Of a DNA stretch of 64,000 bases, positions 1-64,000 are shown piece after piece. Within the stretch, counting starts at the first letter, position 1. The number at the start of each line of letters is the position of its first letter. This stretch comes from Macrostomum lignano (taxonomy: Eukaryota), in assembly GCA_002269645.1 (NCBI GenBank), contig NIVC01003966.1:3351-67350 (forward strand). Reading direction: 5' to 3'. The translations under genes were made by a program, and so were the position numbers. The notes below the pieces were generated by a model. It worked only from the letters and a program-made list of their open reading frames with translations. It was not told the origin of the DNA and ran no database searches.

Positions 1-533
1 TTTGACTGCAGAACAATAGAAAGTTCATAAATTTCTTTAGTTACCTTCAGAATGACTAAACATTCTATGTTGTTTAATGTTTATGTTACTTCAAAAAACT
101 GTGTATCACCATATATAATTGCTATGATGTTGCTGCAATTTTGCCAAGCAAGTTATCGCTAGTAAGGCAAACCAATGACGAGATCTTTGGTTATGTGGGT
201 AGGCCTAAACCTTATTGTCTTATGTAAAACAATGCCCAAAATATTAGAGTGAGATATATTGTTTAAATAGAAAAAGGCAAAATTGTTCGCATTTCTTTGA
301 AAATTGAACAAATATATATTTGAGCATTTGAACCTCAAAATGATTCATTTTTATTAAAAAAATATCTGTTATAATTTATTTAATAATGCATATTTTTGTT
401 AAGCTTTCTTTCTAAAAAACTTGTTTGTACTCTTTGCAGTCAAAATCAAATACTAAAAGATTTCATTGTTAAAGTCTGCTATCAGCCAGTCTCTATCAGA
501 CCACCCCAGAGGTCCCAAGTTCAATACACGGCT

Positions 534-3500
534 ATGAACTTGTGGAATTCTCACACATTCCTGTCGCAAGCTCTAGATGAGCAGCAGCAGCATTCAGCAT
601 CAGGGACAGCAGGTGCTGCTCAGGCTTATCACAGTGCATACCAGCATCAACAACCAGGCCAGGCTGCAGTCTATCCAGCTAGCAGCGAGGCGCAGGCAGT
701 TATTCAGCAGCCAGTTGAACCATCATTGAGCAGCTCCATCCATCAGCAGCAGGATGCAGAAGCCGCCTATCATTCCTTACTTGGCATGGCAGAGTCTTTC
801 CGTCTGGCTGGCAACATTCGGATGACGCTGCACTGCTTGCAGGCTGTGCTGCAGATCCGCCTGCCTGAACTCATCATTGCTAGGTAAGGCTTGATCAGTG
901 CTTAAGTGCAGGTGTAGCAGCGACACTGCACAACCTTCAGGCTATGGTAGTGACTGCTGTAAGCCTTCAGGGTATGGTAGTGACTGCTGTTAACCTTCAG
1001 GGTATGGTAGTGACTGCTGTAAGCCTTCATGGTATGGTAGTGACTGCTGTTAACCTTCAGGGTATGGTAGTGACTGCTGTAAGCCTTCAGGGTATGGTAG
1101 TGACTGCTGTTAACCTTCAGGGTATGGTAGTGACTGCTGTAAGCCTTCATGGTATGGTAGTGACTGCTGTTAACCTTCAGGGTATGGTAGTGACTGCTGT
1201 AAGCCTTCAGGGTATGGTAGTGACTGCTGTTAACCTTCAGGGTATGGTAGTGACTGCTGTAAGCCTTCAGGGTATGATAGTGACTGCTGTAAGCCTTCAG
1301 GGTATTTTAATGATTGCTGTTTACCTTCAGGGTATGGTTGTGACTGCTGTAGACCTTCAGGGTATGATAGTGACCTATGTAAGCCTTCAGGGTATGGTAG
1401 TGACCTATGTAAGCCTTCAGGGTATGGTAGTGACCTATGTAAGCCTTCAGGGTATGATAGTGACCTATTTAAGCCTTCAGGGTATGGTAGTGACCTATGT
1501 AAGCCTTCAGGGTATTTTAATGACTGCTGTTTACCTTCAGGGTATGGTAGTGACCTATGTAAGCCTTCAGGGTATTTTAATGACTGCTGTTTACCTTCAG
1601 GGTATGGTAGTGACCTATGTAAGCCTTCAGGGTATGCTAGTGACTGTTGTAAACCTTCAAGGTGTGGTAGTGACCTATGTAAGCCGTTAGACTATGGTAG
1701 TGACTGCTGTAAACCTTCGGTGTATTGGTAGTGACCGCTGTAGACCTTCAGGCTATGGTAGTGACCGCTGTAGACCTTCAGGCTATGGTAGTGACCGCAG
1801 TTGACCTTCAGGGTATGCTGTAATGATATAAATCTTCAGGGTATGGAAGTGACCGATGTTAATCTTCAGGCTATGGTACTGACCGCTTCAGGTTCACCTG
1901 GTAGGTTAGTAACTTCCAGGTCACAGGTCCAAATCAGTATAATTTTAAAAGTCAACTTTCTTTACTTTTTACTGCCAGTAGCATAATGAGCATATCCGAT
2001 AATTATTTTGTTTAGAACCAAGGTGCAGATCGGGCGGCTGCTGATGCAGCACACCACTCGGGCTGGCGCGGAGCGGGCCGCCGCAGCTGCCGCCGCTCAC
2101 CTGGAAGCGGCCTGGAGTCTGCGCGCCCTGGTGCAATCGCAGGATCCGGTGGTGTGCCTCGAGGCGGCTGACTTGCTTGTGGACTGCTGGTTGACTGCCG
2201 ATCCCATGGCTGTTGGGCTGGCCGGTCAGAGGGTCACTCCGCTGCTGGAGGAGGCCCTGGCAGCCAGTCACGGCCTGCCAGAGTGGTGAGTGCGGATTCT
2301 TTATGTAAAAATAATCCCCCATGAAATTTTAATTGTCCCCATTGTTTCCGATCTTCCCACTTTTTTCAATGTAATTTTAGAATTTAATAAATTTCAAGAA
2401 TAGCTTATAAAATTGTTAGTTGCTGAAAATTGCTCATAGGTTTCTAAGAATTTCTAAGAATCGCTTATATATATCCAATAATCGTTCATAGGTTTCCAGG
2501 AATCGAACAAAGATTTCCAAGAATCACACATAGATTTCTAATAATCGTTCATAGATTACCAATAATCGGTCATAGCTTTCCAAGAATCGCTCATTGATAT
2601 CTAAGAATCGCTCTTTGATATCCAAGAATCGCTCATTGATATCTAAGAATCGCTCATAGATTTCCAAGAATCGCTCATTGATATCCAAGAATCGCTCATG
2701 TTTCCAAGAATCGCTCATAGATTTCCAAGAATCGCTCATTGATATCCAAGAATCGCTCATAGGTTTCCAAGAATCGCTCATAGGCTTCCAAGAATCGGTC
2801 ATAGCTTTCCAAGAATCGCTCATTGATATCTAAGAATCGCTCTTTGATATCCAAGAATCGCTCATTGATATCTAAGAACCGCTCATTGATATCCAAGAAT
2901 CGCTCATTGATATCTAAGAATCGCTCATAGATTTCCAAGAATCGCTCATTGATATCCAAGAATCGCTCATGTTTCCAAGAATCGCTCATAGATTTCTAAG
3001 AATTGCTCATTGATATCCAAGAATCGCTCATGTTTCCAAGAATCGCTCATAGATTTCCAAGAATCGCTCATTGATATCCAAGAATCGCTCATGTTTCCAA
3101 GAATCGCTCATAGATTTCCAAGAATCGCTCACGCTCATTGATATTCAAGAATCGCTCATAGATTTCTAAGAATCGCTCATTGATATTCAAGAATCGCTCA
3201 TAGATTTCCAAGAATAGTTCACGGTCTTTTAAGAACCGCTCACGGATTTGCATGCATTGTTTATGGATTTTCTAAGAATTGCTCATAAATTCCCAATAAT
3301 GGTCATAGAAATGTCTAATAAATCGCATTCAATATCCTTTTCAGGCACTGCCGGTTCCTTCTGAAACTGGCGCAGCACCTCAGCCAGAGCGATCCGGGCC
3401 GAGCTTGCGAATTGCTGGCCCTGGGCTCTCAGTACGCCCAGCAGCACCGAAGCGAGTACACCAGAGGCCTGTTCTTGCTGGCCAAATGCCTACTGCTGCT

Positions 3501-6500
3501 GGCCACACGACAGCTGGCTGAGGTGCACAACAGTCTCACAGTTACATCCAAGGTTATCGAGGCCATGCAACAGGGCGGTCGGAAACAGGAGGCGCTTAAA
3601 ATATTTTCTCTTATTATTCAGGTGTGCTAACTGCGGGCTTTGGTGTTTGGATGTTTGAGATCTACGTTTCTTAGTTTCACTTAGGTTAGATATCCCATTC
3701 CCAGATTGGTTAGATATCCCATCATCAGTTTGGTTAGATATCCCTTTATCAGTTTTGTTAGATATCCATCATCAGTTTGGTTAGATATCCCATCATCAAA
3801 TTGGTTAGATATCCCTTCATCAGTTTGGTTAGATATCCCATCATCAGTTTGGTTAGATATCCCATCATCAAATTGGTTAGATATCCCATCATCAAATTGG
3901 TTAGATATCCCATCATCAAATTGGTTAGATATCCCATCATCAGATTGATTAGATATCCCATTCCCAGATTGGTTAGATATCCCATTCCCAGATTGGTTAG
4001 ATATTCCATTCCCAGATTGGTTAGATATCCCATCATCAGATTGGTTAGATATCCCATCATCAGATTGGTTAGATATCCCATCATCAAATTGGTTAGATGT
4101 CCCATCATCAAATTGGTTAGATATCCCATCATCAAATTGGTTAGATATCCCATCATCAGATTGGTTAGATATCCCATCATCAGATTGGTTAGATATCCCA
4201 TCATCAAATTGGTTAGATGTCCCATCATCAAATTGGTTAGATATCCCATCATCAAATTGGTTAGATATCCCATCATCAAATTGGTTAGATATCCCATCAT
4301 CAAATTGGTTAGATATCTCATCATCAAATTGGTTAGATGTCCCATCATCAAATTGGTTAGATATCCCATCATCAAATTGGTTAGATATCTCATCATCAAA
4401 TTGGTTAGATGTCCCATCATCAAATCGGTTAGATATCCCATCATCAGTTTGGTTAAATATCCCACGAGTGTTTTGACACTCGTAGTTTCACGATAAGCCG
4501 CATCTATTCCCAAATCCCAGGTGATGAACCACCTGGTCGCCGGTCAGGCCAAACAGGCCCGGCCAACACTCCGCCAGCTGCAGAAGGCCATCCAAGCATT
4601 CTCGGCTATGCAAGACGACCCGGCCCCGGCGCAGTCGGCTCACTCGCAGCAGCCCAATGCGGCATCCGACACGATGGACCAGTTCGAATGGCTGTCTAGA
4701 GAGCACATGTCCGTGCTGGTGTACCTGCTCACCCTGCTGCACAACATGCAGGAGGCCTATTATGATAAAGTGCAGCGCTACACTGAGAAGGCTTTGACTC
4801 AGGTCTGCTTGGGGTTCTGACTGACTCACTTGTTCACTGACTGACTGACTGACTGACTGACTGACTGACTGACTGACTGACTGACTCGCTCAGTGACTCA
4901 CTCTGACTCACAAACTCTGACTAGTGGACTCAGTTAAAAATCTTCCTCATCAAATTCAGGTGGAGAAGCTCAAAGCCATTGAGGATAATTCTCCCCTACT
5001 CACGGTGCTGCACCTGTGCATTCTGGAGCAAAGCTTCCAGTGCCACCTGGTGTCCGGGAATCGAGTCGCCGCTCTTGAACAAGCTGCCATCAGTCTAAGG
5101 ATCTGCTCATCCAACAGTTCGCTGTTCCAGCGCAGGGGTCCCCACTGCCATGCAATGCTCGGCCTGTACGCCATGACCACCAACTGCTTGGGCGCGGCCG
5201 AGAGTCAGTTCCGCCGAGCTCTCTGCCTGTCACCTCGGCCAGACCTGCACCAGTTTGTCTGTCTCAACATGGGCCTGGTCATGCTCAGGCAGAACCGGCT
5301 GGCAGATTGTAAGAAAGTCCTGACCGACAGCAGTCAGCAATTGGCGGCTGGACCAGCCCGGCCTACTGGGCACTGCCTGCGTGTTGCCGGCGACTGGGTT
5401 GACGGCCTGTTGGCAATGATGCTGGGCGACTTCACCAGGGCCAAGTGAGTGCTGGATAGACCATGTGTTGTTGTCTAGGAATGTCTGCCCGCCTCTTATT
5501 TGTGTCTTGGTGTGGTGTCTTCCCGCCTCAGCATTTGTGTCTTTCCAGGGTGTCTGCCTGCCTCCTTATCTGTGTCTTTGCGGGTGTCTGCCCGCCTCAG
5601 CATTTGTGTCTTTGCGGGGTGTCTGCCTGCCTCAGCATTTGTGTCTTTGCGGGGTGTCTGCCCGCCTCAGCATTTGTGTCTTTGCGGGATGTCTGCCCGC
5701 CTCAGCATTTGTGTCTTTGCGGGGTGTCTGCCCGCCTCAGCATTTGTGTCTTTGCGGGGTGTCTGCCCGCCTCAGCATTTGTGTCTTTGCGGGTGTCTGC
5801 CCGCCTCAGCATTTGTGTCTTTGCGGGTGTCTGCCCGCCTCAGCATTTGTGTCTTTGCGGGGTGTCTGCCCGCCTCAGCATTTGTGTCTTGGTGTGGTGT
5901 CTGCCCGCCTCAGCATTTGTGTCTTTCCAGGGTGTCTGCCTGCCTCCTTATCTGTGTCTTTGCGGGTGTCTGCCCGCCTCAGCATTTGTGTCTTTGCGGG
6001 GTGTCTGCCCGCCTCAGCATTTGTGTCTTGGTGTGGTGTCTGCCCGCCTCAGCATTTGTGTCTCTCCAGGGTGTCTGCCTGCCTCCTTATCTGTGTCTTT
6101 GCGGGTGTCTGCCCGCCTCAGCATTTGTGTCTTTGCGGGGTGTCTGCCCGCCTCAACATTTGTGTCTTTGCGGGTGTCTGCCCGCCTCAGCATTTGTGTC
6201 TTTGCGGGTGTCTGCCCGCCTCAGCATTTGTGTCTTTGCGGGGTGTCTGCCCGCCTCAGCATTTGTGTCTTGGTGTGGTGTCTGCCCGCCTCAGCATTTG
6301 TGTCTTTCCAGGGTGTCTGCCTGCCTCCTTATCTGTGTCTTTGCGGGTGTCTGCCCGCCTCAGCATTTGTGTCTTTGCGGGGTGTCTGCCCGCCTCAACA
6401 TTTGTGTCTTTGCGGGGTGTCTGCCCGCCTCAGCATTTGTGTCTTTGCGGGTGTCTGCCCGCCTCAACATTTGTGTCTATGAGGGGTACCTGTCTGTCTC

Positions 6501-8225
6501 CTTATTTGTGTCTTGATGGGGTGTCTGCCCGAATTCGAAGACTATTTCAGCACCAATAAAATCCAATTGACCCCCCCCTGTCCTCCCCACACCGTGTCCA
6601 GGCTGTGCATCAAGGAGAGCCTGAAGCTGGCCAACTCTGAGAACCTCCGCCGCCTGCTCACCCTGTCGCTCATTGTGCTCGGGCAAGCTCACTTCGCCAC
6701 CGCTCAGTACGAGGAGGTGAAGAAAGTTGTTGACGCGGCAGTTCAATTGGCTGAGCAAATTCCAGATGAGGCGGTGCAGCTGTGGGCCAGCACTCTCATG
6801 CGCGACTTGCACAGGGCCGAAGGCAGTCCTCAGCTGGAGACGGCCTGCGCCCAGCGTCACTCGGCTTTGCTGACGGCCTATCAGACTAGCATTGATCAGG
6901 CTGTTAGCGCTCCTGAGCATCAGCTTATCTATGTGAGTTTTCAGACCTTGACTTCTTGCATTAGTTGTCCGTTTGAGGGGCCACTCTATGAGTTATTCGG
7001 TGTTTTGAGGCGCCATTCCATGAGTTATTGGGTGTTTTGAGGCGCCATTCCACGAGTTATTGGGTGTTTTGAGGCGCCATTCCATGAGTTATTGGGTGTT
7101 TTGAGGCGCCATTCCACGAGTTATTGGGTGTTTTGAGGCGCCATTCCACGAGTTATTGGGTGTTTTGAGGCGCCATTCCATGAGTTATTGGGTGTTTTGA
7201 GGCGCTATTCCATGAGTTATTGGGTGTTTTGAGGCGCCATTCCATGAGTTATTGGGTGTTTTGAGGCGCCATTCCACGAGTTATTGGGTGTTTTGAGGCG
7301 CTATTCCATGAGTTATTGGGTGTTTTGAGGCGCCATTCCATGAGTTATTGGGTGTTTTGAGGCGCTATTCCATGAGTTATTGGGTGTTTTGAGGCGCCAT
7401 TCCATGAGTTATTGGGTGTTTTGAGGCGCCATTCCATGAGTTATTTGGTGTTTTGAGGCGCCATTCCATGAGTTATTGGGTGTTTTGAGGCGCTATTCCA
7501 TGAGTTATTGGGTGTTTTGAGGCGCCACTCGATAAGTTATTGGGTGTTTTGAGGCGCCACTCGATAAGTTATCGGGTGTTTTGAGGCGCCACTCGATGAG
7601 TTATTGGGTGTTTTGAGGCGCCACTCGATGAGTTATTGGGTGTTTTGATGCGCCATTCCATGAGTTATTGGATGTTTTGAGGCACTACTCCATGAGTTAT
7701 TGGATGTTTTGAGGCGCCATTCCATGAGTTATTGGGTGTTTTGAGGCACTACTCCATGAGTTATTGGATGTTTTGAGGCACTACTCCATGAGTTATTGGA
7801 TGTTTTGAGGCACCACTCCATGAGTCATCAGTTTATTATCAGCTGTCCCGGTTTTTAAATGTAAACCAATCAAATTCGATAGATATAAAAATCAATAATC
7901 CTATAAACCCTTTTCTCACTCCCAGTGGCTGGAGGGTGCACCGCCGGACATGGGCAGCGGCAGCCAGCTTCCAGCGGTGCCCCCAATCACCAGCGGCCAA
8001 TCCGCTGTGCTCCAGCCTCCGCTTCATCAAAGCTATCAGCAGCAGCATTTCCCCCAGGTCTCCGCTCCGCCAATGCCTTCACAAGCAGCCGCGCCCCCGG
8101 CCAGCATGATGGCATCGAGCAGTCAGTACCAGGCCTATTATTCTGCCTACCAGCCGCAGCTGTCCACGCAGCAGACTGTGCTGCCGCACCCGCCGCAGTC
8201 AGCCGCGCACGATTATTCAGTCTGA
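534..8225 (+). CDS. MAU2: MAU2/SCC4 cohesin-loading factor homolog, 7 exons
   Basis: Exons 534-883, 2016-2285, 3345-3621, 4521-4802, 4960-5444, 6602-6932, 7926-8225; all GT-AG with matching phases. Peptides AYHSLLGMAESFR..LHCLQAV, WHCRFLLKLAQ..ACELLALGSQYA, FEWLSREHMSVLVYLLT, CIKESLKLANSENLRRL, VQLWAS, HQLIYWLEG match my recollection of MAU2. The start ATG at 534 is inferred. Confidence 0.93.
933..1880. repeat. 30-bp minisatellite in MAU2 intron 1
   Basis: Unit AAGCCTTCAGGGTATGGTAGTGACTGCTGT, about 30 copies, more degenerate toward the 3' end; source of ORFs 944..1690 and 902..1150. Confidence 0.95.
2445..3230. repeat. 21-bp minisatellite in MAU2 intron 2
   Basis: Unit CCAAGAATCGCTCATTGATAT and variants. 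Confidence 0.95.
3683..4462. repeat. 24-bp minisatellite in MAU2 intron 3
   Basis: Unit TTGGTTAGATATCCCATCATCAAA, about 32 copies. Confidence 0.95.
4818..4921. repeat. (CTGA)n microsatellite in MAU2 intron 4
   Basis: Direct run of CTGA. Confidence 0.95.
5478..6530. repeat. 34-35-bp minisatellite with higher-order structure in MAU2 intron 5
   Basis: Unit GTGTCTGCCCGCCTCAGCATTTGTGTCTTTGCGG(G) with recurring variant units (..TGGTGTG.., ..CCTGCCTCCTTATC..); stop-free in three frames, giving three overlapping spurious ORFs. Confidence 0.95.
6985..7826. repeat. 32-bp minisatellite in MAU2 intron 6
   Basis: Unit GAGTTATTGGGTGTTTTGAGGCGCCATTCCAT. Confidence 0.95.
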
Positions 8226-8399
8226 CGCAGGCTTGCTGCCGACTTGCCTCGCGACGGAGTTTTTTTTAAATTAGTCCAAAAAGATATATTGCAACTCTGA
8301 TTCTCAGAAGCCTGCCATTCTCCCCATACCCTACGAGATGCCCTAGGGTTAAGCCTTCTTAGAACTTTGGATTAACTCTCTAATCCTAATATTAACTAT

Positions 8400-8760
8400 T
8401 TTTGATATTTGGATTAACTCTCACTAATCATTGGATTAGCTCTCACTAATCCTTAGATTAGCTCTCACTGATCCTTGGATTAGCTCTCACTAATCATTGG
8501 ATTAGCTATCACTAATCATTGGATTAGCTCTCACTAATCCTTGGATTAGCTCTCACTGATCCTTGGATTAACTCTCACTAATCATTGGATTAGCTCTCAC
8601 TAATCCTTGGATTAGCTCTCACTGATCCTTGGATTAACTCTCACTAATCATTGGATTAGCTCTCACTAATCCTTGGATTAGCTCTCACTGATCCTTGGAT
8701 TAACTCTCACTAATCCTTGGATTAGCTCCTACGAACCCTTGGATTATCTATCACTGATAT
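8400..8760. repeat. 22-bp minisatellite downstream of the MAU2 stop
   Basis: Unit TTGGATTAGCTCTCACTAATCC. Confidence 0.9.
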
Positions 8761-9312
8761 CCTTTCAGATCTCCTGAGAGTCTGGAACTAACTTTCATTG
8801 ACCTCAGATTCACCTTTCCAGGCTCTTGGAATAATTTCAGGTCCCCACTTTAAAAGTTTCTTAAAAATTGGCTAATCCAACTCTGAAAAACTTGGCTTAA
8901 ATCCACATAGAGACTGCAGTATTTTCAACTTGTAAATATCCACCTTGGCCACAACAAGTTCCACACTTTGAAAGATGCATCATATATTACTCGCTACTTC
9001 AAGTAGTCATCCGCTGTTTATTGTACAAGCGTCATTTTTTGATTAAAAATAACTATATACATGGTAAATTTACTTCTGCCAGTGCCTTCTTGTAATTTTT
9101 TGTAAATATGCTCTGCGATTTCCAAATAACCTACCTGTAATTCGGTACAGGTGTATTTACCTAGGCATATACCGCGTTTGAATTAATTTGTTTATCACCA
9201 ATTTTTCTATGCATATTAATTTTATTATAATGCGTAAGCTGATAATAATGTACTTCTAGCGAGCACCATTTTTATTATTGCGACTAGTTGTTTAACTTGA
9301 CATGTACATATA

Positions 9313-9681
9313 CGAGGGGTGTCCAAAAAGTAGTGATACTTTTAACCATAACTCTCGCTCTATAGCTTCCTGTGATTTAAAATTTTACGAACTGATAGCA
9401 GAAAATCTCTTCTACAGACTGCCTTTTGAATTTTTAAAATTGATACCAGATAACAAAAGTTATACCCACGAAAGTAACAGTACCTGTACCACAGAGTTAC
9501 ACAAATTATAGGCTGAGCTTCACGAGATCCATGCCGAGTAAGCTTCGATGAATTGTTGATTTCGGCTTGTCCAACCTGTCAGCAAAGACATTTATCGATG
9601 CCTTCTTAATGAATGAGTGCAGAAGTCGACTATTATAAATTTCGATATAGTTTGTGTACGAGCCTTTTTGGACACCCCTCG
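9313..9681. mobile_element. Tc1/mariner-type MITE (369 bp)
   Basis: Perfect 18-bp TIR CGAGGGGTGTCCAAAAAG / CTTTTTGGACACCCCTCG with TA on both sides (9311-9312, 9682-9683); no transposase. Confidence 0.9.
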
Positions 9682-10069
9682 TAACTATTGTTCTACTCCG
9701 TGTGCTGCATAAAAAGCGTTTAGTTGCAGGCATTAAAACAGAATTAATTTTTGGCATTCTTGAATTGCTGGGCTGCTGAGAGGCTGATGCTGAAAAATAA
9801 AATAATTAAATATATGTGCATCATATGTGTAAGCCATTGTGCGTCTCCTGGGATAAATTACAAGCAAGTTTAGCACACTCTTCTGTGTTTTATTCATCAA
9901 CTTGCTAAATGTTAAGGCTTCATTTTATGTTGCAGATTAAAAGTTATTATGTGCTAATAGGAATATAAATAGAAATGATGCTTACTTGGCTTCTCACCTT
10001 TTTTTAAATGGCTCCTGTAATTTTTCTTTCTATATGTAAATATTCATAATTGTCACCCAAGATCTTTAG

Positions 10070-10730
10070 CTGCTGGGCCAGCCTCCCAGATCCTTAGTTG
10101 CTGGGCCAGCCTCCCAGATCCTCAGTTGCTGGGCCAGCCTCCCAGATCCTTAGTTGCTGGGCCAGCCTTCCAGATCCTTAGTTTCTAGGCCAGCCTCCCA
10201 GATCCTTAGTTTCTGGGCCAGCCTCCCAGATCCTCAGTTTCTGGGCCAGCCTCCCAGATCCTCAGTTTCTGGGCCAGCCTCCCAGATCCTTAGTTTCTAG
10301 GCCAGCCTCCCAGATCCTTAGTTTCTGGGCCAGCCTCCCAGATCCTCAGTTTCTGGGCCAGCCTCCCAGATCCTCAGTTTCTGGGCCAGCCTCCCAGATC
10401 CTTAGTTGCTGGGCCAGCCTCCCAGATCCTTAGTTGTTGAGCCAGCCTCCCAGATCCTTAGTTGCTGGGCCAGCCTCCCAGATCCTTAGTTGCTGAGCCA
10501 GCCTCCTAAAGTGTCAGTTGCTGGGCCAGCCTCCTAAAGTGTCAGTTGCTGGGCTAGCCTCCTAAAGTGTCAGTTGCTGGGCTAGCCTCCTAAAGTGTCA
10601 GTTGCTGGGCCAGCCTCCTAAAGTGTCAGTTGCTGGGCCAGCCTCCTAAAGTGTCAGTTGCTGGGCTAGCCTCCTAAAGTGTCAGTTGCTGGGCCAGCCT
10701 CCTAAAGTGTCAGTTGCTGGGCCAGCCTCT
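10070..10730. repeat. 28-bp minisatellite with two sub-arrays
   Basis: GCTGGGCCAGCCTCCCAGATCCTTAGTT switches to GCTGGGCCAGCCTCCTAAAGTGTCAGTT near 10500. Confidence 0.92.
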
Positions 10731-11449
10731 GATCTCAGTTCGAATCGAACGAATAGATAATACGCACACAGGCACAGGTGACAGATCAAAGGCTGATTCA
10801 CAGATCAAAGGGAGTCCCAGCTCGAACTCTCACTTGAATGTCTGCTAAAAGCAATCAGTGAAAGCCTTGCGAGCGAGCTAAAGAAGACAGACAGTGCAAC
10901 CCTTTCAAAGGGTGAATTGCGCTAAAACTGACTGCAAAGCAGCAGCAAAAGCGTTGCTAATGGAGGAAGGCGGCTTAGTGAGGCTGTTCTTGAGCCATTC
11001 ACGGCCTCAAAAAAGCTGTAAAAAGGCTTTGCCGTAAAGCCCGAAAGCAGGTGTCGCTTCGATCGGCATTGTCAGAGAAATCTCTGCAATTTACAATAGC
11101 GCCATGCATAAAAGCGTCATGCATCCGCTCCGCAACAATTCACCCAGAAACTGTTGACTATTGTCTCTGAAAGCTGAAGACAAAAGCAACAAATTCAAAG
11201 CAGTTGTTGCTCACTAAACGCCTCAGCAGTCAGTCAATAGAAATCGGAAGACTCAGTGTCAGCTCATGCCGCATTGAAAGCCGGTCGATGTGCTGTATAA
11301 ATACATGTACAAAAATGCAACAGGAAGCCACGCTCTGAAAAACCTTGAGTTGAGTAATCATACTCATACAGTCCGGTGACTGGCAAGTCCGTTTTTTCAG
11401 AAAGATAGCTTACGGGAATTATTCGAAAAACTCTCTGCGATCCGAGAAG

Positions 11450-12402
11450 ATGATGGTTCCGTCTGCAGGACTTCTGCTGTGCGTGGCTGCCTGCTGTTTT
11501 CTGCCACTGCTGACCGTCTCTGCCGGGTGCCGATCGAAGTGGAAGCATCTCCGAGGCGACATCACCGAGTACAAGCTGATCACTGTGCTCAAGGTTCCAA
11601 AGATTACCGACTGTCTGATGAAATCGTCAGCGGCCGAGGCTCACGCGGCCTCCTTCGACGCTGAGTCGGGCGACTGCGCCCTGATGCAGTGCGCCCGGGG
11701 CGGCAGGGACGCCTGCAGGAAGTGTCGACACGAGAAGGACGCGAGTCTGCCGATGCTCTGGGTAGGTGATGCTTTTTCCATTTAGCATGATAACTGATAT
11801 AGTTACTGAGCCAAACAGTGGATTTTAATCGACGTTTCTGGTTTGTACTTCAGATCAAGGATCCACCGAAGACTTGCTGGAAGACGTTCCAGCACAGAGT
11901 CGACGGTTCCGTCAGCTTCAACCGGAACTGGTCGGAGTACGCGAGCGGATTCGGTCAGGACGAGAGTCTCAACTACTGGATGGGACTGGAGCAGCTCCAC
12001 CAGCTCACCGCCACTGGAGTGTGGAGAGTCCGGTGGGAGTTCAGCGACTGGAATGACAACTGGTACTGGGCTGAGAATGCTCCGTTTTCTGTAGGGCCAG
12101 CGGCTGACAAATACAGGTGCTCGATGGGACCGCTGGACGCGAAGAGGTCAAGTGTGGGTCAGTTGACCACCGCAGCCTATTCCCCGAATGGCAAAACGTT
12201 CACCACTGACGGCCTCTGCGCTGAAGAAAGGTCAGCTGGTTGGTGGTTCGGGTACTGCGCCTTCATGAACCCCAACGGTATCTACCGGGTTCCTCCTGAG
12301 GCCTATAGCGCGAGTTTCGCGCTGAGCTACATTTTAAACGGAGGTGTTTTGTCCGGTTCGTATTCCCTGAAGACATTCGAGTGTCTCATTTATAACGAAT
12401 AA
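11450..12402 (+). CDS. Secreted fibrinogen-related protein (signal peptide, PAN/apple-like Cys domain, fibrinogen C-terminal domain), 2 exons, about 286 aa
   Basis: Exons 11450-11761 and 11854-12402. Hydrophobic N-terminus; WKTFQHRVDGSVSFNRNWSEYASGFG, NYWMGLEQLHQLT, GWWFGYC..NPNG are FReD hallmarks. The PAN assignment rests on Cys spacing only. Confidence 0.88.
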
Positions 12403-13074
12403 AACTTTTGACTCAAACGATTTCATTGATCTGAAATCGAAACGGTACAAAACCGAGAGTCTACAACGCGATATACAGTTATATAACATGGCGTTTTTTT
12501 CACGAGGTCCACAACGTCATGACTGGCATGAGGTCATGAGGCCCACACTTTGTGCCTGTGTGGCTGGCCTTCATGTGTGAAAATTAAAATATACACATGT
12601 AGTTGTGTCTGCCTCGGTTGCCTTGCTAACAGCAAATGTTTGAAATTTGAAAAAGACGTGTTTGTTTTAAAAAACATTGCGCACTATGCACAAGTACTCA
12701 ATTTATTTGTGCAAGCTTTGCATTGCTCTCAGAAAGCAAGTCAATTTGAGTGGCTAAATGGGCCTCTCATCGCGCTCTCGAACGTGTGGCTCTTCATTTT
12801 AGAAAAAAAGCAAATAATTCATGCATAAATTTTCTTCAGCATTGTTTAAATATTTCAGAGGAGAGCATCTTCGCTCTGCATCATCTTATCTACGGTACTG
12901 CTATGTAAGATTTTTTTAAACAAAACTTAGACGTCAACTAACAACATAAGCTTAGTTTGATACATAGAAGCTTGACAATAAATTGTCTGGAAACATTGCG
13001 ATAGTTACAGAACACAATATACTTCCGATTTATAGGTATAGATTAAAAACCAAAAGCAAAAACACAATCAATAC

Positions 13075-13560
13075 CCTCAGCAGATTGACAATCATTCCCC
13101 TCAGCAGATTGACAATAATTCACCTCAGCAGATTGACAACCATTCCCCTCAGCAGGTTGACAACCATTCCACTAAGCAGATTGACAATCATTCCCCTCAG
13201 CAGATTGACAATCATTCCCCTCAGCAGATTGACAATCATTCCCCTCAGCAGATTGACAATCATTCCCCTCAGCAGATTGACAATCATTCCCCTAAACATA
13301 TTGACAATCATTTCTATCAGCAGACTGACAATCATTTCCCCTCAGCATATTGACAATCATTCCCCCAGCATATTGACAATCATTCCCCTCAGCATATTGA
13401 CAATCATTCCCCTCAGCATATTGACAATCATTCCCCCAGCATATTGACAATCATTCCCCTCAGCATATTGACAATCATTCCCTTCAGCATATTGACAATC
13501 ATTCCCTTCAGCATATTGACAATCATTCCCCTCAGCAGATTGACAATTATTCCCACAATA
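13075..13560. repeat. 24-bp minisatellite
   Basis: Unit ATTGACAATCATTCCCCTCAGCAG. Confidence 0.93.
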
Positions 13561-13944
13561 ATTCCTTCAGCAATCGCAAAAAGCATCAGACAGTTGTGTT
13601 ATCAGTGGCAGCGGCTGCTCAAACAGTTTATTTGTTCCGGATCAGTTCTGTCAATGTCCTTTTTTGAATGTCCCATTTTTGTCCCAATCAGACAGTTTAT
13701 CATACTTTATACTTTAAGTTTATACTTTAAGAAAACAATTTGATTTAATCTAATACTTAACATGTTAGTCTTATGCAGTTCATTGGCGCGCGTATAGTTA
13801 ATTAATACTTGAGCACAATCAGAAACGTACAAAATGCAACGATTCTACTCCTGGAGAAAGGAAATTAAAAATTTAGTTAGCAACTATTGCGAATGGGTAA
13901 CTTTTAATAAAACATTACATATGCTTTCTCTAGGAGTCTGCCTC

Positions 13945-14367
13945 TCCGCAGTCCTTGAGAATCTGTCACTCCACCCCTCTCTCCTTGAGAGTCTGCCTCT
14001 CCGCTCCCTCAGAATTTGACAATCTGCCTCCCCGCTCCCTCAGCATTTGAGAGTCTGCCTCTCCGCTCCCTCAGCATTTGAGAGTCTGCCTCTCCGCTCC
14101 CTCAGCATTTGAGAGTCTGCCTCTCCGCTCCCTCAGAATTTGAGAGTCTGCCTCCCCGCTCCCTCAGAATTTGAGAATCTGCCTCTCCGCTCCCTCAGAA
14201 TTTGAGAATCTGCCTCTCCGCTCCCTCAGCATTTGAGAGTCTGCCTCTCCGCTCCCTCAGCATTTGAGAGTCTGCCTCTCCGCTCCCTCAGCATTTGAGA
14301 ATCTGCCTCTCCGCTCCCTCAGCATTTGAGAGTCTGCCTCTCCGCTCCCTCAGCATTTGAGAATCTG
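13945..14367. repeat. 31-bp minisatellite just 3' of the SLC25 stop codon
   Basis: Unit TTTGAGAGTCTGCCTCTCCGCTCCCTCAGCA. Confidence 0.93.
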
Positions 14368-14377
14368 CAGTTTGCAG

Positions 14378-15723
14378 TCAGAACTGCTGTTGCTCTTCCC
14401 GCAGCAGCGACAACGTCCGACTCCAGACAAAGAAAGTGACGGCGTTGACCGGGAAACTCCTCACCGCCACGATCAGGCCGCCCCGGTACAGTCCCGCAGT
14501 GCCCTGCTCGGCCAGAATCCGCTTAGCAACAGACAAACCGCTGCGGCGCATCGATCCGGTCCCAGCCTCGGCTTGCAGGTTGGACTTCACAGTGTCTATG
14601 GGCAGAACTGACAGCCAGCTCACCAAGCCCGCGATGCCCCCGCCCAGCAGAGTGCCGGCCGTCTCCCCAGTCACGTGACCGATCCGCTCCGACAGCCAAT
14701 CGTAGAGCAGCATGTACAGTCCGTAGGAGGGCACGTCGCGAGCGAAAGTTAACGCGAAACCGCGGGTGAGTCCCGCTGGGCCTTCTCGTTTAATAATAGC
14801 CATTGCGCAAGAGGCTGGGCCTCTATGGAATGCGTCCGCTGCATCTGCAGTGCAAGGGTTAATGCTGAGGCAATTCTTCCCATTCCGTCGACTCCTGAGC
14901 GCACGCAAGCCCTAAATGAATGTTGGCCTGGGAATCGAACCAGGGGTCGTGATGCAAGACTCAGTAAGTTCTGGGTCACTCACTGCTCACTCTGCTCAGC
15001 TGCGCTTGCATCGCAGTTTTAATCAGGTCCAAAGGCGCCGTCAAAGGCAGCTGGGCCATTCCGCCAGCCATGCCAGCCAGGGCCACGTTGCCATAGCGAC
15101 TGTCGGGCCGCAGACTGCTCAGCAGAGCCAGTGTTTGGCCATAGACACCAAAGAAAACAGCGTTCACCGCCGTGAATGACGCCATAGGCACTGACATGCC
15201 ACGGAAAAGGCCTGAAAAAGGAGGGCGATCATGAATAAGGAATGTAGAATTTTTAAATTCATGAACCGATTTGCCTCTTCATTACCTTGCCAAACTCCTC
15301 TGCTAAGCATGGCCTTAGCCGCCACAGAAGTATTCCCAGCGTTGGTCACCTGCAGTTGCACCTTCATCACCTCCATAGGGTGGCCAATCAATAATCCGCT
15401 GGCACCTGAAGATTTGCAATTTGATAAGATGCGTTTGGACTGATAACTTTGGAACTGTGTCGTTGAAGGAACAGGGAGCTGTCTGTAACAGCTGTCAGAT
15501 CAGAATCTTCAGGAACAGGGAGCTGTCTGTAACAGCTGTCAGATCAGAATCTTCAGGAACAGGGAGCTGTCTGTAACAGCTGTGAGATCAGAATCTTCAG
15601 GAACAGGGAGCTGTCTGTAACAGCTGTGAGATCAGAATCTTCAGGAACAGGGAGCTGTCTGCAATAGGTGTAAGCTCACAGTCCATATTTACCGCCAATT
15701 GCACCAGCGACAAAGTCCTCCAT
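14378..15723 (-). CDS. Mitochondrial carrier, SLC25 family (SLC25A29/A45/A48-like), 4 exons
   Basis: Exons 15723-15693, 15405-15286, 15211-14984, 14844-14378. MEDFVAGAIGG start; three carrier signatures GHPMEVMKVQLQ, APLDLIKTAMQ, LPIDTVKSNLQ; GLFRGM, GLTRGF..RDVPSYG, GLYRG..RSFPVNAVTF. Confidence 0.92.
14922..14985 (-). mobile_element. Possible tRNA-derived SINE fragment in SLC25 intron 3
   Basis: Minus strand contains the B-box-like GGTTCGATTCCC; the A box is weak. Confidence 0.3.
15468..15662. repeat. 44-bp tandem repeat in SLC25 intron 1
   Basis: Unit AGGAACAGGGAGCTGTCTGTAACAGCTGTCAGATCAGAATCTTC, about 4.5 copies. Confidence 0.92.
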
Positions 15724-17087
15724 TCTGTTGACAGCAGGTATTGTAAATTTTCTACCAAATAAAACAGATGGACCCGTCTTTAGCAGAGGTTTGATAGACC
15801 TGAAGGGCAAAAATTGTGGGCAGAGAAGCGCTATTCTAAAAGCTTGAAAAATGCTGTCTTGCTATATAGAGAAGCACTGTGCATGCATGAAAATCTGGTA
15901 GGGCAACTGTACATGTACCTGGTACCTGAACTCTGTACCTGGCTCATGATGTCTCGCAGTCATACCACCCCCTCTCTCTTTCTCTCTCTTTCTCTCCCCT
16001 CATTAATGCCCCTTTCAACCTTCACCGCACCCTCCCCCTTTAGAGTGGTTAAAGTGTATTATAGCTAAAGTGCATGGGTATTAATCAAGTAATTATCCAA
16101 CTGCCGTTTGTATAGTTTACTGCATGCGTGCCACACAGTTTTCTAAACAGATGAAAGTTCAGAATCTTTAGCGAAAATGTTGTTCAATTTGTGTTCAGAG
16201 ACTCCTGCAGCTTACATGTAAATGTCTAGGTCATCATTTGTTCTGAGGGTGAAAGATCGCACATGCATCCACACACGTTTCAATTTTAGGGTTAGAGGAC
16301 ACTAACGTGGCATATAGTTACCGTACACGATGTCAGAGTATTTAAGACCATTAACCTATCTCCTTCGAAGGGAGGCACCCATGTCTCTTGGTGGGTGCCC
16401 CTATCCCGGTGATCGGTAGATATCACGTCCAAGAGGTGGGAAAAGTTGAGCTCCTGTCATTCGTCTCAGTCGAGGAGAAAAATCTTTGTGAGGTTGTTGG
16501 GGAGCCGGGCATTTACATGTATCATACGGTAAATGTATGTCCATAACAGGGTCTCTAGATTTGCATGTGCAGTGTACATGTCGCATCATCTACAACTACT
16601 GTACAAGCTGGTGGCATCGCATGATCTCTAGAAGAAGTATTAAGTTTGCGAGGCATATCATCATGTTACGAGTATATAGGCGCTGTGTAATTGAAATAAT
16701 AGCAATGTACCATAAATTGATACCAGAAATAAAATTGTAAATTTAAAAAATGGCTCACCAATTACGTGTGTACGCGTAATTCTTTAGCTGATACCGCTCG
16801 AAAAAATAAAATTTTAAGGGCTGCGGCGGATATTGACAAATCTACAATTACTACGATGGGTACTGTACAGTAGAAGTATGCCGGGCATGTTGCTGCTTGC
16901 AGTGCGATCGCAGAGTGCATTACATGTAAATTATACATGGTACACGCGCATGTCTCGATCAGCTACTCTCAGAAGTAAAATACACACAGTTAATAGCTAG
17001 AGACTCATCATCAGCATTCATGAGCATAGCAACTCGATATATAATGTCTTTCGGCCATAGATAACTTATATTACATATGCACATCTG

Positions 17088-20000
17088 GGACCAATTTCAC
17101 GAAGCTGCACTGCTAACTTATAGCAGCAGCTAACCGACAGTTGGGAAGTTTTAGTTTCATGTCTGAGCTGCTAACTAGCAGCATGGTATAGGTACATAGC
17201 TGTAGTGTTGCGCCATAGATAATGCGGCAGGAATTAAACATGGGCTCTCTCAAGGCGAGAAGGCTTAAAATATGGATTATGAAGCGGATTTTTGTGACTT
17301 TGAATTAAAATGGAATCCATCGAACACAAGAAACTTTCTGTACAGGAAGGGATGATGGCGGCGGAGCCAGAGGCGGCCAGAACAGGTGGGGATTTATAGC
17401 CAGTCCAGACAGGGAAATATGCTGTCGCCGAGAATGAATAATCCTGGAAAAGGTATCCACTGTTCCGTCTGGATTCTTGTAAAAGACGTCGGCCATTTCG
17501 CAGAATTCTAGCGTCGCTGACGCTGCCCGATTCTCGTGTAGCGATGGCTGCTTTATGGGAATAAAAGATGTCCTTTATGTCCCGTCGACCAATACACCTT
17601 AATGGACGGTCGGAGTCCCAGTAAAAAAGGGTAGTCGGAATTCGATTGGAATCTGATCGGAATTTAATCGGCAGTCGGAATTTGCCGGAAAAGGTTTAAA
17701 CCACAATATTTTGTTTTATATAACACGTTACTATGATAATAAGCATAAAAAATACAATAAAATGTTTTTCGAGCTATATTTGCGCAATCGGAAAATAGTC
17801 GGAAACCATCTCTTCTTCTTCCGATCGGAATTTGTACTCATTTTTCTTCCTACTTTCCGATACAGCCATATTCATAACGCATGTGCTGTACTAAACGTGT
17901 TTTCTTGCTTTTATGTATTGCCAGAATGTGCAGAATATACCTTTATGATACAAAAAATTACTACAATAATTCAGTTTTTGTTTTGATGCCACAAAAAAAT
18001 GCTGGCCATCCAATTTATATCGAAAGTATTTAAAAAGCGATTTATTTTTTACCTTCCTCTCTATATAACCTTTTCGTTATATTTTTGCTTATAGCGTCTT
18101 TCCACTGGCACTAGCACTGGCACTGGCAAAAATATTACTAAATTAAAATTAAAAACCTTGTTATTAAAAACCTACTTAATGCCTAACCACTATCTTATTA
18201 ATTATTGCTAATTGCAATACTCCTAGGCCTACTCCTATTGCAATTCCTACTTTACTAGGGTCTAGGCCTAGCCTATTTTGCTACACATTTTTCTCAAGAT
18301 TGTCTTTAAAGCAGTATTTTCATTTAACTACAACTACAACTTATACCTTGTTTTTCTTATATATGAAATTAATACTACCTAGTTTTAGGCTTTTAGTCAT
18401 TGAATCTAAAAATATAAGGCCTTGGCCAGGCCCTAGTTAAACTTACTTTAGACATTTAGTGTGTCTTATTAGGTTTACTCAATATACCTAACAATCAATA
18501 GACATTTGTTTAGGCTAAGGCATTTAAGCAAAGTAATTGAATAATGTCTATAGTTTACAATTGTATATTATAATTTGCTTTTAGATAAGACTTTCTTTTT
18601 AGTATTATAATGAAGAATTATTAACTTATTATTTATAGACTAGGCCTAGTAAGTAAATAATATAGGCCACATGTCAATAGCTATTTACACTTGCTTATAA
18701 AACATTTCTATGCTTAGAACTCTAGAACTCTAATTAAACTAAGACTCTAGACCCTGGAATGTTACATGTATGTCAGAAAATTTGGATATGCAAATGTCAA
18801 CTGATTCATTTTAAAGTTGGCATACAAATTTTGGTGTATAATTTATACATTTTTTGGCATACAAATTTTGGTATACAAATTCACATCCATTTTTGGCCTA
18901 CAACTTTTGGTGAATAAATTTATGTTGAGCATGAAAATTTCAATGTAAATTAATGTTTTTATGTAAAATAAAGAAATATTTGTATACTCAAGAAATTAAT
19001 AATAAACTTTCTACTTCTTTATAATTAAAAATGATTTAGAGTAGTAAAATTATTATTAAAATGTAAATGTTGCATCATTATTTTTATAGGTACAATCAAG
19101 TTTGTCTAAAATGAAAATATGTATAATATTTTAAAGAATACTTTTCATACAAAAACCTTTCTTAGGAAACTCAACTTGTGAAAACCAAATGACCTTTTTA
19201 GGAGGCTTTTTTAGTTTACATTTTAATGATTTTTTTGTTTTTGGCATACACTGGCATACATTTAGCTAAGATAAGATTCTTGTTCTAGCATACACTATTA
19301 CACAATCCGGACCCTAGCTAAGACTTAGAATAATTTGGTCTTTTAATTTTGCCTTTAGAAATATTAAGATTTAGTATATTTAGATAAATAAAGTACTATA
19401 TATCTCAATGTCAAATGAAAGTTCAAATAGACAACAGGTCAATAAGATAAAAAATACTCAGGACATTATATCCTTAGAATACATTATTTATAATAGTAAA
19501 TATGATTGTACATTTTGATTATGCTAGTATTAATTTTTTATTGTTTATATTATTTCTCTTAGTTATCATAGAGCACTTTTAGACTAAGACTAGGCCCCTA
19601 GTTCTAGCTTTACTAAGCATGCTATAGCTTGTATTATTATCTTATCAATGGCTTCTGCTTCTATTTCAGACACTGCTGGTCTAGATGTGGTGCATTAGTG
19701 CAAAGGTGCCACAGTCTGTTTGCTACATAATGGATGGGATCTCTAGGTTCAGTTCAAGACTGGGGAAAAGGATCCTGGAAGAGCTGACTAGGCCTAGCTA
19801 ACAAGGATCAAAGATCAAATGTCTTTGAATATGTACAAGCATACTTTGGCGAGATCTTCAAGGGTATGTGTTCTTTGTGTTTTTATTCTTATAGTATATA
19901 TTCCAATTGCTTTTATACCAGTTTTAAAGATTGCAAATGTTAAGTTTTTTCTTGCCTTGCCTGAAGACAACTATTCTCCTTATTTTTTATTTCCAAATCT

Positions 20001-21324
20001 TTCTAATGACAGTGAAGGTGCCCAACTGGTCTGCTGATCATGCCATTAACTCTCTAAATTACTCAATGCAGGACCCTATCCTCCGAGTTCTCTGGATTGC
20101 ATCAAAGGCCATTTAGAGCTTCTGCGATGGCGTCTGAAAGTGCAAGAGCTCCAGACCAACATTTGTGGAGTGTCAGTGGGGAAGCAATTGCGACAATGAA
20201 GCGCCTCTGCCGCCACCTGTGATGACAAACCATGTGCTGACTCTGGCTGTAAGTTCGCTGACTGATAATGCAGCCGTTTGGTTCACAACATTTATCTAGC
20301 TAGCTAGCTTTTTGCATTCATGTGTTGTTCATCAATCATATTATTGTATTATTCTGCATTTGTTTTCTGTATTTTATTATTTGTTTTCGGCACTCATTTT
20401 CTGCATATATTGCATTATTATTATGCTCTTTCTTGATGTTTCCTTGCATCCACGTGTAATACAGTTACTCTCTTGACGTGTTGTGCAGAAATTGCTTACT
20501 GTAATCTTTATAATTGCATAATATACAATGCATTGAGTAAATTAAATAGCCAATCATTATTGTGCTTCACTCTTCAAGCAGAATAATATTTTAAATAATG
20601 TATTATTTTGCTAAGCACTTTGAAAACCGATTTGTTTATTTTTTACGCAAGCTAGCCGATGCAAAAGCAAATTCTGAAGAATACAACCTAATCGTAATTT
20701 AGTCGGATATTAGCGTCACATTCCGATCGGAAAACTCCGACTAGAAAACGACCGGATTGCACGAGCCACTTTGCTGACAAATTCCGACCGGACATTCCGA
20801 TCGGATTCCGACTACCCTTTTTTACTGGGGTCCGGCGACGTCTTAAAACTTCTTCAGATTCATTCGGAAGCGCTGCCGCTTGAAGTCATCACACAGGCGT
20901 CGAAATTCACGCAATCTTTGAACTCTTTCGGTAGACGATTACCGACCGGGATATCAGCTAATTAATTGAAGCGCGTGGAATAGTGGAATCTCGATTCTTA
21001 ATTACAGTAATTAGCCGCCTCTCAATTATGCAAAAATTTTTAGCAGCTAACATGTATAACGTTGTGTTCGTCAGCAGAGAACTGCTACAGGACATGCATA
21101 CGCTCATGAAACCGCGCGAATTAGAAGTCTGCTAAAAAACAATAGCCTTTTGAGTCTTGACCACCTAAATCGCTCAAAGTTCTCATCCCATACTGATGAA
21201 GCTCGAGAAGCCAAAAGTTAGCAGACTGCATTGTAAAAATTAGAGTGCGACTGTTAAACTCAAGAAACCAAAAGCCGACTAGCAGCTGCTAATAGCAGTT
21301 AGTAGTGTCTCGTGAAATTGGTAC
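17088..21324. mobile_element. PIF/Harbinger-like non-autonomous element (outer element of a nest)
   Basis: TIR GGACCAATTTCACGA (17088) versus reverse complement GTACCAATTTCACGA (21324), 14/15 match, with further imperfect similarity inward; CTG flanks both ends (17085-17087, 21325-21327). A 3-bp CWG TSD is typical of Harbinger. Confidence 0.68.
17617..20829. mobile_element. CACTA/EnSpm (CMC)-like non-autonomous element, 3.2 kb, nested
   Basis: Perfect 25-bp TIR CCCAGTAAAAAAGGGTAGTCGGAAT; 2-bp TSD GT (17615-17616, 20830-20831); several TCGGAA subterminal repeats at both ends; AT-rich interior with no transposase ORF. Confidence 0.8.
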
Positions 21325-23589
21325 CTGATTCCCACATCATCGAAGTCCCGGGAAATGGGGCACATTTTAACTGAACTGCTGACGTGTACATCATCATTCG
21401 GCCGGAAGTTTGCACGTGCTTGTGACCAATGTATTAGGATTCGCCTACGTGCATTTTATTTTTTTAGCTATAAATAAGCATTAATACGAGTATTGGATAA
21501 TGTTTACATTTATTCTGTCTGGTTTAGCTTCAATAATACATGCACTCATTGAAATACGACCAGTAGTGATCGACATCTCCAAGCTTTGCATGTCTCAGTC
21601 TCGCCATACTCGATTATCAATCTTTTTTTAACTTCACGAACTTGAATTTGAAAATCATAAACTGAATATATCAGAAGAGTACAGTACAGATTGGTAATAG
21701 TACGAGCGTAGTATGGTGTAATTGTCCTTGGCTTTTTAAAACACACGGTAGTAAGTTAAAAAAACAAAATGATTTTTCTTCTTTTAAAAATGTAATTAGA
21801 AATTTAGCTAAAATTCATTTTCTTACAAACAAAGCTTTTATAAGCTATACAAGGCTGACAATATGTAACTGACTGTATAAGCAACTTACCGTTTTGGCGC
21901 CATTTTGCTGCGTGTGTTAAAGAAATATCTTGTCGGTTTGAACGGTTTCCATTAAATAAAAACGCAACTGAGTAAATAAAGAAGAATGGCAGTGTCGGTA
22001 TTAGCCTTACTCTATACAAGGCCCAATCATATCATTGGGAAATATAAATTATATTTTATTCAACAAACATCAACAGTTGGAAAACCTGCCAATAAACATT
22101 TGCCATTGAACATTGTGTAATTAACGATAGTAAAGTACACAATGTTCTGACATTACATGCCGATGACATGGCGCCATGGCATACACAACATGGAATAATG
22201 ATGTCATAAAAATTGCTTTACTTGAAGCAGATAGCCTTGCCTTTAAGTCCTAATGTGCATGCCACAGAAAGTACAAGTCAATGACATTGACATTGACATG
22301 CTATTTGTCCTGTGCTTAGACATTTAGCTTTTAAAGGTGATAGATGTAGTTCATAGTGAAGATCATGCTAAATAGATGCTTTAAAGTTGTCACTATAATT
22401 AAATAAATTTAAATAATTAAATAAATAATAGTAAATTATAATAAGGCTTTAAGTGTTTCATTAAAAACATACAATTTTATGTAACAAATTTAGGCTCCCT
22501 ATATAAAACTTTTTTGCTTTGCTATTGTTTAGTATTGCACTGTTAATAGTAGGAATTAAATGACAACTTTCTTTACCAACTTAAAGTTATGTCAGGAACT
22601 CACAGTAGTATATAGATCCATTATATAACATGTATTGCCAATGTCATTGAGTAATAAAATCAGATGTCATTATATATTTTAAGGCACATTGTCACTGGTC
22701 CTTGTTGTTAGTTGTTTTAAAAAAATATAACATGTGCAATTTTGTTAACTAAGCCAAATCCAAGACAATAATTAAGGCTAATTTATCATTACTAATCAAA
22801 AATTTCAAACTATATAAGTTTTATAGAGTTAATAATCTAGATAGCCTAATATCTGTATATTCAGTGGTTCATGAAGTATAGTTTGGCAATTGGCCTGTTG
22901 CTATACAAAACTCAAGTGTATAGTATTGTATAGGCCTAGGCGGGAAAATCAAAATCCTATAGTAAAATAAAATTAGTTGAACTCAATCTTAAAGCATGTA
23001 TTTCTCAGCTTGTGAAGTGTCTTTGTGTGTGTCTGAGGTGTCTTTTTAAAGTAGAGACATGCGTAAAACAGCTGTGCAAATGTCATGCAGAAAGACCAAA
23101 GTGGGACGATGTAGCGGCTTCTCAAAAAACTACTACATACAATATTCGGTATATTGGAAAATGTTGTAACAACAGTTGCTATGGAATATCAATCTCAGCT
23201 TGTGAGGCATCTTTGTGGATGTCTGAGGTGTCTTTTTAAAGCAGAGACATGTGTAAAAATGTCTAAAAATTTACACTGTCTTGCATACTAAATAGAAAAT
23301 TTTGTTAAACAATTACTGAGCGATTTCTGAATGTCTGTCTGAATGTCTGTCGGGAAACCAATACATATTTGCATATCATACATGCGCAACTGCTGGCCGA
23401 CCTGGCCGATCCGGCCACCGTAAATCGTGGCTGACCAGGGGTAAGTCGCAAAATTGAGTCAACCAAAAACAGAAAAACACAAGAACCAAGAAAGGCAAGA
23501 GGAAAGCGAAAGAAAGTGCAGTTCAGGGAAAATGGTGAAGCAAAAGAAAAACAATTCGCAAAAGAAGCAAACTAAGTTGTAAAAATAAT

Positions 23590-24260
23590 CAGGTAAGTCG
23601 CAAAAAGGATCAGGTAAGTCGCAAAAGGGTTAGGTAAGTCGCAAAAAGGATTAGGTAAGTCGCAAAAAGGATTAGGTAAGTCGCAAAAAGGATTAGGTAA
23701 GTCACAAAGGGTTAGGTAAGTCGCAAAAGGGTTAGGTAAGTCGCAAAAGGGTTAGGTAAGTCGCAAAAGGATCAGCTAAGTCGCAAAAAGGATTAGGTAA
23801 GTCGCAAAAAGGATTAGGTAAGTCACAAAGGGTTAGGTAAGTCGCAAAAGGATTAAGTAAGTCGCAAAAAGGATTAAGTAAGTCGCAAAAAGGATTAGGT
23901 AAGTCACAAAGGGTTAGGTAAGTCGCAAAAAGGATTAGGTAAGTCGCAAAAAGGATTAAGTAAGTCGCAAAAGGGTTAAGTAAGTCGCAAAAGGATCAGC
24001 TAAGTCGAAAAAAGGATTAAGTAAGTCGCAAAAAGGATTAGGTAAGTCGCAAAAAGGATTAGGTAAGTCACAAAGGGTTAGGTAAGTCGCAAAAGGATTA
24101 AGTAAGTCGCAAAAAGGATTAAGTAAGTCGCAAAAAGGATTAGGTAAGTCGTAAAAGGGTTAGGTAAGTCGCAAAAGGATTATGTAAGTTGCAAAAAGGA
24201 TTAAGTAAGTCGCAAAAAGGATTAGGTAAGTCGCAAAAAGAAGCAACTAAGTCGCAATAA
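23590..24260. repeat. 20-22-bp tandem array inside the hAT element
   Basis: Unit TTAGGTAAGTCGCAAAAAGGA, about 30 copies. Confidence 0.93.
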
Positions 24261-24415
24261 GAGGGAAGTAAGTCACAATTAGAGGCAATCAGGGGGTAGT
24301 AGGTGCAAGTGTGGCAGGAGAGCAAAAGCAGAATAGAAGCCTTCAACCACAGACAAGATCTTTGAAATCAGAAGCCCGCGTCAACAGTTTCCCATTGATT
24401 TCCTAAACTCTGGAG

Positions 24416-25170
24416 CAGGGGTTGGCAAACTCCGGCTCGCGAAGCCCCTCTATCTGGCCCTCGCCCCTCGGGTTCTTTGAAACTTCCTAACTACGAGTAG
24501 CAAGGTTGGTGTCTCTTCAACTCTCATCTCTCTCTTCTTCTCTACCTTGCCTCCCCTCTTCTCTCTCTCCCCCTTTTCCCTCTTCTCTCTCCTCTCATTT
24601 TTACTCTCCTCTCTTCTCCCCCTTTCTCTCTACTCTTTCTCCTCAATGCCCTCTTCTCTCCTCTTATCTTCAGCAAAAATATGTGCATATTTTCTTACTT
24701 CAAAGTAGAGGGAATAGAAGATTAGAGATAAGCAAACAGAGGAGAGGCGAGCGATGCGATGGGAGAAAAGATAGAAGAGGAGAGAAAAGCTGAGGGAGGA
24801 AAAAGAGATGAGAGAGAAGAGGAGATGAGAGGAAAGAGGAAAGAAAAGATGATGGATGAGATCAGAAGAGAGGAAAGAGGAGAGAGTAGATGAGAGAAGA
24901 GAGGATAAAGAGGAGATGAGAGGAGAGATGAGAGAGTAGAAAAGAGAGGAGAGATAAGATGAGAGAGTAGAGTGGAGAGAGACGAGAGGGAAGATAAGAT
25001 GAGAGAGTAGAGTGGAATGGAGAGAGACGAGAGGAGAGATAAGAATGTAGAGAGGAGACAGAAGAGATGGGAGAGGAGAGGAAAGAGAGGAGAGAGGAGA
25101 GGAAAGAGAGAAGGGATAAGGGATGAGAGAGAAAAGAAAAAGAGGATGAGAAGATTGAGGAATGGAGAGA
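24416..25170 (+). mobile_element. hAT-Charlie-like MITE end followed by CT/GA low-complexity sequence
   Basis: Starts CAGGGGTTGGCAAACTCCGGCTCGCG; similar to the reverse complement of 32930-33040; the other end was not found. Confidence 0.5.
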
Positions 25171-26467
25171 ATTTGCAAAGGCCTCAAATCTTAGTTTAAC
25201 ATGCATTACTCCCATCTTTGCCTTTTTCCTAACTGTTAACAAGTTTTTGTTTGAGCATGACTTCAAATTTAGAATCTATGCAAAAATAGTTCCGGGAATT
25301 AGAATTCAGTGGTTTAAAAATCTGTGGGTTTTCACAGCTTGTATCTCTACTGGATTCGTATTCTGCATCTGATGAGCCATCTGAATCAGGGCTCTCATCT
25401 TCCATGCCAAATCGTCTAGCAAATCGTTCTTGAGCTATAGGTCACACTGTATTCACTTCACTTACTTCTGGACATTCATGAATCATGACTTTTGTAGTAT
25501 GCTCACTACACTGTACTGACAATTTACTAATTGCTTCATGCCGCCACTAGATGACATACTGATTAGCTGTTATAAAAACGCGGAATCTGCACGCAGCACT
25601 AATTAGCTAGCGAGGCATTTAGCTTTAAAAATATGGTCATAGTTACTCTTGCCGTTTACCTAAAGTTTTTGCTTGGCTCTTTCATAGGTAAGTCGCATTT
25701 TTTATCGAAAACTAAGTCGCACGGCCAGCGTAATTTCAGAAGTTGCGCATGTATGTTGCATATGTTATGCCATTTATTATGAATTGATTTGCTAAACAAT
25801 AATTTAACATTTTAATCATGTTTCTGTTATTTGAAAGTTAAAAATAGTGGCCATAATATATTGATATAGCTATCATTAATTTTTAGCAAAAAGACTCTTG
25901 TGTATTGATTTTTAGCAATACATTTAGTTGCTTATACTTTTTATAGCATTTTTATAACTTTCTTGTCAATCTGTTTCAAACTTTTTCAAAAACTATTTCA
26001 AAATTAAAATTATGATAAGTTTTAAAGATGCAAAAGGTACAGATGATATGAAAATATCATTTTGCATTTTGTCTAATTGCTTTTTAAACTGCTTGACAAA
26101 CAACCTGTCTATGAGAATGTCTTCATGCAAATATAAGTGCTTGCATATCAAGCCAAGATTTTAAAGAGAATGTTGAACCTAGGCTAAATGTCAAATTTAG
26201 AAGTTTTATTATAGATTTTATTAGAAAACTAACTATGATTTATTTGTATTGTTACTAAAAATTTTTTGATGCGCCTGCAGCCTTCTATTAAATCAAAACT
26301 GTCTGTGCAAAATCAAAGAGCAGCTGGTTAAAATCAGAGTTTTCTGAGTAGAAATTTTTATTAGATTTCAATCTCAACCTGGCAGCCCTTGTCAGCTTTA
26401 GGCGGGGCTCAGTTGCGAATCTCTTTATCCAGAATTTTTCTCAATCCAAATTGCTTGGCCAAGTTTC

Positions 26468-28328
26468 ATGTCTGCTTTGAGCCAGTCTTCTGCTTCTGCC
26501 GCCGCCGCCGACTCCGCCGCCAGTCGCAAACTGATTGACAGCAGCAGCGACGAATCGGACTCGGATTGCGACTCGGATTCCCGCTGCCGGGAGCCTCTGA
26601 CTGACGCTGCCGCCTCCGCCGCTGCCACTTCTGCTATCGCTTCTTCTTCTTCTTCTTCTTCTCCTCCTAGTAGCAGCAAAAGCGGCCGATTCGCTGACAG
26701 CCGTCGCACTATAGTCAGGGAAGCCAGCAGCCTGTACTCAATGCTCATCTCCGGTAGCATGCCCCGGTTCCGCCGGCCCCTGCTACTTCTCATGCTAATT
26801 CTGATCACCAACCTCACGCTGTACCTGCTGTTCCGGCCGTTCCCCCAGCTGGAGTCGTTTGTGCAGGACACCAACAAGCGGATTCACACCGGCGTCAGCG
26901 CCATCCGCGGCGGCATCAACGCGGCTGCCGGGAGCGCAGTTGGCGGCTCTCGCAGTGCCGTTGGCGACCTTGACGCCGACGAGACCTACTTGGAGTATCT
27001 GGGCCTGTTGGGTAGGTTCGAATCCCACCCTGCGGCAGCCTCAGCCTCCTCTTCCAAACAGCAGCAGAAGCAGGAGGGAAGCTTTAAATTAGCAAAAGAT
27101 GCCGGCAGTCTTGGCTTCATTGTTGCTTCAAGCGTTTCGACTAGCGACTATGTGTACGCGTTCGATCTGCTGGACTCGGTGCGGGCCAATCTGAACGATA
27201 CGCTTCTGGTGCTGATGGACACCGGCCTGCACATGTCCGATCTGAATAAGCTGAAGAAGCGATGCAATGTCACTACAAGGTCAGTCTGAGGCAAACTGTA
27301 TTAGAAGCAGGGCGACATTGTCACAAAAGCGGCGAGAGGCATTACTGCCCATTCGGCTGACGTACGCAGTCATACGCACACTCACACGGAAGTGTACAGC
27401 GGCCCTAATTTATAATTAGTAAAATTAGTAATAATAATTGATTACACCTGCCCCGATTGGGCTAGATGTGCAACCGACAGCTCAGCCGCAGCTATTGCGG
27501 TGCGCATCTGAAGGCTGCGTACGGCTGTTCAGTTGCTCTCTTACTGCGAGGACTCTTTATAATTAGGAATTGTACACTTCTTAAAGAGCGTCAATAGCAG
27601 AGCCAACAAGCCGAGATTTCAATTTTGCCTCAAATTAATGCGACTGAACTGGGAATCGAGCCTGGGCCGCTAGCATAATACCACTAGGCTACTGCATGTT
27701 GTTGTTGTCATGCCATGCTGTTCACGCCTACACCCTTGTTGTCCCCCCCTTAACTCGCTATTCAGGTGTCGAATCGAAGCGTTCGATTTCGACAAGTTCC
27801 CTTCGCACGTGCAGAGCACCGGCACCAATGCTTTCAAACCGCTGGCAATTCAAATGCTACTAAAAGACTATGGCGGAGTGATCTGGTCAGACCTGCGCCG
27901 CACTCCCTACTATTTTGTGGTGGACGCTGAGGAGATCGCCCCGACCCTGACAGCTGCCAGGCGGGTCGGCATTCAGGCCTGGACCATCCCGCCGCCAGCC
28001 TCCGCGCTCACGCACCCGCAGACGTTCGCCTATCTGAATGCCGACCCCAGAGATTTCTACTTTCTGCACATGGTGGCCTCCGCGCACCTGGTGCTGTACT
28101 ATACGGAGTTCCTGCACACCAGGGTCATGCTGCCCTGGGTGAAGTGCGCGCTCAACTCTGACTGCTGGCAGCCGTTGGGGGCGCATCAGAGCGGCTGCGA
28201 CTTCAACAGGCCGCCGTATTTTAAATACAGCGGCTGCCATTTCTACGACATGTCGGCGCTTAATGTGGTGCTGGGCCTGGCCTTCCAGTTCAATGTGACC
28301 GCCTACGAGTGCCGGCAGAAGGTGAGCC

Positions 28329-28365
<37 letters not shown>

Positions 28366-28464
28366 GTCTGTCTGTCTGCCTCTCTGTCTGCCTGTCTGTC
28401 TGTCTGTCTGTCTATCTGTCTGTCTGTCTGCCTCTCTGTCTGCCTGTCTGTCTGTCTGTCTGCC

Positions 28465-28497
<33 letters not shown>

Positions 28498-28500
28498 GCC

Positions 28501-28533
<33 letters not shown>

Positions 28534-28580
28534 GCCTGTCTGTCTGTCTGCCTGTCTATCTGTCTGTCTGTCTATCCGCC

Positions 28581-28611
<31 letters not shown>

Positions 28612-28650
28612 GTGTGTGTCTGTCTGTCTGTCCATCTGTCTGTCTGTCCA

Positions 28651-28710
<60 letters not shown>

Positions 28711-28870
28711 CAGGCACATACCCGCCATAAACACCGGGAACCCGCAGGTGTTCGGGTACAACAGCAACGACACGGTGCTGGAGAACCACTTCAAAGTGCC
28801 CGGCATCAACTTTGACGATCTGCGCCGCCGAGCTGGCGCGGCCGTGGGACCCTTCGAGATGCACAGCTGA
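26468..28870 (+). CDS. Type II membrane protein with a DUF1647-like (putative glycosyltransferase-like) luminal domain, 3 exons
   Basis: Exons 26468-27279, 27766-28321, 28748-28870. TM segment LLLLMLILITNLTLYLLF; DLLDSVR..LVLMDTGL, FDFDKFPSHV, AFKPLAIQ..GGVIWSD, PWVKCAL..C..P.GA, HFYDMSALNVVLG recall the DUF1647 family. Family name is from memory and needs a Pfam search. Confidence 0.75.
27640..27697 (-). mobile_element. Short tRNA-derived SINE-like fragment
   Basis: Minus strand TAGCCTAGTGG (A-box-like) followed by GCTCGATTCCC (B-box-like); too short for a tRNA cloverleaf. Confidence 0.35.
28325..28708. repeat. (TCTG)n microsatellite filling intron 2 of the DUF1647-like gene
   Basis: Direct run with occasional variants. 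Confidence 0.95.
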
Positions 28871-29252
28871 GCCGGGCCCAGCTGTCCAGATGAGTCTCCC
28901 TGTCTTAAATCCCCCCAACCTGCCCGGCGGGCTCCCCTGCTAACTGAATTCAGTCAGCCCAAGCTAGCAAACCCTTTGCCCATGGCATTAGTGGCTTAAA
29001 ATTTTTGGTCATCTGAGCAAGCAGAAAATAATATTTTTAAGTTCACACGTTACACACACCATGATGTTCGGGCACTGCTCAGGAGATATTATTAATGAAT
29101 GCTCCAACACCATTGAGTTGAATTTTATTAGAATTGGAGATTTGTAGGTCAGTTGCTTTATTCCAATATTTGCGTTCAGAACTTCTCTTTAAATTTAATC
29201 TTGGACTTTTGTTTAGATACTTTAATTTAAAATTTCAAAGAAACCGATGTTG

Positions 29253-29756
29253 TCATATTACTACTATCGCGAACGATTTCCGTGAGTAGTGCCGCGTGTG
29301 TTTCTGTCTCTTTTTAAAGAATAAAAAAATATTTTTAATCTTACAGCTATTTGTATTCTGTGAATACCGGCTTGCAGATTCTGTAATAGCAGGTTCTGTT
29401 TCTCTGTAAATAGTTATTCTGTTATTTATAGTGCACTGGTGCACTTTCTTGACAGCCAGCGTTTCTAGTTGCGTATTGAATGGAGCACAGTGAACTGGTG
29501 AATTATTTGACTCAGCTGCAGGGGGTTTTGGGCATCCCGGATATACCGCTATAAGCCCTGGCAACCACAGGCAGCTGGTGCTGCGGTCCCCCTCCCCCCC
29601 GGAGAGTCCAGGAGGTGGACTGTCGCTCGCCCCGTAGCCCGTCCGTAGGTAGCGGACGAGCTTGCAGAGATTCTCGGTGGTTGAGCATTCACGGATGAAG
29701 TGCTCCGCATTCTCAACACCGGAGATAGCAATGCCTGGCAAAGCTGAGGGGGCCAT
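29253..29756 (-). CDS. Uncharacterised 167-aa ORF, head-to-head with FBXO21
   Basis: ATG at 29756 opens a GC-rich island in an AT-rich context (MAPSALPGIAISGVENAEHFIRECSTTENLCKLVRYLR); no recognised domain; the 3' half is AT-rich and may be read-through. Confidence 0.3.
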   Translation of the reverse strand: MAPSALPGIAISGVENAEHFIRECSTTENLCKLVRYLRTGYGASDSPPPGLSGGEGDRSTSCLWLPGLIAVYPGCPKPPAAESNNSPVHCAPFNTQLETLAVKKVHQCTINNRITIYRETEPAITESASRYSQNTNSCKIKNIFLFFKKRQKHTRHYSRKSFAIVVI

Positions 29757-30099
29757 GGTCACCGCCCTGATGTCCCTGCGGAAGGAAGAACAGGGGACAG
29801 CCGTGCGGGATAGCTTGCAGCGTGGTGCGTTAGTCCGCCTTTCCCTGTGCTTACATGTCACCCAGATTAGCAAATTATTGACTTCTTGTTATTCCTATTC
29901 ATTATTTTATTGCCACTGTTATCTCTTTTTCTTTGTTTCTTTAATGGACCAGACACTTGTAGATGTATAAATATAACAGCTTCTTCTCTGAAAGAAATCA
30001 GTAATAAGTTTAATGCAAATAGTGATATCAATATCTTTTTTAATTTTCGTTTATTTTATTATTGCAATTGCAGCTCATAGGTAAGATTTCTTATGAAGA

Positions 30100-30720
30100 C
30101 TTGTGATTTGTGTTGGTAAATCTTGTGAATTTGTGTTAAATATTGTGAATGAGTCTGAATCTTGTGAATGGGACCTAAATCTTGTGAATAAGTCCTAAAT
30201 CTTGTGAAGAACTAGTCGGAAATCTTGTGAATGGGTCTTTAATAGTTTGAATGAGTCTTAAATTCTCTGAATAGGTCTTAAATCTTGTGAATGTGTCTTA
30301 AATTTTGTGATTGGGTCTTCAATCTTGTGAATGTGTATTAAATCTTGTGAAGAACTAGTCTGAAATCTTGTGAATGTGTATTAAATCTTGTGAAGAACTA
30401 GTCTGAAATATTGTGAATGTGTATTAAATCTTGTGAAGAACTAGTCTGAAATCTTGTGAAGGTGTATTAAATCTTGTGAAGAACTAGTCTGAAATCTTGT
30501 GAATCTGTTTTAAATCTTGTGAATGGGTCCTAAATCTTGTGAATGAGCCTTAAATTTTGTGAATGTGTCCCAAGTTTTCTAAATTAGTTTTATTAAAACT
30601 TGTGAATGAGTCGTGAATATTGTGAAGGAGTCTTGAATCTAATCAATGAATCTTAATGAGACTTAATGAGACAAAATTTGTGACATTGATCTCGTGAATA
30701 GGCCTTAAATCTTGTGACTA
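30100..30720. repeat. Degenerate ~21-bp tandem array upstream of FBXO21
   Basis: Core AAATCTTGTGAA recurs many times. Confidence 0.85.
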
Positions 30721-30864
30721 AGCTTTGATTCTAGCTAGCAAAAAAATCGACATTTTCAACGTTAATTCCTGCTTACTAACAAGTTCATCAGGTTTAGAGA
30801 CAGCAGGGAGTTATGATTAACATTCGGTCTTATACTCACACAGGCAGTCTCACCTCTCCATCCG

Positions 30865-33800
30865 ATGCAGTCAGATCAGCCTCCTCTGGGTCTGCTGGAC
30901 CTGCCCAGTCTGGCACTGGGCCAAGTGCTGCTGAGGCTACACAGCCACCGCGACCTGTGCAACCTGGCAGCAACCAGTCGCAGCCTTCGCTCAGCCCTCA
31001 TCGAAGCTGGCGACTCAGCCGCCTGGCGCCGACTTGTTCGACTGCAATTCCTGCCTGCTCATGCTGATGAAGAGTCTGCAGTGTACAGGGCTGTGCTGCA
31101 GTCTGGGGAGGACTGGCGGGCCCGGTATGCCTGTCTGCACCTGGCCTATCGGGACTGGCGCTATTTGCATGCCAGGATTTTAGCTCAGCTGCCAGGTCCG
31201 AGAGATGATATCAGAGTGAACCTGCTGGATCCTGAGGGAGCTCAATTGCTGATTAGTAACGTTGCTAACCGGTTGCTAACCGGCTGGTCGGGCTGTTCTA
31301 GCAGCGAGTATTTTCAAATACTGCTGTTAGCATTGAACCGGTTGTCTTCTGAACTGGTCTTGGATGACAACTGCGTGGGGGATTTGTACATTGTGGAGCA
31401 GCTGGCTTGCTATCTGCATCGTTTGCGAGCTCTGAATCGGATTATCGCCATTCATACCAGCGCTGCTAGCGAGCTGTCCACTGTGCAGTCTGCCTGTCTG
31501 CTCTCCAGCTATGTGCAGGTGTGAGATTTTCTGTCAACTGGTCGCTTTATCGCAGGCCAGAAATTCTACACGATCCCTCAGACTTGTTGCATTCTTGGTC
31601 CCTCTATGACCTAGGTCATGTTGAATTATTGGTCTCTCTATGACCTAGGTCATCCTGAGTTATTGGTCCCTCTATGACCTAGGTCATCCTGAGTTATTGG
31701 TCCCTCTATGACCTAGGTCATCCTGAATTATTGGTCTCTCTATGACCTAGGTCATGTTGAATTATTGGTCCCTCTATGACCTAGGTCATCCTGAATTATT
31801 GGTCTCTCTATTACCTAGGTCATCCTGAGTTATTGGTCCCTCTATGACCTAGGTCATCCTGAGTTATTGGTCTCTCTATGACCTAGGTAATGTTGAATTA
31901 TTGGTCTCTCTATGACTTAGGCGTTGCATTATTGGTCCCTCTATGACCTAGGTCATCCTGAATTATTGGTCTCTCTATGACCTAGGCCATGTTGCATTAT
32001 TGGTCCCTCTATGACCTAGGTCATCCTTTATTATTTATCTCTCTATGACCTAAGTCATCCTGAACTACTGGTCCCTCTATGACCTGAATTATTGGTCTCT
32101 CTATGACATAGGTCATGTTGCATTATTGGTCCCACTATGACCTAGATCATCCTTTAATATTTGTCTCTCTATGGCCTAAGTAATCCTGAACTACTGGTCC
32201 CTCTATGACCTAGGTCATCCTGAATTATTGTTCTCTCTATGACATAGGTCATGTTGCATTATTGGTCCCTCTATGACCTAGGTCATGTTGCAAGATTGGT
32301 CCCTTTATAACCTAGGTCATCCTGCATTCTTGATCCGTCTATGACCAAGGTCATCCTTCATCCTTCATACAGTCGTACAGAAACTATGGTCTCTGTATGA
32401 CCTAGGTCATCCTGAATTATTGACCTCTCTATGACCTAAGGTCATGTTGCATCCTAGAAAGTTTTTGGTGCAAGTTACCTAAAGGCTACCTTAACATTGA
32501 CGAGGTATCCTCTTATAATTGTATTCTACATTGTCTTTAAAAATGTACATAGAATGTTTGCACTTATTTCTAATATTCAGGCCAAACCGCTTGAAGAGCT
32601 CACGGCCACGGTGCAGCTTCGCCTGGACGAGATCGCCCAGGTCTGCCTGGACAGTGCCCGTCAGAATGCTCAGCTGGCTGTAGCGTTGAATGGCTTCAGC
32701 ATACCGTGAGCGGCTACGCCTGGGGTCGGCCGACTTTGTTTACATCAAGGGCCAGATAGAGAAGCTGGCGCATGACTGCGGACCGCAGGAAGGAAGAGAG
32801 GAAAGGGAGTAGAGAAAGGAGAAGAGGATAGGAAAAATGAGAAGCGAGGAACTAAATGGGAAGAAAGGAGAGGAGAAGAGAAGAGAGAAGAGAAGATAGA
32901 TTAGATAGAAGAGCGTTGAGAAGAGACAAACCATGAGCGGACCGGATTGCTATTGTGAAGTTTCAGAGGACCCGAGGGCCGGATAGAGAGGCTTTGCGGG
33001 GGTCGCACGTGGCCCACAAGCCTGAGTTTGCCCAGCCCTGATCCTCGCTTCTTATCCTATTTTGGATGGCTTCCCCTAAAGAGAGTTATTCCCCTGTCTA
33101 ATCGTCAGGCATGCGCACTGGTGTGACGTATGAGGCTGTGTGCGGTTGTGTAACTGTTAAAAACATTGTTTTAAGCCTGTAAGGTTGACACTTCATAGGC
33201 CCAAAAATCTAAAGTACAATTGAACAAATTTTACCGCTCTGCAGATCAGAGTCGCCCAACGACCAGGAGCTTGCCGCTTCGCTGTGGGATTCTGACACCG
33301 CCATCTCCCTGGCCAGGTGCATCCTGGACACTCTGGTTCACAAATTTGACTTCAATCACAGTCTGCAGCTGGACGACTTCGATGAGAACTCCTTCATCGA
33401 TCGGGTGCTGTTCACCGGCACCGGGCTGCCCATTGTCAAGGCGGCCATTTTCTGCGGCCTGGCCGCCCGTCTGGGCCTCGCCGTCCGGCCAGTGAACGTG
33501 CCGGACCACTTCATGTGCCGTCTGGTGCTCGGTCAGGACGAGGACCCGTTGAAGAGTAGCGTGCTGGTTGATGCGGCCAACTCCACTCTGCACACTGTGA
33601 CTGACCGGTGCGGCGCTTGCTATAATCCTCATCCAAATCCCCATATAATCCTCATCCAAATCCCCATTATAATCCTCATCCAAATCCTTATTATAATCCT
33701 CATCCAAATTCCCATTATAATCCTCATCCAAATCCCCATTATAATCCTCATCCAAATCCCCATTATAATCCTCATCCAAATCCCCATTATAATCCTCATC

Positions 33801-36800
33801 CAAATCCCCATTATAATCCTCAGACAAATCCCCATTATAATCCTCATCCAAATCCCCATTATAATCCTCATCCAAATCCCCATTGTAATCCTCATCTAAT
33901 TCCCCATTATAATCCTCATCCAAATCCCCATTGTAATCCTCATCTAATTCCCCATTATAATCCTCATCCAAATCTTCACCCAAATCCCAATTTTAATCCT
34001 CACCCAAATCCCTATTTTAATCCTCATCCAAATCCCCATATAATCCTCATCCAAATCCCCATTATAATCCTCATCCAAATCCTTATTATAATCATCATCC
34101 AAATCCCCATTATAATCCTCATCCAAATCCCCATTATAATCCTCATCCAAATCCCCATTATAATCCTCATCCAAATCCCCATTATAATCCTCAGACAAAT
34201 CCCCATTATAATCTTCACCCAAATCCCCATTTTAATCCTCACCCAAATCCCCATTTTAATCCTCATCCAAATTCCCATCATAATCCTCACCCCCAGAGAT
34301 CCCATCCCCCAGAGATTGCATTCCACACAGAGATCCATCCCCAGAGATCCCATCCCCAGAGATCCCATCCCCAGAGATCCCATCCCCCAGAGATTGCATT
34401 CCAAACAGAGATCCCATCCCCAGAGATCCCATCTCCCAGAGATTGCATTCCACACAGAGATCCATCTCCAGAGATTCCATCCCCCAGAGATCCCATCTCC
34501 CAGAGATTGCATTCCACACAGAGATCCCATCCCCAGAGATCCCATCCCCCAGAAATTCCATCCCCCCAGAGATCCCATCCCCCTAGAGATCGCATCCCCC
34601 TAGAGATCGCATCCCCCATAGATTGAGATCCCATCCCCCAGAGATCCCATCTCCAGAGATCCCACCCCCAGAGATCCCATCCCCCATAGATCCCATCCCC
34701 CAGAGATCCCATCCCCCAGAGATTCAATCCCCCATAGATCCCACCCCCCATAGATCGCATCCCCCATAGATTGAGATCCCATCCCCCATAGATCGCATCC
34801 CCCATAGATTGAGATCCCATCCCCCAAAGATCCCATCCCCCAGAGATCCCATCCCCCAGAGATTGCATTCCAAACAGAGATCCCATCCCCAGAGATTCCA
34901 TACCCCAGAGATCCCATCCCCCAGAGATTGCATTCCACACAGAGATCCCATCCCCAGAGATTCCATACCCCAGAGATCCCATCCCCCAGAAATTCCATCC
35001 CCCAGAGATCCCATCCCCCAGAGGTCCCATCCCCCAGAGATTCAATTCCCATGGAGATCCCATCCGCCAGAGATCCCACGATCCCACTGAAATGGAACCC
35101 GCAGCCGGCTGCTGGAATCATTCGGGGTGCACCGCGCACACACTGGCCGCATGACTCTGCGCCGCATGACTCTGAACCTGCTCATCGGAGTGCCCAACGA
35201 GCATCGCGACCTGCTGGCGCGCCGCGGGCCGCGCGGACTGGACTATAACGAGCTGCACAGCCTGCTGGTGTTGCTGTTTCCCGACGAGGAGGGCGTGCTT
35301 AACTTGGATCGGCACACACAGCACCTGCGGCAGCCCAGCATGGGACAGGTAGTTCACACTGTATATAGTTTGCTGTCTGCCACTCTTGTGGCACCTGACT
35401 TTCACTCGTCTGTCACTCTTCCTAACATCTGATTTTGATTCGCCTGTCACTCTATCTGACATCTGACTTTCACTCGCCTGTCACTCTTTCTGACATCTGA
35501 ATTTCACTCGCCTGTCACTCCTGTGGCAACTAACTTTCACTCGCCTGTCACTCTATCTGACATCTGACTTTCACTCGCCTGTCACTCTATCTGACATCTG
35601 ACTTTCACTCGCCTGGCAATCTTTCTGACATCTGACTTTCACTCGCCTGGCACTCTTCTGACATCTGACTTTCACTCGCCTGTCGGTCCTCATGATATCC
35701 AGGCGCAGCTGCTGGCCATAGACTATACGTACACCGCCCAGCTGCGCCAGTTCTGCTCCGTCACCGCCCAGACGTCGGCAGCCTCGGCGGCGGCTCTGCC
35801 AGGATACTCGACCGTCCTGCAGCGCATCGCCGAAGCCTGCGACGCGGCCAAGTCGGAGGCCAGGCGACGAACTCGGCCAGTTGGAGAGGCCGACAATTCC
35901 GCTGACTCTGCCGCCGCCTCGGCTACGTCGGCGGCTAAGCAGCAGCCGGTGCACCCTGTCGGCGCTGTGTTCCGGCATCGCAGATTCGGCTACACTGGCG
36001 TAGTCAGGGGCTGGGACCCCACCTGTCTGGCCACCGAGGAGTGGATCCGCACCATGGGGGTGGACCGGCTGCCCAGGGGCCGCGACCAGCCCTTCTATCG
36101 GGTGCTGGTTGAGGACGGCAGCGAGCGGTGAGGGACTGAGCTTGAGAGGGAAAGATTAGAGGGGAGATAAGATGAAATTAGACGAGAGATTACATTAGGT
36201 GAGATAAAAGATGAGATTATATGAGATGAGAGATAAGATAATATTAGATGAGAGATAAGATCACATTAGATAAGAGATTACATTAGATGAGATAAGAGAT
36301 AAGATTATATGAGATGAGAGATGAGGTGAGGTTAGATGAGAGAAGATTAGATGAGATGAGAGATAAGATAATATTAGATAAGAGATAAGATCACATTAGA
36401 TAAGAGATTACATTAGATGAGATAAGAGATTAGATTAGATGAGATGAGATGAGAGATTAGATTAGATGAGATTAGATGAGATGAGAGATACGTTTATATA
36501 ATCGATTAGATGAGAGATGAGATTAGGTAAGAGATAGGATTACAGGAGAGATGATAAGATGAGCGATTAGAATAGATAAGAGAGTAAATTAGTTAAAAGA
36601 TGAGATTGGATAAGAAGACAGAGATTCCAGGTCAGATAAAATCTAAAATTGAGACTACAGTGTATTCGGAGTACAAAGATAAGGTGGAAGTCAGTGCTTA
36701 ATTAGGGGCCAGATAACAATATAAAAATGAGAATATATAGGAAATAGCCAATATGAGTAATGAAAATTGGTAAGTATAGAAATTAGTAAAAATATAAGAT

Positions 36801-37372
36801 TTAATTAAACAAAGAACAGATAGGACACTTTTTTAAGACATTGAATTAGATGTTAGACAACAACGCAAAGGATACCAGAACCAAAAAAAGTCGGATTGCG
36901 TGTTCCCACCTCACATTCCCCACCTCACATTCCCCACCTCACATTCCCCACCTCACATTCCCCACCTCAAATTCCCCACCTCACGTTCCCCACCTCACAT
37001 TCCCCGCCTCACATTCCCCACCTCACATTCCCCACCTCAAATTCCCCACCCCACGTTCCCCACCTCACATTCCCCACCTCACGTTCCCCACCTCACATTC
37101 CCCACCTCACATTCCCCACCTCACATTCCCCACCCTGCAGCTACGTGGCCGAAGAGAACATCGACCTGATGCAGGACTCGCCAATCCACCGGTTCAGCGC
37201 CGTCACTCATCCCGAAGTTGGGAAATTTTTTATTCGCCGTCACCAGCTCGACTGTGTCTATCTGCTGCACTCTGCCCTGGCTGATCGGTATCCGCAGGAC
37301 TCTGAACTGCTGCAGTGTATTGTTAATGAGCGGTTGGCTCAGGCTGATGCTGATGTTGCCATGCAAGAGTGA
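30865..37372 (+). CDS. FBXO21: F-box only protein 21 homolog (F-box, Transglut_core2, YccV-like domain), 6 exons
   Basis: Exons 30865-31518, 32581-32705, 33245-33607, 35105-35348, 35703-36127, 37141-37372 with consistent phases. F-box LLDLPSLALGQVLLRL; NSFIDRVLFTGTGLPI..LAARLG..VNVPDHF; VGAVFRHRRFGYTGVVRGWD..QPFYRVLVEDGSERYVAEENI..HPEVGKFF..YPQD. This domain order defines FBXO21. Confidence 0.92.
31598..32452. repeat. 34-bp minisatellite with an internal 14-bp palindrome, FBXO21 intron 1
   Basis: Unit GGTCCCTCTATGACCTAGGTCATCCTGAATTATT; ATGACCTAGGTCAT is self-complementary. Confidence 0.94.
32722..33040. mobile_element. hAT-Charlie-like MITE with GA-rich core, FBXO21 intron 2
   Basis: Left CTGGGGTCGGCCGACTTT..AAGGGCCAGA, right AGTTTGCCCAGCCCTG; no intact 8-bp TSD; related to the element at 24416. 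Confidence 0.5.
33622..35080. repeat. Two abutting C-rich minisatellites in FBXO21 intron 3
   Basis: 24-bp ATAATCCTCATCCAAATCCCCATT (33622-34285), then ~16-17-bp CCCCCAGAGATCCCATC variants (34290-35080). Confidence 0.94.
35395..35685. repeat. 34-bp minisatellite, FBXO21 intron 4
   Basis: Unit CTGACTTTCACTCGCCTGTCACTCTATCTGACAT. Confidence 0.92.
36140..37133. repeat. GA-rich degenerate repeat plus 15-bp C-rich array, FBXO21 intron 5
   Basis: GAGATAAGAT/ATTAGAT repeats at 36140-36600; CCCCACCTCACATTC array at 36903-37133 running into the acceptor CCCTGCAG. Confidence 0.92.
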
Positions 37373-37890
37373 CGAGATGTAGATCTGGAGTGACGAGATG
37401 TGTAGATCTGGAGTGACGAGATGTGTAGAACTGGAGTGACGAGATGTGTAGATCTGAAGTGACGAGATGTGTAGATCTGGAGTGACGAGATGTGTAGAAC
37501 TGGAGTGACGAGATGTGTAGATCTGAAGTGACGAGATGTGTAGATCTGAAGTGACGAGATATGTAGAACTGAAGTGACGAGATGTGTAGATCTGAAGTGA
37601 CGAGATGTGTAGAACTGAAGTGACGAGATGTGTAGATCTGAAGTGACGAGATGTGTAGATCTGAAGTGATGAGATGTGTAGAACTGGAGTGACGAGATGT
37701 GTAGATCTGAAGTGACGAGATGTGTAGATCTGAAGTGACGAGATATGTAGAACTGAAGTGACGAGATGTGTAGATCTGAAGTGACGAGATGTGTAGAACT
37801 GAAGTGACGAGATGTGTAGATCTGAAGTGACGAGATGTGTAGAACTGGAGTGACGAGATGTAGATCTGGAGTGACGAGATACACTAGTAG
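37367..37890. repeat. 23-bp minisatellite starting at the FBXO21 stop codon
   Basis: Unit GAGTGACGAGATGTGTAGATCTG (or GAAGTGACG..); the first GAGTGA is the terminal Glu-stop. Confidence 0.93.
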
Positions 37891-38813
37891 ATCTAGAGTG
37901 ACCAGAATCCAGATATGGAGCTGGAGTGAATAGATTGACTAGAGTGACTAAATGGAGCTGGAGTGACCAGATGTGGAGCCGGCAACTTGAACTCATACAA
38001 CACTCATATAGAGCTGTAACTCACTGTGAATTAGTTTTCTCAGCTAAAGTTTTTCCATCAAATAGTTTTTGCCACTAAACCCATCAATTATGAGTTGGTG
38101 TGTTTTATCGGGCTCAAGTCATTGCAATATTCATATCCGTGTAATCTAAACTTCGCTAAACTTAGCTGCAAATATTCATTCAATGCCCATATCTGTGAAT
38201 GTATGATTAAACTAGAATATATTGTCATTAAAGATTTTAACCTTTTCATTCAAGTGCAAATTTAAGCCTTTTGTCACTTAGAGAAATTGTTTTTTTTCTT
38301 ATTCAAGTAGGACAGATTCCCAGATTCCATAAAGTTCCAATTTGAATTTGTGTACCTACATGTATTTAATAAGCATAAAATCAGTGAGTAAGTATTCATC
38401 TTAAGCAGATGATGTGTAAGTTTTTAATAGCTGAAATTCTACAAATACCACTAAAATTAGTAAGGCTTGCGTTTTCCCAAAGAATTGATTCGGGAACTCT
38501 AAGGATGCATGATCAAAAAGCAGCAAAGTTCTGGTCTCACCGAGTTATTTGCATTTATTCTCTGGAAAAATCTGGTCAATTTTGTATCTGAGGGCAACTG
38601 GGTCTGAGTGTATTATGGGTCGTTGAAATGCTGGTTTATGTACATTCATATCGGTACTTATACCCATTGTGAAAGAGTGGTTGAGGGTTTGTGCCACACA
38701 AATTTATAATCAAGTTTGAATTTGTTTACAAAGCGTCATTTACCCCCTCGTAAAACAAATTCTTAGCGCATTAATTAAAATTACGATCATTAATTAACTG
38801 GTGCTGTCGATAA

Positions 38814-40758
38814 TTAATCATTTCGGACCACCAGGTACTTCAGGTCAAAGCCGAGATCTTCAGTCGAGGTCTCCTTGTCCCAGCCTCGAACTGGGATCTT
38901 AATCCTGGCGACTGGCCTCACTGGAAGTTTGTAGGCTCGGGGATATTGGCACCAACGAATCAACAGGAACTTCAGTCACCAACACATCAACAAGAACTTC
39001 TTCAGTCACCAACACATCAACAAGAACTTCTCCAGTCAGCAACACATCAACAAGAACTTCTTCAGTCAGCAACACATCAAGAAGAACTTCTTCAGTCAGC
39101 AACACATCAACAAGAACTTCTTCAGTCACCAACACATCAACAAGAACTTCTTCAGTCACCAATACATCAACAAGAACTTCTTCAGTCAGCAACACATCAA
39201 CAAGAACTTCTTCAGTCACCAACACATCAACAAGAACTTCTTCAGTCACCAATACATCAACAAGAACTTCTTCAGTCAGCAACACATCAACAAGAACTTC
39301 TTCAGTCACCAACACATCAACAAGAACTTCTTCAGTCACCAACACATAAAAAAAACTTCTTCAGTCACCAAAACATCAACAAGAACTTCTTCAGTCACCA
39401 ACACATCAACAAGAATTTCTTCAGTCACCATCTCATATGCAAGGAAACTGAAGTAGAAAGACGCAACACTCGAAACCTATGGTAAATGTTTTGAAGGCAA
39501 CTTTTCGCCGAAAAATACACTACTGAGATAGAAAGTTTTAATTTTTTCAGCACAAAAATTGCTATTGCTCTTGATAAGAGGCAGATCCAGTGTTCATCTT
39601 TTGATATGTTGTGCCTTTCTTATTGCTCTATCGATATTCATAAATCTTTTCGTTCGGAAATAGTTTTAAAGGCAGGTTTCACCGGAAAAATACACTACGG
39701 AGATAGGAAATTTCACGATTTTCAACACTAAAACAGTGATTGGGTCTCTTAACAGTGTCAGAGAAAGTCCTAATCACACTATTTTGTGCCTCACATGCTG
39801 CTCTAACGACGCATTAATCGATTTTTCATGTTAAATTGTGTCTGTCACTTGAAAAAAACTTTTAAAATAATGACAAGAACAACACTGGATCTGCCTCCTA
39901 TCAAAAGCAATAACAATTTTTGTGCTGAAAAAATGAAAACCTCCTATCTCTGTAGTGTATTTTTCGGCGAAAAGTTCCCTTCAAAACATTTACCATAGAT
40001 TTCGAGTGTAGCTTCCTATATATATGTTACTTGAGTAGTCCTTGCTCATATGCTACTCTTTCACCAACCATAAGGCTGTATCATGAGCGCCTCTTCGATG
40101 AGTTTGGCCCTGACCAGCTCGGTGTACAACACCTTGATGCTGCCCCGGCGGCAGCTCCAGTCCTGCAGGAGGCTTCGCGAGAACGACAGGCCGTGACGTT
40201 CGAACTGGCGAAACTGCGACCTCTCGTAGCCGAGAGCTCGGGCTGGTTGGGGGTGTTGGAGTTTTTGTTTGGCATTTTCATGGTGTCGGTAAATTGCCTA
40301 TTTTCACGGGTAGATATTTACATAGGGTAGAGTGCAGCGGAGAGCTTAGAGGACGGATTCTTTAATGGGGGAGATGGATAAGTACATGTAGATGGGGGTA
40401 GATGGATAAGTAGATGGGTAGATAGATAAGTAGATGGAGTAGATGAATGAGTAGATGGGTACATGGATGAGTAGATGAGGTATATGATTAGTAATACAAT
40501 AGTTAGAGTAGATGGATGTGTAGATAGAAAGAGGAAGTAGATAAAATAGATGGATTTTATGTACATAGGTGTAAATAGATGCATAAAAAGGTACACTTTA
40601 GTCCAGCAAGAACTTATCTACTCACAAAGTTTGTCCTTTTTATCCTCGAAATCCAAGGATTTGCACAGTTTGTTCATCAGATTCAGCGGTATCTCGTGAA
40701 TCTGCTCCGGGTAGGGGTTGCCATACAGGCTCATGTTCCGATAGGTTTCTGTCGACAT
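38814..40758 (-). CDS. Death-domain-only protein, about 137 aa (IRAK/Pelle/Tube/MyD88-type DD), 3 coding exons
   Basis: Exons 40758-40626 (donor GTGAGT), 40242-40069 and 38920-38814 join in phase 1/1 to give MSTETYRNMSLYGNPYPEQIHEIPLNLMNKLCKSLDFEDKKDKLSRALGYERSQFRQFERHGLSFSRSLLQDWSCRRGSIKVLYTELVRAKLIEEALMIQPYVRPVARIKIPVRGWDKETSTEDLGFDLKYLVVRND*. LGY..QF..F and LL.DW..R..L...L are typical death-domain helices. The start codon and last exon are less certain. Confidence 0.72.
38965..39430. repeat. 30-bp minisatellite in the last intron of the death-domain gene
   Basis: Unit AGAACTTCTTCAGTCACCAACACATCAACA. Confidence 0.93.
39456..40016. mobile_element. MITE with ~140-bp imperfect terminal inverted repeats
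   Basis: ACACTCGAAACCTATGGTAAATGTTTTGAAGG..TTTTCGCCGAAAAATACACTAC..GAGGCAGATCCAGTGTT at the left is mirrored in reverse complement at 39875-40016; TA at both outer edges; superfamily unclear. Confidence 0.8.
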
Positions 40759-41920
40759 AACCGTCTTGGCTGTCTTGCCAATTAACCAGCAGTAGAAAAA
40801 GTGAGCTAGATTATTTTGGTTGGTATTCTCTTGTACTCTGGAAGCCTTCAAGCTTTCTGCCGCTTAAAACCCGCGTGCACGCGTTAAATACGGTAGAACT
40901 CGTAAAATACCGCAAGGCATTAATTGAACTCGGGGTGTGTCAGCCTCTCTGCCCTGTTTGTAGCTTCCTACCACAGCAACAGAGAGCTGTTTTAATGCTG
41001 GGTTTTTATTCTTCCATTTTTGCTGGTTTTAGTTTGACGTGTCGAGAGCGCGGCTTATGCCAAGGGGTTGGTCAGTGCGACACGCCAAATTGTTTGCGCT
41101 CGCTTACCCTTCTCTTGCCTGCGTCTGTTTGTGTGCCTCTGCACTACTGCATTGGTTTAATTGGATTTAACCCCAAGCTGAAATGTTCTCAACAGTTTTC
41201 GTCTCCAACAATTCGTTGATTCCTTCACCTTGCACTGCACTACAGAGCCTTACAAATTAATAAAGCAGCTCTCGTACTTCAAATATTGACGTCATAAGCG
41301 TCAACAATGTAGTATTATTAGGGCATAGTTTAAGGGGTTAGCTACTGTAGATTAGCTTTTACGCTACTGTTAGTAGCTTTTTGTTTCAGAAGTGTCAGTA
41401 GATCAGGTAGTTTAGTTAAGACGTTGTGGGATTTCCTATAACTAAAGAGCAGTTGAAGCATCTGTCGGGGTCGTTTAAGAAAATTGAACGGAGTTGGCAT
41501 AATAGAATGCTAGCTAGGTTGCACAAGAGGAATCTTGCCTCAAATAAACGGGAGTAGCAGCCCAAGGCACAGGATCTAGGAAATCAGGTGTAAAGAAATC
41601 AATTGATTAATACAGTTATTGTGATACTCGTAAACTCAGAACAACTCTATTTGACATCCAGCCTTCATTCTTTAGTGTATAATCTTGCGTAATAGAATTA
41701 ATGACCAGCCAAGGGGCTTTGGTAGCAGTAAACTACCAATCTCAAACCAACTTTCTTCTAAGAGTGTTAATGCGGTGCGGTCACCCACGGTAATAATAAA
41801 AACGGCCTAGAAAATGATGTGTATGAATATAGTTATTGCACAAATTGTGTACGCTTCTTCAAAGCTTATATTTCAGCATCCGTTGGAAGAAGTATACTCG
41901 TATAAATAGTACGTTAGTAT

Positions 41921-43190
41921 GAACCTAAATTTTCTAGCTAATTGTCTTTTATAAAAATAATTGCCCTTTAAAGCAGCCTTCTCAGCATTAAAGTCTCCAC
42001 CTGTAAGAACTCACTTCTCCCATCGCTTAGTAGAGCGTCTAGTCAATGGCTTCAGAACAGCATTGCCTTGAAAAGACCATGGGAGTGACTGCGCAGGAAA
42101 TTGTCTTCCAAATGACCTGTGCTGGCACAAATTCCCCCTCTCAAATGTTTTTCAACTGTGGTAAAGTAAAGACATCATTTTGCACGAAATCACAAGAATA
42201 ATATGCGAGATTGAATTTATTAGAAAGCAAAAATACGCCACTTCAAAATGACATGAAATTTGCGATAGCAGCTACGAGCTGCTTTCGTTTTTGCTCCGAG
42301 TTAAAAGTGTCAGAACTTTTTGGATTACAGGTACATTCACCCAATGCTTAGGTCCTCTATTTTGCGGAATTTTCTATTGACATTTAATCTCCTACGACGT
42401 ATATGACCTGCAGGTTGTCTTCTACTGCTGTCAACCATGCCTTGTTCACAAATACAACACTTGAAAACGACAAGAAGCTAGGGCGTCGAGATAACGGTAG
42501 TTGTAGTTGTTTTAAACGATAGAAGCACAGGCATAAGGATCAAGTCTCGTTACACTTTGAACCGTCAAACTCTGATATACTCGTATAATTATGTTGCATG
42601 ACAATCTTGACAACCGCCTGTCACAACGCTGCTCCCAGGCGATCATTGCTTCTAAGTTTTCAATAGGTCGAATTCGCTAGTGAGCAAATGTCCACATCAA
42701 AACGGGACAAACAGACATTTTTAGACAAAACGTAAGGACAACTACGAGTACATGGACAATTTTTGTGGACTAATTTTGTCTATGTGTAAATCCAAATTAC
42801 CGGCTATGCGTTCTCTAGAAAAATTGAAATGTCGAGATTTGCAAAACGTTTCGAGCTGGTTTACTTCACAGTCGTGTAGTTAAGGCTGCAGGCATCCATA
42901 CGGTATACCGACTTGGTTTTGCACCCCGGACTCTGAAGCCCAACGGATTGCAACATTGCCATTGTCGTGGCGATGTTGCTGACAATCTTTCTGACTGAAG
43001 TTTCAAATTATAATCTGTTCTACAGATAGCAAATGTGTTGTACAGAAAAGCAAAAAACAACAATAATTAAGTAACCCTATACTAAGCTCTTCGTGAAGTT
43101 CACCGTCTGTATGAAGCTATTTTTAGCAACACAAGCTCAATTCGGTAAACCGAAGTTCTTCGATATATTGACATTGACGAACTTCGTGTA
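41921..43190. repeat. Left copy of a 1,270-bp direct repeat flanking the LINE
   Basis: Matches 48053-49322 at a constant offset of 6132; the only mismatch I found is 42040 T versus 48172 C. Confidence 0.96.
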
Positions 43191-43279
43191 CTTACTTACT
43201 TACTACTGACGGGGGGCGCAGGCGCCGCGAATAGGCCGCGAGGCCCCTATCGCAACCCCAAGGTAAAAGAGCACAAGGA

Positions 43280-46200
43280 TTAGCCTTGGGGGTGCGCCCA
43301 GTCCCCGCCAGTAGTCGGCAGGTCCGCAGTGGAGGCATCGGCGACCCTCATCCGGCCGGAGTCCCGGACGAAGGCGCGGAGGTCTCGGATATTGTCCGCG
43401 GTGGTCAGCTCGTCCATCCGCTGGGGGTGGCCGAGGTATTTGTGCCGCGCCTTGTTGAAGTAAGGGCAGAAGGTGACGTGATGCTCCGCGGTCTCCTCTC
43501 CTATGCCACAGAAGGGGCAGGTGGGAGGGCAACCGGTTTGCAACGATATATGTCTCTGGAAGAATCCGTGGCCGGTTAGGACCATGCACATCTCCCTGAG
43601 GTCGGTTCTGTTAAGCGAAATCAGATAATCAGAGACTTTCCTGTTCAGGTTAGGCATGGCAGAGCGGCTCTGCCTGTACTCGGTGCAGCTGTTCCAGTGG
43701 AGCTGGTGCTGCTGATGGAGCCACCTGTTGATATGGCGGGTGACTTGCGACCTGGGGGTGGGTAGCCTCATCAGACGGTGGTTGCCGTCTGGGTTGCTGC
43801 CCTCCTTGGCGAGAGAGTCTGCGAGCTCGTTGCCCAGGATGTTGCTGTGACCAGGTGTCCAGATAATTCTAATCCTGTTAAGGACTGAGAGAGATTGCAC
43901 ACTGCGGTGGCATTGAGATACTGTAGCAGCGGAGATATTCTCAGTGGTTAAGGCCTTAATAGCAGCTTGGCTATCAGTGTAGAAATTAATGTCAAAATTA
44001 TTAATGTTCGCCTGAAACAGTTGCTGGGCACACTGCTCGATGGCGCAAATTTCAGCTTGGAAAACTGAGGTGTTCTCACCGAGGTGCAGACTTTCCTGGA
44101 GAAGCATCTTACCCTCGTGGAAAATGGCAATACCCGCTCCAGCGCGGCCGTTGAACAGCGAGCCGTCGGTGAAGCAGTGAATGCCCTGGCTGCGCCGGTT
44201 CACACCGACATCCAGCGGAATGTTGTCTCGGCCAGGGATGGCGGTCTTGAAGCCCCTCCTGATGTTGAGGGCGGGAGGTCGACTATCCACATTGCCCAGG
44301 TCCATGTGGATGTTGTTAAGGTCGCGGCGGACAAAGTCCATATGCGGGATTAATGTTTTCATTGGCATAAAGCCAGAGGGCGCGTTATTTAACGTTTTAT
44401 CTCTGATAAGCCGGGAGGCAGACTTCATAGCCTCCGCCCTAATAAATAGGTGAAGCGGAGGTAGGTTAAGGATAGTGTTCAGCCCCTCGTAAGGGGTGGA
44501 CGGGTACGCACCTGTGATGGCACGGCAAATGCTGCCCTGAAGCTGGTACAGCCGCTGACGGGCGGCCTTCTGCTCCAGCACGCTAGTCCAGATGAGACTC
44601 GCGTATGTGATACTGGGCCGGATGATGCCGGTATAAATCCAACGGACCGTTCTAGGCGAGAGGCCCCAAGTCGGCCCGATGGCTCTGCGCAGCTGGGCAA
44701 AGCAGCGTTTTGCCCGACCGATGACGTTATCAAGGTGCTTCGTCCAGCGCAGGTCATGCGTTAGCGTCACACCGAGGTATTTGACCTCCTTCTTGAAGGG
44801 GATGTTTCTGCCATAGACAGTGAGGTTTTTCATCTCCCACTTACGGCGCTTGGTGAAAACGACAGCGACAGTCTTAGTGACGCTGATTTTTAGGCCATGC
44901 TGTGTAGCCCAGTCGGCCGCCTTGTCGGCGAATTGCTGCATCAGGTTGCGCAGAGTGGCGGGGTCGGGTCCGCTGACGACCGCGGCAACGTCATCGGCGT
45001 AGCCCGCCCTGGTGATACTGCTGGGAATGTCAGCGGTTAGAAGTTCGTCCATGACGAGATTCCAGAGAAGTGGAGTTAGCACGCCACCTTGCGGGCCGCC
45101 TTTCATCACCGCCCGGGTGAGGGTAACGCCCATAAGTGTGGATGTCACAAACCTTTTGCGGATCATAAAATAAATCCAGCGAACAATGCTGTGTCTTACA
45201 TTCCTGCGGGAAAGAGAATTTCTGAAGGAGCGGAAGAGGACATTGTCAAATGCTCCTTCGAAGTCAACGAACAACCCGCAAGCGAGTTGTTTGCTAAGGA
45301 TGGCACTCTCAATTTTGGAGGTAATGGCGTGGAGAGCATGCTCAGTCGTCCTCCCAGACTGGAAGGCGTACTGGTACTTACTGACAGGGTCGGAGCGCAG
45401 GTCGCACTCTCGAAGCCTCCACAGGATGAGCCTCTCCATCAGCTTAACACAAAAGGAAGTGAGGCTGATGGGCCGGAAGGATTTCACGTTGGTGTAGTCA
45501 CCCTTAGCAGGTTTCGGGATGAACACGACTCTGGACATTCTCCAGATTGTGGGAATGTAACCTGTGGTATAACAGTCAACAAGCAATTTAGAGAAAGAAT
45601 CAGCAAAGTTTTGCAGCTTTAGCGCCTCCTGCAGGATACAGGGGGCGATATTGTCAGGGCCAGACGATTTATACGGTTTAAAAGAATTTGCTGCCAGCTG
45701 GAGTAGCTGGGGGGTGGCGCACTGCTGGAAAAGCTTGTGATCACAAGGCCTGTGGTCATCGACCACGTACTCCGGTTCGTCAACCTGCGGAAAGCAGGTG
45801 GAGAAAAGAAGATTTAGCGAACCTTCGCACTGGTAGTGTAGTTACCATCCAGGTGCAGAAGGGAGTTACACTGAGCTAGCGTGTCGTGCCTGAGAGTCCT
45901 GACCAGCCGGGCTGTGGGGTGTTGCCCTTCCAGGCCGGCGCAGTAGGCTTTCCAGGTGGTCTTCTTAGCCCTTCGGATAGTACTTTTGTACATCCTCAGA
46001 GCAGAGTGGTAGTTCTCCCAGTCCTCTGGAGTATTCGAGCCGTTTGCGAGGCGTTGCAGTCGGCGGGTGTTTTTCTTCATGCGAGTGAGCTCTTGACTCC
46101 ACCAAGGAGAGTATTTCTTCCTGCAAAACAGCTTAGGGGCGTTAGCGCGTATGGCGGTGTTTAGGATCTCAACGATGGAGTTGCACCGATGCTCAATGCC

Positions 46201-47095
46201 AGGGAGATCCTCGCTGGAGTCCGGTAAGTTGGCTTCGGTCAGGAGTTTTAGCAGGTCTCTTCGAAAACCTGTCCAGTCGGCCTTTTTCAAATTAAGGCGG
46301 TCCCGGTTCTCATGACGGGCTCCGACGGAGCTGATGCTGTACTGAATGTACGAGTGGTCGGAAAGCGATGGGAGGTCATCCCTAACCAGCCAGCTGTGGA
46401 CCTGATTGAGGGCGTTGTTGGAGACGAGAGTGAGGTCGATAACCTCACGCCGATTAGAGACAATAAATGTGGGTTTGCTGCCTCTGTTGCAAATGTGTAA
46501 CGAGGAGGAGTTAATGAAATCAATTAGTAAGTCACCGCGCCTGTTAGTATCGCTACTAGACCAGGCAGTGTTGTGGGCGTTAGCATCGCAGCTAACGATA
46601 AGCTTCCGATCCTGGAGATTACAGAAGTCCGCCAGCTCCTGCAGGAGGGGGGGAGGGACGTCTTCCTGGATGTCCAGGTAAGCGGAAACGAAGGTCAAGT
46701 CAAAGACTGAGAAAGTACACATGTCTTTAGAGCAAAACATTGGCATAATAGTGGCCGGGAGGTCGTTTTTGACGAGGGCGATAGCCTGGGGGTGTCGTTC
46801 GCGCAGAGGTACAGAACCTGATAGCCTGGCGGCAGGCAGGTCGGCTTCCCCTTGCGGGTATACGGTTCCTGAATAAGGTAGATGTCAACTTCCTTGTTGG
46901 CAAAGGTGCCTGAAAGGTTGCTCGATGCTGCAAGGGCGTGGTGCAGGTTGATCTGAATAATGTGCAGGTTAACAGGTTGGTTCGCCGGCGGCGGATTATT
47001 TATTTGGTTGCTGGTGGCAGTGTCATCATTGGGCTGGCCGTTAAGGTTCGCCCTCAGCGCCCCGCTCCTAGTTTGGCACGGGGTTGGGAACGGCA

Positions 47096-47096
<1 letters not shown>
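43280..47096 (-). CDS. LINE ORF2 (APE-RT-RNase H), split by frameshifts near 46786 and 45822
   Basis: Track ORFs 46695..47096, 45814..46746 and 43280..45766 are contiguous after restoring one base at each break; no substitution-derived stops seen. Confidence 0.9.
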
Positions 47097-48018
<922 letters not shown>

Positions 48019-48052
48019 GCAGAGTAGGCTGAAATGGAAAAACTGAAATGTA

Positions 48053-49322
48053 GAACCTAAATTTTCTAGCTAATTGTCTTTTATAAAAATAATTGCCCTT
48101 TAAAGCAGCCTTCTCAGCATTAAAGTCTCCACCTGTAAGAACTCACTTCTCCCATCGCTTAGTAGAGCGTCCAGTCAATGGCTTCAGAACAGCATTGCCT
48201 TGAAAAGACCATGGGAGTGACTGCGCAGGAAATTGTCTTCCAAATGACCTGTGCTGGCACAAATTCCCCCTCTCAAATGTTTTTCAACTGTGGTAAAGTA
48301 AAGACATCATTTTGCACGAAATCACAAGAATAATATGCGAGATTGAATTTATTAGAAAGCAAAAATACGCCACTTCAAAATGACATGAAATTTGCGATAG
48401 CAGCTACGAGCTGCTTTCGTTTTTGCTCCGAGTTAAAAGTGTCAGAACTTTTTGGATTACAGGTACATTCACCCAATGCTTAGGTCCTCTATTTTGCGGA
48501 ATTTTCTATTGACATTTAATCTCCTACGACGTATATGACCTGCAGGTTGTCTTCTACTGCTGTCAACCATGCCTTGTTCACAAATACAACACTTGAAAAC
48601 GACAAGAAGCTAGGGCGTCGAGATAACGGTAGTTGTAGTTGTTTTAAACGATAGAAGCACAGGCATAAGGATCAAGTCTCGTTACACTTTGAACCGTCAA
48701 ACTCTGATATACTCGTATAATTATGTTGCATGACAATCTTGACAACCGCCTGTCACAACGCTGCTCCCAGGCGATCATTGCTTCTAAGTTTTCAATAGGT
48801 CGAATTCGCTAGTGAGCAAATGTCCACATCAAAACGGGACAAACAGACATTTTTAGACAAAACGTAAGGACAACTACGAGTACATGGACAATTTTTGTGG
48901 ACTAATTTTGTCTATGTGTAAATCCAAATTACCGGCTATGCGTTCTCTAGAAAAATTGAAATGTCGAGATTTGCAAAACGTTTCGAGCTGGTTTACTTCA
49001 CAGTCGTGTAGTTAAGGCTGCAGGCATCCATACGGTATACCGACTTGGTTTTGCACCCCGGACTCTGAAGCCCAACGGATTGCAACATTGCCATTGTCGT
49101 GGCGATGTTGCTGACAATCTTTCTGACTGAAGTTTCAAATTATAATCTGTTCTACAGATAGCAAATGTGTTGTACAGAAAAGCAAAAAACAACAATAATT
49201 AAGTAACCCTATACTAAGCTCTTCGTGAAGTTCACCGTCTGTATGAAGCTATTTTTAGCAACACAAGCTCAATTCGGTAAACCGAAGTTCTTCGATATAT
49301 TGACATTGACGAACTTCGTGTA
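48053..49322. repeat. Right copy of the 1,270-bp direct repeat
   Basis: See 41921-43190. Confidence 0.96.
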
Positions 49323-49465
49323 AAACAGCTGTGTATTTAGCAGCAGCTCAGATAGATTTCTGGAAGCTTTACAAATCTTCTATAGCTATATTGAGAGTGT
49401 AAAGCGCATTCAAAGCTTTGGATTAGTTGTTATCTGTAAGGCGCTCTATCGTGATCCTACATATA

Positions 49466-52066
49466 ATGGACAGCACAACCGATACAGACGACACAACCAG
49501 CTCAGTTACTGAGATGTTCTCCAGGCCCAGTAGGCAGTACGAGTTCTTGTCGACTTCCACTGCTGCGCCGCAGGCAGCGCAACATGTGATGATCGGTGCG
49601 TGAGCAAAATTATTATCTGCTCTGATTAAAACCAATCACACCGTGATTTTGTGCTCGTTTCAGACATCAGTGACAGATACGTGGGCATGACCATCATCAT
49701 TGCCCTGCCAGTTGCCGCCTTCATTCTTCTACTGGGTGTCATTCTGCAAATTGTCTTGGTTGCTGTTGCCCTGCGCAGGGTGAGTTCTGAGGCGGGGAGA
49801 GGGGATTTAGCACGAGGGCTTTAGCACCAGTGACTTTAGCACCTGGCTTTAGCAGCAGTGGCTTTAGCACCAGGGGCTTTAGCACCAGGGGATTTAGCAC
49901 CATGGACTTTAGCACCAGGGGCTTTAGCAGCAGTGGCTTTAGCGCCAGGGGTTTTAGCACCATGGACTTTAGCACCAGGGGCTTTAGCACCATGGACTTT
50001 AGCACCAGGGGCTTTAGCACCATGGGCTTTAGCACCAGAGGCTTTAGCACCGTGGACTTTAGCACCAGGGGCTTTAGCAGCAGTGGCTTTAGCGCCAGGG
50101 GCTTTAGCACCATGGACTTTAGCACCAGGGCTTTAGCACCATGGACTTTAGCACCAGGGGCTTTAGCACCAGGGCTTTAGCACCATGGGCTTTAGCACCA
50201 GAGGCTTTAGCACCATGAACTTTAGCACCAGGGGCTTTAGCACCATGGTCTTTAGCACCAGGGGCTTTAGCAGCAGTGGCTTTAGCGCCAGGGGCTTTAG
50301 CACCATGGACTTTAGCACCATGGACTTTAGCACCAGGGGCTTTAGCACCATGGTCTTTAGCACCAGGGGCTTTAGCAGCAGTGGCTTTAGCGCCAGGGGC
50401 TTTAGCACCATGGACTTTAGCACCAGGGGCTTTAGCACCAGGGGCTTTAGCACCAGGGGCTTTAGCACCATGGGCTTTAGCAGCAGTGGCTTTAGCACCA
50501 GGGGCTTTAGCACCATGGACTTTAGCACCAGGGGCTTTAGCACCAGGGGCTTTAGCACCATGGACTTTAGCACCAGGGGCTTTAGCACCAGGGGCGCCGG
50601 CACTATTGGTTTAGTACCAAAGGCTTTAGCACCTTATTCCCATAAACAGATTACTCTAAACTACGTTGAACAATTGAGATATTGCATTTGAACACTTTCA
50701 ACAAAATTTAAGCTTGGTGTCAGACTACGAGTAGCAAATGGTAAATGAGATCTCAGCTATCATATCACATCTTTGTACCAACTAAAACGTCCCACAGAGC
50801 TCTTGAAACTGCAACTTAGCAAAGAAAGTACTCGTCATTTCCTTGAAGCTGTTAAACATTATAGAAATTAGCTATGCACCTTTTTAGCAGTGTTGAAGTT
50901 CTTTTGCTGAAATAAATAAACACGGATCTGGGTTGTAAAGTTAAGGTCAGAATCTGTTTTCCATTCAACACGCAGATCAACAGCATCGCCAGGTTGCTGT
51001 TGAAGCGGCCCGATCAGAGTTCGACTTCAGACTGGCTCACCGAGGAACCCGAAGCCAATTCCCAGGTCTCCGGTGACGTAAGCTGCACTGCGAGCTGAAT
51101 TTGCTTCAGTTTAATAATAAAATTATAGTATTTACTGAGAAACAATCAAGAAATCTCAAGACCCTGTTTGAAGTTTTTATATTTTCACCTAGGGCAAACA
51201 GGGAAATTCAAATTGAGCACTTTACCACCACCTGAGAAGTTTCCTATGAGCTCTAGACCAGCTGTTGAATTCCCTCTATGAGCACTTGAACACATGAAAA
51301 ATCCCCTATGAGTACTTGAAAATCTAAGAATTCCCTTCTGAGCACTTGTTTATCTGAGAAATCCCCTATGAGCACTCGACCATCTGAGAAATTCCCTCTG
51401 AGCATTTTAACTCCTGAGAAGTTCTCTCTTAGCATTTGACAATCTGAGTCATAAATTCCATTCGAGCACATAAACTAGCGTACATGTAATAGGCCATTCA
51501 GGTTATGAACTCAAAATCATTCAGACTGAACAAAAAAACCATTTAATTTTTTTCCAATGTTCCCTAGGCTCTAGCACCTCCGCTTCCAAGACGCCCCGTT
51601 GATCAACCTGCTGAGGTAGGAACTGGTATCAGTAAATTAAAACAAATGGAAATTTCTGAGTAGTTTGTTCACCAGCCATACAACTTTCACTGTTTTTTTC
51701 GTCTAAAGGCCTCTACTCTCGCTAAGACGCCTGGTGAAAGGTTACGAGTTTCGTTTGTTACTGATGTAAAGTCATCTTATCATCTTGAGGTTGGTTGCTA
51801 ACTTGTTTGTTATCTCGATATTAAGCAGTTTAACGATTCAAAAGTTAATGAAATTTTGTTACAGCTGACCAACCCTCAGGAACCTAGGAGATCGGAAGGA
51901 GTATCTGAGCACTTAGCGGTAATTTTTAAAAAAAATATTTTTTCTGGATTTAAATACCATTGGTATTTTAGTGAGGTCTTCAAATTGATTCTCACCTTTC
52001 ATGTTTCTTTAATTATTTCAGGTTTATGAAGAAGATACAGTATACACTGTGGCCGATGTCCCCTAA
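49466..52066 (+). CDS. Short single-pass membrane protein (Ser/Thr-rich ectodomain, TM, Pro/Tyr-motif tail), about 164 aa, 6 exons
   Basis: Exons 49466-49595, 49664-49779, 50976-51077, 51568-51615, 51865-51918, 52022-52066 join in phase: MDSTTDTDDTTSSVTEMFSRPSRQYEFLSTSTAAPQAAQHVMIDISDRYVGMTIIIALPVAAFILLLGVILQIVLVAVALRRINSIARLLLKRPDQ..APPLPRRPVDQ..AVYEEDTVYTVADVP*. The 5' end may extend via the AG at 49425-49426. Confidence 0.7.
49800..50620. repeat. 15-bp GGGGCTTTAGCACCA-family array (intronic)
   Basis: Alternating variants GGGGCTTTAGCACCA, TGGACTTTAGCACCA and GTGGCTTTAGCGCCA. Confidence 0.94.
51255..51440. repeat. Degenerate ~30-bp tandem repeat (intronic)
   Basis: AATTCCCTCTATGAGCACTTGAA-like unit, about 6 copies. 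Confidence 0.75.
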
Positions 52067-52420
52067 ATAGCACATTAAAAACAATCTATGCAAAAATGCA
52101 AGTTGGACTCAGAAGCAGTCAAGAGAAGCTTTCTTCAATCAGCGAAAATGCTTACTTTGCTTGGCCACTGCTTCCTCGATTCGAAAGTTTGTCTTTTTAT
52201 TCAAGGAATTATACATGTGTGTGATTGACAGCGCAGTTGCGGCACAAATACTGAATCAATATTTTTAATCGGTCGAACAGATATTTGACGTATTTACCGT
52301 CTGTTTCAAAGTTTCATTGTTTTTCTACGCGTCTTGCAGTTTTGTTGCTTTTGAATTTGGTGGTTTTTCTTGTTGCTTTTACGATCTTTTTAGATTCTAA
52401 AATTTATTAGCTGATTGAAC

Positions 52421-52801
52421 GGGAGCACGAGAAATGCCCGCAGACGAATTGCCCGCCGAGATTTGCCCGCAGTGCAATTTGCCCGCGAGTGAATTGCCCA
52501 CGAGCGAGTTGCCCGCCGAGTTTTTTCCCGCCGAGGTTTGCCCGCAATGCTTTTTTACTGCAGCGCTTGGCAGCTAGATTCTGTCTGCATTGCCTCCCCC
52601 AAAAAATATGCATTTGATATGCAGTTACTATCAAAACGTTTGATCGGTTAAATCTCTTTATTAAGACTTACTAAGCATTGGGGAGGCAATGCAGACAAAA
52701 TCTGCCGTGGCCAAAGGCACTGCAGGAAAAAAGCATTGCGGGCAAACCTCGGCGGGAAAAGCTCGGCGGGCAATTCGTCTGCGGGCAATTCTCATGGACC
52801 C
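52421..52801. mobile_element. Mutator(MULE)-like MITE (381 bp)
   Basis: TIRs GGGAGCACGAGAAATGCCCGCAGACGAATTGCCCGCCGAG versus GGGTCCATGAGAATTGCCCGCAGACGAATTGCCCGCCGAG; 9-bp TSD TGATTGAAC (52412-52420, 52802-52810); subterminal TTGCCCGC repeats. Confidence 0.85.
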
Positions 52802-52949
52802 TGATTGAACACAACACAAGTTAAAGTAGGTGCAGGTGCACCCGACACTTTGTGGTGCCTTTTGAGAGGCCACCAGTTCATTTTAATGTAACTAGCGCTA
52901 TTGCGACTAAAGTCGAACCATTTTATTTTGAGAAGACGCAACTTTAATT

Positions 52950-53430
52950 TCATGGGGCTTTAGCACCAGGGGCTTTAGCACCAGGGGCTTTAGCACCAAG
53001 GGCTTTAGCAACAGGGGCTTTAGCACCAGGGGCTTTAGCATCAGGGGCGCCAGCACCAGGGGCTTTAGCAGCAGAGGCGCCAGCACCGGCGGTGCCAGCA
53101 CCAGCGGCGCCAGCACCGGCGTGCCAGCACCAGCGGCGCCAGCACCAGGGGCTTTAGCACCAGGGGCTTTAGCACCAGGGCTTTAGCACCAGGGTTTAGC
53201 ACAGGGCTTTAGCACCAGGGGCTTTAGCACCAGGGGCTTTAGCATCAGTGGCGCCAGCACCAGGGGCTTTAGCACCAGGGGCTTTAGCACCAGGGGCTTT
53301 AGCACCAGGGCTTTAGCACCAGGGGCTTTAGCATCAGGGGCGCCAGCACCAGGGGCTTTAGAACCAGGGGCGCCAGCACCAGGGCTTTAGCACCCGGCGC
53401 GCCAGCACCAGGGACGCCAGCACCAGGGGC
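52950..53430. repeat. Second GGGGCTTTAGCACCA-family array (intergenic)
   Basis: Same unit as 49800-50620 plus GGCGCCAGCACC variants. Confidence 0.92.
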
Positions 53431-53817
53431 GATAACGCAGCGCGAGGGAATTTCGTTAAACAGTTTGCTCTCATTCTTCTAATATTCTGACTGTTAACCC
53501 AATACCAATGTGATAATATGTATTCGATGACGGACATGAAAAGTGCTGAATACTACTGTAGATAGAGCACTTCCAGTGTGAGGCACGTGGAAAAATAAAG
53601 TAATTGTTCACCGGGTTGTTGGTATTTTTCTTGTAGAACATAGTACGATCGCAATAGCCAAAGTAACAAAACACTCTTCTGAGCAAAAGGAAGTAAAATA
53701 GAGCATGCTAATAATTCTGTTGAAATGCTGCTCCGGAATCAAAACAGCCCTGGACTTATTAGACAGCACAGCGTTATATTACAGCACAGTTTAAACAGAT
53801 ATATTTAACACTAAATG

Positions 53818-54200
<383 letters not shown>

Positions 54201-54668
54201 TCGGTTAGTCTGTTTAGGGTTACGGATTCAGCTTAAAAATATAGCTATTGTCCGAGTTCATAAAGTTTAGCTTTGCGATATGGTCTCATTTTTATGGAGC
54301 AATAACTTCCAGTTGTTCTGTATCTTGTATACCATACCTTATTCGCTTCTTAAAAAGCCTGTTTGCGTGTTTCAAATCTATTACAATAGAATAGGGACCC
54401 ACTATAGTGAACCAATTCCTTGAAACCTTGTCTTCCAAAAAGCCCCCCTGTCAACTCTTTCTCTGCGCCACATTTGAAGATTCTTCGTTTAATTGTTGTG
54501 CAAAACATTAAATACAAAGAACGCTTTATGGTCTTGTATCCGCATTCAAAACGAAATTTTATATAATTGTAGCATATAGCCGTCCTTGTTAATAAAAATC
54601 TCTCAGAAGCAACTGCAACAGAATTTTCTTGCGATTTTGAAAAATCCAGAGTTCTGAAAAATTTTAAC

Positions 54669-57600
54669 ATGGCCTACCAGGAACGCAGTGAGTTACTCCT
54701 AAATATTTGCTCAGATATAGCAAACTTGGTTAATAATTTACCCATGATTACGAGCTATTACTTTTTCTGTCGCAGAAATAATACTTTGGGAGCTTGGCTT
54801 CGTTGCTTGTGCCTTGTTGATCTTTCTGCCAAAGTGCAGCAGTCAAACTGCCTGTGAGTTACTCATGTTTTCTGCTGATAACTAGCATTTTAAAACAAAC
54901 ATTTTTTCCGGCTTCACTTCTGTATTTTATCACTGTAGTTAATCTATTTTAGCTCTTGAAATTTGCCTTCTTAAAGTTACTTTAGCTAAGCATCACGACC
55001 AGCTAATATATGATAGTCAATCGATATTAATATTCCTTCACTAACCGGACCAACCATTCCCAAACAGACTGCAGCAGCGCGCTCCAGCGACTGTCAGCTG
55101 AGGCCGGTGGCGAAATCGCCAGCCACAGCGGAGTCGGCACAACAAACTACAGCAGCAACTCGCAGTGCTACTGGCAGCTGGATGCGCCACCTGGCAAGAG
55201 AGTCATAGTCTGGTTCACCTACATGGATCTCGAGTCGCCAAACGACAGAGTGTCTCTGTACGACGGCCTGACAACGTCATCCGAAATTGCAGTCGTTAGC
55301 GCGAATGACTCAGTTGGCTATGAGTCGCCGAGATTCGTTTCGTCCGCAAATATTCTGACAGTGAATTTTTATTCAAACAGCCAATTCGCAAGAAAAGGAT
55401 TTCGTTTAGAGTATAACGCCACCGTATCAGGTTAGTTGCCAGTGTTATCGGATTGTGAATCATTGAATCATAATATCATATAGTTGCGATTGCATGTTGA
55501 GAGGTGCATCGACGATAATATCGGTTTTGTTTTGTAAACATTGAATAAATGGCAGTCATCTTCTCGCTTAATCCAAATTTCTGCAGCTAACAGCAGCACG
55601 TGCGGACCAGTCACGTTTGATGACGCTTCCAACTCTTCCGGAATGATTGTCAGCCACCCCGGCTACGACCAACACAGTTTATGTCATGCAGCTGGACCTT
55701 GCCATCGGTGTCCGGAAAGTTTTACCAGCTCTACGTTGGCAACGTGTCTCTCGGAAATGGAGATTGCCTGTCTGTAAATCAAGGCACAGCGTCAGTGACA
55801 GGTGGCAGTTCTAATGTGAATTTGTGCGGCTGGAAAGCTGTCACTGGCATGACACTTCAGGTGGATGGCAACTTCATCATCAGGTTTAGTTCCAATGGAG
55901 CTTATGAGTCCACGGGCTTTCAAATCAAGTTTGAATTGCAAAACTGTGAGTTTTGTAATGAGATTCAATCACTAATTTGTTACTTATGTATATTTCTTGT
56001 TTGTAAACTTTTTATGGGTTTTTTATAAAAGTTTCACGTACTTTGTACTTAGTCGCTATGATTTATCGCCACCCTAGTATATGTTATGATTTGCAAGCAA
56101 AAAATGAGCTAAAAATAAGAATTTTCAGCAAGAATTCGAGTTAAAAATCGATACTTGCATGCATCGTACTCCCTCTGTAGCAACCTAAGATAAAAGAGGA
56201 ATATGCAGTACTCATGACATAGTGGAATGGTCTGTATTATTCAAACATTAAGGAGTGTTCATCACAATCCAATATTGAAGTACTTTTGAATATAAATTAT
56301 ATTTGTATAGCTTTCTTCTGCGGGCTTCATTGAATGTAAATATTTTTGTAAATTTCAGACTGCCCAGACAAACGCAACTTGACTAATAGCACAGGTGAAG
56401 TAGTAAGTCACAATGGCGTCGGAGAATACTATTATGGGAACAATGCACAGTGCGTCTGGTACATTACGGCACCGCCTGGTCAGCAGGTTTGGTTCTGGTT
56501 TTCCTATTTTAATTTAGGGTACAATGACTACGTCAGCGCTCGAAACATGGGAGAGTCTTCGAGCACAATTGCAACGCTCCGCAGGGGCCATTCGCCTTCG
56601 CCGTCGGGTTTCAATCCACAGCAAGTGTTGTAAGCGTAACATTTACTACAAGCAGCATGTACTCAGGTCTCGGATTTCGACTTCATTATAACTTTACCCA
56701 GTTATGTAAGTTTAAAGTTTTGAAAACAATTTTCTTAATATTTTTGCAACTAATCATTAACAACTGAAGCAGAAAGGCGCTACGCCCGCAAGCCAAAAAA
56801 TAATCGAGACAGCAAATCTTAAGTTTTATCGAACGAAAGTCACAAACGTCTCGTCTTCCCGGTGTTCTAGTTGCAAAAAGAGCAACAATGGGTTCTTTGA
56901 ATCAGAGCAAATTATGAACTTTGCAACAACTAACCAGGGACTACTGAATACTCCCTTCAATTAACCTCTGAAAATTAAAATACTTCTTTAAAAGAAATTA
57001 AAAGCTTTCCGTCTCGCTAACGTCGAAGTCGAAATTGGCAGAGTTTTGAAGTATATTTCTACCTTAGATGCTTTATTTATTGTATTAGTTGTTTATTTAG
57101 CCATGTACCAAATACAGTCCCCGTTGGAAGTTCTCATATATTTAAACATATTTTTTCAGACTGTTACGGATTTGAAAACGTGACAGCAACGAAAACGGGA
57201 AGTCAAATAAGGAGTCACTACGGTGTTGGTTCAAGTCCTTATTTAAACAACATGAGCTGCTACTGGCACATAAGCGTTCCTGTCGAACAGAGAATCGCCT
57301 TTCGTTTTACTTACTTCAATACACAGACAAATGATAGAGTGACAGTGTTTGATGGCTCCAACGGTTCAGCTGTTCTGCTCAATACTTCCGGCAGTAATTT
57401 TAAAGGTGTTATTGTATCCTCAGCAAACACGGCGACTGTGCGGTTTAACACAGACAGTGACTATGGAGGATATGGCTTTGCATTGTGGCTTCAAGAAATT
57501 GACAATGGTAAGCAAAGCATTAAGCACATATGACGTAAAGCATAGTAACTAAGAAACAAGAAAATGTATTTTTACCCAGTTTTCCGTCAGATAGATATAG

Positions 57601-60600
57601 ATATCTACAGATATGTTTAAATGCTAAAAAACGAAATTTTAAAAAATATTTGCGCTTAATAACGGAATGTTGCGCAACAATGCCAAAATGATAAAAACTG
57701 TGCTTAGCAGCACCACACACAAGATAAGCCATTTTTTCATTGAAGCACTGGCCGCTTTCTAATTACGAGTACATATGCGTACTAAACACAAATATTACTA
57801 TCTGCTTTCAGCCGTTAACAACACATGCGGAACGATCAGTTATGCAAATTCATCGAACGTATCTGGAGTCATCGAGAGCCACAAAGGCTACAATGCCACC
57901 AGCATGTCCGCATACGCACCCAATTTAGCCTGCCTGTGGACACTGCCCAAACGACCTGGATTCTACATCTATCTCTTTATCGAAACCTACTATCTTAGCA
58001 ACGGGGACTGCCTAAAAATGGTAACGAAGCTTTCCTCAACTGCCAGTGAGTCCGGCAGTGATAAAGATTTGCAGTATTGCAATACTCATTTCGGCCAAAA
58101 CGTACACTGGGTGACAACAGGAGACGCGCATATTTCGTTTACAACTGACAATCTTCATGAATCAATCGGATTCTCTATTCAGTTTTACTACGAGCAAGGT
58201 TTGGGGAATTTCTCTAATGCACTACGATTAAAACCCATTAAGAAACTTTACTTTGTTTTCTAAATCATACGTTTCATTTTAGCTTGCCCAAGCGTTCAGA
58301 AATGGGACTCCGACAACGGTGAAGTGGTTACTCACACCAATGCTGGAACAACGCACTATTTGCACTCTATGACATGCAATTGGCAAATTTCTGTGTCGCC
58401 AGGCAAGCAAGTAATCGCCTGGTTTACTAGTAACAAACTGTCGAGTCACGGGTATTCGTACGACAGAGTGACATTATACGATGGTCTCAGTGGTTCAAAC
58501 ACTTTGGTCAGCGGCACTTCTATTCCGACAGAGGTCGGATACCGGTCCATCACAAACAGCATGAGGGTCCGGTTCACAACAGATGCCACTTGGCATTCCT
58601 ACGGCTTTCGAATGCGATACAGCATTGCGGAGAACTGTAAGTTAGAGTTTATTCAGAGGATTAGAGGACATACACGATAGAAAAAACCTATCATTCTTTC
58701 AGTTTCCAGTCTGTGATGGTCGGAAAATTCTTCAAGCCAGCCAAGGCAAGTTTTTCGCCCATGTGAACTCATCATCCCCTAACTATTTGAGACGTATGAT
58801 ATGCTACTGGACCATTACCGCGCCATTGGGATACAGTGTAGTGGCTCACATTACATCATTCAGCCTCTACCCCAATGACTATGTCAGCATATCTGAAGGA
58901 ATTCGAGGCTCACCATACATCGCAAGATACTACGGACGGAGTGAATTTCAGATTGTCAGTTCAAGAGTTTTCGTTTCACAGTCAAATGCGATGCTTGTAT
59001 ATTTCACGTCGGGTGGAACAGGCTCTGGCTTCGGGTGAAGTACAACACAACCGAAAAATGTGAGCAAAGCTTACAGTTGTAACTACATTTTTGACAAACA
59101 AGCGCAATCTAATCTCGTCTTAAGTTTTGGCTCATAAACTGAGTTTTGATTAGTTAAAATTGTAAAACGTGTTGCAATGCCCAATGATAGATTCATGTAC
59201 ATGTCCGCTTGTACCGCTTACACTATTGATGCAGACACGTCACAGTCTTGAAAAGAGTTCATTTTTCACCATGAAGCAGCGCTTTGATATTTTTATTGAC
59301 CTATACTTACCACCAGTCTGTCAAGGCACGGAGCTCCTGACCAACGACACTGGAGAGCTGGTCAGCCACTCGTCTGCAGGAACTATGGGCTTCTTGATCA
59401 GCTCGGACTGCTACTGGGTGATCAGAGTCTCTCCCTCAAAGCGAGTGGTGGCTCGTTTTACCTTTTTTAACCTAACTTCCCGTTATGATAGCGTCACTCT
59501 GTATGACGGAGCCTATCGCTCAACAGTTCTGGCTACCCTCGAGAGCAGCTTCTCGGACACCACGCGGGATTTCATAACGACAGAAAACGTCTTGACCGTG
59601 TATCTGCGTATTCCATATAGCAGCCAATCACTCGGAATCAAGATGAAATACGAAGCTTCAGATACCTGTGAGTTTTGTGTACATTCGGATCTGCTAAAAT
59701 GTGTCTTCGAGAATGTTTAAACGTACTCACGGTCGTACATGTACATGTACAGCCTGCCGCTCCTCTCCCTGCCGCTTGTTCATTCTGGTCCGTCCCTCAT
59801 CTTAAAGCTGCAATTCTTGTTGTCCTTTGGTTTTCTTGTTGCTGTTCCCTTTCCGTTTCTCTCTCGTTTGGGCTCGTCCAATCAGGTCTCTAGCCGCAGA
59901 GGCACTGATTTGCTAGCCTTCCCCCTTCTCTCTCTCTCACCCTTCAACTCAGTGAGTTTTCCCTCCCACTTCCAGCCACCACATGGCTTAGCCCCACTCA
60001 GCCCCTTTCTCATTCCACCCTCTCACCCCACCGGTTGCAGTATTTACGAGCATATACACACCCGGCTCTCGCCCCCTGCTCTCTTTCTATCCTCTAACCC
60101 TTCGCATGCTTAAGTTAGTGAAAGGAAAATGAAATATTTATTAGAAATATAGAAGCGAAACGAAGTCAGCTATCCCGGTAAGACAAAGCGTTATGCTCTT
60201 CGTTTATTTTTCTATCTCCTTCTAAATTCTTTCTTCCCCTCACAGTCTTCACTCGAGCATGCGAAGCGTCTGTAGCCTCCACAAAAGTGTCCAGCTCTCT
60301 GGTGCTGCTGAGTGGTAGCCTTATCATTCGCACCTCCCTCTTGTCGTAGGGCTGGACGAGTTTCAGTAGGCTTTCTGTACGACTCAGAGGGTCTTCGCTC
60401 TCACACCTAGGCAGAAAGACCCCCTGGGCAGTCCAGTACCCTAACCCAGATCATCCCGTATGCTGTCCGCACAGACGGAAGCGGGAAAATACAACACATG
60501 TTTAATATAGATTGTACGTGTACTGATTCAGTTCAAAGATGATATGCTTTGTAAAATTACTTCAGTTTGCGAAAGCTACAAGCTGATAACCGATGGCAGT

Positions 60601-62304
60601 GGTGAGATCAGCAGCCACCAAGGCGCAGGTGCATTGCCTTACATAAGAGGAATGTCATGCAAATGGCAGTTTGTCGGTAAACCTGGAATTCAAATCTCAG
60701 CTAACTTGATCTACTTGAACTTGACGTCAAACTCTGACTCTATTGCTTTGTACGAAGGGTCAGACGACACCGAATTAGTCACAGTTCAAGGTGGCGCCAC
60801 CACATGGCCTACAAAGTTTTTTGTCTGTGTCAAACATCTTGACAGTGGTTTTCACCACTGGAAATGCTGCTGGAAGTAGTAACAAAGGACTTGGTTTTCG
60901 GTTGCAGTACAGCGTTGGTAATAGTGTTGGTGCGTTAAAATGTATTGCTTAATGTTCTCTGAGATATGGTGAGTGCTACGATGCATTATTCAATCGTAAC
61001 TAATGCTCCTGAAATAAATGTATCCGCAGAAGCAGCAACAACCAGTTCAAAACAGACTTCCTCAAGCACTGCACGCGCTGTTGTCAGCAGTCCAAGTTCG
61101 CCAGCAACTGCAAAAATCGTATCAGATACCAGCTCTGCTTTGGAGTCGACAACAACTGGTAAACTGTCACAAACTGGTAGGCAATTCATTTCAAACAATT
61201 TCTGTTTACGTTCTCTGCAATACGGTAAGTGTCACGACGGATTACTTGTAGCGAATGTTCTTGAAATATCCACAGAACCAGCAACAACTAGTTCGAAACA
61301 GACTTCATCAAGTACAGCGCGCACTGTTGTCAGCAGCTCAAGTTCGCCGGCAACTACTACAAAAATCGTATCAGATACCAGCTCTGCTCCGGAGTCGACA
61401 ACAACTGGCAAACGGTCACAAACGGGTAGGAAATTACTTTTAAATATTCTTTTTGTTTAAGTTCTCTTCAAGATGGTGAGCGTTACAATGTATTACCCGC
61501 AACAAATGTTATTCACATATCTGAAGAACCGACAGCAACCAGTTCAAAGCAGACGTCAGCAACCACAGCGCGCGCTGTTGTCAGCAGCCCAAGTTCGCCA
61601 GCAACTGCAAAAATTGTATCAGATACCAGCTCTGCTCCGGAGTCGGCAGCAACTGGCGAACTGTCACAAACGGGTAGGAAATTACTTTTAAATATTCTTT
61701 TTGTTTAAGTTCTCTTCAAGATGGTGAGCGTTACAATGTATTACCCGCAACAAATGTTATTCACATATCTGAAGAACCGACAGCAACCAGTTCAAAGCAG
61801 ACGTCAGCAACCACAGCGCGCGCTGTTGTCAGCAGCCCAAGTTCGCCAGCAACTGCAAAAATTGTATCAGATACCAGCTCTGCTCCGGAGTCGGCAGCAA
61901 CTGGCGAACTGTCACAAACGGGTGGGAGATTCATTTCAAACAAAATCCATTAAAGTGAAAAGATTTTAATGTTTGCGTACATGCACACTCCTATATAGGG
62001 TTTTTATTTTTTGGTAAATATCTTTGCAAAATTACACAAATCGATTCATTCCTGATTTTTCAGAGCCGACAGAATCTCTTCCGACTTATATTATCGCCTT
62101 AGCAATCGCTGTTCCCTCGGGTGCGATTGCATTTACTGCTGCAATAGTTGGAATTGTCATCCACAAGGTTTTTGAGAATTATGAAGTGATGCTTTAAGTT
62201 CATTAGTAAATCAATTTTTTACACCATTTGACATTGTATATTGATCATTTCAGTATCTTCAGAACCTGAAGCGACGCCAAAACTCACACAAATTCTTATA
62301 CTGA
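54669..62304 (+). CDS. Multi-CUB type I membrane protein (signal peptide, 9 CUB, 4 mucin-like repeats, TM); four frameshifts as assembled
   Basis: Exons 54669-54687 and 54776-54853 (MAYQERKIILWELGFVACALLIFLPKCSS); one CUB per phase-1 exon: 55068-55430, 55587-55945, 56359-56705, 57160-57507, 57812-58198, 58283-58636, 58703-59059, 59317-59667, 60566-60917 (C..G.I.SH..Y.NN..C.W.I, F..F, D.V..YDG, V.F.TD..GF...Y); Ser/Thr exons 61030-61176, 61276-61425, 61527-61673, 61775-61921; TM 62064-62167; tail 62254-62304, possibly continuing to 62535-62639. Confidence 0.85.
61473..61968. repeat. Tandem 248-bp exon+intron duplication in the mucin stalk
   Basis: Identical ORFs at 61473 and 61721 (offset 248); two more diverged units at 61000-61450. 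Confidence 0.93.
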
Positions 62305-63548
62305 GGTAAGAACTTACAATGATTTCGGCTGTCGTGCATTCCCGCACTTCACTAAAATATCCTAAAAGAAACTACTTGAATTTTGTTTATCTTTAACAAA
62401 AATTGCAGGGCAGCGCCGGTCCATATGCACCTGGGACAACGTCAGCGGAGATTTAATTATCATAAAAATATTTCCTACATATTTTGTCATCTCGACCACG
62501 GCTTTCAGTAAAATCCTAAATATCATTCCTTCAGATTAAAGAGGACTACTATCTGGAAGCTGACAACGCTGCACAGAAGAATCCCAATGAGGACGACTAC
62601 TACGACTATATTGGCATGAATCCGCAAATAGACCCATAGCTCAGCGCACATTGCTGCGCCTTGAGTAATATGAGATGCAAATCAACGACTGGAGTTTGCT
62701 CGGACTGTTTAAACGGAAACACTAACTCGTTTTCAACTTTTTAGTTTCTACTCTAACTCAGGTTTGCAAGCAATATGGTGCCTCAAAACCGAAGTCTTTT
62801 ATCTGCTTATTCGATAGAAAGAAATATTCTGCCATCGCGCTACAGCTTAAAGTTTCCAACCAAGTTAATTGAGCAGCTAGCTAAGTTACTTTAGGTGGAT
62901 TCTAAATAATATTAAAATCATTGAGTCTTCTTTATTCCCTTGCGACCTTGAAAAGTTACCTTCAGCAATCAGCACGATTTTTTTGTCTCAGTGGTCACTT
63001 AATTAATATTGTTGAAATAACCTAAGTAGAAATAAGGGTTGTTGTAATCAAATTTTTGTCGGTTCTGACAGGCTCCTGCTACCCTTTCATAGCAGTTTGT
63101 AACCATTTCATAATAATCGTGATTTCTATTACAAGGACACGCGTTTTGTATTCACTATGCTATCGAATAAGTATTCCTAAGTACATTTTATTTCTGTCTG
63201 GAGTTTCTCGCCAATATGTTTCGATATTCAGACTTTTAATCTTTGTCTCATTCGGCTACGAGAAGTTTTCTTTACTATAAAGATGATTTCAAATGAAATT
63301 TTTATTGAGCCTCTGATGCTTTCTTTCTTTTCAACTTATTCACGAGAAAGTTCAGAAACACTGCTATAGCTAGTATTGTGTAGTATAGAGAACATACAAT
63401 ACGAACTGTTTCTTGTTAATACCGTATATGTCGTGTTTGCGTGTTTTTAAAAAAAGTATTGCTTTTTATTTATTCCGTTATTCGCCTGAGGGCTTTAATT
63501 CAAGTGGAAATACAAATAAACTTTGAAAAATGGTATTAATACTTCTGA

Positions 63549-63950
63549 TCAACATAACAAAGAAGGCGTCTTTTTGGTAATACTAAAAATGTCTTCTGTA
63601 AGGTTTGGCCCATTTGCAGAGCAAGACGTGGCCATGGAGACGAGAAGACAATTTTCCGTGCACTTTTCAAGCTGTAGAATTGTGACAGCGGAGGGTTGGA
63701 GTTGGAGAGTCGGGAAGGAAATGGAGACGAAATTCCTCTCGTCCGCACTGTCCAACACCCCATACTGCATCAAATGCACTCTTCGGGACTCTAAACTCTC
63801 CCTGTCTGTACTCAGTGCCCCCCAAGTACACTAGACAGTACAAGACAGCAGTCATCTACCTCAAATTCTCTGCGGCCTCTGCTTGCTGAGTGACTATAAG
63901 CGCGATCTGTATTGTTTGTTCTCATGGACGCGCAGGGTACAAGGGAGGAG
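63549..63950 (-). CDS. Probable 3' exons of a gene entering from beyond the window
   Basis: Candidate exons ~63950-63852 (LSYSSLVPCASMRTNNTDRAYSHSASRGRREFE, donor GTAGAT) and ~63767-63549 (YGVLDSADERNFVSISFP..SLLC*); no domain recognised. Confidence 0.3.
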
Positions 63951-64000
63951 TAGCTGAGCTAGAAAGAGACAGAACTATGATATACGAGTATACGAGTATA

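Follow-up and report, generated by a model that had tools for sequence, protein, structure and literature searches.

A non-LTR retrotransposon of Macrostomum lignano enclosed by a 1,270-bp direct repeat: a probable kilobase-scale target-site duplication

The window, i.e., the whole 64-kb stretch of Macrostomum lignano DNA analyzed here, carries a non-LTR retrotransposon of 4,862 bp on the minus strand (43191-48052), which is enclosed by two copies of a 1,270-bp direct repeat (copy A, 41921-43190; copy B, 48053-49322). The left flank, the repeat, the element and the right flank are denoted below as L, R, E and Rt, with R(A) and R(B) for the individual copies. In the orientation of the element, copy A is situated downstream of its tail and copy B upstream of its 5' end. 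Base-by-base comparison at an offset of 6132 revealed a single mismatch (T42040 versus C48172) and no indel differences between the copies, and their identity ends sharply on both sides (41920/48052 and 43191/49323). According to BLASTN, the repeat occurs in only two copies in the window, at 99.92% identity, and this pair is the sole long dispersed repeat within it. A sequence-only reading of the locus had described a near-perfect direct repeat of this length with one differing base, and both comparisons bear this out; such a repeat cannot be attributed to chance.

The repeat is host-like DNA and not a part of the element, since its GC content (0.398) is like that of the flanks (0.38-0.47) and unlike that of the element (0.558), with a step less than 200 bp from each element/repeat junction. 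It contains no ORF longer than 65 aa, and neither an Rfam family nor a tRNA was detected anywhere in the window, the repeat included. The idea that the repeat is a multicopy gene unit (SL RNA, snRNA, 5S or tRNA) targeted by a site-specific LINE was rejected on the basis of these negative searches. The repeat begins with GAACC and ends with GTGTA. Its earlier interpretation as the intergenic or promoter region between two divergent genes is not supported: the immediate flanks consist of minisatellite arrays devoid of domain matches. The ORFs adjoining the repeat lie in 15-bp and 30-bp minisatellites and produce only sub-threshold, low-complexity Pfam matches. Coding sequences with domain support are found no nearer than the CUB exons from ~56.4 kb and an F-box-like ORF at 30.9 kb, both on the plus strand.

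All features of the element are encoded on the minus strand. ORF1 (47096-48018) starts with an ATG at 48018, and its stop codon TAA (47098-47096) overlaps the ATG of ORF2 (47096-47094) as TAATG. The proximal part of ORF2 (45814-47096) encodes the APE endonuclease (Pfam Exo_endo_phos_2, 3.7e-23, 45814-46746), which is N-terminal to the RT and with which intact relatives align colinearly. The distal part (43280-45826) comprises RVT_1 (2e-30, full profile 1-205), RNase_H (7.3e-13, residues 529-657 of an 828-aa ORF, C-terminal to the RT) and a C-terminal CPFC...H...C motif (CCHC). Each of the three coding segments is affected by the loss of one G: the distal frame of ORF2 joins the APE part only when one G is restored near 45826 (GCGGAA, here GCGAA), the proximal part carries a 1-nt deletion at ~46785-46786 (AGGGCT, here AGGCT) relative to other copies and intact distant relatives, and ORF1 carries one at ~47905-47909 (CCGGCGG, here CCGCGG) relative to P0024, P0025 and P0093. 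ORF2 is followed by a 3' UTR of about 73-75 nt (43207-43279) and by the simple-repeat tail GTAG(TAAG)3 (43191-43206), which directly abuts the target. Its continuation by the adjacent two target bases (TA) is an equally valid reading, and in the gene model of another copy, P0025, the C-terminus reads through the same ...CGTCAGTAGTAAGTAAGTAA. Relatives end in other short simple-repeat tails. The 34-nt 5' leader (48019-48052) reads TA-CATTTCAG-TTTTTC-CATTTCAG-CCTACTCTGC, so that CATTTCAG occurs in it twice, and its CATT and TCAGT are initiator-like motifs; in another non-LTR element, CATT at the 5' end has been described as the initiator (PMC2861651). We infer that the true 5' terminus of the element lies at the outer end of this leader. 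The only domains found by Pfam in the element are APE, RT and RNase H, with no integrase, protease, tyrosine recombinase or GIY-YIG domain. The insert is a bona fide APE-RT-RNase H LINE with a (TAAG)n tail, in agreement with the earlier reading of it as a non-LTR retrotransposon with such a tail, and it looks complete, i.e., full-length or nearly so.

Elements of the I-group (I, Nimb, Ingi, LOA and Tad-type) combine an ORF1 with APE, RT, RNase H and CCHC and possess simple-repeat tails, that of the Drosophila I factor being (TAA)n. The Macrostomum element shares with them the order APE-RT-RNase H, the C-terminal Cys/His motif, two ORFs overlapping as TAATG, a short tail of simple repeats and a 5' end with initiator-like motifs, and in its domain architecture it appears I-group-like. 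The element is 90-100% identical to the M. lignano models of at least 14 UniRef/MetaClust clusters, and many UniRef models of this species reach 99-100% amino-acid identity. These near-identical sequences are UniRef or MetaClust gene models without a contig, and none of them covers the 5' leader or a flank; they suggest that the element belongs to a young multicopy family, which agrees with one difference in 1,270 bp. The nearest relatives outside Macrostomum are metagenomic and Logan sequences with 43-57% identity. In the relative L003, for which flanks are present, the candidate target-site duplications (TSDs) are only 8-mers at chance frequency. The distant relative L004 (~34% amino-acid identity) shows a candidate 10-bp TSD next to a GTAAG-like tail that could be a chance match, and it is suggestive at most of the normal TSD of the clade.

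The repeat had been said to abut the element at both ends, i.e., at the tail on one side and 34 nt before the ORF1 ATG on the other, and both junctions proved exact. On the plus strand, copy A is directly followed by CTTACTTACTTACTAC, which corresponds to GTAGTAAGTAAGTAAG on the minus strand, and copy B is directly preceded by the 5' end of the element. This arrangement has precisely the geometry of a TSD. Since L|R(A) and R(B)|Rt, the two outer junctions, occur once each, the ancestral locus L-R-Rt can be read directly. The locus shows the layout expected of a large TSD, namely a duplication adjoining both ends of one retrotransposed insert, with outer junctions that rebuild a single-copy site. 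The first-strand nick would have occurred at 5'-CGTGTA^AAACAG-3'. The outer flanks (GTTAGTAT and AAACAGCT) share no common TSD around the whole repeat-element-repeat unit. The tetranucleotide TGTA is indeed present, as reported earlier, at both ends of the element (43187-43190 and 48049-48052); in the element orientation, the leader opens with TACA, and so does the repeat after the tail. The joint ...GGTTC|TACA... has no microhomology with the native L|R context. Microhomology was also considered for the same joint read as ...TGTA|GAACC... and rejected, as the native ...AGTAT|GAACC is off register by 1 nt and the joint is thus effectively blunt. An imperfect palindrome, CGAAGTTC...GAACTTCG (43151-43186), ends 4 nt before the first-strand nick site in the pre-insertion sequence (TGTA^AAAC), with modest DNA fold z-scores of -1.7 and -2.1. 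A structural cause of the break positions was rejected, since the hairpin near the first nick is modest (z ~ -2) and there is none at L|R (z -0.2).

We consider it probable that target-primed integration of the LINE itself duplicated 1,270 bp of target DNA. This reading is based on the exact abutment, the hallmarks of target-primed reverse transcription (TPRT), the single outer junctions, the flank-like composition of the repeat, the young family and the existence of precedent. In the proposed course of events, a young, full-length or nearly full-length APE-RT-RNase H LINE would have nicked the plus strand between ...CGTGTA and AAACAG... (43190 | 49323 in the pre-insertion sequence), and reverse transcription would have started from the 3'-OH of the nick, with the (UAAG)n tail as template. 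Joining on the other strand would not have taken place a few bases away; instead, the 3' end that primed the second strand on the cDNA would have lain where L now meets R (minus strand ...AGGTTC^ATAC...), 1,270 nt downstream. The 1,270 bp between the two breaks would thereby have been copied to each side of the element, with both copies presumably on one molecule. The distance could have arisen in two ways: (i) the same duplex was nicked on its second strand 1.27 kb away, or already had a nick or fork at that point, and was then filled in, or (ii) the break had the normal stagger, but its reciprocal 3' end, before joining the cDNA, was elongated by ~1.27 kb with the sister chromatid or a homologous or homeologous copy as template (BIR/SDSA-like). 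These two routes give the same product and are inseparable here. The T/C difference may be a later mutation, a consensus error or, under (ii), a difference taken over from the other template.

The integration-born duplication does not predict the TGTA match, which under it has to stem from the 5' end of the element itself, from added nucleotides (TA + CATT...) or from a target preference. The sequence-only reading had suggested that a normal 4-bp TSD followed by a switch to the empty homologue explains the TGTA, but this is not so in its simple form, as extension of a reciprocal end with a 4-nt stagger on the homologue would place TACA at the distal end of the new copy, beside the outer flank and not beside the element. 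The sole explanation under which TGTA is expected at both element ends without further assumptions, and one absent from the models of the earlier reading, is a pre-existing R-R tandem with the joint ...CGTGTA|GAACC..., into which the LINE inserted with a canonical 4-bp TSD (TGTA), and the genome is indeed very rich in tandem repeats. However, the element would have had to hit one position among ~2,540 (a coincidence of roughly 1/1270), the tandem duplication would have to be extremely young (at most one difference in 1,270 bp), and the tandem arrays in the window have periods of 4-130 bp, not of kilobases. The nick context would also be TGTA^GAAC, compared to the more A-rich TGTA^AAAC of the single-copy site, which is a weak point against it. 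Overall, we regard the prior tandem as improbable.

A rival explanation is an assembly artefact, in which the contig joins two haplotypes or homeologues or was mis-scaffolded or gap-filled while the real molecules carry one R. The assemblies of M. lignano DV1 are built on PacBio CLR data and are redundant (PMC5730564); the genome is more than half repetitive and partly duplicated, shows aneuploidy of the large chromosome and contains duplicated non-repetitive blocks (≥95% identity) that amount to 180 Mb (PMC5730564). Furthermore, the three single-G deletions, all at GG/GGG runs and all relative to other copies of the element, are typical residual errors of such assemblies and indicate that the sequence is not error-free, and the single substitution between the repeat copies could be an allelic SNP. 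On the other hand, an overlap-layout of a filled and an empty allele does not yield R-E-R. A read joining the 5' end of E to the start of R would be needed, and this calls either for another insertion at a distance of 1,270 bp or for a chimeric join that stops precisely where the element stops, without Ns and without a single base of Rt. The repeat copies also lack indel differences. We regard an artefact as rather unlikely. Another scenario is unequal crossing-over in vivo between two independent, same-orientation insertions of the family, one at either end of R, carried by different homologues or homeologues. The young and abundant family, the extra homologous copies in the genome and the geometry of the product are in line with this scenario, but it requires two full-length insertions in the same orientation within 1.27 kb, and ...GGTTC is followed by TACA... 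and not by the native ATAC..., which would be needed if the second insertion had made a short TSD. We deem it very improbable. Such a crossing-over within the element would also give the reciprocal deletion of R.

Even more remote is the view that R belongs to the mobile unit, either as an LTR-like or pseudo-LTR sequence or as the 3' UTR in a head-to-tail tandem of a 5'-truncated copy and a full one. The arrangement of repeat, 4.9-kb coding core and repeat, 7.4 kb in total, superficially resembles an LTR element, and LTR retrotransposons as well as Penelope-like elements with pseudo-LTRs likewise carry long direct repeats around an RT-coding core. The Macrostomum repeats, however, are host DNA by composition, with a sharp GC break (0.40 versus 0.56), and the domains typical of such elements are missing from the insert, as described above. 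The ends of R are not TG...CA, and no short TSD surrounds the whole unit. In addition, the tail lies ~75 nt past the ORF2 stop, as in relatives, while R ends without a tail. Orphan 3' transduction was rejected on similar grounds, since it would leave a tail between R and the 5' end of the element, where there is none.

The TSDs of non-LTR elements usually range from a few to ~20 bp, and that of R9, an rDNA-specific element of bdelloid rotifers, is 126 bp. R9 is alike in being a non-LTR element with a long duplication, the target site duplication being called exceptionally long in the title of its report. In R9, however, the long TSD accompanies every insertion at a fixed rDNA site and is made with a restriction-like endonuclease, whereas in Macrostomum we deal with a single event, tenfold longer, in non-genic DNA and with an APE-type element. 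A closer parallel is provided by human L1, for which tandem duplications of 1-10 kb bridged by L1 and called 'large TSDs' have been found in cell-culture retrotransposition assays and tumour genomes. There, too, a TPRT-type insert with its tail at one junction lies exactly between kilobase-scale direct copies of the target. The proposed causes are a distant second break, or a reciprocal end extended by break-induced replication or on the sister chromatid; in the PCAWG proposal, the cDNA joins a 3' overhang on the sister chromatid (PMC7058536). The two systems differ in that L1 lacks RNase H, has a poly(A) tail and was observed in somatic, tumour or cultured cells, while the Macrostomum element carries RNase H and a (TAAG)n tail and is a full-length insert in an invertebrate genome assembly, presumably of germline origin.

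In view of the human L1 cases, the novelty that had been attributed to a LINE-driven long duplication appears overstated. We most likely deal with a rare integration accident of a known kind that opens no new mechanism, and its value is that of a natural data point on the failure of the second half of TPRT. If real on a single molecule, the locus would represent a base-resolved LINE insertion that duplicated more than 1 kb of target outside mammals, presumably in the germline and with a full-length element. It would further indicate that the large-TSD outcome of human L1 also arises with an RNase H-bearing invertebrate LINE, and that events of this sort can be retained as small segmental duplications that are LTR-like in appearance. 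Structures of this type can mislead the annotation of transposable elements, and the repeats could later mediate recombination in which the element is lost and a solo copy is left. It is distinctly doubtful that kilobase-scale duplication is recurrent in this LINE family or host and not a one-off; loose or delayed second-strand cleavage, or the routine use of extra homologous chromosomes as repair templates, might then be at work. In that event, LTR-like direct repeats and duplicated flanking DNA would be a regular outcome of insertion in the germline, and TACA would be a preferred target or 5'-joining motif.

The copies of the 1,270-bp direct repeat (R), at 41921-43190 (copy A) and 48053-49322 (copy B), were compared base by base with a 6,132-bp offset. 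The sole mismatch is a T at 42040 against a C at 48172, and the likeness ends abruptly beyond both the left and the right limit. BLASTN against the window returned these two copies only, with 99.92% identity, and whole-window self-comparison identified R as the sole long dispersed repeat in the 64 kb, the remainder being short-period tandem arrays. Near-identity with sharp limits, occurrence in only two copies and uniqueness among long dispersed repeats thus establish that the repeat is real and beyond chance, and the near-perfect repeat described in the sequence-only reading was borne out by all three comparisons.

The element enclosed by the repeat copies is 4,862 bp long (43191-48052) and codes on the minus strand. 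From its 5' end it consists of a 34-nt leader, ORF1 (ATG at 48018), ORF2 (start at 47096, with a TAATG stop/start overlap with ORF1), a 3' UTR of ~73 nt and the tail GTAG(TAAG)3, which ends at 43191. ORF2 encodes an APE-type endonuclease (Exo_endo_phos_2, 3.7e-23), a reverse transcriptase (RVT_1, 2e-30), an RNase H (7e-13) and a C-terminal CPFC...H...C motif, while integrase, protease, tyrosine recombinase and GIY-YIG domains were not found in the element. It is a non-LTR retrotransposon of I-group architecture. No Pfam domain matched the ORF1 pieces of the window element at E <= 0.01; the ORF1 proteins of two distant relatives, L003 and L005, carry Pfam DUF4780.

Judged from other copies and from distant relatives with intact frames, the reading frames of the window copy are broken at three points: in ORF1 at ~47907 (intact CCGGCGG, window CCGCGG), in the APE part of ORF2 at ~46786 (AGGGCT, AGGCT) and in the APE-RT linker at ~45826 (GCGGAA, GCGAA). 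All three are losses of one G from a GG or GGG run, matching the error pattern expected of PacBio-based M. lignano assemblies (PMC5730564). This suggests residual long-read consensus errors rather than true inactivating mutations, and the window copy may therefore be intact in vivo.

R itself looks like host DNA rather than part of the element. Its GC content is 0.398, compared with 0.558 in the element and 0.38-0.47 in the outer flanks, and the GC step at each R/element junction falls inside one 200-bp window. Within R no ORF >65 aa, Rfam family or tRNA gene was found; R bears no terminal tail, its ends are GAACC...GTGTA and not TG...CA, and no short duplication common to the outer flanks (...GTTAGTAT and AAACAGCT...) was seen. 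That R belongs to the element is hardly credible. LTR, pseudo-LTR, tandem-copy and transduction readings of R were rejected for its GC content, the missing tail, the ends, the absence of the relevant enzymes and the lack of an outer TSD. The 13-mer TATACTCGTATAA occurs at 41893-41905, just left of copy A, and again within R at 42578-42590, either by coincidence or as a small dispersed motif.

The outer junctions, between the left flank and copy A and between copy B and the right flank, occur once each, so the ancestral locus can be read from the sequence as left flank-R-right flank and the present one as left flank-R-element-R-right flank. Read in the element's orientation, the tail runs directly into R (TACACGAAG...), and the other copy of R, closing with ...AGGTTC, leads directly into the element's 5' end, exactly the geometry expected from staggered breaks 1,270 nt apart. 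The first break would be a plus-strand nick, 5'-CGTGTA^AAACAG-3', priming on the (UAAG)n tail, where TA could provide 2 nt of pairing; the second would leave a minus-strand 3' end at ...AGGTTC^ATAC, which would prime second-strand synthesis. We infer both nick positions from the junction sequences. A real, insertion-coupled target duplication of 1.27 kb is the most likely explanation and probably the correct one; its same-duplex and second-template variants would give the same product. It is very doubtful that the element's family makes such duplications repeatedly. An imperfect palindrome at 43151-43186, CGAAGTTC(N20)GAACTTCG, stops 4 nt short of the inferred first-strand nick (DNA fold z-score ~-2).

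In the element's sense, the TACA at its 5' end equals the tetranucleotide with which R opens behind the tail (TGTA on the plus strand), a match that the simple giant-TSD model does not predict. One of the three models in the sequence-only reading explained it by a 4-bp TSD insertion followed by a switch to the empty homologue 1.27 kb upstream. In its natural form, with a homologue-extended, 4-nt-staggered reciprocal end, that model does not predict the match, since it leaves TACA next to the right flank and not beside the element. Three explanations are left. TACA, or CA from a CATT initiator together with two added nucleotides, may be part of the element or its RNA; the leader reads TA-CATTTCAG-TTTTTC-CATTTCAG, and in another non-LTR element CATT serves as the initiator at the 5' terminus (PMC2861651). 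TACA may instead be a target preference of the family, or the element may have entered an R-R duplication that was already there.

The last of these would account for TGTA perfectly, if R had already been duplicated in tandem and the element had inserted exactly between the two copies, making a canonical TSD of 4 bp. However, this needs a hit at one position in ~2,540 and a tandem duplication no older than one substitution, and for these two reasons we consider it quite improbable. As to an assembly artefact, caution is called for, since M. lignano assemblies are redundant and the genome is partly duplicated, aneuploid and repeat-rich (PMC5730564). Yet co-assembly of filled and empty alleles would not give R-element-R: some molecule or chimeric join must link the exact 5' terminus of the element to the point where R starts, with no right-flank base and no gap in between. 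This would take either another insertion at a distance of 1.27 kb or a chimera that is itself improbable, and we consider an artefact unlikely. Recombination between two insertions as the source of the arrangement is highly improbable.

LINE TSDs usually span a few to ~20 bp, and that of rotifer R9 is 126 bp. The R9 duplication is called 'exceptionally long' in a title cited in one study (PMC2861651). Events on the kilobase scale have been documented for human L1, whose insertions were accompanied by small tandem duplications (1-10 kb) both upon experimental expression and in tumour genomes, and the PCAWG study described an L1-bridged tandem duplication of 22.6 Mb (PMC7058536). The present case appears to work alike and is probably a natural example of an already known rare outcome. 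Unlike human L1, the element here has an RNase H and a (TAAG)n tail and its host is a flatworm; furthermore, the event is apparently germline and full-length, and is known from an assembly, not from validated reads.

All of the best protein matches to the element are M. lignano gene models from UniRef or MetaClust, 90-100% identical and grouped in at least 14 clusters. These sequences place the window in M. lignano and indicate a young, multicopy family. The nearest non-Macrostomum sequences are metagenomic or Logan elements with 43-57% identity and the same domain order. Short simple-repeat tails occur at the 3' ends of these relatives too, namely (ATGA)n(GTGA)n in L001 and (TTGGAAC)3 in L003. 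In L004, a more distant relative on a JGI metagenome contig with ~34% amino-acid identity, a candidate 10-bp TSD, GGACTCTTCT, lies at 1036-1045 and 5550-5559. It directly follows a GTAAG-like tail situated only 24 nt past the ORF2 stop, implying an element of 4.5 kb; chance alone would yield ~1 such 10-mer match.

The sequence-only reading is thus partly supported: an insertion-coupled duplication is favoured, its account of TGTA does not follow from the natural form of the model, and its view of R as a promoter region separating a divergent gene pair is not supported. R is adjoined by minisatellites. A 30-bp-unit array lies at 38970-39430, and 15-bp-unit GGGGCTTTAGCACCA arrays at 49800-50595 (~53 units) and 52954-53430 (~32 units); ORFs in the minisatellites beside R gave sub-threshold low-complexity matches only. 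The closest domain-supported coding sequences are a plus-strand CUB-domain ORF series at 55541-59720 (matches up to 2.7e-13; exons from ~56.4 kb), probably exons of a multi-CUB gene and the closest such host gene right of R, and, also on the plus strand, an ATG-initiated ORF of 219 aa at 30865-31524 whose F-box-like match (5e-05) narrowly misses the Pfam cut-off.

The window is dense with minisatellite arrays, at 932-1887, 2428-3337, 3677-4464, 5482-6531, 6972-7828, 8367-8758, 10057-10740, 13064-13557, 13934-14368, 23540-24278, 30094-30717, 31585-32452, 33621-34292, 36152-36637, 37367-37978, 38950-39437 and 60945-61943, a density consistent with the ~15% share published for simple and tandem repeats of M. 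lignano. The two GGGGCTTTAGCACCA arrays are ~80% alike and open in several frames on both strands (GFSTR/GAKAP-like peptides). A long, pure (TTAG)n microsatellite at 53819-54172 (~90 units, 94% matches) differs in repeat class from the element's (TAAG)n tail and its complement. An inverted repeat at 39460-39605 and 39870-40015 (146 nt, 90% complementarity, 264 nt between arms) looks MITE- or foldback-like, with another partial copy at 39656-39742. Finally, nested inverted repeats at 52421-52801, with arms of 38-50 nt that are 82-95% complementary and consist of GCCCGC-containing 15/30-bp units, form a foldback-like structure between the two 15-bp arrays.
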